UHGV virus genome: UHGV-0074709 | Length of the DNA stretch: 43,543 nucleotides | Strand: one strand, 5' to 3' | Source of the DNA: a virus | In this document: in pieces, positions 1 to 43,543 of the stretch | How positions within the stretch are numbered: position 1 is the stretch's first letter | How the letters are laid out: the number at the start of each line of letters is the position of its first letter | Translations under genes and position numbers: made by a program | The notes under the pieces: generated by a model | The model's database searches: none | What the model was told of the DNA's origin: nothing | Seen by the model: only the letters and a program-made list of their open reading frames with translations

Positions 1-259
1 GCGGCACGGGGATAACGAGCCTGCCGGAAAACCTGACCGTCGGCGGGGGGCTTTACCTAAGCGGCACGGGGATAACGAGCCTGCCGGAAAACCTGACCGT
101 CGGCGGGGGGCTTTACCTAAGCGGCACGGGGATAACGAGCCTGCCGGAAAACCTGACCGTCGGCGGGTGGCTTGACCTACGCGGCACGGGGATAACGAGC
201 CTGCCGGAAAACCTGACCGTCGGCGGGGGGCTTTACCTAAGCGGCACGGGGATAACGAG
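1..259 (+). repeat. 60-bp coding tandem repeat (20-aa LRR units), ~4.3 copies
   Basis: Units at 1, 61, 121, 181 and a partial unit at 241. The unit at 121 differs at three codons (G>W, Y>D, S>R). Confidence 0.95.
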
Positions 260-746
260 TAAAGAAAGGGAAAAGGTCAAAAAACCGGATAAGCAAAAGA
301 TGTTTGAGTTTAATTTATCGGTGCAGGCAAAATTAAGTTGGCAAAACGGGCGTTACCGTATTTTTGACGGTATATTTTGTGAAGTAGTGCGCAAACTCAA
401 GAATGCCTACAAGGTAAAAATCGAACTTGCAACAAAATACGTCGTAACTGACGGCGTGAACTATGCGCACGGCGACACAATAAAAGAGGCGCGCGCAGAT
501 TTGATGTATAAAATCAGCGACCGCGACACTACACAATATGAAGATTTAACTCTTGATTCGGTTGTTACGAAAGAAGAGGCAATCAAAATGTATCGGGCAA
601 TTACCGGTGCTTGCAAGGATGGAACGAAGCACTTTGTCAGCGGATTAAAAGAACTAAAGCCGCGCTACACAATCGCGGAAATCATAGAGCTGACCGATGG
701 GCAATTCGGCGCAACAGACTTTAAGAATTTTTTTGAAAGGGGATAG
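1..746 (+). CDS. Leucine-rich-repeat protein, 3' part; the gene starts at 43336 and reads through the window junction
   Basis: The frame from nt 3 reads (GTGITSLPENLTVGGxLxLx)n and is continuous with the 300..746 ORF. It is also in frame with ATG 43336 if the ends are joined. Confidence 0.85.
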   Translation, partial: GTGITSLPENLTVGGGLYLSGTGITSLPENLTVGGGLYLSGTGITSLPENLTVGGWLDLRGTGITSLPENLTVGGGLYLSGTGITSKEREKVKKPDKQKMFEFNLSVQAKLSWQNGRYRIFDGIFCEVVRKLKNAYKVKIELATKYVVTDGVNYAHGDTIKEARADLMYKISDRDTTQYEDLTLDSVVTKEEAIKMYRAITGACKDGTKHFVSGLKELKPRYTIAEIIELTDGQFGATDFKNFFERG

Positions 747-748
747 CG

Positions 749-1045
749 ATGAGTAACTTTACCTGCCCGACCTGCGGGCTTACCAACATAGATTGCGGCA
801 AAGCCGGCTACAAGACTGCCCGCGAGATTGAGCTAGAGAAAAAGCTTGAGATTGCTGTTAAGGCTTTGGAGGAGTATGCAGACCCGTATAAATGGAATAA
901 TTGTATTATGAAATTTATAGCATATGACCAACAAGAAATTGTCAATAATGGGTGCTTTACTTCAAATGGATTTGAAGAGGCACAAAAAGCCCTAGCAAAG
1001 ATAAAGGAGATTAAGGGATGGAAACAGAAGAGGAAAAACGGTTGA
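749..1045 (+). CDS. Hypothetical phage protein with N-terminal CxxC
   Basis: ORF packed directly after the previous gene; CPTC motif. Confidence 0.65.
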   Translation: MSNFTCPTCGLTNIDCGKAGYKTAREIELEKKLEIAVKALEEYADPYKWNNCIMKFIAYDQQEIVNNGCFTSNGFEEAQKALAKIKEIKGWKQKRKNG

Positions 1046-1215
1046 AATATAAAATTCAAGACCTTGAACGAGAAATTGAAAAGCTACAAGCGCAAATCAA
1101 TAAACAAGCTGACGAGATTTTCAAAAAAGATTGTGAAATAAGCCGTTTAGAAGAGTATGAACAGCGCTGTTATAGAAGTTATGACGCTTGGGCTTTAGAC
1201 CCTGAAAGAGATTAA
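1018..1215 (+). CDS. Hypothetical coiled-coil protein
   Basis: AAGGAG upstream of the ATG; heptad-like sequence. Confidence 0.65.
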   Translation: METEEEKRLKYKIQDLEREIEKLQAQINKQADEIFKKDCEISRLEEYEQRCYRSYDAWALDPERD

Positions 1216-1228
1216 AGGAGCAAGACTA

Positions 1229-1618
1229 ATGTCATATTTAGAAGAACTGCTGCCCGAGTTCAGAAAAGGGGCAAAGATTAGACGCGCAGATTGGGGTGAA
1301 CGTTGTTATATTCGCCGAGTTGAAGGTAGAATAGTAACAGCAAAGGGAAATCCATATAACCCGACTTGGCAAGATTTGGACAGTGGTTTGTGGGAATTCT
1401 ACAAAGACCCAGAGTCAGACTGGCAATACATCATTGACCACAAGTTTTTATGTTGGTTTTGGGATAATGATGAAAGTAATAAATCTGCCGGTTTTTTGGC
1501 AGTTATTGAAGAAAACGAATATCTGCCATTTTTATCATACGGCGGAGAGTATTTCAAGCACTGCCGCCCCGTCCGCAGAGATGAAGTAACTTTTTACGAG
1601 GCTAAGAAAGATGAGTAA
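1229..1618 (+). CDS. Hypothetical phage protein
   Basis: AAGGAG RBS; overlaps the next gene. Confidence 0.75.
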   Translation: MSYLEELLPEFRKGAKIRRADWGERCYIRRVEGRIVTAKGNPYNPTWQDLDSGLWEFYKDPESDWQYIIDHKFLCWFWDNDESNKSAGFLAVIEENEYLPFLSYGGEYFKHCRPVRRDEVTFYEAKKDE

Positions 1619-1931
1619 TGAAATCAACATTGTAGAAATTCGTTCAAGAGAAGGAAGAATATCTGGTACTACGTTCTGGAATAGTCAAGTGGAACTTTTA
1701 AGCGACGAGGCCATTATAGAATTGCTTAATCATCTAAGCGACATGATAAAAAATGTTAATGGTATGCTTGCCTTACGATTAACAGATATGAGTAACAGGC
1801 GTATGGAGAACATTAATGCGTTGGACAATCCTGAAGAAATAAATCAGAATTTCAGAATTTTAGCCGACAGATTATCCAAACAGGAAAAGCAACTAAAAGC
1901 TTTTTTAGAAAGGAGCAAAGATGAAGACTAA
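1611..1931 (+). CDS. Hypothetical protein
   Basis: Overlaps both neighbours in an operon-like arrangement. Confidence 0.7.
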   Translation: MSNEINIVEIRSREGRISGTTFWNSQVELLSDEAIIELLNHLSDMIKNVNGMLALRLTDMSNRRMENINALDNPEEINQNFRILADRLSKQEKQLKAFLERSKDED

Positions 1932-2166
1932 AGCTTTAAAATGGATTGACGAGAAAAAGGAATATATCCCGTATGATTTACCGGATGGCGCTTGTGTTTA
2001 TACCGATGATTTTGAACAAGAGGTTGCCTGCTGCCAGTGCGGTAAAAAGGTAAAATACGGCGATTGTTACACCAGCCGGACAATCCATACGCACAACGGT
2101 TTTGGTTATGCCGAGTGTGAGGATTGTTATTTTAAGGATTTGAGAGAAAACGGAGAGAAAATATGA
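1921..2166 (+). CDS. Small zinc-finger-like protein (CxxC...CxxC)
   Basis: AAGGAG RBS; CCQCG and CEDC motifs. Confidence 0.75.
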   Translation: MKTKALKWIDEKKEYIPYDLPDGACVYTDDFEQEVACCQCGKKVKYGDCYTSRTIHTHNGFGYAECEDCYFKDLRENGEKI

Positions 2167-2354
2167 GCGGAACAATAAGAGCAATAATGGAAATTGATGA
2201 GGATGATTTGAAAGAATACATTGAGGAAAACGGGGGTAACTATGATGAACTTTGCCTTTCCGAAGACATTAACGGAGCTTTAGACTGTTTGCCTTTTAGC
2301 GCCTTTGTAATCGGATATGATATTATCAGAGAAGAGGAACAAGACGAGGATTAA
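2163..2354 (+). CDS. Small, very acidic hypothetical protein
   Basis: ATGA overlap with the previous gene; D/E-rich. Confidence 0.7.
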   Translation: MSGTIRAIMEIDEDDLKEYIEENGGNYDELCLSEDINGALDCLPFSAFVIGYDIIREEEQDED

Positions 2355-2360
2355 AACAAT

Positions 2361-2518
2361 TCGTGGTGCTGCCGAATACTCAATAAGGCAGGACGCGCCG
2401 GGGGATAAACTGGAATTAACCCGGATTGCGGCATTGGCACCCGCGGGATTCCGCCTGAATATGCCGAATAGGGCGGAGCTTGAGTAAGGAGTTCTGGGAA
2501 ATCCCGGGCAACTTTTTT
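2361..2518 (+). ncRNA. Candidate structured RNA or attenuator ending in a terminator-like hairpin
   Basis: GC-rich intergenic gap. Stems CTGCC/GGCAG, CCGGG/CCCGG and TCCGCC/GGCGGA; loop TACTCAA (2377-83) is complementary to TTGAGTA (2480-86); final hairpin followed by T6. Confidence 0.45.
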
Positions 2519-2523
2519 GAAAG

Positions 2524-2733
2524 GTGATGATGATGGATAAACTAGCAGAAGAATACGGTTGGCAAAAATTTGGTTGTTTTTATGTTTACGATACTGAAAA
2601 TGGAAGCTTTTTATTAAATGAAGACGAATTTTCTTATCAATGTGGATGTTGCAGCCGAAAAACTCTCATTAAAACAAGCCTCAACAAAAGGCAAATGGAG
2701 CAGATAATTAAAATAATTGGAGCAAAGCGATGA
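2524..2733 (+). CDS. Hypothetical protein
   Basis: ORF with an ATGA overlap to the next gene; exact start uncertain. Confidence 0.6.
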   Translation: MMMMDKLAEEYGWQKFGCFYVYDTENGSFLLNEDEFSYQCGCCSRKTLIKTSLNKRQMEQIIKIIGAKR

Positions 2734-3233
2734 CTAAAACACCTGAAGAACTGACAGAGGAATGGAAAGCGGGAAAGCTTAATGATGGAGAAAAATATTT
2801 TATAAGATACAAAAACTCTATTTTTATAGCTACTTTTAGATATTTCAAAGCACGTATGAATTATTGGAGGTTCATTGATAACGGAATTGAATATTGTGAT
2901 GATTCAGAAGAAGATTTAATTGAAGTTCTTGCACCCTACACCTATGACGAATACAAGGCTATGCAAGACCAAATTGCTGACGCCGGCAAAACGATTGAGG
3001 CGCTGGAAGACGAAATCGCCGAACTTAAAAAAGAGAATAAACAACTTGTAAAAGATACCGGCTACGGCTGGCATACCGCAGGGATAGAAAGCGACAAGAA
3101 TGATGAGCTCCGCGCCCTGCTGAAAGAGTGCTTGGCGCATTTATCATTAGGCGAAATCGGAACTTCTGTTACCCCGATTAACATTTTAATAGGCCACATC
3201 AACGCCGCTCTCGGCGAAAGTGAGGAACGATGA
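2730..3233 (+). CDS. Hypothetical protein with a coiled coil
   Basis: GGAG RBS; ATGA overlaps at both ends. Confidence 0.75.
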   Translation: MTKTPEELTEEWKAGKLNDGEKYFIRYKNSIFIATFRYFKARMNYWRFIDNGIEYCDDSEEDLIEVLAPYTYDEYKAMQDQIADAGKTIEALEDEIAELKKENKQLVKDTGYGWHTAGIESDKNDELRALLKECLAHLSLGEIGTSVTPINILIGHINAALGESEER

Positions 3234-3463
3234 AAGTATATTATTGCCGTGGTGAAAGATATTCTGATAGAGTTAGACAAGGATTATGCGGAGGTTTTGG
3301 AGTAATAGAAGATTTTATTCAATGGCTATACGGAAGAAAAAATATTGAGTATTTTTCAGGTTGGAAAGACAAAGAAATAATTGATTATATGAAAAAAACT
3401 CTGGAAAAAATATTGACGAATATAATGGTTTCCCAGGATGTTGGAGTATTAAAAAGGAGTTAG
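3230..3463 (+). CDS. Hypothetical protein, possibly frameshifted at an A7 run and extending to 3582
   Basis: ATGA overlap at the start. The -1 frame after the A7 run (3392-98) stays open to TGA 3582, which overlaps the next ATG. Confidence 0.55.
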   Translation: MKVYYCRGERYSDRVRQGLCGGFGVIEDFIQWLYGRKNIEYFSGWKDKEIIDYMKKTLEKILTNIMVSQDVGVLKRS

Positions 3464-3578
3464 TTGCAAATAATGTTTCAAAACCAAATTCGCAACATTC
3501 CGAACCAAATTGCAACATTATGTTAAAAAACGCGGATAATTTTAACACGTCCGGCGGAAATGTTAAGGAGAATAACAA

Positions 3579-3797
3579 ATGATTTTTTATTGGAAATGCC
3601 CCCACTGCAAAGCGGAAAACGAAAGCGAGTTTAAAAATATTAGGCAATGTCAGTGTGGTAAATGTGGGTTTATTTCTTTTTTTAGAGAAAGCGACTTTGC
3701 TTTTTTATCTTATGTGAAGAGCTTTGAAGAAAAACAAATACAAGAAGAGCCCGAGCCTTGTAAAATAGATTTTATAGAAAATAATCTAGGGGAATAG
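3579..3797 (+). CDS. Small zinc-ribbon protein
   Basis: AAGGAG RBS; CPHC and CGKC motifs. Confidence 0.7.
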   Translation: MIFYWKCPHCKAENESEFKNIRQCQCGKCGFISFFRESDFAFLSYVKSFEEKQIQEEPEPCKIDFIENNLGE

Positions 3798-3801
3798 TTT
3801 A

Positions 3802-4881
3802 ATGCGGTATATAGACCTTTTTTCGGGCATAGGCGGGTTTGCGCTGGGGCTGAGGCAGGCAGGGATAGAATTTGAAGAGCATTGGTTCTCCGAAATAGAC
3901 AAGAACGCGATAAACATTTATAAAAAACATTTTCCAAACGCAAAGGAGCTAGGCGATGTGCGAACAATTAGAGATTTTTCCGGGATTAAAGCCGACATTA
4001 TCACTTTCGGATTCCCGTGCCAGGATTTGTCGGTTGCTGGCAAAAGGCGAGGTTTGGCCGGCGCTAGAAGTGGTCTTTTCTTTGAAGCGGTGCGGATTAT
4101 CCGGGAGCTTAGACCTAAATATTTTATCTTTGAAAACGTCAAAGGTTTGCTTACAAATAACCGAGGAGCGGACTTTGTCAGATGTTTGCGGGAAATTGCC
4201 GACCTTGGGCTATATGAGTGCGAGTGGCAGCTTGTTAATACAAGCTGGGTATTACCCCAAAACCGAGAGCGGGTTTACTTTGTCGGACGTCTTGGAGGAC
4301 AATCCGGCGCAAAAATATTTCCTCTCTTCAGCGGCGGTGAAACGGCTGATGGGTTACAAGGACAATACGCTAAGTGTCTTACAACAAAAGGATGCTACAC
4401 AAATGGAACGTATGTTATTGAGCGTAAACAGTTTCAGAAAGTCCGGCAAATAAACCGGACCGCAAAGAACCACCAGCAAGACAGGATTTATTCTCCGGAA
4501 GGGATATGCCCTGCGTTAAACACGGTTGGAGGGGGTAATCTTGAGCCGAAAATAGTTTGCCCTGTATTGACGCCGGACCGGTTTATCAAAAGACAGAACG
4601 GGCAGCGGATGAAAGAAAACGGGGAACCCTCGTTTACGCTGACGGCGCAAGACAGGCACGGCATATATGACGGATGCTTAATCCGTAAATTAACACCTCT
4701 TGAATGCGAACGCTTACAGGGGTTTCCCGACGGGTGGACCGAATACGGCGCAGACGGCAGAAAGATGTCCGATAGTGCCAGGTATAAAGCGCTGGGCAAC
4801 GCGGTTACGGTAAATTTTCCAAGAATGATTGGGGAGAAGATAAAACCTGTTGACAAAATCAAAAAATATAGTAACAATTAA
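3802..4881 (+). CDS. DNA (cytosine-5)-methyltransferase, main (alpha) chain
   Basis: Motif I DLFSGIGG, motif IV GFPCQ, motif VI ENVKG, motif VIII QNRERVY, RKLTPLECERLQGFP, and motif X YKALGNAV. Confidence 0.97.
   Translation: MRYIDLFSGIGGFALGLRQAGIEFEEHWFSEIDKNAINIYKKHFPNAKELGDVRTIRDFSGIKADIITFGFPCQDLSVAGKRRGLAGARSGLFFEAVRIIRELRPKYFIFENVKGLLTNNRGADFVRCLREIADLGLYECEWQLVNTSWVLPQNRERVYFVGRLGGQSGAKIFPLFSGGETADGLQGQYAKCLTTKGCYTNGTYVIERKQFQKVRQINRTAKNHQQDRIYSPEGICPALNTVGGGNLEPKIVCPVLTPDRFIKRQNGQRMKENGEPSFTLTAQDRHGIYDGCLIRKLTPLECERLQGFPDGWTEYGADGRKMSDSARYKALGNAVTVNFPRMIGEKIKPVDKIKKYSNN
3956..4453 (+). CDS. Nested +1-frame ORF: probable beta subunit of the C5 methyltransferase
   Basis: AAGGAG (3943-48) lies 7 nt before ATG 3956. 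The product contains TLSDVLEDNPAQKYFLS, a C5-MTase-type segment missing from the main frame. The arrangement resembles M.EcoHK31I. Confidence 0.75.
   Translation: MCEQLEIFPGLKPTLSLSDSRARICRLLAKGEVWPALEVVFSLKRCGLSGSLDLNILSLKTSKVCLQITEERTLSDVCGKLPTLGYMSASGSLLIQAGYYPKTESGFTLSDVLEDNPAQKYFLSSAAVKRLMGYKDNTLSVLQQKDATQMERMLLSVNSFRKSGK
4850..4878 (+). promoter_or_regulatory. Sigma70-like promoter upstream of the HTH gene
   Basis: TTGACA-17-AACAAT; shares TGTTGACAAWATCA with the promoters at 18728(-) and 43039(+). Confidence 0.5.
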
Positions 4882-4907
4882 CAGGGGATTAAACAAAAGA
4901 GGTAAAA

Positions 4908-5114
4908 ATGAAAGAAGAGCCGGAAATTTTACAGATTCGGAAATTGCTAAAGGTTAGCCGCGCGCAGTTCGGGCGGTTTATTAACCGGAGCGAGCCGAGC
5001 ATAAGGCGATACGAGGCGGGTTGTTTCGTGCCGTTGGAAGTTATGATTAACGCCCGGAAATGGCGGAAACTGTATAATGAAATATACGGGAAAGAGGAAG
5101 AGGAGAAAGAATAG
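4908..5114 (+). CDS. XRE/Cro-like HTH regulator
   Basis: IRKLLKVSRAQFGRFINRSEPSIRRYEAG fits the XRE HTH pattern. Confidence 0.85.
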   Translation: MKEEPEILQIRKLLKVSRAQFGRFINRSEPSIRRYEAGCFVPLEVMINARKWRKLYNEIYGKEEEEKE

Positions 5115-5116
5115 CT

Positions 5117-5575
5117 ATGTATAAGTTAATTTGTTATTTAACGGCAATATATCAGTATTCAAAGACGATACATTATGAAGTCAAAGGCGAGGCTTTTTAT
5201 GGAAAGCACTTGTTTAACGATAGAATCGCCGAAAATATGAATGATTATGTTGATTTAATAAAAGAGGTTGTTTTTTTGGGACACGCAAAAGACGCGCCAT
5301 CAGCCGGACAAGTGCTTGAGGGCGCGTTGCCTTTATTGCCTGCAACGAAAGAAAACGACCAGCAAAACTATATCAACCTTTATAATTTGATTTTTCTTGC
5401 GCTGGACGAGATAGAGGAATTAAACAAAAAGGAGCTATCTGTTGGGGATAAAAACCTAATTGGCGGGATTGCACAAGACCTGCAGCAGAATTTAGGCTTG
5501 TTATGGCGGCAAATAACGCCTTACGCATACGAAACAATGCAGGAGCGGGCATTTATGCCGGAGGCGGAAATATAG
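5117..5575 (+). CDS. Dps/ferritin-like four-helix-bundle protein
   Basis: HYEVKGEAFYGKHLFND...YVDLIKE resembles the Dps HWxVxGxxFxxxHxxF..D..AE motif. Confidence 0.7.
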   Translation: MYKLICYLTAIYQYSKTIHYEVKGEAFYGKHLFNDRIAENMNDYVDLIKEVVFLGHAKDAPSAGQVLEGALPLLPATKENDQQNYINLYNLIFLALDEIEELNKKELSVGDKNLIGGIAQDLQQNLGLLWRQITPYAYETMQERAFMPEAEI

Positions 5576-5600
5576 CGTTCTAAGAGGAGAAAATAGGCTT

Positions 5601-6062
5601 ATGACACAAATTTTATACAAATGCACGATTGTAAACGACCCGCACCCGGAAAATGCCGGGCAGTTGAACATCTTAAAAAAGCAATATGCCGAGGAGTTGG
5701 CAAAGATAACCGGAAGAGATGAAGAAGAGTTTTATTGTTTCAGAAATCCGGTAAACGTAACCGCTATCGACCAGAACGGGGCAATCATCGGTTTTATTGC
5801 CGTCGGATTTGAGGAGCAGGAAAAGAGGGTTTATGCCTGCCACGTTTACGTTATGCCACAAGTCCGAAATCAAGGCGTATATAGGACAATGCTTGCCCGA
5901 CTTGTGAAGTTTGCGCAGGATATAAAATACAAGAGCATAACGGCGGGAGTTTTCAAAAATAACAAAATATCACAAAAGGCACACCGGGCGTTGGGGTTTG
6001 TGCCTTTTGCCAATTTATACGAGTTAAAAGTCGGGGATGCCGATTTGCACGGCTTGAAATAG
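5601..6062 (+). CDS. GNAT-family acetyltransferase
   Basis: Acetyl-CoA motif A (VYVMPQVRNQGVY) and N..SQKAHRALGF. Confidence 0.85.
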   Translation: MTQILYKCTIVNDPHPENAGQLNILKKQYAEELAKITGRDEEEFYCFRNPVNVTAIDQNGAIIGFIAVGFEEQEKRVYACHVYVMPQVRNQGVYRTMLARLVKFAQDIKYKSITAGVFKNNKISQKAHRALGFVPFANLYELKVGDADLHGLK

Positions 6063-6101
6063 TCATTTATGTCTTAAATTTAGATAGCGGGAGGGGTTTA
6101 T

Positions 6102-6386
6102 ATGTTTGAGAGCATACATAGGTGGTTTAAAAAAACTTTTCCGAAAGCAAGTTTCACCTCTCAAATTGTCAAATTAAAGGCAGAAATCGCCGAGTTTGAA
6201 GAGGCAGAGGGCGACTATGCCGGAAGACCGACCCGCTTAAATTACCTTAAATATCAGGAAGAGCTTGCCGATGTTGTGATTTGTGCCATAAATCTGGCGA
6301 GTTTTCCCGAAATGCAAGAGCTTATAAAAGAAAAGATGAAAATAAACCGCGCCCGGAGCTTTAACGGGGACGAGCATATTAAATAA
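6102..6386 (+). CDS. MazG-like all-alpha NTP pyrophosphohydrolase (DUF550-like)
   Basis: W..KTFP...KLKAEIAE...EELADVVI...EKMKINRAR. Confidence 0.75.
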   Translation: MFESIHRWFKKTFPKASFTSQIVKLKAEIAEFEEAEGDYAGRPTRLNYLKYQEELADVVICAINLASFPEMQELIKEKMKINRARSFNGDEHIK

Positions 6387-6401
6387 ACTGTTGGTGGGAT
6401 T

Positions 6402-7544
6402 ATGAAACAATACGGTGCGCCATATATGGGGAGCAAATCAAAGATTGCCGAGGATATACTTGCGGTATTGCCGAGAGGAAAACGGTTTGTTGATTTGTTT
6501 GGCGGTGGTTTTGCTATGACGCACTGCGCGCTTTTGTCCGGAAAATATGAAGAGTTTTATTATAACGAATTAAACCCGCTTGTGGTGGATATGATAAAAA
6601 AAACCATATCCGGGGAATATAAAAACGAGCGCCGCTGGATTGACAGGGAAACGTTTAACAGCCTCAAAGAAAAAGACGGCTATATTAAATATTGCTGGAG
6701 TTTTGGAAATAAAGGCGACTCCTATCTTTATGCAAAAGAGATTGAGCCTTGGAAGAAAGCGCTGCATTATGCCCGTGTTTTTGGCGATTGCAGCCTATTA
6801 AAAGAGTTTGGCATTGATTCTATCGGCAGCAGGCAGGATATAGCCGCCCACAAAGAAGAATACAAAGAAAAATATATAAAATGGTATCTGAAAAATATAT
6901 GCCTATCCGACGCCGATTTTAACCGCCTTAAAAACAATTTAGAAAAAAAGATAAAAGACCAGAAAGAAGAACTGCGGCAATATTTGTGCAACGCGCTGAA
7001 AGAATCAGGCTTAACGGCGGCGGAAGTTGACCGGCGCTTAAACACGCAGATGTCCGGGCATTACTTCGGGCGTTCACAGTGGGCGTTTCCTACACGTGAA
7101 GAGTATAACAAAATGCGCGCCTTTATGCCCTTAAAACCTTATGACGAAGTTTACGGCTATCAGGAGTTACTGGAAAGTCTGGAAAGTCTGCAAAGGCTGC
7201 AAAGTCTGCAAAGTCTGGAAAGGCTGCAAAGTCTGGAAAGGCTGGAAATCAACTGCGGGAGCTATCTTGATTATCAATATAAAGAGGGTGATGTTGTTTA
7301 CTGCGACCCGCCCTACGAAAACACCGCCACTTATTCAGATGAAGGATTTAACCATAAGGAATTTTACGATTGGGTTGCCAGCCGTCCCTACCGGGTGTAT
7401 TTTTCAAGTTATGAAATATCCGACAACCGGTTTTTTAAGGTTTGGAGCAAAGAAAAAATACAAAACTTAAGTGGACAAGGGGCTGGCGCGAAAGTTCAAG
7501 AAACGATATATTGCAATCAACCCGACAAAATTATGTTGTTTTAA
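6402..7544 (+). CDS. DNA adenine methyltransferase (Dam/D12-like) with an inserted helical region
   Basis: PYMGSK, DLFGGG and YCDPPY motifs. Confidence 0.92.
   Translation: MKQYGAPYMGSKSKIAEDILAVLPRGKRFVDLFGGGFAMTHCALLSGKYEEFYYNELNPLVVDMIKKTISGEYKNERRWIDRETFNSLKEKDGYIKYCWSFGNKGDSYLYAKEIEPWKKALHYARVFGDCSLLKEFGIDSIGSRQDIAAHKEEYKEKYIKWYLKNICLSDADFNRLKNNLEKKIKDQKEELRQYLCNALKESGLTAAEVDRRLNTQMSGHYFGRSQWAFPTREEYNKMRAFMPLKPYDEVYGYQELLESLESLQRLQSLQSLERLQSLERLEINCGSYLDYQYKEGDVVYCDPPYENTATYSDEGFNHKEFYDWVASRPYRVYFSSYEISDNRFFKVWSKEKIQNLSGQGAGAKVQETIYCNQPDKIMLF
7170..7250 (+). repeat. 9-bp coding tandem repeat x9 (CTGSAAAGK; L-E/Q-S/R)
   Basis: Read directly from the sequence inside the adenine MTase gene. 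Confidence 0.9.
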
Positions 7545-7558
7545 GGAGTTAAGGGAAA

Positions 7559-8011
7559 ATGGCAAAAGGACACGAAAATTTAATACCGCTTAACAAAAGG
7601 TCAAAGGCGGCGCAAAGGAAAATTCAATCAATGGGCGGAACGGCTTGCCGGGAGAAAAATAGAAGAAAAAAAAGCTTAAAAGAGCTGACGCTTTTATTGC
7701 TGGAAAACCCCGTTGTTTCGGAAGAGGCAAAGGCGCAAATAAAGCTGCTTTTCCCGGGTGTGGATGCGGAAGACCTGACGAATGGTATGGCTATGACGGC
7801 AAATATCCTTTTATCCGCCATAACGTCAAAAGACTTAAAAGAAAAGGTAAAGGCAGCTGAATACCTGCGCGACACTGCCGGGCAAAAGCCGGAAACAAGC
7901 GTAACCGGCAGCGTTACCGTTGAAAAAGTCTTTGTTTCGGAAAAAGAGCAGGAGGAAACGTTAAAGCACATAAAAGAAGTCATTACCGGGGAAAATAAAA
8001 ACGAGGGCTAA
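7559..8011 (+). CDS. terS: Putative terminase small subunit
   Basis: Immediately upstream of TerL; typical size; basic N-terminus (ENLIP...GG). Confidence 0.7.
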   Translation: MAKGHENLIPLNKRSKAAQRKIQSMGGTACREKNRRKKSLKELTLLLLENPVVSEEAKAQIKLLFPGVDAEDLTNGMAMTANILLSAITSKDLKEKVKAAEYLRDTAGQKPETSVTGSVTVEKVFVSEKEQEETLKHIKEVITGENKNEG

Positions 8012-8013
8012 AA

Positions 8014-9486
8014 ATGGAGCTGCATCCGGAATATATCGGGCAAATGCTTTTAAAGCTTGGGTTTGAGGATTTTTTTAGGTATTTGTTCCGAGTTATTGAG
8101 GGGCGACCGTTTATAATGGAGCCTATACACCCGGATTTATTTAACGTTTTTGAAGATATTTATAACCTCAAAAGGCTACGGCAGACAGTAAACATTTTTC
8201 CGCGTTCATCAAAAACAACATTGTGTAAATATTTTATTGTCTATAGCTGGTGCAAAAATCCAAAATGCAACTTTATTTATACTTCCTATTCGCAGAGCTT
8301 GTTAAATGATATTGCCCGGGATATTCAAAACATAATGGAGCACCCGGCATTTAAGGCGATGTTTCCGGTAAAATCCAGTATGGAAAGCGAAACACTAGAC
8401 CCGATTGACGAGTTCTGGCGGCAATACTGGAATAAATCGGAAGACAACAAAAATATTTACTCTTCAAAAAAAATTGTAACCTACGCGGGTGGGATTTGTA
8501 TTTTTGTGAGCGCAGGCGGGCAAATTCTTGGATTTGGAGCCGGCATTCGCGGAGCTGATGACTTTTCCGGCTGTTTAATCCTTGACGACTTTGACAAGCC
8601 CGCAGATATAGCCAGTGAAGTATTGAGAGCCAAAACAAAGCGATACTATTCGGAAACGCTTTTATCCCGCCTAAACGATTACAATGTGCCTATTCTTAAC
8701 GTTCAACAACGGCTGCATGTTGACGATATATCGGGATTTTTAAAAGACAAATACGGGTTTGATGTTTTAAAAAAGCCTCTTTTGAATCTACGCGGCGAGT
8801 GCCAAGCGCCCAGCCAGTATGATGAAAAGCGCCTAAAAGAGCTACAATTTGACAAGTCGGCTTTTTCTGCACAATACCAGCAAGAGCCGACACTTGAAGA
8901 GGGCAATCTTATAAAGCGCGACTGGTGGCAGTATTATAAGCCGGAAGAAACACCGGTTGAAGGCGTTTTGATCATAACAGCCGATACGGCATATAAAAAA
9001 TCAAAGACGGCAGACTTTTCTTGTTTGCAATGTTGGGAGCTTAAAACAGGCAAGCTGTTAATGCGCGATATGATTGTGGATAAGTGGGAGTTCCCCGAAC
9101 TTTTGGAAAATGCTAAAATGTTTTGGGACAAGTGGACACGCCCCGAAATGATTGTCCGGGCAAAGTATTTTTTTATTGAGGATAAGGCAAGCGGGATTAG
9201 CCTTGTGCAGACGCTTGAAGATTTGGGAATTAACACCGTAGCTTGGAAACCGAAAGATTTTGATTTTCCCGATGATAAAGTCGGCAGGACAAAAGAGGCA
9301 AGTTGGGCTATATTTTCCGGGCTTGTCTTTTTGCCAGAAAATAATAAAATGAGTGAGTATTTAGTAGAAGAGGCGGCAGCGTTTAAAGAGGATATGTCGC
9401 ACTATCATGATGATTCGGTTGATAGTTTTACAATGTCCTTCTCAATTTGGCGTTATTATGGCGGAATGAGAGATACAGAGCAATAA
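8014..9486 (+). CDS. terL: Terminase large subunit
   Basis: Walker A-like FPRSSKT, Walker B LILDD, QQRLH, and nuclease motifs ADTA, IEDKASG, HDDSVD. Confidence 0.95.
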   Translation: MELHPEYIGQMLLKLGFEDFFRYLFRVIEGRPFIMEPIHPDLFNVFEDIYNLKRLRQTVNIFPRSSKTTLCKYFIVYSWCKNPKCNFIYTSYSQSLLNDIARDIQNIMEHPAFKAMFPVKSSMESETLDPIDEFWRQYWNKSEDNKNIYSSKKIVTYAGGICIFVSAGGQILGFGAGIRGADDFSGCLILDDFDKPADIASEVLRAKTKRYYSETLLSRLNDYNVPILNVQQRLHVDDISGFLKDKYGFDVLKKPLLNLRGECQAPSQYDEKRLKELQFDKSAFSAQYQQEPTLEEGNLIKRDWWQYYKPEETPVEGVLIITADTAYKKSKTADFSCLQCWELKTGKLLMRDMIVDKWEFPELLENAKMFWDKWTRPEMIVRAKYFFIEDKASGISLVQTLEDLGINTVAWKPKDFDFPDDKVGRTKEASWAIFSGLVFLPENNKMSEYLVEEAAAFKEDMSHYHDDSVDSFTMSFSIWRYYGGMRDTEQ

Positions 9487-9505
9487 TAAAGGGAGTTTTT
9501 GAAAT

Positions 9506-10948
9506 ATGACACGGCGCAACAAGGGAAAAACAAGACTTAAAACCGGCAATGCTTTATTGCACGGGGCGGGCGCAAGCACTTGGCAAGACCGGGGAAGTAT
9601 ACAGCAGGGCGCGATATTCACGAAAAACCCCTACTACAACAACGATTATTATCGGCGCTGGCAGGATTTAGTGCGCTGGTATTATACCGACTGGGCGGCA
9701 AAAAAAATTGTGGATATCCCTGTGCAAGACGCGTTTCGTGTAGAGCCGGAAATAAAAGGCTTGTCGGAAGAAGATAAAGAGCAGCTTATCAAATACCAGG
9801 AGGCAATGGGCGGCAGGGATAAGCTTTATAAAGCCTCTATTCAATCGCGCTTGCTCGGCGGCTCAATCGTTATGCTCGGTATTAAAGACGAAGAAGACAA
9901 CCCGGAAAAGCCGATTGATTTTGACAAGCTGGACAAGGGCGACCTTGCGTTTATGAATGTTGTTAGCGTGGAAAAAATAAGCCAAGTTCAATATGAAACA
10001 GACCCTTTTAGTCCGATGTATGATACGCCGCGTTATTATATGATTAACGGGCAGAAAGTTGATGTTAGCCGCTTGCTTGTTTTTGACGGAAGACCGTTGT
10101 TTAATAGCGCCTCAATGAACATTTTACAGAATTTTAGATTTAACCCTGCCGGGTTTGGCGAAAGCGTATTGATTCCGGTTTATGACGCGCTTGTCCGGTT
10201 TGCCGGGACGCAAGAGGGGGCGTATCACCTTGTCAATATGGCAAGCGTGCTTTTGGTTAAATGCGATAAGCTTATGGATTTGCAAGCCTCAAATATGGGC
10301 GAGCGCGGTATGCGTATGCTTGAGAAAATGGCGGAGCAGATAAGCATATACCGGGCGGGGATATTGTCCGGCAAAGATGTTGATGTCGCACAGCATAGCG
10401 CTACTTTTGGCAGTGTGCCGGAATTGTTACAGACGTTCGCGCAGGTGCTTGCTGCCGGTTCGGATATACCGGCGACCCGATTCTTAGGGCTAGCCCCGGG
10501 CGGATTGAACGCCACCGGAGAAAGCGACCTTGAGAATTATTATAACAACGTTGCCAGCTGGCAGAATACCGTATTAAAAGCAAACGAAATAAAAATGTAT
10601 AATATTTTAGGCTTTTCTTGTTTCGGGCGGGAAAAATGGCAATCAATTAAACCCGAGTTTGATATTGAATATAAGCCGCTATGGAATTTAAGCGAAACAG
10701 AGCAGGCAAACGTTGACAACACCCGCGCGCAGACAATCAGCTTGCTGGAGCAATCCGGCTATTTGAGCCGCGAGGCTGCACTGGAAGAGCTAAAAGCCCG
10801 TAAAATCTTTATCAATGATATTAAGCCAGAGGATATGCCGGATATGTCGCAGCTTGGCTATATGGCAGGCGCAGGGGAAGAACAGCCCCGGACACCGGAA
10901 CAAAACAACGAGCTTTTCGGGAAAATTGCCGAGGTGGGGAACAAATAG
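9506..10948 (+). CDS. Portal protein (DUF1073/HI1409-like)
   Basis: Follows TerL; KIVDIPVQD and IPATRFLG..PGGLNATGESDLENYY motifs. Confidence 0.9.
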   Translation: MTRRNKGKTRLKTGNALLHGAGASTWQDRGSIQQGAIFTKNPYYNNDYYRRWQDLVRWYYTDWAAKKIVDIPVQDAFRVEPEIKGLSEEDKEQLIKYQEAMGGRDKLYKASIQSRLLGGSIVMLGIKDEEDNPEKPIDFDKLDKGDLAFMNVVSVEKISQVQYETDPFSPMYDTPRYYMINGQKVDVSRLLVFDGRPLFNSASMNILQNFRFNPAGFGESVLIPVYDALVRFAGTQEGAYHLVNMASVLLVKCDKLMDLQASNMGERGMRMLEKMAEQISIYRAGILSGKDVDVAQHSATFGSVPELLQTFAQVLAAGSDIPATRFLGLAPGGLNATGESDLENYYNNVASWQNTVLKANEIKMYNILGFSCFGREKWQSIKPEFDIEYKPLWNLSETEQANVDNTRAQTISLLEQSGYLSREAALEELKARKIFINDIKPEDMPDMSQLGYMAGAGEEQPRTPEQNNELFGKIAEVGNK

Positions 10949-10951
10949 CCG

Positions 10952-12658
10952 ATGTCAACGATTGTGTTAAATAAAGCTCCGAGCAAGACACGCGGAAAAA
11001 TTGTCGGCAAGGGGATTAAACCCCCGAAAGCGATAGAGTGGGAAGCACGCCGGGCAATTAACCGCGCCTTGCAGGAATTTGACGCCGAAATGGAGTATTT
11101 TAAAAACCACGTTGAGGATTACACCCCGGCGCAGACAAGCCGGATTTTATCGGAGCTGCAGGACAAGTGGGCGAAAAAGATTGAGCCGATAGCCGATAGG
11201 ATAAGTGAAAACTGGCTTAATGCGATAAACGAGCGGCAAAAAAAGAAATCAATGGAAGTCTTGCGTAAAGCGCTTGGCGTTGATATATCCGCCATATTTG
11301 AAGACCCGCTTGTTCAGCAGGGGCTTGAAAATATGCGTTTTGAGGCGGCTTATTTGATTAAGACAATACCTTATGACAATATCGGTAAAGTCGCCGAGCG
11401 GGTTTATCAATACTACCGGGGCGAGCCTATGCCGGAGGGGCGGACACTCACGCAGCAGCTTGCCGAAGAGTTTAAAATAAAATACGAGCGCGCAAAAACT
11501 GTTGCCCGCGACCAGACAAACAAGATGAACGGGAATTTAACGCAGCTTAGGCAAACCAGCTACGGGATTGAAGAGTATATTTGGCGAACGGCACGCGACC
11601 AGCGGGTTGTCGGCAATCCTGCCGGGTTTTATCCAAAAGGCAACAGGGTTCACGGCAACCACTGGGAAAGAGAGGGGCATTTATACCGGTGGGACGAGCC
11701 GCCAGAGGACGGGCACCCGGGAAACGCTATAAATTGTTTACTCGGTGAAACTAACGTTATGTTCCCGTATGGTGCAAAAAAGCTCTTTAGACGGCACTAT
11801 AAGGGATTTATTTACATTATTACCACGAATACCGGGATTGTTTTGGAAGCCACTCCGAATCATCCAATACTTACTAGCAGAGGCTGGCTTGCGGTTAATG
11901 CACTCAAGCAAGGTGATAATCTCATCAAGGCAACAATTAAACCCGGTTGTATCACAAAAAACAACAACCGCAAGTTTATAGCCCAGTTTGGTGAGTTGTG
12001 GAATTCTTTTAAGGAGCCTGAATTGCGCTGTATTGGTGACAAATTTGACTTCCACGGCGACGGACTCGAAGATTATGTCTACATTAAAAATATCAATAGC
12101 CTTTTGCCTGAATACTGTATATCCTCGCGCCTCAAGAGCGTTGGCAAGTTCTTTTTCTCCTTTTCCTATATGGTATTCAGAAGGGTGCTTTTCTCTAGAT
12201 ATTGCCGCAAGTCTTTTCTGTTTATCCGTTCTTTTTGTTCCTCTAACGGCGTCGTGCGCGGCTTTTACAAGGCGTTTTCGTTCTTCGGAAGATGTTTGTT
12301 CCATTCGCTTAAACATTGCGGCAGATTGGTTGCGAATTATTGTCCCATTTTCGGAAAGAATCCGACAGACAACACCCCTAGAAACGCCGAGACGAGTAGC
12401 AATAGAAAGGACGCTTTCGCCATTGATATAGCAAGGAACTATCTTTTCGGGTGCGATGTTGATAATATTATGCGCTCTTCTTTTCATTTTGATTTTTCTC
12501 CTGTTGTAAAAATTGAAAAACAATATTTTGACGGCTATGTATACAATGCCGAAACAGCGACAGGATACTATATAGCTAACGGCATTGTCAATCATAATTG
12601 CCGGTGTTTTGCCGAGCCGGTTATTGACTTAGACAAATTAAAAGTCCAGTATTATTAA
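10952..12658 (+). CDS. Head morphogenesis protein (Mu gpF/SPP1 gp7-like), intein-containing
   Basis: ARDQTNK, YIWRTARDQRV and H..REG motifs; HPG..IN/CRC is split by an insertion. Confidence 0.92.
   Translation: MSTIVLNKAPSKTRGKIVGKGIKPPKAIEWEARRAINRALQEFDAEMEYFKNHVEDYTPAQTSRILSELQDKWAKKIEPIADRISENWLNAINERQKKKSMEVLRKALGVDISAIFEDPLVQQGLENMRFEAAYLIKTIPYDNIGKVAERVYQYYRGEPMPEGRTLTQQLAEEFKIKYERAKTVARDQTNKMNGNLTQLRQTSYGIEEYIWRTARDQRVVGNPAGFYPKGNRVHGNHWEREGHLYRWDEPPEDGHPGNAINCLLGETNVMFPYGAKKLFRRHYKGFIYIITTNTGIVLEATPNHPILTSRGWLAVNALKQGDNLIKATIKPGCITKNNNRKFIAQFGELWNSFKEPELRCIGDKFDFHGDGLEDYVYIKNINSLLPEYCISSRLKSVGKFFFSFSYMVFRRVLFSRYCRKSFLFIRSFCSSNGVVRGFYKAFSFFGRCLFHSLKHCGRLVANYCPIFGKNPTDNTPRNAETSSNRKDAFAIDIARNYLFGCDVDNIMRSSFHFDFSPVVKIEKQYFDGYVYNAETATGYYIANGIVNHNCRCFAEPVIDLDKLKVQYY
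11738..12487 (-). CDS. Antisense-encoded putative homing endonuclease (HTH plus Vsr/DUF559-like PD-(D/E)xK domain) within the intein
   Basis: AGGAG 10 nt before ATG 12487; HTH SVLSIATRLGVSRGVVCRIL; nuclease pattern EKELANALEARG..RQ..VDII..VAVEV. Confidence 0.8.
   Translation of the reverse strand: MKRRAHNIINIAPEKIVPCYINGESVLSIATRLGVSRGVVCRILSENGTIIRNQSAAMFKRMEQTSSEERKRLVKAAHDAVRGTKRTDKQKRLAAISREKHPSEYHIGKGEKELANALEARGYTVFRQKAIDIFNVDIIFESVAVEVKFVTNTAQFRLLKRIPQLTKLGYKLAVVVFCDTTGFNCCLDEIITLLECINRKPASASKYWMIRSGFQNNPGIRGNNVNKSLIVPSKELFCTIREHNVSFTE
12562..12591 (-). promoter_or_regulatory. Candidate sigma70 promoter for the antisense endonuclease
   Basis: TTGACA-18-TATCCT on the minus strand, within the codons for intein blocks F/G. 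Confidence 0.45.
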
Positions 12659-12686
12659 AAGAATGGGGCGGTGGAGAAAGGAAAAA

Positions 12687-13019
12687 ATGAAAAAGAGTAT
12701 TGACGAAGAGTTAATTGCCCTCGGCGAGAAAATAGCTAAAAATTATCGCCTTATTGTTGCGGTTGCCGCTTTTCTTTATGGTTGTTTTATTTTTGTAAAC
12801 ACGCAGGCACAACACAGCCAAGCAATATTAAGCATACAAAACCAGCACAGCCACGATATAGCCGAATTAAGGGCAAGTCATATAAAGTTGCAAGAACGCG
12901 TTTCAAACAATGAAAAAAACTTCAATATGACCTCTGTTAAATTGGACACCACATTAAACCGTATATCAACCGACTTGCAATTCATTAAGCAAAAATTGAT
13001 TGAAAAGGGAATGAAATGA
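12687..13019 (+). CDS. Membrane-anchored coiled-coil protein (holin/antiholin-region candidate)
   Basis: One TM segment followed by a coiled coil; AAGGA precedes ATG 12687. Confidence 0.7.
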   Translation: MKKSIDEELIALGEKIAKNYRLIVAVAAFLYGCFIFVNTQAQHSQAILSIQNQHSHDIAELRASHIKLQERVSNNEKNFNMTSVKLDTTLNRISTDLQFIKQKLIEKGMK

Positions 13020-13150
13020 AAAAGATAGCGAAATATAAATACAGAATAATTTTATTTGCCGTTTTGGTTTTGGCAATAGTCGCCCTTGTCGCCCCGGATA
13101 AAGCGGAAGAAGTCGCAAGGGCTTTTATGTTAATTATTGTAGGTATTTGA
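13016..13150 (+). CDS. 44-aa membrane protein, possible holin (below the ORF-track cutoff)
   Basis: MKKIAKYKYRIILFAVLVLAIVALVAPDKAEEVARAFMLIIVGI; ATGA overlap with the previous gene. Confidence 0.6.
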   Translation: MKKIAKYKYRIILFAVLVLAIVALVAPDKAEEVARAFMLIIVGI

Positions 13151-13190
13151 AAAAATAAATTGTGGATAACTCAAAAAAGGGGGATTGGCG

Positions 13191-13310
13191 ATGTTATCTT
13201 GTTTGATTACTTTTATTTTTGGATTGTGGGCAGGCAAGTTCCTATCCAAAAAAACGCGCGATAAAAATGGGCGTTTTGCTAAAATACCGGAGTGGCGCAA
13301 ATGGTTTTAG
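13191..13310 (+). CDS. 39-aa membrane peptide
   Basis: MLSCLITFIFGLWAGKFLSKKTRDKNGRFAK...; G-rich RBS upstream. Confidence 0.45.
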   Translation: MLSCLITFIFGLWAGKFLSKKTRDKNGRFAKIPEWRKWF

Positions 13311-13897
13311 TTTGGTTTCTGGTTGGTGGATTTTTGCGCCGCTGGTATGGCGGGCTTTTCCCGGACGATAAACATAAAGTGTTGGGAAATCGGGCGTTGC
13401 AAACAATCGTAATGCTTGGCGCAATGCTTGGCATATTTGTTGATGATTGGCAGAGCTGGCGCGATTGGCTTGTTTCCGGGACGGTTGCCTTATGGCTGCA
13501 GTTCCAGTTCTGGAGCCGCGGGCACGGCCAAGCATACGACTCGGGGCGAGGCGGTTATCCTGACGCAAACACGATGGCGCGTTATAATGAGCGCTGGTAT
13601 CATATACCTTGCGATTGGATGGCAGAAAAACGCTTTTATAGCTTTTACGGGTTGGGGTATGACTTCACTTATATGCTTTTACGCTATACTTGTCCGATGT
13701 TGCCGATGATTTTCTTTGATTGGAAATATATTTTAATCGGGTTAAGCGTTGCGCCGGTATATGCTTTTTGTTGGCAATGGAGCGAATCCGATGTTTGGAT
13801 ATTCAAATTAAAAGGCTTAAGCACCGCCACAAACTTGGCAGAAGTTGTTTGCGGGGGCGTGTTTTATGCCGGGTGTTATCTTTTGGGGGCGCTATGA
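13301..13897 (+). CDS. Multi-pass membrane protein of unknown function
   Basis: Several hydrophobic W/Y-rich segments; ATGA overlap with the i-spanin gene. Confidence 0.75.
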   Translation: MVLVWFLVGGFLRRWYGGLFPDDKHKVLGNRALQTIVMLGAMLGIFVDDWQSWRDWLVSGTVALWLQFQFWSRGHGQAYDSGRGGYPDANTMARYNERWYHIPCDWMAEKRFYSFYGLGYDFTYMLLRYTCPMLPMIFFDWKYILIGLSVAPVYAFCWQWSESDVWIFKLKGLSTATNLAEVVCGGVFYAGCYLLGAL

Positions 13898-14193
13898 CGA
13901 AACTATTATCATATTTAGCGGCTTTTCTTTTGCTGGTTGTTTATATTTTATCAACCTTGTATATTGAGAGGGGAAACAAAATAACCGTGCTGGAAACGCA
14001 AAAAAACGCGCTTAACAGCAATATAAATTATTTGGAGGCAGAAATTGAGAAACGAAATGAAAAGGCGCTGGCAGCCGATATCAGATTGCAAACGTTGGAG
14101 AAAGCAGCAGCGGCGGAGAAAGATAAGGGCGGTTTTGATTGGGATAGCTCTTTGCCTTGCGATTCTGTTACTATGCGGTTGCGGGCGGACTGA
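13894..14193 (+). CDS. i-spanin (Rz-like)
   Basis: N-terminal TM segment plus coiled coil; overlapped by a lipoprotein ORF. Confidence 0.75.
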   Translation: MTKLLSYLAAFLLLVVYILSTLYIERGNKITVLETQKNALNSNINYLEAEIEKRNEKALAADIRLQTLEKAAAAEKDKGGFDWDSSLPCDSVTMRLRAD

Positions 14194-14299
14194 GTATGTG
14201 TATATTGAAGCGCCGCGCGAGCCGGTAACGTGCCACCGGCACCTGAAGACTTTTCTTGATGTGGCAAAATGTTTAGAAGAATATAAGGCGAAGTATTAA
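14045..14299 (+). CDS. o-spanin (Rz1-like lipoprotein); true start probably near 14135
   Basis: Hydrophobic signal and lipobox LLLCGC, in a shifted frame overlapping the i-spanin 3' end. Confidence 0.7.
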   Translation: MRNEMKRRWQPISDCKRWRKQQRRRKIRAVLIGIALCLAILLLCGCGRTEYVYIEAPREPVTCHRHLKTFLDVAKCLEEYKAKY

Positions 14300-14398
14300 C
14301 TGTTTCCAAAATGGAAAAGGTTAAAACAAACAAAAACTTGCGTATTTGATATGGTTTTTGTGATTTTTTCACAAAAAAGTTGATGAAAAAGGGGCGAA

Positions 14399-14914
14399 AT
14401 GATGATTATAGCCTACACGGATGCAACGATAGACGCAAAAGGGGTTGCCGGAATTGGTATTGTCATCATCAACGGGAGCAAGCGCAAGGAATATGCGTTG
14501 TTCACAAAATGCCGGACGATTAACGCCGCCGAGATATTCGCGATACACCTGGCAAGTATTTTAACGCACGGGCAGGCGCTTGTTTATACCGATTCGCAAA
14601 CGGCGCTATCCTATATTAAGGGTGAGATAAAGGATAAACCCCGGACGCGGGAGCAATACTTAAATCACCTCGAATGCAAATATTGGGCGTATCAGGTAAA
14701 GAAAAATCCGAACATTCGGGTTGAAAAGGTTAAAGCCCACACGAACAGGCGCAATCTGCACGCCGGAAATAACAAGCTTGCCGATACGCTGGCTATGCTT
14801 GGGCAACTAAAATATTATGAAAACGCGCGGGCTGTTGTCAAAAAAGAAAAACAAAAGTATGATAAAGCTACAAAATCAATTTTGCAGAAAAAAAAGAGCT
14901 CAAAATGCAGATAG
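14399..14914 (+). CDS. Ribonuclease HI-like protein
   Basis: YTDAT, TINAAE, VYTDSQ, KVKAH and N..AD.LA give the full catalytic motif set. Confidence 0.88.
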   Translation: MMIIAYTDATIDAKGVAGIGIVIINGSKRKEYALFTKCRTINAAEIFAIHLASILTHGQALVYTDSQTALSYIKGEIKDKPRTREQYLNHLECKYWAYQVKKNPNIRVEKVKAHTNRRNLHAGNNKLADTLAMLGQLKYYENARAVVKKEKQKYDKATKSILQKKKSSKCR

Positions 14915-15060
14915 GGTTTTTTGAATTGCCTGCAGGCTGGCAGGAATTAGAAACGGCAACCGGCAACACTATCTGCCACCGGTTCAACTTATCAAATACA
15001 ACCGGGGAAGAGTTTATGATAAACTATTCCGGCGCAACCGTCTTTGCCGAATATTTATAA
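14905..15060 (+). CDS. 51-aa hypothetical protein
   Basis: MQIGFFELPAGWQE...; overlaps the RNase H stop codon. Confidence 0.4.
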   Translation: MQIGFFELPAGWQELETATGNTICHRFNLSNTTGEEFMINYSGATVFAEYL

Positions 15061-15066
15061 TAAATC

Positions 15067-15122
15067 TTTAAAGAAAAGGGCTTTTTCTTCGTTTCTACGG
15101 CGGACAAGCCCTTTTAGGACTT
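15067..15122 (-). repeat. Orphan copy of the endolysin 3' end (direct repeat of 15880-15935)
   Basis: 31 bp with one mismatch, ~56 bp alignable; encodes VLKGLVRRRNEEKALFFKDLL*. Confidence 0.9.
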
Positions 15123-15743
15123 TGAATATTTATTTATAAAATTTTCAATAGTTTTCCCTCTTCTTATTCCGCTAATTAGCGTTCCTTTATTTATCCCTAT
15201 GTGTTCCGCCCATTCGGTTAAACACATTGTCTTTCCGCCATAAGTTTCTAAATGTGTTGTTCTTCTGTTTCTTGATTGTTGCTTAATAGTAGCCCAACGG
15301 CAATTCTCTGGAGAATAATCGCCATTTACATCAATCCTATCAATGGTCAAATTTGAAGAATATCCGTTTTCTAAAGCCCAGTCGCGAAAAGAAACAAAAT
15401 CATTGAGCCATTGAGAACATATTTTTATGCCTCTTTTCCCGTAGCGTTTAAAGCAATGACAATTAGGATTATAACATCGTTGTTTCATTCCGGCATATAT
15501 GTTATAAAGTCTTGTTCCATAGGAAAAATGTTTATAATTTTTGCCTTTGTTTTTTTCGTTTTTCTGACAACCGCAAGAAAATGTCTTTTTATTTAAAATT
15601 CCATCGGCTCTTGTAATATGGATTTTTCCGCAATCACAAATACACTTAAAAAATTTTCTTTTTCTATTTTTTTGATAAATATATAAAACTTCTAAAACGG
15701 TTAATCTTCCGTGTTTTTTTCCTACATAATCTTCATCATTCAT
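15114..15743 (-). CDS. HNH-type homing endonuclease
   Basis: GRLTV, CICDCG, MKQRCYNP, YGKRGI and TIDRIDVNGDYSPENCRWAT..Q..N motifs. Confidence 0.9.
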   Translation of the reverse strand: MNDEDYVGKKHGRLTVLEVLYIYQKNRKRKFFKCICDCGKIHITRADGILNKKTFSCGCQKNEKNKGKNYKHFSYGTRLYNIYAGMKQRCYNPNCHCFKRYGKRGIKICSQWLNDFVSFRDWALENGYSSNLTIDRIDVNGDYSPENCRWATIKQQSRNRRTTHLETYGGKTMCLTEWAEHIGINKGTLISGIRRGKTIENFINKYSKS

Positions 15744-15765
15744 TTTATTTGCCTTTATAAAAAAA

Positions 15766-15794
15766 TTGCCTGTGTAAAAAAATAGCACAGGCAA
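15766..15794. promoter_or_regulatory. Hairpin between the endolysin and HNH genes (terminator or translational control)
   Basis: TTGCCTGTG...CACAGGCAA inverted repeat. Confidence 0.45.
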
Positions 15795-15816
15795 TAGGCA
15801 TTTTGCTTTTCGGGAG

Positions 15817-16290
15817 CTACCCTAGTGCTATATATTTTGAATAATATTTTTTTTCAAAAAAATCAACATCTAAAATATTTTTAAAGAAAAAAAATCTTTC
15901 TTCTTTTCTACGGCGGACAAGCCCTTTTAAGACTTGCCCATTTGCTCTACACCAGTTCCATTCAGCAAAAGCTTGTTCCCATTTTTTTTCTTCAATATAT
16001 CTATAACATTTTGATAATTCAAAAGAACCACCAATATTATATGAAATGCTAAAAAGACTTGCTTTCTGTTCATCGGTAAAGTCTCCTTTTGGCAGCTTAA
16101 TTTGTGTTTTGCAATACCACTCTAAAAGCTGGCAAGCCCTGTCTTCTGTTATCGGTTTGTCTGTTAATTTTACCCTTGCGCCCGATTCGTAGTAGGTGGT
16201 TCCGTAGCCGATGGTGACTTTACCTGCTGGACACAGATACGGTTCGGACTTAAACCCCTCGTATTTTTTGATTAAATCGTAAATCTTCAT
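15817..16290 (-). CDS. Endolysin, GH24 lysozyme
   Basis: IKKYEG...YLCPAGKVTIGYG (E-8-C-5-T triad) and GLVRRRKEE; ATG 16290 preceded by GAGGGAG. Confidence 0.93.
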   Translation of the reverse strand: MKIYDLIKKYEGFKSEPYLCPAGKVTIGYGTTYYESGARVKLTDKPITEDRACQLLEWYCKTQIKLPKGDFTDEQKASLFSISYNIGGSFELSKCYRYIEEKKWEQAFAEWNWCRANGQVLKGLVRRRKEERFFFFKNILDVDFFEKKYYSKYIALG

Positions 16291-16475
16291 TGCTTGTCTT
16301 CTCCCTCTTTTTTCAATAAGACGTTCATAATGATTATATCCGGTTGGCGCTTTTGAGTAAAGCACCGTTTAAAGACGGTTTTCGCCTCAAACTTAGAGTT
16401 GGCTTTAACAATCTTTGTTTTAAATTCTTCTTCCCCTTTAATCCAATAAAAAACCTCATAATATTTTGAAATCAT
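16287..16475 (-). CDS. Hypothetical protein
   Basis: ATGA overlaps on both sides. Confidence 0.65.
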   Translation of the reverse strand: MISKYYEVFYWIKGEEEFKTKIVKANSKFEAKTVFKRCFTQKRQPDIIIMNVLLKKEGEDKQ

Positions 16476-16813
16476 CTTTTCCCTCGCTTTTTTGGTTTTA
16501 ATCTATACTTTTCAATTTGTTCCGCCTCAGATAAAGGCAAGCCCAAAACTTTAACCCGATAGTATACTGTATTATAGACAAGATTTTTCTCTATGCAGTA
16601 TTGCCTTAGAGATAAACCGTCCGTTTCCCACTCCCGGCGCAGCCTCTTGCGGTTGGCAGAGGCGCAAGCCTCGTCTACGGATATATCTTCGTCAATTATC
16701 CGCTGGCGCAAGGTGTGATAATTAAAACCGTTTTCATTGCACCAGTCAACGAGGCTTTGACCGTCCGACCGCCTATACATCGGAGTTTTCCATTTAACCC
16801 CTTTTTTCGGCAT
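16472..16813 (-). CDS. Small DNA-binding protein with two HNH-associated HTH-like repeats
   Basis: DGQSLVDWCNENGFNYHTLRQRI and DGLSLRQYCIEKNLVYNTVYYRV. Confidence 0.7.
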   Translation of the reverse strand: MPKKGVKWKTPMYRRSDGQSLVDWCNENGFNYHTLRQRIIDEDISVDEACASANRKRLRREWETDGLSLRQYCIEKNLVYNTVYYRVKVLGLPLSEAEQIEKYRLKPKKRGKR

Positions 16814-17063
16814 TTTTTTTGCTCCGGGCTATTTTTTCATAGTCGGCGGCAGTGCTGCCCTTTTTAACAATCATCCCGCAGTGGGAGCAACGCCACTTGC
16901 CGAAAAAGGCATTATCCACCCCGCATACAAGCCAGACAAAAAGCCACACCCCGCACGTGATAATAGATAAAAACAAATGCAAGATATGGGAAGTGCCTTT
17001 TTTCTGGATTAAAACTTGCTTTTCGCAATACGGGCAATATCCCGTTCCGTTTATTATAGCCAT
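16794..17063 (-). CDS. LITAF-like zinc-ribbon membrane protein
   Basis: CPYC, hydrophobic hairpin (HLFLSIITCGVWL), then CSHC. Confidence 0.75.
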   Translation of the reverse strand: MAIINGTGYCPYCEKQVLIQKKGTSHILHLFLSIITCGVWLFVWLVCGVDNAFFGKWRCSHCGMIVKKGSTAADYEKIARSKKNAEKRG

Positions 17064-17069
17064 TTTTAT

Positions 17070-17366
17070 TTACTCCTTTAAATAGTTGTTTTCGTTCAAT
17101 ATGTTTTCCGCCAGTTGTTCGGCGGCGTATTCTATGTCCATCTCAAATATGCTTTCAACGCTAAACACGCCGGTTCTGACTTCCGGTATACATTCAGAAT
17201 AATATTGTTTTGCCGCCATTATACACGCGCCCGTTTCTATAACTGTTTTAGGCGGACGGTATCCGTCAACATTGAAAGGACTAAAAGCAACCGCTTTATT
17301 GTCTGCTTTGCATATTCCCACAAAGCGCAAGTGGTCGATGCCTTTTATAACGATAAATTTTTCCAA
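17070..17366 (-). CDS. Hypothetical protein
   Basis: AAGGAG RBS; operon packing. Confidence 0.7.
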   Translation of the reverse strand: MEKFIVIKGIDHLRFVGICKADNKAVAFSPFNVDGYRPPKTVIETGACIMAAKQYYSECIPEVRTGVFSVESIFEMDIEYAAEQLAENILNENNYLKE

Positions 17367-17641
17367 TCTTTTATCTCCTTATAAATAGAGGTTAATTCCT
17401 CAAAGGCTTTTTGCTGGTTAGATTTTCCGGTTATATCCGAAAAGTCATCGGTAACATAAAGCCAGTGCATAGCGTTGTTTACGGATTGAGCGCACTTTAT
17501 AATAAGGTGTTGCAATTCCCGGTTGTTATGCTGCAACATCTCGCATAAATTGATTGTGGATAACAAAACATCAGAACTTCTTTTCCCGTCATTGCAAGTG
17601 TTTAATTCGTCTTGCGATTTTACAATGTTCTTTTTAGGCAT
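17345..17641 (-). CDS. Hypothetical protein
   Basis: Directly follows the exonuclease gene. Confidence 0.65.
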   Translation of the reverse strand: MPKKNIVKSQDELNTCNDGKRSSDVLLSTINLCEMLQHNNRELQHLIIKCAQSVNNAMHWLYVTDDFSDITGKSNQQKAFEELTSIYKEIKDWKNLSL

Positions 17642-17642
17642 T

Positions 17643-18485
17643 TTAATCGTTCCCCCTATTCAAATACCAGTTAGAATACCGCATATATACCCTTTCAGGA
17701 TATGCCGCGAAAATATGCTTGTCTTTTGTTTCTTCAAAATCCTTGATTTTGTGGGCTATGTTATACAGGTGGCTTGCCCAGATGTCCCGCGCCGCCTCAA
17801 ATGTTTCTTGTTCAATATTGCAGACGGCAATAACATCTTCATAACCTGGCTCGTTTGATTGAATAATAAAAACGAATTCAACCGGATATTCGCCGTATCT
17901 TTCCCGAACTGCCTCGCAATAGTGGACGGCTTGGAGCGGATATTGCAGTTTTTCAGGCCATTTAATAACACCGTCAATATCGGAGCTTGTTTTATAGTCA
18001 ATTAAAACAATTCCCTGACTTGTGCGCTTTATAGCGTCAATTTTAGCCTTGCAATCAACATCATTTTCTTCATTGTGCCAAACAATAGGAAGTTCGGCAG
18101 TTGCCCCGGTTACAATCTTTTTGACTTCCGGGTGGGAGCGAAGATTCGCCAGCATAGCCGTTGCGTGATTCCACTCATCCTGACTAATGACGATTTTCCC
18201 CGGGTTTTCCTTTTTTGTTTTCTGATATGCCTTGTTTTTCCGGGATTGTCCGAAATCGGCGATAACATACCGGTTTTGTGCCGCTCTGGGTTCAAGTAGG
18301 AGGCAATGAGCAAGCCCGCCGAATATTAATGCGTCTTTGTCTTCTTCCTGCACTGCGTCAGGATTAAAAGGCGAGGTGCGCCAAAACTCATACGGGCTTT
18401 TGTCGTATGTTTTTATTTGGCTGGCCGATATTGCCGGATAGGCGAAATAATCATCGTCTGATTTTATGTCAATATCTTTTAACAT
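17643..18485 (-). CDS. RecE/exonuclease VIII-like PD-(D/E)xK nuclease (DUF3799-like)
   Basis: ISASQIK, FGGLAHCLLLEP, CKAKID, IDYKTS and YPLQAVHY motifs. Confidence 0.9.
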   Translation of the reverse strand: MLKDIDIKSDDDYFAYPAISASQIKTYDKSPYEFWRTSPFNPDAVQEEDKDALIFGGLAHCLLLEPRAAQNRYVIADFGQSRKNKAYQKTKKENPGKIVISQDEWNHATAMLANLRSHPEVKKIVTGATAELPIVWHNEENDVDCKAKIDAIKRTSQGIVLIDYKTSSDIDGVIKWPEKLQYPLQAVHYCEAVRERYGEYPVEFVFIIQSNEPGYEDVIAVCNIEQETFEAARDIWASHLYNIAHKIKDFEETKDKHIFAAYPERVYMRYSNWYLNRGND

Positions 18486-18500
18486 TTTCTTACTCCTTAA

Positions 18501-18656
18501 TTAAATGTTGCGGCAGTTGATTGAAAATAAGCAGTGCTGTTCTTGCAGGTTTTCACGTTCTTGGCGGCATAACTCCGCGTCAATGCCGAAAAGAATAAGC
18601 CAGCCGAACATTGTGCCAGTAAACCCGCAAATAAATCCGATAATAAATGCCTTCAT
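18501..18656 (-). CDS. 51-aa membrane peptide, first gene of the leftward early operon
   Basis: AAGGAG RBS; MKAFIIGFICGFTGTMFGWLILFG... Confidence 0.55.
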   Translation of the reverse strand: MKAFIIGFICGFTGTMFGWLILFGIDAELCRQERENLQEQHCLFSINCRNI

Positions 18657-18689
18657 CTGTATCACTCCTTTTTAAAATCGTTGTGGTGT

Positions 18690-18730
18690 TGATATAGTCA
18701 TATATATCCGAAAATCTGATATTGTCAACA
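18690..18730 (-). promoter_or_regulatory. Early sigma70 promoter with an operator-like dyad
   Basis: TGTTGACAATATCAgattttcGGATATATATGACTAT, near-identical to 43037-43073. Confidence 0.7.
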
Positions 18731-18853
18731 ACTTTTTTATAATTTTTCAAAAATTTTTTAATTGTGTGCAAAAAAGGTTTATTTGCGCGGTGTTGACTAA
18801 GGTTTATTTTTGCGTTTATCATAAAGGCACAAACAAAAAAAGGAGTTTTGTTA

Positions 18854-20026
18854 ATGTTTGTTAAATCGGAACGTGTAAAAATCGGCAATAATTGGCGGAT
18901 TGACGATGACGGGTTTATGCTGGTGCGTGCCAGGGTATTAAAAGAGGGCATTTTCCCGTATCGGACAAGTGAAATTGAGGGCTTAAAAGAAGAACTGCCG
19001 GTTATAGACGTATATATTCCAGCAGCAGAATTTACCCCCGCCGCATTAAAAACAGGCGAGGGCGACCCGGTTATCATTGATGAACACGCGTGGCGGACGG
19101 CAGACAATACGCTGAAAGACGGGTTGACCAAAGGCACGGTTGCAGGGAATTTGACCGTTGACAGCAAAGGCGGCGTTGTCTGCGAGTTTAAGATTTATGA
19201 CGCTGACACCATTAACAAAATAAAAAGCGGCGAGCTGGTGGAAGTATCCGCCGGGTATGAAGCCGATTTTGTGAAAGAAGACGGCAGCTTTGCCGGTATG
19301 CCCTACGGGTATAAGCAACAAAACATCGTATTCAATCATATGCTACTTTGCCATAAAGGCGAGGGGCGTTGCGGTGCTGATGTTAGAGTTTTTAACAAAA
19401 AAACAGGAGTAGAAAAAATGACTGTAAAAATCCGTTATAAAGTTGGAAATACCGACAAAGAAGTTGAGTTTTCCAACGAAGATGACGCAAAAAAAGCCGA
19501 GGATATGGCTAAAGACCTGTCCGGGGCTAAAGGTGCAGAAATTGACAATGCGCTTGACGAAATCAAGGAAAAGAAAGAACAGATTGAAACCCTGAACGCC
19601 GAACTTGAAGAGGCAAAGCGCAAAGTTGAAGAATACAAGCAGAAACTTGACGAGGCTTTGAGTCCAGAGGCGCAAGAGGCACTTGCCGAGGATATTCTGG
19701 AACAGCGCGAGGCAGAAGACGCGGTTATTGAAACCGAAGTGGAAGACGAGGAAAAAGAAGAAGTCCGTAATGCTTGCAAGGCAATGAATCGGGCTGAAAG
19801 ACTTGTCCACTTGGCAAGCCACGTTATGAACAAAAAAGGCGTTGACATTAAAGAGTGGAGCGATGACCAGAAGATTGGCGCGTTTATGGCGATTGCCGCC
19901 GAGGCAAAAGCTAAAATCGGCAACAAAAAGAAACTTGTAGCCGGTGCCGGGGTTGTTTCTGCAAAAACCGGTAACAGCGGACTGGACGCGAAGTCCCGTA
20001 TGCTGATGTTTCGTAACAAAAAATAG
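18854..20026 (+). CDS. Prohead protease/scaffold (DUF2213-like)
   Basis: DGFM..., EVSAGY and NHMLL..GRCG motifs followed by an acidic coiled coil; AGGAG RBS. Confidence 0.88.
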   Translation: MFVKSERVKIGNNWRIDDDGFMLVRARVLKEGIFPYRTSEIEGLKEELPVIDVYIPAAEFTPAALKTGEGDPVIIDEHAWRTADNTLKDGLTKGTVAGNLTVDSKGGVVCEFKIYDADTINKIKSGELVEVSAGYEADFVKEDGSFAGMPYGYKQQNIVFNHMLLCHKGEGRCGADVRVFNKKTGVEKMTVKIRYKVGNTDKEVEFSNEDDAKKAEDMAKDLSGAKGAEIDNALDEIKEKKEQIETLNAELEEAKRKVEEYKQKLDEALSPEAQEALAEDILEQREAEDAVIETEVEDEEKEEVRNACKAMNRAERLVHLASHVMNKKGVDIKEWSDDQKIGAFMAIAAEAKAKIGNKKKLVAGAGVVSAKTGNSGLDAKSRMLMFRNKK

Positions 20027-20040
20027 AGGAGTAAAAAAAG

Positions 20041-21012
20041 ATGAGTAACAATAGAGGCATTTACGGCGGTGTGCCGTTTGGCGCTATTCAAACCAACTTT
20101 TACGACCAGCAGGAAACCTCTGCAGACGGGCGGTTAGCTTATGCAAGCGATATTGACCTCTGCGATGCCATATCTGTTGGCGAAGAGGGCGGTGTTGGCG
20201 TTGGCTATGGCGTAAAAATCGTCGCTTTGTCCGGTGCGGCAAAACGCCCGGGAATTAACGACCAGCAGATTATTCTGCCGGATAGTTCTTCAACCGCTGC
20301 TGATTTTGGCGGTATGGTTATCCGCACAATGGCTGGCAATACCGGCGCTGACGGCGAAAACTATATGCGCGAAAAATCAATGGCAACCGTTCTGCGTAAA
20401 GAAAGAGTCGGCGGGCGTATTTATGTTCGTATGGCTGACGCTTTTACGGCTGGGGCTTCCGCTTATTGGCGTATTGCCGAACGCGTGCCGAATAGCAATG
20501 TTAAAGTAGGGCGTTTGTGCGGCGCGGCAATCTCCGGGCAGGGAACAACCCCGGCGGTAGCTGCAACCGGAACTGTAACCTTTACCGAAAATCCGGCAGA
20601 TGGCGACACGCTCAAAATCGGAAGCACGACCTATACCTTTAAGACATCACCGGCAGCTGCAAATGATGTTGCCATTAAAGGGACTGTATATGAAACAGCC
20701 CAGAATTTGGCGGACGTTATCAACGGCGATTCCGGCGAGGCATACGAGGGGACAACCTCTCCGTCTTTGGATGTTTCGGCAGAAGTTGAGGCTGGCGTAA
20801 TGACTTTGACTGCACGCACGGCTGGAACTGGCGGCAACAGCTTGGCTTTGGTGCAGACCGGCGATTTTGCAAACGTATCCGGCGCGACCTTGTCCGGTGG
20901 CGCTAATTCGTCAACCTCATCGGTAACCGATACAGTGCAGCTGCCGAATGTTAAGTTTAGAAGTTCCGGCGCTGCTGGCGACTTGGCTTTGGTTGAATTT
21001 GTAACCGACTAG
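20041..21012 (+). CDS. Head decoration/cement protein with an inserted T/G/A-rich domain
   Basis: Lies between the protease and capsid genes; ATVLRK..GRIYV; insert ATGTVTFTENPADGDTL. Confidence 0.7.
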   Translation: MSNNRGIYGGVPFGAIQTNFYDQQETSADGRLAYASDIDLCDAISVGEEGGVGVGYGVKIVALSGAAKRPGINDQQIILPDSSSTAADFGGMVIRTMAGNTGADGENYMREKSMATVLRKERVGGRIYVRMADAFTAGASAYWRIAERVPNSNVKVGRLCGAAISGQGTTPAVAATGTVTFTENPADGDTLKIGSTTYTFKTSPAAANDVAIKGTVYETAQNLADVINGDSGEAYEGTTSPSLDVSAEVEAGVMTLTARTAGTGGNSLALVQTGDFANVSGATLSGGANSSTSSVTDTVQLPNVKFRSSGAAGDLALVEFVTD

Positions 21013-21029
21013 AATAAGGAGTATAGAAA

Positions 21030-22013
21030 ATGAGTATCACTTATGGTGGACAAAAGGCAGTAACCGCACAGGAAGTTGCTTTTTCAATCTATACAGCCGT
21101 TGATTCCGCATTTTTTGACGTTGAATACCCGGAGCAGGACTGGTATAAAGTCCTTAAAGACGACCAGATTATCTCCAACATCAACGCAGGCGCACAGAAC
21201 TACGGGTTTATTACCCGCGACCGTCAAGGCTCTGCAGCGTTTATCGGACAGGCTGAAAACAATAACATCCCGATGGTTTCGCAGTCTATCGGCGCGGTAA
21301 CCGTTCCGCTGGCTGCCTCTGCCGTTGGGGCAAAAATCAACAACGAAGACGCTAGACAATGGCAGTTTGGCTTTAATGGCAATCTGGCGCAAGAACTTGG
21401 CGAAATTATGCGTGTTGCTTGCGACAACCTGATTGAAACGTCAACAATGTTCGGCGATTCTTCCGTTGGGTTCCAGGGCTTCATCAATTATCCGGGTGTT
21501 GTCATCTCTAACGCTATGCCGTCCGAATCGGTTCCGGCATCTACAAAGTGGGAAGACAAGACGGCGCAGGAAATGATTAAAGACGTGCAGTCGGCTATCC
21601 GCGCGGTATATCTCCGCACCAGAACGGTTATGCTGCCGAATGTTGTCTTTTTGCCGCCTGAACAGTTTTCTATGTTGAACGATACGCCGTTCACGTTGGG
21701 GACTGGCGGGGCAACAGCCGCATTTAGCTCTGCGCTGGATTACCTGAAACGCAATAACCTGTATACACAGTTGCGCGGGCAGGAATTGGAAATCGTCCCG
21801 ATTCGTTATCTGCAGGGCGCAGGTGTTGACGGTGCAAACCGTATGGTTGTTCAAGACCGTAGCGCGAAAAATCAGGCTATGCCGTTCCCGCTGCCCTATC
21901 AGGTGCAAGCGCCGGTTCCGGTCCCGCTTGGTGCCGAGTTCTATTCTGAACAGAAACACGGCTCGTATGCTATGCGTCAACCTGCAGCGACTATGTATGT
22001 TGACGGCATTTAA
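21030..22013 (+). CDS. Major capsid protein (DUF2184-like)
   Basis: Position and size; FGD..GFINYP, W..KTAQEMIKDV, and C-terminal P..YVDGI. Confidence 0.9.
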   Translation: MSITYGGQKAVTAQEVAFSIYTAVDSAFFDVEYPEQDWYKVLKDDQIISNINAGAQNYGFITRDRQGSAAFIGQAENNNIPMVSQSIGAVTVPLAASAVGAKINNEDARQWQFGFNGNLAQELGEIMRVACDNLIETSTMFGDSSVGFQGFINYPGVVISNAMPSESVPASTKWEDKTAQEMIKDVQSAIRAVYLRTRTVMLPNVVFLPPEQFSMLNDTPFTLGTGGATAAFSSALDYLKRNNLYTQLRGQELEIVPIRYLQGAGVDGANRMVVQDRSAKNQAMPFPLPYQVQAPVPVPLGAEFYSEQKHGSYAMRQPAATMYVDGI

Positions 22014-22044
22014 TCATAACTTTTGAAAATGGGGGATAAATACA

Positions 22045-22608
22045 ATGGCTTTTCAAAAAGGGAATAAATTAGGCAAGGCGGCAAAAAAAGCCGCCGAGCC
22101 TAAAAAAGAGGTTAAGGCAGCGGCAGAAAACAAAGCGGAAGAGGTAAAAGACTCTGATGTTTTGGCGGCAGTCAATCAGGAAAAACTGGCAGCAGCGCAA
22201 GGCGTGAAAAAAGAGGCGCAACCGGTAGAAAAGGAATATATACCGGCTAGTAAGTCATATTACACGGTTTGGAATATGTCCGTAAATCCGCTTTTGTTGA
22301 GAATCGGCAAGCACGAAATTGAGATAATCTCGCGTGAGTGCAAAAAGGTTGACGCAGATATTTTTGAAGAACTGTTAAAACTTCAATATATCCGCAATTT
22401 GCTTGACAAGGGGCTTTTACGGGCAACCAAACAAGTGGATAAGGACGAGCCGTTAAGTAAAGATATATCGGTGCAGAAAGCCCCGGAATATCTGACGGAA
22501 AACGTAAGCCGGACAGACGGGGTTATGACCATTGCCGCGGAAGTCAAAAAAGACGCAGGCGGCAAGGCTTTTAAACCTGCTGGTTCTATTGATATTAACT
22601 TAGGGTAA
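22045..22608 (+). CDS. Hypothetical virion-associated protein
   Basis: Position after the capsid gene. Confidence 0.7.
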   Translation: MAFQKGNKLGKAAKKAAEPKKEVKAAAENKAEEVKDSDVLAAVNQEKLAAAQGVKKEAQPVEKEYIPASKSYYTVWNMSVNPLLLRIGKHEIEIISRECKKVDADIFEELLKLQYIRNLLDKGLLRATKQVDKDEPLSKDISVQKAPEYLTENVSRTDGVMTIAAEVKKDAGGKAFKPAGSIDINLG

Positions 22609-22614
22609 AACAAA

Positions 22615-23034
22615 ATGGCGTTCGTTTATGTGGATTTTATAAAAGCATATCCCGAGTTTGCCGGGATTGAGCAATCGGCAATCAATTATCGGGGGTGCTT
22701 TGCCGACAGGTTTGTGAGCGACACGACCTTTGGCGAGTTTCGGACGGACGCCGTTTTTTTATTCACGGCGCATTGTCTGGCGATTGAGTTCAATATCTCT
22801 TCAGGTTTGGCAAATGCCGGTAAAAATTCCAGTATGTTAAATACCGGAGTGGCGAGTTCAATCAGTGCCAGCAATGCGAGCTTATCACAATCTTTTGTAA
22901 ACAATTCTTTGATAACAAGCGACAACCCGCTTTTTGCCGATTTGGGAAGAACGGTTTACGGCTTGCGATTCCTTGAATTGTTGCAGATGTGCGCGCTTTA
23001 TGGCTATGTTGTTTTAAGCCCGGACACGTTTTAA
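22615..23034 (+). CDS. Head-tail adaptor (DUF4054-like)
   Basis: F..YPEF, LFTAH and TVYG.RF motifs. Confidence 0.8.
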   Translation: MAFVYVDFIKAYPEFAGIEQSAINYRGCFADRFVSDTTFGEFRTDAVFLFTAHCLAIEFNISSGLANAGKNSSMLNTGVASSISASNASLSQSFVNNSLITSDNPLFADLGRTVYGLRFLELLQMCALYGYVVLSPDTF

Positions 23035-23047
23035 AGGATTTGGAAAA

Positions 23048-23566
23048 ATGCAGGCGACCGCGACTTTTCAACAGAAAAATAAAGGTTTTGCCGAAAAGCT
23101 TTTAAAGAAAGCAAAAAAAATGCAAGGCCTTGAGGCGGCTTGCGGTTTTCCGAATACAGTCAATTTGAAATATGATAACGGCGCAAGTGTTATTGATGTG
23201 GCTATTTGGAATAACTACGGGACTTATAACAGCCCAGCGCGTGATTTTATGACCCCCGCAGTCAATAACATAAAGGCGCAGTGGGGTAAAATGACAAAAG
23301 CAGCAATGCCCGCCATAAACGCCGGAAAACTTGACGCAGAAGTTGTTTTAAATCAAGGCGGCAATATGGCGCAAGGCGAGATAAGGAAGTCAATCGTTGA
23401 CTTAAAAGACCCGCCGAATGCGCCGTTTACTGTTTCCGGCGGGTGGATGCACAACAAGAAAAGCGGCAAGCTTTTTTACGCCGAGGGCAAAGGTTCAGAT
23501 AATCCGTTGGTTGATACCGGTAAAATGCTTGGTGCGGTAACTTATACGATAAGGGAAAGGAGTTAA
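23048..23566 (+). CDS. Neck/tail completion protein
   Basis: NNYGT..SPARDF, PPNAP and KGSDNPLVDTG motifs. Confidence 0.8.
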   Translation: MQATATFQQKNKGFAEKLLKKAKKMQGLEAACGFPNTVNLKYDNGASVIDVAIWNNYGTYNSPARDFMTPAVNNIKAQWGKMTKAAMPAINAGKLDAEVVLNQGGNMAQGEIRKSIVDLKDPPNAPFTVSGGWMHNKKSGKLFYAEGKGSDNPLVDTGKMLGAVTYTIRERS

Positions 23567-23570
23567 AGCG

Positions 23571-23990
23571 TTGTCTGTTTTGCCTATGGATTTTAGCTAT
23601 ACTTTACAGGCGTTCGGGCGCAACCATAGCGTAAGCGCCTACGAAAAGCGTGGCGAATTAAAAGGAGGGCGCTGGATTAAGACGATAGAGAATCGCCGGG
23701 CAGTTGCCAACTGTATTTTGCTTAATATTGAAGAAAAAACGCTTGAATTGATAGCCGAGGGAAATTTGGTTGACGAGGCGTATTGCGTGATGTTTCAGGA
23801 TATGCAAGATACGTTTTACATTGCCGACCAGCAAAACGCGGATATTCAACCGTTGCAGACTTTTCTTGAAATTGACGGCAAGGAATTTATTGTTATGAAA
23901 AACCCGGCAACACACAAAAATGCAAACTTTAAGAGCTACTATGCGATTCGGTATAAGGATATAAAAAACGATGTCAATGCAGGCGCTTAA
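23571..23990 (+). CDS. Head-closure-like protein
   Basis: Position in the neck module; AGGAG before a TTG start. Confidence 0.65.
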   Translation: MSVLPMDFSYTLQAFGRNHSVSAYEKRGELKGGRWIKTIENRRAVANCILLNIEEKTLELIAEGNLVDEAYCVMFQDMQDTFYIADQQNADIQPLQTFLEIDGKEFIVMKNPATHKNANFKSYYAIRYKDIKNDVNAGA

Positions 23991-24585
23991 CATAGACGAA
24001 CAATTAGAACGGGCTAGGCAGCTTTTTCGGAGCTTGGCGGAAGTTGCCACTGGTTTGCCGTGCGTTATAGCGCCTTATGACGGACCGACTCCGGCAAATC
24101 AATATTGTTCTGTTTGGGTTAAGGAGTTAAGCCCGGAGCAATACGATATACAATACACCGGTTTTAATGATGAGGGCGATTTTTACATTGACCAGAAAAA
24201 CGAAACATATTTAAAAGTGGAGTTTAAAGCCTTTGGACAAGGGGCGCTTGCAGCGCTGGAGAAAGTCATCAGCGAGCTTAAAAGCCCGGAGCGGGGGTAT
24301 GGTGCGACCGATGATGAAGACCCGCTTGAAAGGATAAAAAACGCGCCTTTGTGGCAGTATCTTGGATATGGCGGGCACGATAATATTCAGGATATATCAA
24401 CGGTTGTTTTAGGCAAGGTTTTGCCACAAGCAGTCGTTAACGTTTATTTTTATGCAAACTTGAGCACGGTTAAAGTCATAGAGGGTTTTGACGTGGTTGA
24501 CTTAAACGTTAGTGTTCGTGATAATAAAGAAGATATTTTTACGGTAAAAATAGGAGGACAACAAAATGTCAATAACACCGATTGA
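23971..24585 (+). CDS. Tail terminator-like protein
   Basis: Position immediately before the sheath gene. Confidence 0.65.
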   Translation: MSMQALNIDEQLERARQLFRSLAEVATGLPCVIAPYDGPTPANQYCSVWVKELSPEQYDIQYTGFNDEGDFYIDQKNETYLKVEFKAFGQGALAALEKVISELKSPERGYGATDDEDPLERIKNAPLWQYLGYGGHDNIQDISTVVLGKVLPQAVVNVYFYANLSTVKVIEGFDVVDLNVSVRDNKEDIFTVKIGGQQNVNNTD

Positions 24586-26395
24586 ACTTGACGTTCAAAT
24601 TAGTTTAAGCAGAGCGCAGTCATTGACCCCTACGGATATGACGTTGCAATGCTTTAATACGCCGAACGTTGATTTTTTGCACGGGGAGCGCGTCCGGTTT
24701 TTCAGCGACAGCGATTCCTTTAATGAAATTACAACAAGCGGCAGCTCTGTATACTGGGCGGGCAATGCCTTTTTCGGCTTGACTTCCCACCCGGCGCAGA
24801 TTGCCGTAGGGCGCATTTTTACGGAAAATCAGCCGGCATATTTGCTTAGCTCATCTATTGACTATGCAGCTTTAGCCTCTGTTTCCGAGGGTGTTTTTAG
24901 CGTAGCGATTGACGGCGTGCGGCAGGAATTATCGCCAACCAACTTTTCCGGCGTTACAAACCTGCAGACTTTAATTGCCGCTTTGACACCGTCCGCAAAC
25001 GCGAACTTTATTGTTGAAGAATATAACGGCAATTTGATTTTGAAGAGCAAGACAAACGGCGCAAACTCATCTATCGGATACGCCGCCGCGCCGACTGCTA
25101 CGGAAATTGAAACACCGGCAGTTTTGACCGGAGGCACGGTAACACCGGCAAGTCTGACAAGCATATCAGACGGCTCTTTTAAAATCTCTGTTAACGGCGA
25201 TGAAAAAGATATTACCGGGCTTAACTTTGCAAGTGCTGACGATATTAACGGCGTTGTAACGGTTTTGACCGGAAAGATTGACGGCGTAACTGTTACGGCA
25301 AATGAAGAAAGCTTGATTTTGACGACAACCGAAACAGGAAATGCGGCGACCTTGGCTTTTGCAAGCGCCGGTTCTGCAGGGACTGACGTTTCGGCGTTGC
25401 TTGGCTTGACTTCCGGGGCTGGCGCTACGGTTGCAAACGGCACAACGACACCGGTTGTTGATATATCCGAGATGTTAGGATTGACGCAGGAAAGCGGCGC
25501 AAGCTTGCAAGCGTCCGGTTATGTTGCGGGTTCAATCACCGAAGAGCTGGCGGCAAACCGCGCTTATATCCAAAACATCGGTTCAAATGCTTATGCTTGG
25601 AGCTTGGACGCGGAATACAGGGACACGCAGGACGCACAGGATTTTGCCTCTTGGGTTAATGGCTTGGGTGTTGAGGGTGTAACTTGTATCGTAACAAACA
25701 ACCCGAACGTATTAAGCGCTTCCGATACATCAAACATTGCCTATATCTGCAATTCTATGAATTATCAGGGCGTGGCAACATTTTATCACGATAACGCGCA
25801 AGTTTACCCGGACGTTGCTTATTTAGCGACTTTGCAGTCGGTTAACTATGCAACGGCAAACAGCGTTTTGGATATGAAGTTTAAAAACTTGGGTTCTATC
25901 CCGGCTGTTACCTTGCCGGACTTGAACACAAACCCGACAACGCTGGACAACAAGCGCTGCAACACGATTACCTATTGGGGAACGCGGGACGCTTTGTGTG
26001 TGAGAAACGGCGACCAGTCGTCAAGTTTGTGGCGTTCGGATTTGTGGGTTAACGTCTGCAACTTCATCGCCGAATTGAAAATCAATGTTGCGAACGTATT
26101 TTTGCGCAACAAAAAAGTTGCGTATACGGTTGGTGGGCAGACCCTGTTGACTTCCGCAATCACGCAAACGTGTGATGCCTATGTAACGAACGGGAGCTTT
26201 GCCGACCGTGAATATGCAGACAGCACGGCAGAAAACGGGGTTTCGCTGCAAAAAGCCTACACAATCACGCCGCAGCCTATATCCAGTTCAACGGCAGCAC
26301 AGCGCCGCGCTGGTATCGGCACGCCGTTCGCTATTGTGTTGAACGACAGCGGAAGTATGCGGAGTGTTGCAATCTCTATTGAAGTTGTTGATTAA
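24566..26395 (+). CDS. Tail sheath protein (DUF3383-like)
   Basis: ERVRFF, MKFKNL and KVAYT..GQ motifs; size; followed by a tube gene. Confidence 0.88.
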   Translation: MSITPIELDVQISLSRAQSLTPTDMTLQCFNTPNVDFLHGERVRFFSDSDSFNEITTSGSSVYWAGNAFFGLTSHPAQIAVGRIFTENQPAYLLSSSIDYAALASVSEGVFSVAIDGVRQELSPTNFSGVTNLQTLIAALTPSANANFIVEEYNGNLILKSKTNGANSSIGYAAAPTATEIETPAVLTGGTVTPASLTSISDGSFKISVNGDEKDITGLNFASADDINGVVTVLTGKIDGVTVTANEESLILTTTETGNAATLAFASAGSAGTDVSALLGLTSGAGATVANGTTTPVVDISEMLGLTQESGASLQASGYVAGSITEELAANRAYIQNIGSNAYAWSLDAEYRDTQDAQDFASWVNGLGVEGVTCIVTNNPNVLSASDTSNIAYICNSMNYQGVATFYHDNAQVYPDVAYLATLQSVNYATANSVLDMKFKNLGSIPAVTLPDLNTNPTTLDNKRCNTITYWGTRDALCVRNGDQSSSLWRSDLWVNVCNFIAELKINVANVFLRNKKVAYTVGGQTLLTSAITQTCDAYVTNGSFADREYADSTAENGVSLQKAYTITPQPISSSTAAQRRAGIGTPFAIVLNDSGSMRSVAISIEVVD

Positions 26396-26409
26396 GAGGA
26401 GTTAAGACA

Positions 26410-26826
26410 ATGGCAGTAAGAAAAATTTACAATCAGGGGCAGCTTAGTTGTTCTTTTAACGGAACACATCTGCAAGGCTTAATGTCCGGCGCCTCTGTAA
26501 CAATTCACACAATCGGCGGCGAAGTTGAGCTGACCGAGGGAACGGACGGCGGAGCGGCAAACATCGCCACTTTGCAGGGCGGGCGTATTACGGTAACGTT
26601 TCGCGAAACTTCCGACAGCGTGGACTTCCTGAATACGCAGGTATCACTGCAACAGGTAAGTTCAACGCCGGGCGTGTTTATTCTGTATTCGGGCGTTAAG
26701 CGCTTGTATACGATTGCAAATGCGCTTGTGTCGGTTCCGGCAGACTTATCCACCGGCGACAAACAGATGGGCGGCGTAGCCTTTGACTTTGTCGGCACCG
26801 GAATGGTTGTTGCACCGGGCGAATAA
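26410..26826 (+). CDS. Tail tube protein
   Basis: 138 aa, directly after the sheath gene; GRITVTF..TS.S..FL. Confidence 0.8.
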   Translation: MAVRKIYNQGQLSCSFNGTHLQGLMSGASVTIHTIGGEVELTEGTDGGAANIATLQGGRITVTFRETSDSVDFLNTQVSLQQVSSTPGVFILYSGVKRLYTIANALVSVPADLSTGDKQMGGVAFDFVGTGMVVAPGE

Positions 26827-26839
26827 AACAGGAAGAGAA

Positions 26840-26868
26840 AAAGCCCCGGACAAAAACGGGGCTTTATT
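26840..26868 (+). terminator. Rho-independent terminator after the tube gene
   Basis: AAAGCCCCG-8-CGGGGCTTT followed by ATT. Confidence 0.65.
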
Positions 26869-26896
26869 CTTATAAATTAACGGAAAGGATAAAAAA

Positions 26897-27418
26897 ATGG
26901 ATAATATGGGAGAGTTTTCAAGTTTTATCGTAAATGGAAAGACCTATAATATAAAAAACTTCAGTGTTTTTGAGGCGTTGAGTTTTCATATTGAATTTAT
27001 GGCTACAATGGGCGGTTTTATCGGTTCTGCAATAGCTTTGTTTAATAATAAAGGGGAAGAGCCGAAAAAAGGAAAAAACACGCCACAGGGCAAAAAAACG
27101 GGCAATGACGAAATAGCCGAGCTTTTTGCAAAAATCAAACCGGAAGAAACGGAGCGGCTGATGAAGAAAGTTTTAAGCCGGGTTATCACGCCGGAGCAGA
27201 TTTGTTTGGAAAATCAGGCAGCGGCTAACGACTGGTTCGGCAGACCGGAAAACGCCGGGGATTTGTGGCTTGTATGCTTAAACGGGCTGGTGTCTTTGGT
27301 GGGGGAATATTTACCGAGTGGGCTAAATACAGCACTACTCGGGTTCAAGAAAGTTCTGGCAGGGCTATCAGCATTGAGCCCGGACAACGCGTCTATGCCT
27401 TTATCGGGGAGCCGGTAA
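26897..27418 (+). CDS. Tail assembly chaperone
   Basis: Lies between the tube and tape measure genes. Confidence 0.75.
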   Translation: MDNMGEFSSFIVNGKTYNIKNFSVFEALSFHIEFMATMGGFIGSAIALFNNKGEEPKKGKNTPQGKKTGNDEIAELFAKIKPEETERLMKKVLSRVITPEQICLENQAAANDWFGRPENAGDLWLVCLNGLVSLVGEYLPSGLNTALLGFKKVLAGLSALSPDNASMPLSGSR

Positions 27419-27546
27419 GGCGTGGGCTTGTAGACTTTGCCGGGTTGTATAACGGCAAGGTTTCAATTAAAATGTTTTTTGAGGCAAAACGGATGGCGGA
27501 CTGGCTTAATTATATTGAGGCGGCGAGCTATCATAAAGAGGGCTGA
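27265..27546 (+). CDS. Second tail chaperone segment in the -1 frame (probable G-T-type frameshift product)
   Basis: Overlaps the chaperone 3' end in the -1 frame and ends 3 nt before the tape measure gene. Confidence 0.6.
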   Translation: MACMLKRAGVFGGGIFTEWAKYSTTRVQESSGRAISIEPGQRVYAFIGEPVRRGLVDFAGLYNGKVSIKMFFEAKRMADWLNYIEAASYHKEG

Positions 27547-27549
27547 CAA

Positions 27550-29277
27550 ATGGCAGTTGTTGACGAGTTAGTTACATTATTATCGTTTAAGACGAGCCCC
27601 GGAAGTGAAAAGGCTATAAAGTCCATAAAAGACGGGATTGCCACACTTAAAAGCGAGGTTACGAAGTGGGCGGCAGCAGCAACGGCAGCGGGCGCGGCGA
27701 CTTCCGCTTTTTTGCTTAGTGCGAGCAACAAGGCGATTGAACTTCAAAAGCTATCGCAGGCAACTAACTTGTCAACAGACAACCTGCAACAGTGGCAATA
27801 TGCGGCAGAGGCCGTCGGCGCGTCATCGGCTGCCGTAACCTCCGACCTTGAAAGCTTGCTAAAAACGATGAGTTCCCCGATTCCGGGCGAGCTTAATATG
27901 GAACTTATGATGTTGGGCGTAAGTGTCCATAACGCAAGCGGGCAGCTTAGGGGCGCGGATGAAGTCTTAAAAGATGTTGGCGACAAGTTAAATAAAATGA
28001 GTTCTGCCCGGGCTGTCCAGTGGGCGGAGCGTGTCGGTATATCAAACGACACTTTGATTTTGCTTAAACAGGGGCGGCAGGGATTAAGCGAGCTTTTTGA
28101 AGAGGCGCAGCTTGTTGGGGCGATTATACCGGAAGACGCAATTAACCGGGGCGCGGAGCTATCAAAATCAATCAAAACGCTTAGAACGGTTTTTCAGGCT
28201 TTGGGAAACAGCATAGCTTTGAGCTTTGCGCCGAACTTAAAAAAAGTTGTGGATAACTTCAAACAATTTTTAATCAACAACGCGGAGTTTGTCCGGCAGG
28301 GCTTAGGCATAACGATTGACGGAGTGAGTCGGGGCTTTGGGCGTTTTTGGGATATTCTGATTAAAATTAAAGACGGTTTTGTTGCCATACTTCAACCTAT
28401 GCAGCCGTTCTTGAAAAATATGGACGCGGTTAAGGTTGTCGCCGGGCTGGTTACCGGAGCGCTGGCCGGTTTTCTGGCGTTAATGGCTCCGGCAATCATA
28501 CAGTTTGCGGCAATAGGCGCGGCGATTGCCGGTGTGTCTTTGGTTATTGAAGACTTCATCACATGGATGCAAGGCGGGGAAAGCGTCATCGGGGATGTTA
28601 TCGGCGCTTTTTCGAGGTGGATGGATAAATTCCCTGAATTAAAAGAAGACTTAAAATCAGTTGGGCAGGTTTTCGCCGATGTGTTTAACGCCATACCGGG
28701 CTTAATAGACAAGTGCATTGATAAAATTGAAGATATGTTCCCGGTTATAAACAAGATTTTGAGCGGGCTAGGAAAAGTTGTTGATTTTGTTTACGAGGGG
28801 GCGAAAACAGCGGGCGAAACTTTGACCGAGGGCGCGTTAAAAGCTTTTGGCGGCTATGAGGGGCAGGGCGCACTTGAAAACGCGCGCAGGGGCGAAAAAA
28901 TCCTGCCGCAATTAACGCAAGCACAAACGGAAAAGCAGGACACAAGCTTAAAAGACGGCATTATTCAGCTTTTGGGTTTTGGCGGGGAAAAATCGGGAAG
29001 CGGCAAAAATATGATACAATTACCGAAAGCCGAAGACATTGACCGTATGTTTGCCGAGTATGACAAGGCACGCGCGATTCCGTCAATAGATTTGACAATT
29101 CCACCGCAGGCACAGCCGCAGGCGGGCGCGGGGAAAGGCGTTGTAAATAACAACCAGACCATAACGATTATGACCGGAGCGGACGCGCGCAGCGTTATTC
29201 AGGCAATGCAAACGGAAATGCCGGACGCTAACGTTGTTTCTTCCGGGACGTATGGCAGCTTTATCGGGGGTTATTAA
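27550..29277 (+). CDS. Tape measure protein
   Basis: VVDELVTLL N-terminus, A-rich helical sequence, and position. Confidence 0.88.
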   Translation: MAVVDELVTLLSFKTSPGSEKAIKSIKDGIATLKSEVTKWAAAATAAGAATSAFLLSASNKAIELQKLSQATNLSTDNLQQWQYAAEAVGASSAAVTSDLESLLKTMSSPIPGELNMELMMLGVSVHNASGQLRGADEVLKDVGDKLNKMSSARAVQWAERVGISNDTLILLKQGRQGLSELFEEAQLVGAIIPEDAINRGAELSKSIKTLRTVFQALGNSIALSFAPNLKKVVDNFKQFLINNAEFVRQGLGITIDGVSRGFGRFWDILIKIKDGFVAILQPMQPFLKNMDAVKVVAGLVTGALAGFLALMAPAIIQFAAIGAAIAGVSLVIEDFITWMQGGESVIGDVIGAFSRWMDKFPELKEDLKSVGQVFADVFNAIPGLIDKCIDKIEDMFPVINKILSGLGKVVDFVYEGAKTAGETLTEGALKAFGGYEGQGALENARRGEKILPQLTQAQTEKQDTSLKDGIIQLLGFGGEKSGSGKNMIQLPKAEDIDRMFAEYDKARAIPSIDLTIPPQAQPQAGAGKGVVNNNQTITIMTGADARSVIQAMQTEMPDANVVSSGTYGSFIGGY

Positions 29278-29280
29278 AAG

Positions 29281-29868
29281 ATGAGTTTATTAAATGCAAA
29301 CGCGATTTTAAACATTTTCGGAAGTAACGCCCTTATATCAAGCGAAACTTTGGGCGATGTTTCCGCCGATGTGAAAATCAGCGAAGTTCATCAATACGAG
29401 GCGGACGTAACAACAACCACGCTTGAAAACGGCACGCAGGTATCAGACCACGTCATCACGCACCCTATACAGGCAACATTAAACTTTGAGATGACAAACA
29501 GCGGCTACGGGGCTTTGTTTGGCAGTCGGGCGCAAGATGTTTTTGAAACGCTGGCGGCGATTGTGGAAAATCGGGAGCTTGTTACCTTAACGACCGAACA
29601 CGCCATTTATGACAATATGATAATTAAAAGCTTTAACCCCTTGCACCGCGCGCCGTATAAAGGAGCTTTGCAGATTGCCGTAACTTTGCAGCAAATAAAC
29701 TTTGTTTCGGTTGATTTTGTAACATTGCAGAGCAACGGGACGACTGCCGGGGGTTTAAATGCGTCTTTGGCTGGTATGGTAGACAGCGGGCGTGCCACCG
29801 CAACATACGTTCCGGAAGTCAACAGTTCGGTTTTAAGCGACTTCAAAAATAGTTTATTCGGAGGTTGA
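29281..29868 (+). CDS. Baseplate/tail-tube initiator (Dit-like)
   Basis: E.H...VT...ENG..VSDHVI..P motif. Confidence 0.75.
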   Translation: MSLLNANAILNIFGSNALISSETLGDVSADVKISEVHQYEADVTTTTLENGTQVSDHVITHPIQATLNFEMTNSGYGALFGSRAQDVFETLAAIVENRELVTLTTEHAIYDNMIIKSFNPLHRAPYKGALQIAVTLQQINFVSVDFVTLQSNGTTAGGLNASLAGMVDSGRATATYVPEVNSSVLSDFKNSLFGG

Positions 29869-29869
29869 T

Positions 29870-30238
29870 ATGCCATACTTGTTACCTTTTGACAATACGC
29901 CGAGCGCAAGAAAAACAATAATCTTAAACGAAATGTCGCTTGTTTTTGAAGTAAACTATTTTCCGAATATTCAATGCTGGCTAATGGATATATACCAACC
30001 GGCAGAAAGCGACACGGAAACAAACACGCCGGTTGTAACCGGGATAAACTTGCGCACCGGTGTTGATAATTTGATTAAGGGCAAATGCGAGCTTTTAAAC
30101 GGGTGGGCAATCAATGTTGCCAGTTTGACGGGAAATGAAAACAACACGCCCGACAGTTTGGGAAACGATTGCTTTATTGTGGTTTATATTCCGGGCGAAA
30201 CGGTGCCGGTTTCTTTTGAGGATAAAAAACTTGATTAA
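29870..30238 (+). CDS. Baseplate protein
   Basis: Position; W.MDI..P...GI.L. Confidence 0.7.
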   Translation: MPYLLPFDNTPSARKTIILNEMSLVFEVNYFPNIQCWLMDIYQPAESDTETNTPVVTGINLRTGVDNLIKGKCELLNGWAINVASLTGNENNTPDSLGNDCFIVVYIPGETVPVSFEDKKLD

Positions 30239-31103
30239 CTTTAAGCGAAATTTGGAGTTGTTAGTGGGACCGTTGAAAGATTATCAAGGGGACGGCAACA
30301 GCCAGCAGGCAATACGGATATTGTCTGACGGCTCAACTTCAACTTTGCGCATTAAAGCCAATATCACAAAAAGTATGATAAGTATTCCGAATGCGAGCCA
30401 GATTACGGTTTACGGGCTATCAAAAGAAACAAGAAACAAAATAATGCAGAGTCAAGCCAGCGTCCGCCTTTATGCTTGGTATGACGGGCAGCAGAAAGAG
30501 CTTGTCTTCCGGGGCGGGATTTTGAATTGCGTTGTCAACCGTGAGGATACGGATATACCGATAACGTTAATATCTCTTGACGGGCAGGGCGGATTTATGC
30601 GTGCGCCGGTTTCCGTATCATATACAAACGGGATACAGTTAAAAGATGTTGTCAAGGACGTTGCCGGAAAAATACCGGGCATAACGATTGACGATAGCCG
30701 GATTGATGTTTCCGGGCAAGTAGGCTTTTCCGGTATGGCATACGCCGGAGGAGCAAAAGAGTTTTTAGACCGGCTGGGCGGGCAATATGGCTTTAGCTGG
30801 AGCATTAACAACGGCGTTTTTGAGGCGGTAAGCGACAAGCGCGGTTTTAATGTAGAAACTTTGCTGGGCGCGGGGGTTTTGATAAAAGCCTCCCCCATTC
30901 TATCCGGACCCGCGCAACAGCAAATAGGGACTGACATTCAGGCGTTATACGTCCCGGGTGTCAGCCCCGCTCAATTTGTCCGGTTGCAAAGTTCAATAAA
31001 TACGGAATTGAATGGACGCTATAAAGTCCACACAATGAACTTGAGCTTAGACACAAAAGCGGATAGCTGGACAATGAGCATTCAAAGTTACAGGCAGGGG
31101 TAA
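30231..31103 (+). CDS. Baseplate hub protein
   Basis: N..QITVYGLS, VFRGGI, WSINNG and GRYKV motifs; TTG start after GAGG. Confidence 0.8.
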   Translation: MINFKRNLELLVGPLKDYQGDGNSQQAIRILSDGSTSTLRIKANITKSMISIPNASQITVYGLSKETRNKIMQSQASVRLYAWYDGQQKELVFRGGILNCVVNREDTDIPITLISLDGQGGFMRAPVSVSYTNGIQLKDVVKDVAGKIPGITIDDSRIDVSGQVGFSGMAYAGGAKEFLDRLGGQYGFSWSINNGVFEAVSDKRGFNVETLLGAGVLIKASPILSGPAQQQIGTDIQALYVPGVSPAQFVRLQSSINTELNGRYKVHTMNLSLDTKADSWTMSIQSYRQG

Positions 31104-31107
31104 GGCG

Positions 31108-31845
31108 ATGGATTACAGCATAATAAAAGACAAGGCGGAAGATTTTAAGGTATCGCTGCAGCGGTTGTTGCCGACAATGATAAACACGGCGATACCGGGG
31201 ATAATTGACGAGTTGACGGTTGGCGATGACGGTGTGCCGCGTGTTTCGGCATATACAGCGATTCGGTTGAAATATATCAACCCGGAAACAAGAGAAGTGC
31301 AGTATATAGACAGCCCGAAGATAACCAACATACCTTTATCGGTTAATCAGTGCGAGGGGTTAGGATTATCAATCACAATGCCGGTATTGCACGGGCAGCT
31401 TTGCACTTTGATTTTTTCGCAGCGTAGCCTGGACGATTTTGCCACGACCGGACAGATAAGCAACCCGACAAGCGGGGAAGACGCGGCATTATGCACCGTT
31501 CGTTGCTTTGATTATACTGACGCGATGTGCTTTCCGGGCGTGATGACCCCGGCGAACAATATTCAAAACTATTCGCAAACGGCGGTTGAAGTGAGAAACA
31601 GGGACGGGAGCGTTAAATTATCCGTATATCCGGAAAAATTAAGCCTGACGCAAGGGGCTGCCTCAATACAAATGGCAGGCGGCAATATCACAATAAACGC
31701 TGGGACGGTAACGGTAAACGGAAATTTGAGCGTAAGCGGCACAATATCATCAGATACGGACGTTTTGAGTGCCGGAATAAGCGGGAAGAATCACGTTCAC
31801 ACCGGAAATATGGGGCAGCCGACAAGCCCGCCGGTGGCAGGTTAG
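31108..31845 (+). CDS. Baseplate central spike (Gp138/gpV-like)
   Basis: TAIPGII and IFSQRSLD motifs, a beta-helix region, and the terminal HxH iron motif (NHVH). Confidence 0.88.
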   Translation: MDYSIIKDKAEDFKVSLQRLLPTMINTAIPGIIDELTVGDDGVPRVSAYTAIRLKYINPETREVQYIDSPKITNIPLSVNQCEGLGLSITMPVLHGQLCTLIFSQRSLDDFATTGQISNPTSGEDAALCTVRCFDYTDAMCFPGVMTPANNIQNYSQTAVEVRNRDGSVKLSVYPEKLSLTQGAASIQMAGGNITINAGTVTVNGNLSVSGTISSDTDVLSAGISGKNHVHTGNMGQPTSPPVAG

Positions 31846-32027
31846 GTTTTTTTGTTTCTTTTCCATAAACGCGATTTTTTTATCATACAGCGCATATTTT
31901 TAAAATTATGATAGATTTATCGTAAAAGTATAAAATAACGCGCCAGCGATAAAAAAAGTGGGCTTATTCCATATCGTTTTCTTCTTGCCAACTTTTAATC
32001 AGATTTAAACAAGCCTCGTATAGTGTT

Positions 32028-33302
32028 TTAAAATTGTCCATCGTTACCCCCGTTGTCAATGAATAGGCTTTTGGATTTCTTAAATAGAACTTCAAACTCT
32101 CCAGTTCTTCCGCGTCTGTTTTTTGCCACGATTATTTTGGCTTTGCCTTTGACGCGCTCCATTTCTTCAAGCCATTTGTTGTATTTTTTTTCTTCTGTTT
32201 CTTCCGGTTTCTGCAACATTAACAAGTTTTCAGCCGTATAAACAAACATTACAAGGTTAGAATCCTGCTCAATACTGCCGGAACCGCGCAGGTCGGACAA
32301 TATCGGCGATTTAACGTCGCGCCCCGCGTTGGAGCGGTTTAACTGGCTCAACAATAAAATCGGAATATTTAAATCTTGCGCGATTATTTTCACTTTACGC
32401 GACAAGTAGGTTAAAAGCGCCAACTGGTCTTTAAACCGCTTTTCAGAGCGTAAAATATGCAGGTGGTCAATAATTATCAGGCTTAAATCCTTTTTTCCGG
32501 CGCATATCGCCGATATTTTTTCAACCGTAGTATCTGCGTCGTCTATAAATTCAAGAGGTAAATCATTTTCAAGGCTTTTAGACTTTTCAACAACCGTATA
32601 AAATTCTTCTTGAGTGATTTTTGAAAAATCCGATATGCGTAAAGAAGAACATACAAGCCGCTTGTGCATTTCAACTTTTGTCATTTCAAGCGAAAAATAT
32701 AAAACTTTGCCTCCGGCTTGCGCTATTTGCGTTGCAATATTCAGCGCCAGCGTGGTCTTTCCTCCGCCCGAATAACCGCCGAGCGTGATAAGTTCGCCCT
32801 TTTCAAAACCGCCGATAAGCTTGTCAAGGCTTGGCAACCCGGTTTTAACAACCCGCGGATTGTCTTTGCCCTGATATTCAAGTTCAGCGTCGGCTAAAAA
32901 TTTATCCGAGGCGTTTTCTTCGGATTTTGGGAATAATTCAAAATGCTCAATTTCAAAAGCTTTTGTTACGTCTTCGGTTGTGTATAACTTTTGACCAGCT
33001 ATTTTTGCAAGCTCCCTTTCTTTCCAGTCTTCCACTAACTTTAAGGCGTAACAGTCAAACATTATCGGCTTTGAAAACTTTGTGTCCCGGTTAAGTTCAA
33101 GCAATAACTGAAAATTTACTTTGCCTTTCAAGGAGTCGCGCAGGCTTAGCAAATCAAAACTTCCAAGCTCTACCATTGCCGAAAAAATTTCCCTTGCCGT
33201 TGCGTCCGGCAAAAATTCAGCCTTAAAATTTCCTTTAAGTCTTGTAAAATTTTCAGGGAAAGCGACAAGCTCACTTAAAAACGTGTATTCAGCCTCATTC
33301 AT
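32028..33302 (-). CDS. dnaB: Replicative DNA helicase
   Basis: GYSGGGKT, FSLEM, IIDHL, LSQLNR, DLRGSGSIEQD and KNRRGRTG motifs. Confidence 0.96.
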   Translation of the reverse strand: MNEAEYTFLSELVAFPENFTRLKGNFKAEFLPDATAREIFSAMVELGSFDLLSLRDSLKGKVNFQLLLELNRDTKFSKPIMFDCYALKLVEDWKERELAKIAGQKLYTTEDVTKAFEIEHFELFPKSEENASDKFLADAELEYQGKDNPRVVKTGLPSLDKLIGGFEKGELITLGGYSGGGKTTLALNIATQIAQAGGKVLYFSLEMTKVEMHKRLVCSSLRISDFSKITQEEFYTVVEKSKSLENDLPLEFIDDADTTVEKISAICAGKKDLSLIIIDHLHILRSEKRFKDQLALLTYLSRKVKIIAQDLNIPILLLSQLNRSNAGRDVKSPILSDLRGSGSIEQDSNLVMFVYTAENLLMLQKPEETEEKKYNKWLEEMERVKGKAKIIVAKNRRGRTGEFEVLFKKSKSLFIDNGGNDGQF

Positions 33303-33306
33303 TTTT

Positions 33307-33993
33307 TTACTTCCAGTCCGATGTTGCCCATTTTATCTCTTCCTCTTTATCGGCGTATCCGCCCTCAACAGCTTTTTGCCATTTTGATTTTTGCAGAAAA
33401 AAGTCAAAATCAGCTCGCCACTTTCCCGAATCTCCACGCAAAAAGGAGCTTTCGTCAAGTGCTTTTTCCATTTGGTTGATAAATTCATCAAACCCCCCGG
33501 CGTCTTTTATCCGTTGTTTGAGTTTATTTTTCCTTTCATCCGTCAAGGTTTTTATTTGGGGTAAACTGTATTTTTCTAAAACAGAATTGATTTTTTCAAT
33601 GTCAAATTCACGAAAAACAATTTTATTGTTTTTTAAAAATAATTCTTGTTCTAGTTCTTGTTTATGTTCTTCGTTTATGTTTATGTTTAGGATATCGTTC
33701 GGTATCCGATTGATATCGTTCGGTATCCGATTGATATCGTTCGGTATCCGATTGATATCGTTTTTTTCTCTCCAGTAATTTCTTGATGTTTCGCCATTTT
33801 TTTTGCAACGTGCATTAAAATCTTCAAAATCTTTGTCAATTTGTGATTTTATAAAACGCCATACGCCGCAATCAACATCAATATTTGGATATTGCAAAAT
33901 TGCCTGAAAAATAGCAGCTTGCTTTTCAATAGGTAAATCTGATAAAAGCTCCCACCATTCGGGATATATACGCGGAGAAAATTGCTTTTTCAT
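33307..33993 (-). CDS. Replication initiator (lambda O-like organisation)
   Basis: Upstream of DnaB; internal tandem repeats; C-terminal FLRG..WRADFDFFL..EGGY. Confidence 0.85.
   Translation of the reverse strand: MKKQFSPRIYPEWWELLSDLPIEKQAAIFQAILQYPNIDVDCGVWRFIKSQIDKDFEDFNARCKKNGETSRNYWREKNDINRIPNDINRIPNDINRIPNDILNININEEHKQELEQELFLKNNKIVFREFDIEKINSVLEKYSLPQIKTLTDERKNKLKQRIKDAGGFDEFINQMEKALDESSFLRGDSGKWRADFDFFLQKSKWQKAVEGGYADKEEEIKWATSDWK
33691..33762. repeat. 21-bp tandem repeats x3.4 (GATATCGTTCGGTATCCGATT), probable iterons/origin
   Basis: Perfect copies at 33691, 33712 and 33733, partial copy at 33754; AT-rich flank. Confidence 0.85.
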
Positions 33994-34130
33994 CTCTTTC
34001 GGCTTTCAAAAAGGTGGGGTTATAGCTGTAACCATTTTTTGCCGAAAGAGTTATAATATTTTGATACTATAACCCCATTGTTAAAATTTATCTTTCGGCA
34101 TCTTTAACTTTACAACAAAAAAAGTTAAAG
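33994..34130 (-). promoter_or_regulatory. Structured leader of the replication operon with mutually exclusive pairings
   Basis: 33994-34003 and 34091-34100 both complement 34040-34050; 34015-25 complements 34067-77; dyad at 34102-11/34121-30. Confidence 0.6.
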
Positions 34131-34251
34131 TAAATTTAAAATTAAGTTATAAACAGGAGTAGATTTTATCTGTTGATAACTTTATTAAAACCCGGCGTAT
34201 TTACAAGCCGCTTTTTTCCGTTTATGCTATCAGCAAAGAGGAATTAAACAG

Positions 34252-34614
34252 ATGAGTGTTGATATTTTGATAGACCCGGCAACAAACGATATAGCGCACC
34301 GCAACGGTTTAATCCTTTATGCCGTAAGCGGAAACGAAACGGCGCAGCGGGTTATTACGCGTATTCGCCGCTTAAAGGGCGAGTGGTTTATTGATACCAC
34401 CGCCGGTATGCCGTATATTCAGGATATTTTAGGCAAGCGGGATATTAACTACTTCAAGCTTTTGCTTAGAAAAGAGATTTTAAATACTGACGGCGTGCAA
34501 AGTATAAATAACTTCCGCTTGTCTTTTAATTCAAAAACCGGGCATATATCCGTATATGTTGAAATTAAGGTTGACGGGGAATATATCCCGATTGTGCAGG
34601 AGTTCACGTTATGA
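34252..34614 (+). CDS. Baseplate wedge protein (gp25/gp46-like)
   Basis: GEWFIDTTAGMPY and I..TDGV..I motifs. Confidence 0.85.
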   Translation: MSVDILIDPATNDIAHRNGLILYAVSGNETAQRVITRIRRLKGEWFIDTTAGMPYIQDILGKRDINYFKLLLRKEILNTDGVQSINNFRLSFNSKTGHISVYVEIKVDGEYIPIVQEFTL

Positions 34615-35831
34615 GTGTAAACGTTTACGGTATGACTTCAACGGGCTTTAAGCCTAAAAGGCTGCGCGATTTGCTTGACGAAACAATGGCAGATATTCAG
34701 GCAATAACGGACGAAGACGGGCAAGCCGTATTTATTAACGAAACGGACGACAGCATAATCGGGCAGTTCAACGCAATTATTTGCGAGCAGCTTGCCGATT
34801 GCTGGCAACAAGCATACGCCGCCAGCACGCAGTTTGACCCGCTTAATGCTTTCGGCGTGGCTTTGCGTTCGCTTGTTCAATTAAACGGCATTGTTCCGGC
34901 TTATGGTTCGGCAACGCAAATAAACGTTACTTTGACCGGGACTTCTGGCACAGTTGTTCCTGCCGGTTCGCAAATATCCGATGTAAACGCAAACACGATT
35001 TTTAGCTTGAATAGTGATGTTATCATCGGCAGCGCCGGGACGGGGACGGGAGTCGCCACTTGCAACACGCTCGGCGAAATTAACCCGGCAAACAACACGA
35101 TTATTCAGATTTTAACCCCGGTTTATGGTTGGCACAATGTAACCAATTCAAGCGTAGCGGTGCTTGGCGATGACCCGGAAACAGACAATCAGCTGCATAT
35201 CAAACAGCAGCGCGAAACGTCAAACACTTCATATTCGCAAGTTGACGCGCTATATGCCGGAATAACAAACCTTGCCGGGGTTGATTATGTGCGTATATAC
35301 CAGAACTGGACGCTGGAAACGGACGATAAAGGAATCCCGGCAAAAACGATTGCAGCGGTGGTAGACGGTGGCGACACAGAGGCGATTGCAAATGTTATGT
35401 GGCTTAAAGCGCCGATGTTGTCAAATTATGCCGGGAATTTACCATCGCCGGTAACAATGTTTGACCGATTCGGGCTTGCCTATCAAATAACATTTTACCG
35501 CCCGGAAAAAGTCCCGGTGTATATTGATTTGGATATAACCATAACAGACGCGAGTATTTACCCGGCGGATGCCTACGACCAGATAAAGCAAAATATAATT
35601 GATTATGCAGCATACGGGCTTAATTCTTCAAACGGTTTTCCGCCGGGTTCTCCGGTTATTTATAGCCGCCTTTATACGCCTATTAACGAAGTCCCGGGCT
35701 TTAAAATCAATCATCTTTATATTGGGACGAGCGCAAGCCCGACCGGGACGAGCGACTTGGAGATGAGCTGGCTGCAGGTGGCGGAGTTTACAGCGGAAAA
35801 CATCAATATTGAACAATCAGTCGGGGCTTAA
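34611..35831 (+). CDS. Baseplate J-like protein
   Basis: DP..A.G..L, G.DPETD..L and VVDGGD..IA motifs. Confidence 0.9.
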   Translation: MSVNVYGMTSTGFKPKRLRDLLDETMADIQAITDEDGQAVFINETDDSIIGQFNAIICEQLADCWQQAYAASTQFDPLNAFGVALRSLVQLNGIVPAYGSATQINVTLTGTSGTVVPAGSQISDVNANTIFSLNSDVIIGSAGTGTGVATCNTLGEINPANNTIIQILTPVYGWHNVTNSSVAVLGDDPETDNQLHIKQQRETSNTSYSQVDALYAGITNLAGVDYVRIYQNWTLETDDKGIPAKTIAAVVDGGDTEAIANVMWLKAPMLSNYAGNLPSPVTMFDRFGLAYQITFYRPEKVPVYIDLDITITDASIYPADAYDQIKQNIIDYAAYGLNSSNGFPPGSPVIYSRLYTPINEVPGFKINHLYIGTSASPTGTSDLEMSWLQVAEFTAENINIEQSVGA

Positions 35832-35836
35832 AAACA

Positions 35837-36559
35837 ATGGCGGAAGCTTTAAGCAAATTAAAAATTGATTATAGCGAAGTCCGCAAGGATGTTGTTGCCG
35901 CCGGGCTTGACCGGGTGCTGGCACAATATAAAAATTCGTATTTGTTCAAAAAGCTTTTGTCCGTATGGCTCAAACAGTGCCAGCAGCTCTATGACGCAAT
36001 TATTGATTTGCAGGAATACCGGACAATCTATTCGGCAACCGGGGATACGCTTGACGGGCTGGGACGGATAGTCGGCTCAAACCGGCAAAATTTTAACTAT
36101 TCGGACACTTATTATTTTGCGCCAGATAAAGCCGGCGTAGGTTGCGACAACGGCTACGCTTGGTGTAAAAACGCGCCGCAAGCCGGCATATCTATGCAAA
36201 ACGATGATTTATACCGCAATTCAATTTGGCGTAAAGCCATATCAAATTTTGTTAAGTTTGGCAGCGTCCCGGAAATTCAAGACGTTGTTTCCGCCTATAT
36301 GGACGAGCCCGTTGGATTTGAAACAACAAACCCGTTTACGGGGACGCTTGTTGTTTCTGCAGATATCGGCTTGACTAATTTGGAAATTTTGACCTATACT
36401 CAAAATACCGAACAGGTTGAACACCAGTTCCGTATACCGTATCCGACAACAACAGATTTTGAGGGCGTTGTCTTTTATGTTCCGCAAAATGCCTTTGCGC
36501 CAGACCGCGAGGGAGTCGGGGCAGACAACGGGCGCGCCGCCGTAAGAGGGAGAGTTTAA
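35837..36559 (+). CDS. Baseplate wedge protein (DUF2612-like)
   Basis: QYKNS, ATGDTLDGLGRIVG and DD.YR motifs. Confidence 0.85.
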   Translation: MAEALSKLKIDYSEVRKDVVAAGLDRVLAQYKNSYLFKKLLSVWLKQCQQLYDAIIDLQEYRTIYSATGDTLDGLGRIVGSNRQNFNYSDTYYFAPDKAGVGCDNGYAWCKNAPQAGISMQNDDLYRNSIWRKAISNFVKFGSVPEIQDVVSAYMDEPVGFETTNPFTGTLVVSADIGLTNLEILTYTQNTEQVEHQFRIPYPTTTDFEGVVFYVPQNAFAPDREGVGADNGRAAVRGRV

Positions 36560-36562
36560 AAA

Positions 36563-37723
36563 ATGGTAGATATAAGAACAGTTACATTGCCGGCACTTTG
36601 GGCTGATGACGCTATAACCGAAATCCCTACCCCACCGATAGCAAATACGACCTACCGCAACACGGACTTGGGTTCAACCGAATTGCTGGCAGGCTGGCCG
36701 TATCAAAAAATTGTTGACTCTGCCGACTTCAACCAGACGTTGTGGCTTATATCAAACCTTGTCAAATCTTGCGAGCAATACGGCATTATGCCTTGGTGCG
36801 CCTCAACGACCTACAAACAAAACGGAATTTGCCTTGCCTCAAACGGAATTTTCTACTGGGCGAAAAAGGAAAACACTGGCGTAAATCCGGTAAATGATTC
36901 CGGTATGACAAACTGGGGCGTATTCCTAGACCCGGGAGATAACTTTGTTACGGAAACGGTTTTAACGAGCCAAATAAACCTATGCGAAAAGCTGGCAAAC
37001 AAGACACAAACGTTGTCCTCTTCATCCACCTCAACTCAATATCCGAGCGCCAAAGCCGTATATGATAATATCAACAACCTGCAGAACAGCAAACAGAACA
37101 ACATAACCGGCGGCGCAAGCACAATTACAAGTGCAAATTTGACCGCTGATAGAGTTTTGGTTAGTAGTGATAGTGGTAAAGTTGATACGGCGCTTAATAT
37201 TACACGTAATGAACTAAATATGCTTGACGGCGTGACCTCAAATATCCAAAGCCAGCTTAACGGTAAACAGGCATCCGGCTCTTATATGACCCTTTCCGGA
37301 AACCAGACCGCGGGCGGAATAAAGACATTTTCAGGGCAGATAATCCGTTCAGCAACACCAGGAGCAAGCGACAATTCAAACCAAGTTCCAAATACCGCTT
37401 GGGTCAACAGTCGCATAACGTCTATTATGAATAGTCGGAGCGGAGTTGAACAACCGAATTATGCAACGTTTCATGGCTTAATAACTTCAAGTTCTGGTAG
37501 TGAACAGTCAACAACCGCACCAAGTAAAGGCTGGATTTTCGCTCGTATGCAGTTAGATAATAACACAACCAGAACTGTATCCGTAAACGGCAAGGAAATA
37601 ATCAGCGTCAGAAGTGGCGCTGATTATTTGAACGGCAATGAATGTGGCGCTTGTTTCCCCGTCAATTCCGGCGATACTATCTCTTGTTTTAGAGCCACTA
37701 TTTATTTTTGCTCAAATTATTAA
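36563..37723 (+). CDS. Tail fibre: constant N-terminal region (aa 1-288) fused to the currently expressed cassette A (37427-37723)
   Basis: Follows the baseplate genes; GW...FN N-terminus; recombination site S1 encodes RITSIMN at the junction. Confidence 0.92.
   Translation: MVDIRTVTLPALWADDAITEIPTPPIANTTYRNTDLGSTELLAGWPYQKIVDSADFNQTLWLISNLVKSCEQYGIMPWCASTTYKQNGICLASNGIFYWAKKENTGVNPVNDSGMTNWGVFLDPGDNFVTETVLTSQINLCEKLANKTQTLSSSSTSTQYPSAKAVYDNINNLQNSKQNNITGGASTITSANLTADRVLVSSDSGKVDTALNITRNELNMLDGVTSNIQSQLNGKQASGSYMTLSGNQTAGGIKTFSGQIIRSATPGASDNSNQVPNTAWVNSRITSIMNSRSGVEQPNYATFHGLITSSSGSEQSTTAPSKGWIFARMQLDNNTTRTVSVNGKEIISVRSGADYLNGNECGACFPVNSGDTISCFRATIYFCSNY
37408..37435 (+). repeat. Shufflon site S1 (expression site): CAGTCGCATAA CGTCTA TTATGAATAGT
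   Basis: 16-bp core ATAACGTCTATTATGA shared by six sites; dif-like 11-6-11 layout. Confidence 0.92.
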
Positions 37724-38010
37724 ACAAGCGGGAAATAGTAGGCGGCTCCAATACCGTTTCCGGTAGTAGTAAACACAACAACATCACCTGCCGAAACGTA
37801 TAAAGGAAACGAGGCTATACCCACCATATAGTAACCGTCCACGGTTGAAACCGGTATATTATTATTATTGACTTTTATCTTGTCTATACGTGCTGAGTTA
37901 GTGTTTGATGTGGCTATAATCAAGCAGTCATAAGGTGCGGTAAACGAGGCTAAATTGGATACAGTCCCCATACTGGCATAGTTCGCTTTTCGTATTCCGG
38001 AAGTATTCAT
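37720..38010 (-). CDS. Alternative tail-fibre C-terminal cassette B
   Basis: Begins at the ATG inside S2; similar to cassettes A and D (TAP, FP..GD, YF); shares a TTAA stop with cassette A. Confidence 0.88.
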   Translation of the reverse strand: MNTSGIRKANYASMGTVSNLASFTAPYDCLIIATSNTNSARIDKIKVNNNNIPVSTVDGYYMVGIASFPLYVSAGDVVVFTTTGNGIGAAYYFPLV

Positions 38011-38029
38011 AATAGACGTTATGCGATTC
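38002..38029 (-). repeat. Shufflon site S2: GAATCGCATAA CGTCTA TTATGAATACT
   Basis: Inverted copy of S1. Confidence 0.92.
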
Positions 38030-38032
38030 GTA

Positions 38033-38060
38033 TTGACTACAACCGAAAACCGGTTAATAT
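38033..38060 (+). promoter_or_regulatory. Candidate promoter for the 38097 gene
   Basis: TTGACT-16-TAATAT with AACCG/CGGTT dyads. Confidence 0.45.
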
Positions 38061-38096
38061 AAAAACGGTTGCAACCAAAAATAGGAGTTTAAACTT

Positions 38097-38636
38097 ATGA
38101 CTGATGAAGTTATTGAAACGGCGGAAAATGTAGCCGCGCCGGAATATCCAAAACATACGGAGTGGGCGGATTTTGATATTGTCAATGGCAAAGTTGCCGT
38201 GATGAAACTTAACAAGCCCTATACGGAATATGACGTATCGTTTGAAGACCATTTTAACGGCAGCGATGAATATAAAACAGAAGAACGTTATGCACTTTAT
38301 ACGGCTTGTGCGATTGAGTGCAATAAAAACGGCGGCGAATATACGATTGACTGCTGGAAAAACCGCTACACGGTGCGAAAAGTTGCCGATATTGAGAAAA
38401 TCCACTACGAGAGTATGACGGATGAAGAAAAGGCAAAATATGACGCAGACAAGAAAAAAAACGACCTTGAAAACGAAAAAAGCGAACTTAACGGCAAACT
38501 TAGGGCGCTGGACTATATCGGCGTTAAAATTGCCACCGGCAGAGCTACGGCAGAAGAATACGCCTCGCAAATTGAGAATATGAAAAGTTATGCACAACGT
38601 ATAAATGAGATTGACAAAGAACTTTCGACGTTATAA
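38097..38636 (+). CDS. Probable tail-fibre assembly/chaperone protein
   Basis: AGGAG RBS; C-terminal L..LDYIGVKIA...R..INE pattern; position in the fibre locus. Confidence 0.7.
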   Translation: MTDEVIETAENVAAPEYPKHTEWADFDIVNGKVAVMKLNKPYTEYDVSFEDHFNGSDEYKTEERYALYTACAIECNKNGGEYTIDCWKNRYTVRKVADIEKIHYESMTDEEKAKYDADKKKNDLENEKSELNGKLRALDYIGVKIATGRATAEEYASQIENMKSYAQRINEIDKELSTL

Positions 38637-38700
38637 ATAATACTTGTTGAAATTGAATGTCAATTCACATCCTTTTAAATAGTTAGTGTTTATACAAGGG

Positions 38701-38733
38701 CAAGGCAGCTGTCAGGTGGCTGCCTTGTTTTTT
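38701..38733. terminator. Rho-independent terminator between convergent genes
   Basis: CAAGGCAGC-9-GCTGCCTTG followed by T6. Confidence 0.75.
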
Positions 38734-38763
38734 ATTGTCCTTTTATCGCTGTTGATTAAATGC

Positions 38764-39045
38764 TTAATAGCCTATTGCTGTCCAAAAATATGGGGCTGAA
38801 GATACCCCACCATAGAGATATATTGTAAAACCTGTTGTTGAAACATTATTAACCGCCGCCGCATAATTATAGCCGCTTCCTGAATTTGGCGTTATGTTTA
38901 TAGCAGGACTTTGGGTAAACGAATTTTCAAAAGTAATCGTCCGAGAAGAACTTGTTGATGTCCCCCATTGCACGATTAACCCGTTAGAAAATTTAATATA
39001 ATTGTCTCCTTTTTGGGAGGTATAACCGTACCCCACACTATTCAT
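38764..39045 (-). CDS. Alternative tail-fibre C-terminal cassette C (gp53-like domain)
   Basis: ATG inside S3; YIKFSNGLIVQWG...WTAIGY. Confidence 0.88.
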   Translation of the reverse strand: MNSVGYGYTSQKGDNYIKFSNGLIVQWGTSTSSSRTITFENSFTQSPAINITPNSGSGYNYAAAVNNVSTTGFTIYLYGGVSSAPYFWTAIGY

Positions 39046-39064
39046 AATAGACGTTATGCGCCCG
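39037..39064 (-). repeat. Shufflon site S3: CGGGCGCATAA CGTCTA TTATGAATAGT
   Basis: Copy of the core; its TAA is also the VRR-NUC stop codon. Confidence 0.92.
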
Positions 39065-39464
39065 TTTTTAAGTTCTTCACAAAATTGATAGCGTCCCCAA
39101 GCCCGCGCCAAATTGTATATTCAAAGCCGAGCGCCCGGACTTTCTGTTCAAATTCCCGTTGCGTGTCCGATTGCCGCCCGGTTGCGGTTTTTACCTCTAC
39201 AAAATAGGTTTTTCCTGCGTATAGGATAATTAAATCGGAAACACCGGAACGAACACCCTCGGCTTTAAGTTTTGCCGCAACGACCGGATTGCGCCAGCCG
39301 CCATTCGGAACGGCAAAAAAGGTAAAATCCTTGCGTGAGTTTTCCACAAGCTCTAAATACTGCACAATGGCGCATTGTATTTTGTGTTCTTCATCGTGTG
39401 GCTTTTGGCGCACGTTAAGCCCGCTTTTTTTAAGCTCCAGCGCCCAAGGGTTATTTTTTGGCAT
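39054..39464 (-). CDS. VRR-NUC nuclease (Holliday junction resolvase-like)
   Basis: EHKIQ, FAVPNGG, GVSDL and FVEVKT..GRQS..Q motifs. Confidence 0.92.
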   Translation of the reverse strand: MPKNNPWALELKKSGLNVRQKPHDEEHKIQCAIVQYLELVENSRKDFTFFAVPNGGWRNPVVAAKLKAEGVRSGVSDLIILYAGKTYFVEVKTATGRQSDTQREFEQKVRALGFEYTIWRGLGDAINFVKNLKTGA

Positions 39465-39606
39465 AATCTATCCTCTTATAAAATAAAACCCCTCTATCGT
39501 AAAATAAAGGGGCTTTGTGTAGGTATGGTTTGTTAAGATAATAATATGATGATATACTTTTTGGTTGGAACTATATGAGAAAAATTATATCGCCTCTTAT
39601 GTTATC

Positions 39607-39864
39607 CTATTTTCCCGGTTTGTCAACATCAAACAAAGAAAATTGAACTTTCTCTGCCTTTTTTAGCTTTTCTTCATCTCGGACGGTTGTGCCGATAATG
39701 AAGTCTTTAACCGTTATTAAGGTGCATAAAATCTGCTCCATAACCTCAATTTGATAAGCGGCATCCTTTTCGGATATTTTCTTAATCTCAACCCAGCGCG
39801 GGTATAACTTGCGCCTATATTCAAGCTCCCGCCGGATTGCCGCTATTTGCTCGTTAATTGTCAT
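39607..39864 (-). CDS. Hypothetical phage protein
   Basis: ATGA overlap with recT; RELEYRRKLYPRWV. Confidence 0.75.
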   Translation of the reverse strand: MTINEQIAAIRRELEYRRKLYPRWVEIKKISEKDAAYQIEVMEQILCTLITVKDFIIGTTVRDEEKLKKAEKVQFSLFDVDKPGK

Positions 39865-40781
39865 TTTTTAGCCTCGTCTTTGTTGTTTTCCGGTTGTTGC
39901 GTCTGATTAAATAACGGCTCTGGCTCTTCAAAATTAACTCCGGGCTTGCCGCTTTCTTCATCGTCAAGCTGGATATTGCCGTAGTCTATCGGCATATTTT
40001 CAAGCCCGGCAGTTAATTCTTGATTATCCACATATTCAATTTTTCCGTCTTTTTCCGCCGATTCGTCTTTGATAAACGCCGTTTGCAATTCAAGCGACAT
40101 TATACCCCACTTGCCTAAAAGTTGGCGCAACATCGTTTTAAATGCCATTTGGTCAAAATTTTTACTCCAAAAGCTCTCTTTTTTATCGGCTTTTAAGTCG
40201 TATTTATAGCTCTGCGAATAGGTTTTGGCGTGTTCTTCCATTTTGGATTTGCTCCAATAAATAGTCTTCTTAAACCCGTTCAAAAGCTCAAAATATGCCA
40301 TATATCCGATGACTTCCCGCTTTTCCCGCTCTTCTTCATCGGCAATAAAGGAAAATAAAAACTTTCCGGTGTATTTGTCGCGTCCCAAAAATTCGCCCTG
40401 CCGAACTTCCATAACGTCTAAATCCGCATATTGCCCGGAACGCAAGGCAAGCTGTATATATCCCCTGTATCCTAGCTGGAACGTTGCAACAACCCGGATT
40501 AAATTGCCTCTCTTGTCTTTTTCCTTAAAAGGCACAATGTAGTAGTAACCAAGCTGCGGACTCGGCGCAAGGTTTAGGCTTTCCCCGGTTAATCCTGCTG
40601 AAAATATGGTTGAGTGTTCGCAAGCCGCGAGCTGCGGGTTTGTTGACACAGCCGAAACAATGTGCGTAATGAATGATTGCCCGCGCTCCCCGCCTATAAC
40701 ATCGGCTACTTTTTGCTTTACAGCCGTTGTCGCCATAAATGAAGAAAAGTTGCCGCTTTTTGCCGGTTTTTGTAAACTCAT
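39861..40781 (-). CDS. recT: RecT-like ssDNA annealing protein
   Basis: LNLAPSPQLGYYYIVPF, FQLGYRGYIQLALRSGQY and W...FDQMAFKT motifs. Confidence 0.93.
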   Translation of the reverse strand: MSLQKPAKSGNFSSFMATTAVKQKVADVIGGERGQSFITHIVSAVSTNPQLAACEHSTIFSAGLTGESLNLAPSPQLGYYYIVPFKEKDKRGNLIRVVATFQLGYRGYIQLALRSGQYADLDVMEVRQGEFLGRDKYTGKFLFSFIADEEEREKREVIGYMAYFELLNGFKKTIYWSKSKMEEHAKTYSQSYKYDLKADKKESFWSKNFDQMAFKTMLRQLLGKWGIMSLELQTAFIKDESAEKDGKIEYVDNQELTAGLENMPIDYGNIQLDDEESGKPGVNFEEPEPLFNQTQQPENNKDEAKK

Positions 40782-40874
40782 TTTTTTACTCCTTTTAAAA
40801 ATGTTAGCATTGAAACATAGTTAAATATATTCAAAATTTAAATAATGTAAAGATATTTTTTTATTTTTTTAACA

Positions 40875-40902
40875 GTGGCGCATAACGTCTATTATGAATA
40901 CA
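40875..40902 (+). repeat. Shufflon site S4: GTGGCGCATAA CGTCTA TTATGAATACA
   Basis: Direct copy of S1; the left arm matches the E. coli dif XerC arm at 9/11. Confidence 0.92.
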
Positions 40903-41202
40903 AGCCGCCCCTTAAACTATGCAAGCCAAACAGCGGTTTCTTTTCCTTTAAGAACTTCAAGATATACAGCCCCGTCGCAGGGGGTTTATATGATATACGC
41001 CAAGTGGGCAGGTATAAATTCGGGTATTACTTGCTATGTGAATAATAAACCAATAGGCGCAGGTGGTAACAGCCAATCTGGTACTGCATATATAGACAAT
41101 GGCTCCAGCGCTTTTATTCCTCTAAATACTGGTGATGTATTATATTTTTCAGATAATTGCCGACAAGTTTTTTATGCTTATTTTGTGCCGTATGCGGGTT
41201 AA
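40894..41202 (+). CDS. Alternative tail-fibre C-terminal cassette D
   Basis: ATG inside S4; similar to cassettes A and B; shares a TTAA stop with cassette E. Confidence 0.88.
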   Translation: MNTSRPLNYASQTAVSFPLRTSRYTAPSQGVYMIYAKWAGINSGITCYVNNKPIGAGGNSQSGTAYIDNGSSAFIPLNTGDVLYFSDNCRQVFYAYFVPYAG

Positions 41203-41480
41203 TACCCGATAGCCAGCCATTGAAAAGCTGCTGTATCATTGTCGGTGCATTGTGTTTTAAATCCCGTTGTCGTAATTTCCCAGATAGACATTTCTTTATC
41301 AGTCGCCCCAGATGAATGTGAAGATTGATAGTTTTTAACACAAACAACAGAAGACGCGTTTGTAAAAGGTATGTTGAACGTATAAGTGATAGTAGATGAT
41401 GTAGTAACCCGTTCCTCTCCCCACTGGATAATAAGTCCGTTAAGATTTATATAACCGCTTCCCTTGGTTGTAGTATTCAT
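41199..41480 (-). CDS. Alternative tail-fibre C-terminal cassette E (gp53-like domain)
   Basis: ATG inside S5; GYINLNGLIIQWG...WLAIGY, paralogous to cassette C. Confidence 0.88.
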   Translation of the reverse strand: MNTTTKGSGYINLNGLIIQWGEERVTTSSTITYTFNIPFTNASSVVCVKNYQSSHSSGATDKEMSIWEITTTGFKTQCTDNDTAAFQWLAIGY

Positions 41481-41499
41481 AATAGACGTTATCAGACGC
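41472..41499 (-). repeat. Shufflon site S5: GCGTCTGATAA CGTCTA TTATGAATACT (degenerate left arm)
   Basis: Core conserved; outer part of the left arm divergent. Confidence 0.88.
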
Positions 41500-41505
41500 T
41501 AGGAT

Positions 41506-41907
41506 TTATGCCGTACGTTTCCAAATATTAACTGTTAAAGCCGTCCTTGTAACAGTGCCGACAATACCGGAATTATTTGCGTCTGATGTTAAACCTAGCA
41601 ATTTACTTCCTGACGGCCGCGTGCCTGCATTGCCAGATTGAACAACGCCGATATTTTTGCCGTATGCCTCACTTGTTAAGCTCGGGAAAAACCAGCCGTA
41701 CCCATTATCACCTTGCGAACAACCGAAATTTGCATCTCTGTTTGTCCAGCCCATACTTTTTCCGTTTCCTTTGATTGGGACACTTGTGTTAACGGAAGTA
41801 ATCAAAGACGAGCCTACTTTTTGCCAAGTGCCTATGCCAAGCGCTTGTAGCGGGCAGGTGCTTTGCGTACCAAAATAGAGGCTGCCGACCGGGTAAACCG
41901 TCCTCAT
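41506..41907 (-). CDS. Alternative tail-fibre C-terminal cassette F
   Basis: ATG inside S6; YPVGSLY...GTW...VNIWKRTA fibre/baseplate C-terminal motif. Confidence 0.88.
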   Translation of the reverse strand: MRTVYPVGSLYFGTQSTCPLQALGIGTWQKVGSSLITSVNTSVPIKGNGKSMGWTNRDANFGCSQGDNGYGWFFPSLTSEAYGKNIGVVQSGNAGTRPSGSKLLGLTSDANNSGIVGTVTRTALTVNIWKRTA

Positions 41908-41926
41908 AATAGACGTTATGCGACTG
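41899..41926 (-). repeat. Shufflon site S6: CAGTCGCATAA CGTCTA TTATGAGGACG
   Basis: 24-bp perfect inverted match to S1. Confidence 0.92.
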
Positions 41927-42012
41927 TCTGTGTATAACTTTGTTTTATGTTGAAAAATACAAATTGAGTAAATAAATTTAAGATAAAATTAACTATTTTG
42001 CGAGGGGTAACA

Positions 42013-42504
42013 ATGGAAACAAAGTTCTGTAAAAAGTGCGGAAAAGAAAAGCCCGTATCCGAGTTCATACCAGACGGACGATATAGGTGCGGGTATCAAA
42101 CGTATTGCCGAAAGTGCTGGAATGAATACCAGAAAATGCGCCGGCTTGGCAAGAGCGAGAAGAAAGTTTGCCGGACGTACGGGCGCGAGTTGCCGATTAG
42201 TGCTTTCCCGAAAGATAAAGGATATAAAAGCGGACGCAGCAATCAATGTCGGGATTGCTACAATAAGCAGCACCGCGAGGCGCTGGAAAGGCGAAAAGAG
42301 AATGGACTTTGTTTAACCGATAAGGAAAGGAAAGAAAGGCAGGCAATAGTGGGTTTTGAACAAAAGCTCGGCGGGTTTAAGGTGTCAATCTTAAATTATG
42401 CCAAAAACGGAGAATATAAATATACAGTCGCCAGCACAAAAGGCGACTTCTTTCAAACAAATTCAAAAGAAGAGTTTATCAATTTCATAAAAGAAAGGGT
42501 GTGA
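42013..42504 (+). CDS. Zinc-binding protein with repeated CxxC modules
   Basis: KFCKKCGKEKPVSEF, CRKC and CRDC motifs; GAGGGG RBS before ATG 42013. Confidence 0.75.
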   Translation: METKFCKKCGKEKPVSEFIPDGRYRCGYQTYCRKCWNEYQKMRRLGKSEKKVCRTYGRELPISAFPKDKGYKSGRSNQCRDCYNKQHREALERRKENGLCLTDKERKERQAIVGFEQKLGGFKVSILNYAKNGEYKYTVASTKGDFFQTNSKEEFINFIKERV

Positions 42505-42507
42505 AAG

Positions 42508-43065
42508 ATGATTTACGGAAGTTCGGCTTATTATCCGTTTTTTCAAAAGATTTGCCAAGAGTTTGGCTGTTCTGTTTCCGATTTGGAGAGTTCACGGCGC
42601 GGGCGACCGTATGTTCAGGCGAAAAGTGTCGCGATTCGGTTTTTAAGGCTTGCCGGGTTAAGCTATCCGCAAGTCGGGGCGATATTGGAAAAAGACCACT
42701 CAACCGTTATGCACGCAGACCGCAGGTGCCAGAGCATACCGGAATTAAACGAAATGGCACTGCAGTTTTATTTGCAGTTCCGGCAGATAGAGAATCGCGC
42801 CGATGACGACCTTATTAAACAAGAGATATTTAGGAACGAGCTTGACCGGGAAAAGATTGTTGAACTGTATAACAAAGGGTTGCCTATTGAGAAAATAGCG
42901 GCAGAGCTTGAGGCAACAGTTTATTATGTAGAAAATCATCTTAAATATATAAGGAGCGTTTACGAGGTTAAAAAAGTCCCGGATTATAAGAATCATACGA
43001 GCCGTGAAATATTTTTTCAAAAAAAATCAAAAAAAGTGTTGACAATATCAAAAAGCGTGATATAA
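42508..43065 (+). CDS. DnaA domain IV-like DNA-binding protein with a second C-terminal HTH
   Basis: LSYPQVGAILEKDHSTVMHA matches the DnaA signature; GLPIEKIAAELEAT HTH. Confidence 0.8.
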   Translation: MIYGSSAYYPFFQKICQEFGCSVSDLESSRRGRPYVQAKSVAIRFLRLAGLSYPQVGAILEKDHSTVMHADRRCQSIPELNEMALQFYLQFRQIENRADDDLIKQEIFRNELDREKIVELYNKGLPIEKIAAELEATVYYVENHLKYIRSVYEVKKVPDYKNHTSREIFFQKKSKKVLTISKSVI

Positions 43066-43073
43066 ATGACTAT
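43037..43073 (+). promoter_or_regulatory. Early sigma70 promoter with an ATATCA-N7-TGATAT dyad
   Basis: TTGACA 43039-44; TGnTATAAA; near-identical to 18690-18730(-). Confidence 0.7.
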
Positions 43074-43108
43074 GTAAACAGGGCAACACTAATTTAAAAG
43101 GAGAAAAA

Positions 43109-43339
43109 ATGTTTGAAGAAATAACAACAATTTCTGAATGCGAGGAGAAAATCGCAGAGCAAAAACGGCAAATTCGGCTTAATGAAATCGCCAACGATAG
43201 CTATTATTTAAGCAATCAGCGCAAGGAAGATGAGCAGGAATTAAATGCGCTTGAACGTCGTTTGCGCGAGCTCAAAGAACAAGAAGACGAGCCGTCTTTA
43301 CTGGACTTATGCAAGGAATTAAATGAGGTGGCACAATGA
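43109..43339 (+). CDS. Hypothetical coiled-coil protein
   Basis: AAGGAG RBS; ATGA overlap with the LRR gene. Confidence 0.75.
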   Translation: MFEEITTISECEEKIAEQKRQIRLNEIANDSYYLSNQRKEDEQELNALERRLRELKEQEDEPSLLDLCKELNEVAQ

Positions 43340-43543
43340 AACTTAAAGAATATTTGATAAAAGCCGGAATAAATTTTGAAGAGAAAGACGGAGCAATTAC
43401 CGTCGGCGGGGGGCTTTACCTAAGCGGCACGGGGATAACGAGCCTGCCGGAAAACCTGACCGTCGGCGGGTGGCTTGACCTACGCGGCACGGGGATAACG
43501 AGCCTGCCGGAAAACCTGACCGTCGGCGGGGGGCTTTACCTAA
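43336..43543 (+). CDS. Leucine-rich-repeat protein, 5' part (continues at nt 1)
   Basis: GAGGTG RBS; MKLKEYLIKAGINFEEKDGAITVGGGLYLSGTGITSLPENL... Confidence 0.85.
   Translation, partial: MKLKEYLIKAGINFEEKDGAITVGGGLYLSGTGITSLPENLTVGGWLDLRGTGITSLPENLTVGGGLYL
43399..43543 (+). repeat. 60-bp LRR repeat units (~2.4 copies) identical to those at the window start
   Basis: 43399-43543 matches 96-240; the last 60 nt equal nt 1-60. Confidence 0.93.

Follow-up and report, generated by a model that had tools for sequence, protein, structure and literature searches.

The window analysed here, the whole 43,543-nucleotide stretch of virus genome UHGV-0074709, carries a tail-fibre gene whose constant part is located after the baseplate wedge genes and is conserved in 7 relatives, together with six tip cassettes and six copies of a short site (Table 1). 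By sequence, C groups with E (35% identical), and alignment places cassettes A, B and D in a second family. The model of cassette A is a predicted 8-strand beta-sandwich with only weak, common jelly-roll matches (best Z 7.4); these, and the Pfam matches of C, E and F, hint that the tips are involved in receptor binding. There is a copy of cassette F, 89% identical, in the unrelated phage L012, and F is cleanly missing from L001. As described in an earlier note on this DNA, A/B and D/E share TTAA stops, and no Shine-Dalgarno-like run is visible ahead of the cassette ATGs.

Table 1. Features of the shufflon locus and protospacers in the window
Feature	Position	Strand	Remarks
Protospacer, other G455 spacer	17144-17173		0 mismatches
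Protospacer	20174..20203	+	30/30 match to G455 CRISPR spacer 2
Protospacer, other G455 spacer	30482-30511		2 mismatches
Protospacer, other G455 spacer	30746-30775		2 mismatches
Protospacer, other G455 spacer	35297-35326		1 mismatch
Tail-fibre constant part	36563..37426	+	288 codons; PHROGs tail fibre phrog_20878, E 2.8e-7
S1	37408..37435	+	28-bp dif-like site within fibre ORF; expression site
Cassette A	37427..37723	+	98 aa; present fusion partner of fibre
Cassette B	37720..38010	-	96 aa; aligns with A; fibre-fused in L002/L003/L070
S2	38002..38029	-	dif-like site
orf179	38097..38636	+	promoter-like site upstream; terminator 38696-38732
Probable decayed seventh site	38734..38753	-	left arm retained, spacer apparently collapsed
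Cassette C	38764..39045	-	93 aa; Gp53-like_C / H-lectin-like (PF21882 E 1.4e-8, PF09458 E 6.8e-6)
S3	39037..39064	-	dif-like site; left arm contains VRR-NUC stop codon
VRR-NUC nuclease	39054..39464	-	PF08774 E 2.3e-7; rides on invertible block
orf85	39607..39864	-	rides on invertible block
RecT	39861..40781	-	PF03837 E 3.1e-37; rides on invertible block
S4	40875..40902	+	dif-like site; orientation as S1
Cassette D	40894..41202	+	102 aa; aligns with A/B family
Cassette E	41199..41480	-	93 aa; Gp53-like_C (PF21882 E 1.4e-14)
S5	41472..41499	-	dif-like site, left arm degenerate; direct repeat of S6
Cassette F	41506..41907	-	133 aa; Gp10_C-like (PF21939 E 9.7e-7)
S6	41899..41926	-	dif-like site at end of locus

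The 16-bp core of the site is present in exactly six copies without mismatch (37415+, 38007-, 39042-, 40882+, 41477-, 41904-), and no further copy is found in the window when 3 mismatches are allowed. By chance the mean is 0.38, with six copies in 0 of 100 shuffles. The six cores claimed previously are confirmed, and the positions given for them, 5–7 nt too low, are the left edges of the 28-bp sites. All six sites have an 11+6+11 bp layout with partly inverted arms, which is that of a dif-like site as defined in the available text of PMC9226527; the E. coli dif was taken from PMC3025954. The 6-bp spacer is identical in 6/6 sites, and the exact repeats among them are 16–24 nt long. Each site doubles as coding sequence: S1 encodes RITSIMN in the tail-fibre gene, and the right arm of every site provides the same in-frame ATG, heading cassette ORFs of 93–133 aa, both as had been stated. 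Since this ATG is in the fibre frame, any two opposite sites that cross over produce a fibre of full length, 381–421 aa. S4 is degenerate in L002 and L005, and a join of 38740 to 40895 on opposite strands (run X1) supports the probable decayed seventh site. The locus has what defines a shufflon, a constant 5' part with multiple alternative 3' cassettes that each join it in frame at a copy of the site; the dedicated invertase gene beside the cassettes that is typical of Min/Rin-type shufflons was not found.

Four ordinary genes, orf179, VRR-NUC, orf85 and RecT, lie among the sites and are absent from the earlier note. There is a promoter-like site at 40851-40824 for RecT. No named family was matched by orf179 (Pfam, PHROGs) or orf85 (Pfam), and Atlas searches gave no name for either. 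As a weak lead, orf179 may be a tail-fibre assembly chaperone, given an Atlas value of 0.85 to a cluster in which 28% of members carry PF02413.

The shufflon is real. When cassette order is compared across related genomes, a check that had been proposed, it is rearranged with breakpoints at the sites, the evidence being contigs of related strains; none of the X runs compared contains half of the window's words. In 13 of the 19 contigs of the same lineage the fibre flank is fused to a cassette, of seven types in all; cassette C is joined to the fibre in L004 and L065, and F in L005, while L002, L003 and L070 have one common arrangement. In 8 contigs the orf179-RecT-VRR block runs forward, and in 3 it is inverted; cassette A is at both ends of the block in L065, and the VRR flank is at both ends in L068. 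Alternative junctions coexist within single assemblies. Run X5 has an S4–S6 inversion joint linking 40878 and 41922 on opposite strands, with 19 letters in common (side 206), and in run X3 cassettes C and F each terminate on the RecT-side flank. The phage collection gave only 3 matches to the fibre, all weak, and a site scan of genome contigs gave 10 loci, 0 with tblastx likeness to the window. The proposed inversion logic, by which S1 recombines with S2, S3, S5 or S6 and D is reached in two steps, is correct; the six receptor specificities put forward with it are presumptive, C and E being related, as are A, B and D. Tip swapping by inversion without a phage recombinase is likewise supported by the cassette order of relatives, the junctions within assemblies, contig breaks and empty recombinase searches.

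Profile searches in six frames bear out the absence of a recognisable tyrosine or serine recombinase from the ORFs. None was found by Pfam and PHROGs among 68 window ORFs, by Pfam in the remaining 61 of the 119 stop-to-stop frames with at least 90 aa, or by a custom tyrosine-recombinase HMM in 1275 six-frame window segments. Among whole shufflon-phage records other than L001, PF00589 was present in 0/4 and in 0/5 (the latter set taking in G415, only a candidate shufflon), with controls detected in 14/14, and PF00239 in 0/4. PF07508 was present in 0/5 records, likely 4 distinct ones as G001 and G003 are probably one record. The sole tyrosine-recombinase HMM match among the phage loci fetched is in L128, a single-site locus. 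The genome is apparently complete, as had been supposed: the window ends overlap by 60 nt within a 60-bp tandem repeat, and relatives L001 and L005 cross the end join with only repeat units between.

The likely host is an alphaproteobacterium of the type of genome G455, as judged from its CRISPR array, in which 5 of 20 spacers match the phage within 2 mismatches, two of them perfectly. Reversed spacers need at least 9 mismatches, and G455 spacers match 0 of 4 other phages. An RNase H query against 401 Alphaproteobacteria at 1e-30 gave 0 matches, and look-ups of the DnaB homologue and its cluster gave no host name; the list of RNase H homologues includes one 'Acetobacter sp.' MAG protein, which may point to order RF32. 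A site with the same arms occurs as one copy in each of 21 Alphaproteobacteria out of 401 (control matches, 4), and is present in the chromosomes of 215 of 282 host-family genomes, mostly in single copy. In 10 genomes, 41 of 42 KOPS motifs point toward this site, which identifies it as dif; in G455 it is 7/7, on the one side available. The GC skew changes sign there in only 4 of 9 genomes and is lower on the right in 10/10; GC skew alone is a weak dif marker.

The phage arms match those of the G455 dif at 7–9/11 positions on the left and 7–10/11 on the right, the right arm reaching 11/11 against the G067 dif. For S1 the left and right values are 9/11 and 9/11 against G455, and 9/11 and 11/11 against G067. 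The phage arms are asymmetric, and each corresponds to the arm on its own side of the KOPS-defined dif. The spacer matches that of the G455 dif at 3/6 positions. Such arms are common to several unrelated phage lineages, with a spacer that differs between phages; it is uniform within the locus in 33 of 36 multi-site loci and mixed, with two spacers, in 3/36, single-site loci from pattern scans, most of which look like chance, being excluded from this count.

The lack of a recognisable phage recombinase and the copying of dif by the sites point to borrowed host enzymes, and the probability that host XerC and XerD act as the invertase on these dif mimics is put at roughly 80% from the sequence comparisons. 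The XerD-best and XerC-best proteins of G455 have TIGR02225 and TIGR02224 as top NCBIfam matches, at scores below the equivalog cut-offs (295 vs 329.6; 314 vs 335), and FtsK-family matches are present. XerC and XerD would invert cassettes in trans, exchanging the predicted receptor-binding tip and so changing which cells can be bound; the switching rate and the effect on host range are presumptive. The spacer shared by the phage sites would allow site-to-site exchange and disfavour chromosomal integration. Recombination of directly repeated sites would remove the DNA between them, and as orf179, RecT and VRR-NUC lie between most such pairs, deletion products are probably selected against, although a lone cassette such as F could be lost or exchanged among phages. 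No report of a tail-fibre switch driven by host XerCD was found in the literature searched.

Several observations stand against XerCD. According to the available text of PMC9226527, XerD normally requires FtsK, and the window has only 4 KOPS, of which the closest is directed away from the locus. No window ORF except the fibre is present in most shufflon lineages as a common activator would be. The Xer scores below cut-off, the further G455 recombinases, the few GC-skew sign changes at the host site, the 3/36 mixed loci and the imperfect arms (7–10/11) also count against it.

Another tyrosine recombinase acting in trans, an integrase or invertase of a host island or helper prophage, would reduce the dif likeness to shared site ancestry. 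G455 has two further PF00589 matches besides its XerC/D-like pair, host-family chromosomes have dif-like inverted pairs of their own that could have a dedicated enzyme, and no FtsK-independent activator was seen. That the arms fit dif side for side in several unrelated lineages makes such an enzyme unlikely, however, and one of the two G455 candidates is only 178 aa long and scores low. Micro-homology recombination of the short repeats by the phage's RecT and VRR-NUC, both encoded within the locus, the latter ending in S3, is very improbable: the exact repeats are short, neither protein has a tblastn match in the DNA compared from other lineages with the same sites, and annealing would not preserve the arms of dif from phage to phage when spacers differ. 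It is equally improbable that the orders differ through infrequent past rearrangements or through errors of assembly, with no live switching. The evidence does consist of contigs, and coexisting junctions could stem from several strains per sample, but every join keeps the reading frame at the site, two-state forms that are reciprocal occur (L090 against L108 and L126), and metagenome contig ends lie within 70 nt of a site in 10 of 29 cases against 1.7 expected. The words usually used in assembly are also longer than the window's repeats. A phage-encoded recombinase of a family outside all libraries, for which the many small window ORFs without a Pfam or PHROGs family leave room, is scarcely credible, as no unknown window ORF is common to the same-site lineages and a dedicated enzyme would not need host dif arms.

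If host XerCD does run this switch, it would escape scans keyed on an invertase, as searches tend to be, the described tail-fibre switches (Rin, Min, Gin, Cin) carrying their own. It would explain some invertible loci without a recombinase, and would add to the uses of Xer hijacking, alongside integration and the shuffling of plasmid modules. Two questions become testable, Xer activation away from the FtsK zone and the limits on deletion without a directional invertase, and a search rule can be offered: host dif arms, a private spacer and an in-frame ATG. There is an even chance that the phages infecting one gut alphaproteobacterial family use host XerCD as a shared public invertase, with unrelated tailed phages carrying dif mimics with private spacers in fibre genes and trading cassettes as Xer-mobilised modules, and hosts doing likewise with large proteins, likely surface proteins, of their own. 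Phage and host would then depend on a single housekeeping recombinase in their arms race over the receptor.

Rci, Gin and Cin had been named as analogues, and cassette swapping does fit them, but since the phage sites are dif mimics the Acinetobacter pXerC/D sites are a closer mechanistic match. The R64 pilV shufflon serves a plasmid pilus adhesin and has a dedicated Rci, whereas here a tail fibre is concerned and no such gene was found. The two share multi-cassette C-terminal swapping and asymmetric tyrosine-recombinase sites (Rci/sfx; available text of PMC11852207). The Bifidobacterium prophage Rin shufflon and Min/Gin/Cin resemble this locus in a constant receptor-binding-protein N-terminus, variable C-termini of ~95–100 aa and inversion at short sites, but their own invertase, tyrosine (Rin) or serine (Min/Gin/Cin), adjoins the locus; the accessible part of PMC6109161 describes neither dif likeness of the 11-bp rix site of Rin nor, unlike the phage here, recombination genes between the sites. 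The IMEX phages CTX, VGJ and TLC also use host XerCD via dif-like sites and have no recombinase of their own, but they have one site and integrate at dif, whereas in this phage there are six, their spacer is not the host's, and they would rearrange a gene (PMC5357621 and PMC9226527, as far as their available text goes). In the window no site with the host spacer, nor any other close site, was found, and no shufflon site was found in genome contigs. In Acinetobacter Rep_3 plasmids, according to the available portion of PMC9947245, pXerC/D (pdif) pairs with identical spacers invert reversibly, and, as in this phage, several dif-like sites are present on a mobile element and active pairs share a spacer. 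The reversible inversions and fusions are ascribed there to host XerC/D, and modules move between elements; the pXerC/D sites flank whole plasmid genes, whereas the phage sites are in-frame fibre coding sequence and yield alternative proteins.

The 16-bp core occurs in the window as six copies without mismatch (chance 0.38), as the earlier note had claimed, and no further copy appears when up to three mismatches are allowed. The coordinates first assigned to the sites match the left edges of the 28-bp dif-like sites (S1 to S6) that hold the cores, while the positions in the table are those of the cores themselves. Each site consists of a 6-bp spacer flanked by two partly inverted arms, and each supplies the same in-frame ATG, heading a cassette (A to F) of 93–133 aa. 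S1 is inside the fibre ORF, and the predicted fibre fusions are of 381–421 aa. The TTAA stops said to be common to A and B, and to D and E, are present.

Features of the window, with their coordinates
Feature	Position	Strand	Remark
Fibre ORF	36563–37723		contains S1
Core of S1	37415	+	
Core of S2	38007	-	
Core of S3	39042	-	
Core of S4	40882	+	
Core of S5	41477	-	
Core of S6	41904	-	
Early-type genes and endolysin	15114–18485, 32028–33993, 39054–40781	-	RecE-like exonuclease, replication, RecT; dispersed among structural genes
65-nt repeat	15058 and 15871		flanks HNH gene
Head morphogenesis protein	10952–12658		intein-splicing domain match (PF14890)
21-bp tandem repeats	33691–33762		within replication initiator gene; possible origin iterons
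Gene with 20-aa (60-bp) tandem repeat	43336–43543 and 1–746		straddles contig ends; copy number varies among relatives

The fibre-tip character attributed to the cassettes fits C and E, which match Gp53-like_C and H-lectin models, and F, which matches Gp10_C. A is modelled as an eight-strand beta-sandwich (pLDDT 84), for which the matches, to domains of jelly-roll, carbohydrate-binding, and C1q-like type, are all weak (best Z 7.4). Alignment places A, B, and D together in one divergent family. Because of the domain matches of C, E, and F and the weak fold matches of A, the predicted role of the tips in receptor binding is likely. In four loci (L005, L006, L012, L019) the fibre ends in a 26-aa mini-cassette, followed in L012 and L019 by a separate ORF of 200–490 aa, which suggests a switch to an adapter-plus-adhesin tip.

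The evidence for rearrangement comes from contigs of related strains, in which the cassette order differs. The fibre flank is present in 13 of 19 same-lineage contigs (window included), joined to 7 cassette types, although one arrangement accounts for three of the 13, possibly a single strain. The genes orf179, VRR-NUC, orf85, and RecT sit among the sites, and the orf179-RecT-orf85-VRR block, split by S4 in the window, is forward in 8 contigs and reversed in 3. Cassette A is at both block ends in L065 and the VRR flank at both ends in L068, which suggests two forms within one assembly. In public runs, X5 has the joint of an S4–S6 inversion, along with a loose end of 8 nt compatible with a fibre–C fusion; C and F both end on one RecT-side flank in X3, and X1 has separate contigs broken at the sites. 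Contig ends fall within 70 nt of a site in 10 of 29 metagenome contigs, against 1.7 expected. Contig L001 matches the window D/E pair at 99.7% and lacks F precisely between S5 and S6, the product that would be expected of a direct-repeat crossover. In one lineage, two reciprocal states are seen, one in L090 and the other in L108 and L126.

That the phage has no recognisable tyrosine or serine recombinase agrees with the searches made. Pfam and PHROGs gave none in 68 window ORFs, Pfam none in the other 61 of 119 long frames, and a tyrosine-recombinase HMM none in 1275 window segments; the HMM was trained on 16 recombinase loci of hosts, a set that included its positive controls. Whole records, some incomplete and L001 not included, gave PF00589 in 0/4 and 0/5, PF00239 in 0/4, and PF07508 in 0/5 (one record probably counted twice). 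It is unlikely that a gene is missing at the contig ends, since the ends of this 43.5-kb contractile-tailed phage overlap inside a 60-bp tandem repeat and L001 and L005 span the join with nothing but repeat units between; the genome does appear complete.

The layout of arms and 6-bp spacer is that of dif (PMC9226527; E. coli dif, PMC3025954). The arms were found in 21 of 401 Alphaproteobacteria, one copy each, against 4 control hits, and the family of one of these (G067; 282 genomes of about 1–2 Mb) is taken as the likely host family. One member, G455, has a 20-spacer CRISPR array next to a 1170-aa ORF, which from its start and size we take to be Cas9-like. The array includes two spacers identical to window DNA and three others with at most two mismatches to it; for reversed controls, at least nine mismatches are needed. 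Several genomes of this lineage, presumably RF32, have lysis-region DNA related to that of the window, and G462 has a fibre gene bearing such a dif-like site.

A same-arm chromosomal site, mostly single, is present in 215 of the 282 genomes. KOPS, polar motifs pointing to dif (motif from PMC5357621), are aimed at it in 41 of 42 cases in ten genomes picked for long contigs, and in 7/7 on the one side available in G455. GC skew is lower to its right in 10/10 genomes, with a flip of sign in just 4/9. The site is taken to be dif. G455 proteins have XerD and XerC as best models, with scores under the equivalog cut-offs, alongside FtsK-family matches and two further tyrosine-recombinase matches. Compared with G455 dif, the phage sites share 7–9 and 7–10 of 11 arm positions and 3/6 of the spacer. 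Extra dif-like sites with non-dif spacers are seen on family chromosomes (L259, G426:C2:31144 and 33904; L258, G463:C63:7276 and 7596; L260; L261), either in inverted pairs or at the ends of contigs, and next to or within long ORFs rich in Cys, Ser, and Thr; they may reflect phase variation of the host through the same enzymes.

In pattern scans, the arms of the window sites also turned up in several phages with little or no DNA in common with the window. The spacer is of five types among phages, yet uniform inside 33 of 36 multi-site loci, and cassettes are common to unrelated lineages (F, for example, at 89% identity in L012). At L058:1849 a hybrid site from two left arms, its cassette pair absent, resembles wrong-alignment recombination. 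Where the spacer of the fibre site differs from that of the cassette sites (L021, L055/L023), the switches may be locked or recently gained from another phage. The complete 40-kb phage G413:887 (L119) has a two-site shufflon and a lone third site with a near-host spacer, possibly an Xer attachment or dimer-resolution site.

The probability that host XerC and XerD act on the phage sites is put at about 0.8. In this mechanism, every step of which we infer, XerC and XerD would bind the sites and swap strands across the common spacer, giving inversion between opposite sites and deletion between direct ones. Having a private spacer would bar the phage from the host chromosome, deletion products would be purged by the loss of needed genes lying between most direct pairs, and cassettes could be lost or gained singly, as modules. 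Promoter-like sites ahead of orf179 and RecT, within their own segments (a weak excess, 20 against 11.7 in shuffles), would make both genes expressible in either orientation. Activation of XerD is the main gap in the Xer reading, because XerD is reported usually to require FtsK (PMC9226527), the nearest of four KOPS in the window faces away from the locus, and no activator gene common to the shufflon lineages compared was seen. Reversible inversions of Acinetobacter plasmids have been credited to host Xer (PMC9947245), and the reaction therefore has precedent.

Searches of titles and abstract openings in the open-access literature gave no account of a phage fibre switch driven by Xer; invertible regions without a recombinase nearby have been described, with Xer absent from the main text (PMC9881135). 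New here are the CRISPR-linked host, the KOPS-supported dif, and the spacer rule. The window locus works like the Min/Rin shufflon as described (PMC6109161), but has no dedicated invertase, and its sites resemble pdif, yet are used as coding sequence.

Follow-up and report, generated by a model that had tools for sequence, protein, structure and literature searches.

How does a gut phage exchange the six alternative tips of its tail fibre when no recombinase gene is detected, either in the phage itself or in its relatives? The question is raised by a viral sequence of 43,543 nt (UHGV-0074709, here called the window), in which a constant tail-fibre N-terminus is followed by several C-terminal cassettes behind repeated sites, the arrangement that defines a shufflon. 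Comparison with the genome of the likely bacterial host indicates that the sites are near-copies of the arms of the host dif site, and the tip switching is likely catalysed by host XerC and XerD, a reading to which we assign a probability of roughly 78%.

Crossover sites and tip cassettes

The tail-fibre gene lies downstream of baseplate J and DUF2612 genes, matches a tail-fibre PHROG and, with its current tip included, forms an open reading frame at 36563-37723. In and behind it are six exact copies of the core ATAA-CGTCTA-TTATG (37415+, 38008-, 39043-, 40882+, 41478- and 41905-); shuffled sequence gave a mean of 1.42 core matches even when 3 mismatches were allowed. Each copy belongs to a site in which two 11-bp arms flank 6 bp and ATAA-N6-TTAT lies innermost (Table 1), a type of motif described as apparently essential for dif and pdif sites (10.1101/2024.04.09.588662). 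The 11-6-11 sites, with GATAA in S5, had been described in an earlier note on this DNA and are real. The spacer CGTCTA, which that note called invariant, is common to all six sites of the window, but in relatives the same arms also enclose AGTCTA, CTTCTG or CATCTA. The suggestion that TTATG doubles as the Met codon of the fusion was borne out, as its ATG opens a cassette at every one of the six sites and that of S1 falls in the reading frame of the tail-fibre gene.

Table 1. Coordinates of the shufflon, its neighbours and the protospacers in the window; arm matches are to the dif site of the likely host.
Feature	Position	Strand	Remarks
Protospacer	17144..17173	+	0 mismatches to host CRISPR spacer
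Protospacer	20174..20203	+	0 mismatches to host CRISPR spacer
Protospacer	30482..30511	-	2 mismatches; 0 in relative G001
Protospacer	30746..30775	-	2 mismatches; 0 in relative G001
Protospacer	35297..35326	-	1 mismatch to host CRISPR spacer
Tail-fibre gene, constant N-terminal part	36563..37426	+	Ends ...WVNSRITSI
S1, 28 bp, expressed junction	37408..37435	+	CAGTCGCATAA CGTCTA TTATGAATAGT; 18/22
Tip cassette A1, 98 aa	37427..37723	+	Now joined to fibre; homolog silent in L037
Tip cassette A2, 96 aa	37720..38010	-	Silent; joined to fibre in L037
S2, 28 bp	38002..38029	-	GAATCGCATAA CGTCTA TTATGAATACT; 18/22
ORF, 179 aa, within shufflon	38097..38636	+	Chaperone role guessed from position
Tip cassette C, 93 aa	38764..39045	-	Silent; Gp53-like tail-fibre C-terminal domain, PF21882 above cut-off
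S3, 28 bp	39037..39064	-	CGGGCGCATAA CGTCTA TTATGAATAGT; 17/22
Passenger block: VRR-NUC, 85-aa ORF, RecT	39054..40781	-	Flips along with shufflon
S4, 28 bp	40875..40902	+	GTGGCGCATAA CGTCTA TTATGAATACA; 18/22
Tip cassette B1, 102 aa	40894..41202	+	Silent
Tip cassette B2, 93 aa	41199..41480	-	Silent; Gp53-like C-terminal domain, PF21882 above cut-off
S5, 28 bp, GATAA variant	41472..41499	-	GCGTCTGATAA CGTCTA TTATGAATACT; 17/22
Tip cassette D, 133 aa	41506..41907	-	Gp10 C-terminal match, PF21939
S6, 28 bp	41899..41926	-	CAGTCGCATAA CGTCTA TTATGAGGACG; 16/22
ORF, 168 aa, zinc-finger-like	41998..42504	+	PHROG matches: endonuclease and Lar-like families

The junction motif recurs in 136 of 165 stored tail-fibre homologs, among which 20 distinct tip clusters lie downstream of it, and some homologs have fixed tips with no site. 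Since tip B1 modelled from its sequence alone reached a pLDDT of 59, too low for a structure search, it is position and the Pfam matches that suggest receptor binding by the tips, and a change of tip would presumably bring a change of receptor. Two small genes accompany the cassettes. The 179-aa ORF, for which neither Pfam nor PHROG gave a match, is possibly a fibre chaperone, to judge from its position; a homolog of 32% identity directly follows the tail-fibre gene of a prophage in G420. The 168-aa zinc-finger-like ORF, which borders the shufflon in both phage families and has a homolog (34% identical) beside the shufflon of the unrelated phage G004, is, speculatively, a candidate accessory factor.

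It is clear from comparison of relatives that the six sites form the points at which a tail-fibre shufflon is cut and rejoined. In five relatives the same tips are joined to different left arms, with breakpoints within the invariant core, such that left-arm variants keep their left context and right-arm variants keep their cassette. Further joints lie at sites in runs X2 and X5, and in several runs the contigs, to which this comparison is confined, end at sites. The passenger block is on the minus strand in the window, L036 and L042 and on the plus strand in L037, L038 and L040. Cassette D, which sits between the direct repeats S6 and S5, is joined to the fibre in L040 and missing from L036, a locus that resembles the loss of the S6-S5 module, with gain in the window's lineage equally possible. 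Spacers are mixed between fibre junction and cassettes in L014, L016 and L041, and the same arms stand at the fibre junction of an unrelated 72-kb phage with no RecT homolog and of a prophage in G560. Viral loci with a single copy of the core (among them L013, L015, L018, L033 and most CTTCTG loci) were treated as unrelated or chance occurrences.

No enzyme for these rearrangements was detected in the phage. Pfam found no tyrosine or serine recombinase among the 71 ORFs of the window, PF00589 was absent from four related records and PF00239 from five, and a profile built from host recombinases matched nothing in a six-frame search of the phage; nor did PHROG and Atlas searches identify an Xer activator. 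Recombination of the short repeats by homology, through the phage RecT and an exonuclease or through RecA, would leave the dif likeness as a relic, and RecT does lie inside the shufflon, with a PD-(D/E)XK exonuclease encoded elsewhere in the phage. The perfect runs shared between sites, however, span merely 16-24 bp, the phage G004 has the sites with neither a RecT nor an exonuclease homolog by tblastn, and such a process would not hold dif arms constant while spacers vary in matched pairs; we regard it as very improbable.

The likely bacterial host and its dif site

A host is indicated by the CRISPR array of G553, an alphaproteobacterial genome, in which 5 of 21 spacers match the window with 0-2 mismatches (best among reversed controls, 9); all the protospacers shown carry CC at -6/-5. 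G553 is likely the host; no second genome gave CRISPR matches to the window. Other candidates were set aside: neither the 3 genomes in the order of G034 nor the 28 in that of G210 were closely linked to the phage, and the order of G118 (80 genomes) gave weak matches only, the best being 74% over 100 bp in a G420 prophage. In the genome contig collection no fibre relatives were found, and an exact-site scan returned 15 loci in unrelated taxa, some coding and some dif-like, none of them a host. A phage collection yielded distant matches only (<35% identity), and Atlas searches viral clusters only, with function not assigned. For the second phage family, a 20-kb piece gave no CRISPR match in 283 genomes (two candidates scored per genome) and a single match outside any array, and we infer its host from shared cassettes and arms only.

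G553 contains a single exact CGCATAA-N6-TTATG site, its dif. KOPS polarity supports that identity, as in two related genomes it converges on the corresponding site, flipping from 9 forward and 0 reverse before the site to 1 and 6 after it in G620, and from 12/0 to 1/11 in G458. In G553 itself the KOPS count ahead of the site is 7/0; the window holds four KOPS (three toward, one away), a count too small to read. G553 encodes XerC (L302:1129-2031, plus strand) and XerD (L299:1429-2343, minus strand), each with its best NCBIfam match to the family of that name at a score slightly below the equivalog cut-off (314 vs 335 and 295 vs 330); their orthologs span two orders, and FtsK-gamma was present in all five host genomes tested. 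XerC and XerD are also the only tyrosine-recombinase clusters common to all seven tested site-bearing host-clade genomes, although in assemblies as fragmented as these a third recombinase common to all might escape notice.

Set against the dif of G553, the left arms of the shufflon sites match at 7-9 of 11 positions, and their right arms, with the exception of S6 (7), at 9-10. This is a favourable outcome for the check that the earlier note had proposed, namely identification of the host and alignment of its chromosomal dif with the sites. In an arms-only dif scan S1-S6 take ranks 1-6 in the window (18, 18, 18, 17, 17 and 16 of 22; next 15), and the best score in each of 100 shuffled windows was 14-17, with 18 never reached. 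The outer six bases of the S1-S5 right arms agree on average at 3.5-4.2 of 6 positions with dif sites of the host order and at 1.7-2.3 with those of other Alphaproteobacteria, and the right arm of S1 and S3 is identical to that of dif in G068, G418 and G422. The likeness of S4 to E. coli dif was likewise confirmed by eye on the sequence that the note quotes (left arm 9/11, spacer 4/6).

Enzymes that may read the sites

With phage recombinases undetected and sites that nearly copy host dif, XerC and XerD are likely borrowed from the host. As at dif, XerC would sit on the left arm with XerD opposite it on the right, and strand exchange over the 6 bp between them would connect the constant fibre to a new tip at the ATG inside the XerD arm. 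Inverted pairs of sites would invert the intervening DNA, and directly repeated pairs would excise DNA or take it up; since 7 of the 15 pairings are in direct orientation, deletions by Xer would be expected too, with loss of RecT between S1 and S4 among them. The shufflon spacer agrees with that of host dif at 3 of 6 positions, which suggests that the two systems are likely kept apart, phage sites recombining through the private spacer CGTCTA with each other and not with chromosomal dif. At dif, XerCD normally depends on FtsK and acts at the septum. Recombination at Acinetobacter plasmid sites is described as below 1% (10.1101/2024.04.09.588662).

The earlier note had allowed for XerC acting alone on account of a diverged right arm. 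One Xer protein, XerC, might indeed exchange strands and leave replication or a resolvase to complete the junction: XerC-first pathways are described at cer and at VGJ-phi attP (PMC5357621), relatives carry fused left-arm remnants, and one contig has a two-left-arm joint. The right arm, however, has diverged from E. coli only, and in S1-S5 it is the better-conserved match to host dif, which implies XerD binding and makes the XerC-alone proposal unnecessary; that account seems highly improbable to us. If XerC acted first while XerD was bound, that would amount to a form of catalysis by both proteins and not to a rival of it.

The host lineage carries comparable sites of its own. Additional pairs with dif arms, each with its own matching spacer, lie at the gene for a giant Cys-rich protein, and genomes of another order have them at pilin genes. 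Partner sites share one spacer in 12 of the 12 genomes with at least two inspected sites, nine spacers being found across genomes, which agrees with the known rule that recombining Xer partner sites share their central region. The host lineage would appear to run the same design under other private spacers, likely using XerCD to switch its own surface proteins.

These host switches bear on two further explanations. A third, dedicated tyrosine recombinase of the host, Xer-derived and reading dif-like arms in trans, could drive host and phage switches alike and would remove the problem of FtsK activation; each host genome has 1-4 extra tyrosine recombinases, with a cluster of ~200 aa common to G463, G464 and G279, each of which has extra sites. 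Yet the largest cluster besides XerC and XerD covers 3 of 7 host-clade genomes, no such enzyme lies in the switch loci examined, and the arms track the lineage's own dif base by base, and we consider this explanation unlikely. Serine enzymes exchange strands over 2 bp and bind the bases flanking it, whereas here both 11-bp dif arms are retained and the 6 bp between them change en bloc, matched between partners. Inversion by a serine invertase that the host supplies in trans, as with Mpi of Bacteroides, is thus an exceedingly remote prospect, even though resolvase/invertase genes occur in all five host genomes tested and supply in trans has been proposed for inversion in a Bifidobacterium prophage (PMC6109161).

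Catalysis by XerC and XerD could extend beyond this phage. We lean slightly toward the view that in one group of uncultured gut Alphaproteobacteria XerCD, the housekeeping resolvase of chromosome dimers, has come to serve phase variation in general, with 6-bp spacers as its addresses: one spacer for dif, others for the surface-protein and pilin switches of the host, and further ones that at least three phage lineages have adopted for shuffling their fibre tips. If so, the switching of host receptor and of phage anti-receptor would run on one enzyme that is hard for the host to lose.

Relation to known switching systems

The tail-fibre shufflons Min (of p15B), Gin, Cin and Rin likewise combine a constant N-terminus with silent C-terminal tips that lie behind crossover sites of their own, but each is described with its own invertase gene, whereas none was detected in the window phage, whose sites copy host dif arms; the crossover sites of Rin, from Bifidobacterium prophages, are short 11-bp repeats in place of an 11-6-11 layout (PMC6109161). 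One locus in that study is noted as having no flanking recombinase, with no enzyme named for it (PMC6109161). A switch that lacks its own recombinase gene would be missed by recombinase-anchored searches, and dif arms with a private spacer offer a search rule for others of this kind.

The R64 shufflon is also of the tyrosine type, and in its sfx sites the left arm varies while core and right arm are conserved, but Rci adjoins the shufflon, the sites are 12-7-12 and only inversion occurs (PMC11852207), unlike the enzyme proposed to act in trans here and the apparent loss between direct sites in L036 (or, equally possibly, gain in the window's lineage). In Ureaplasma parvum a recombinase annotated as XerC similarly inverts the mba surface-antigen loci at a distance, but it binds inverted repeats and not dif, the putative dif being bound by CodV, and the system is distinct from the XerCD/dif pair (PMC3599477). 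The integrative phages CTX-phi, VGJ-phi and TLC-phi (IMEX) do use host XerCD through dif-like sites, and are described as integrating at dif (PMC5357621), whereas the window phage has six sites within its own genome with a spacer that differs from that of dif at three of six positions. No integrated copy of its tail half was found among 283 host-order genomes, and an IMEX-type element was rejected on these grounds.

The pdif (pXerC/D) sites of Acinetobacter plasmids are also multiple and dif-like with non-dif centres, and host XerCD is described as carrying out reversible inversions, fusions and resolutions between those with matching centres (PMC9947245; 10.1101/2024.04.09.588662; PMC12907356). 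They border whole accessory genes on plasmids, whereas in this tailed phage the site is placed in frame within a gene for a structural protein, whose tips it exchanges and for whose fusion it provides the Met. Spacers that do not interfere with one another, of which nature offers whole sets, could let a single enzyme pair act at several recombination addresses in parallel. Mobile elements are known to use Xer for integration, dimer resolution and the traffic of pdif modules, and a gene-fusion shufflon that is built on dif arms, lacks its own enzyme and is present in phage and host chromosomes would add programmed phase variation to the roles of XerCD.

Crossover sites and tip rearrangements

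The window looks like the whole, circularly permuted genome of a myophage, because a single 60-bp repeat contains both of its ends and because genes for terminase, portal, capsid, sheath and baseplate were found. The motif ATAA-CGTCTA-TTATG occurs in six exact copies, against a mean of 1.42 matches in shuffled controls even with three mismatches allowed, and the dif-like sites of 11-6-11 layout (S1 to S6) described in the earlier note are thus real. Their orientations in order are +, -, -, +, -, -, and each tail-fibre tip cassette (93-133 aa) begins at an ATG supplied by its site; at S1 the cassette is fused in frame to the tail-fibre gene, which bears out the proposal that TTATG doubles as the Met codon of the fusion. 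Gp53-like tail-fibre C-terminal domains were recognized in two cassettes, and a Gp10 C-terminal match in one.

IMG/VR yielded seven related phage loci. Five of them are distinct and carry several sites, and their comparison shows different cassettes attached to identical left contexts. Cassette D stands behind the S6 context in the window and behind the S3 context in loci L037 and L041, and in L040 it follows the fibre itself, while cassettes A1 and A2 have exchanged places in L037 relative to the window and the RecT block of passenger genes flips orientation between relatives. Such rearrangements, read from the relatives' contigs, identify the locus as a tail-fibre shufflon. Left-arm variants keep their left context and right-arm variants keep their cassette, and the exchange therefore falls inside the 15-bp core. 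Direct site pairs probably recombine too, since locus L036 matches the right end of the window without the S6-S5 module. Further joints at sites are present in assembled contigs from gut, feces, chicken-gut and bird sequencing runs; S4-left is joined to S1-right in a contig of run X2 and to cassette D in one of run X5. The junction motif is found in 136 of 165 tail-fibre homologs (the best 120 of 873 matches plus 45 cluster members), which make up 20 tip clusters, and the other 29 comprise an identical site behind other upstream sequence, fragments, and several fixed-tip fibres lacking a site.

Head-to-head fusions of two left arms, with the intervening cassettes missing, were also observed (Table). 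Spacer classes CGTCTA and CTTCTG coexist within the phage of L014 and L016, so that recombination between its fibre junction and its spare cassettes may be blocked; this phage and the window's family have cassette D in common.

The probable host and its dif site

No match to the integrase or resolvase families was obtained among the 71 ORFs of the window, and no integrase was found. PF00589 found nothing in 4/4 related records and PF00239 nothing in 5/5 (three at least 90% complete in each case), and a host-recombinase profile run against six frames of the window, the relative G001 and the 72-kb phage G004 gave nothing under E 0.3. G004 is an unrelated phage, in which no counterpart of the window's capsid, terminase, RecT or exonuclease was found, yet it has the same arms and sites at its fibre junction. 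A prophage in G560 has the same kind of site at its fibre junction, with spacer CATCTA.

The motif CGYATAA-N6-TTATG is present in 297 of 401 genomes sampled from the class to which a MAG titled Emcibacteraceae (Alphaproteobacteria) belongs, a tally that counts the unpublished G251, which enters no other result. Phage-like right arms in a few small genomes directed the search to the order of G240 (283 genomes), which may be the uncultured gut order RF32, with which size and habitat agree. The search for a host through CRISPR, as advocated in the earlier note, pointed to G553 of this order as the probable host, whose array of 21 spacers adjoins cas-like genes and is the sole source of the link: two spacers match the window at 0 mismatches, one at 1, two at 2, one at 5 and one at 7, so that five of 21 lie at 0-2. 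The same array matches G001 at 0, 0, 0, 0, 1, 2 and 3 mismatches, reversed-spacer controls reach 9 at best, and CC stands at -6/-5 of every protospacer displayed. The left half of the window has a match in 12/37 neighbouring genomes, at best 77-86% identity over 250-380 bp.

G553 holds a single exact CGCATAA-N6-TTATG site, TTGTCGCATAA TATATA TTATGTATACT; the looser TCGYATAA-N6-TTATG occurs in 246/283 genomes of the G240 order and 71/80 of the G118 order. The polarity of the KOPS motif flips at the dif site in two genomes: G620 has 9 forward and 0 reverse motifs over the preceding 100 kb and 1/6 after the site, and G458 has 12/0 over the preceding 80 kb and 1/11 after it; in G553 the counts before the site are 7/0. 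The distances from the dif site to the GC-skew turning points are 34 and 20 kb. G553 encodes FtsK-gamma and XerC- and XerD-type proteins, these being best matches slightly under equivalog cut-offs.

When the 22 arm bases alone of the G553 dif were scored against every 28-mer of the window, on either strand, S1-S6 ranked first to sixth (18, 18, 18, 17, 17 and 16; next 15). Among 100 shuffled windows the top score was 14 in 3, 15 in 60, 16 in 34 and 17 in 3; no shuffle reaches the score of the three best sites, and S6 by itself would not stand out. Left arms match at 7-9/11, right arms at 9-10/11 (S6: 7) and the spacer at 3/6. At the six outermost bases of the right arm, S1-S5 average 3.5-4.2 matches to 26 host-order dif sites and 1.7-2.3 to 18 other alphaproteobacterial sites, and the right arm of S1 and S3 is identical to the dif right arm of G068, G418 and G422. 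Given this agreement, the shufflon right arm is, as judged from its bases, the host XerD arm and not a diverged one, which removes the basis for XerC acting alone; the proposal of host XerCD is favoured in its two-recombinase form, with catalysis inferred.

Near-palindromic or dif-like sites with the CGTCTA spacer were also seen in L044, L046, L057, L043, L051, L056 and L045 (Firmicutes, Chloroflexi, archaeal, Emcibacteraceae MAG), and three in G008.

Dif-arm sites on host chromosomes

Inspection of the clade around G553 covered 27 extra dif-arm sites, spread over 18 genomes and taken from the matches listed (165 more lie beyond), leaving aside about a dozen other listed matches, uninspected or in other contexts. 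By hand count 21 of the 27 have a contig end within 250 bp, which fits a switching locus but may also arise from repeats. One site, reading GSYNxSY, lies about 1,200-1,600 residues into a giant Cys-rich gene whose product has a signal-like N-terminus and, in complete copies, 1,900-2,050 aa, and in G548 a Cys-rich cassette lies reversed downstream; this appears to be a shufflon-like chromosomal locus. In the G118 order, an inverted pair encloses some 250 bp of DNA upstream of two pilin-like genes in G463; in G464 the enclosed DNA is a convergent couple of such genes, and in G479 it is three of them. The pilin label reflects weak prepilin matches below cut-off. These segments are candidates for promoter and gene inversion, and no recombinase adjoins them.

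Wherever a genome has more than one such site (12/12), its partner sites have a common spacer, and there are nine spacers in all. No tyrosine recombinase was found in the fetched host switch loci, and XerC and XerD are the only tyrosine-recombinase clusters in 7/7 genomes (G548, G550, G553, G554, G555, G558, G560), the next largest covering three; serine resolvase genes occur in 5/5 of these genomes tested. The host lineage thus seems to use the same design as the phage shufflon, dif arms with matching spacers. In five host-clade genomes (L361-L365), xerD lies 21-24 kb from the boundary site of a chromosomal switch on the same contig.

Table. Positions of features in the window, related phages and host genomes
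Feature	Position	Remark
Six exact core motifs	window 37415 to 41919
Tandem-repeat gene, 60 bp (20 aa)	window 43336-43543 and 1-260	runs across contig ends
Mu-F-like head gene	window 10952-12658	intein match
285-aa ORF	window 11738-12595, minus	opposite strand inside Mu-F-like head gene; HTH and weak nuclease-like matches
Replication, recombination, lysis blocks	window 14399-18485, 32028-33993, 39054-40781	mostly reverse strand, interleaved with head/tail genes
Fused left arms	L036, L037 (12150-12175), L040, L042	compare window 38733-38740, 40875
Similar two-left-arm joint	X6, 39048/41916	one contig, depth 3.8
Two spacer classes	L016 (3781, 4414, 6002), L014 (3719, 6002, 6417)
Prophage tail-fibre site	L348:65 (G560:C13)	CATCTA, dif arms, at WVNSRITSIM junction; contig ends 65 bp on
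Giant Cys-rich gene, in-frame dif-arm site	L342:3399-9122, L352:2382-8534, L344, L350, L354, L358	no Pfam match
Partner sites of Cys-rich locus	L341, L343, L345, L351, L353	adjoin ADP-glucokinase and addA-like genes
Inverted pairs, private spacers, pilin-like clusters	L192:7563/7824, L193:7159/8254, L194:316/1699, L198:7058	G118 order
Contig ends of G279	L195:6837, L196:7177, L197:7043	three ends, same left flank, dif-arm site, spacer TTTACA

Proposed mechanism and related systems

Host XerC would most likely act on the left arm and XerD on the right, with strands exchanged across the 6-bp spacer; the Met that lies in the XerD arm would be where the new tip joins the fibre. According to 10.1101/2024.04.09.588662 and PMC9947245, Xer sites require partners whose centres are the same or almost so, and pdif pairs in inverted orientation undergo inversion; a private spacer would therefore insulate the phage sites both from dif and from the switches of the host itself. 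This model is weakest in the matter of activation, given the dependence on FtsK and the recombination of less than 1% at Acinetobacter plasmid sites, and in that of the seven direct pairs, which would favour deletion. We infer XerCD catalysis, its activation and the change of receptor, and place the probability that host XerCD drives the shufflon at roughly 0.8.

A literature search with limited coverage of subscription journals found XerCD/dif described neither as the driver of a phage fibre shufflon nor as that of a chromosomal surface-protein switch, and Xer is unmentioned in the available text of PMC9881135. An IMEX identity for the phage was rejected, the likeness of its spacer to that of host dif being 3/6. 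In its working the phage locus would resemble the fibre shufflons Min and Rin, although those have an adjacent recombinase and none was found beside it. Sequence tests for Xer sites class the phage sites with pdif, from which they differ in that the phage site lies in frame within a structural gene.
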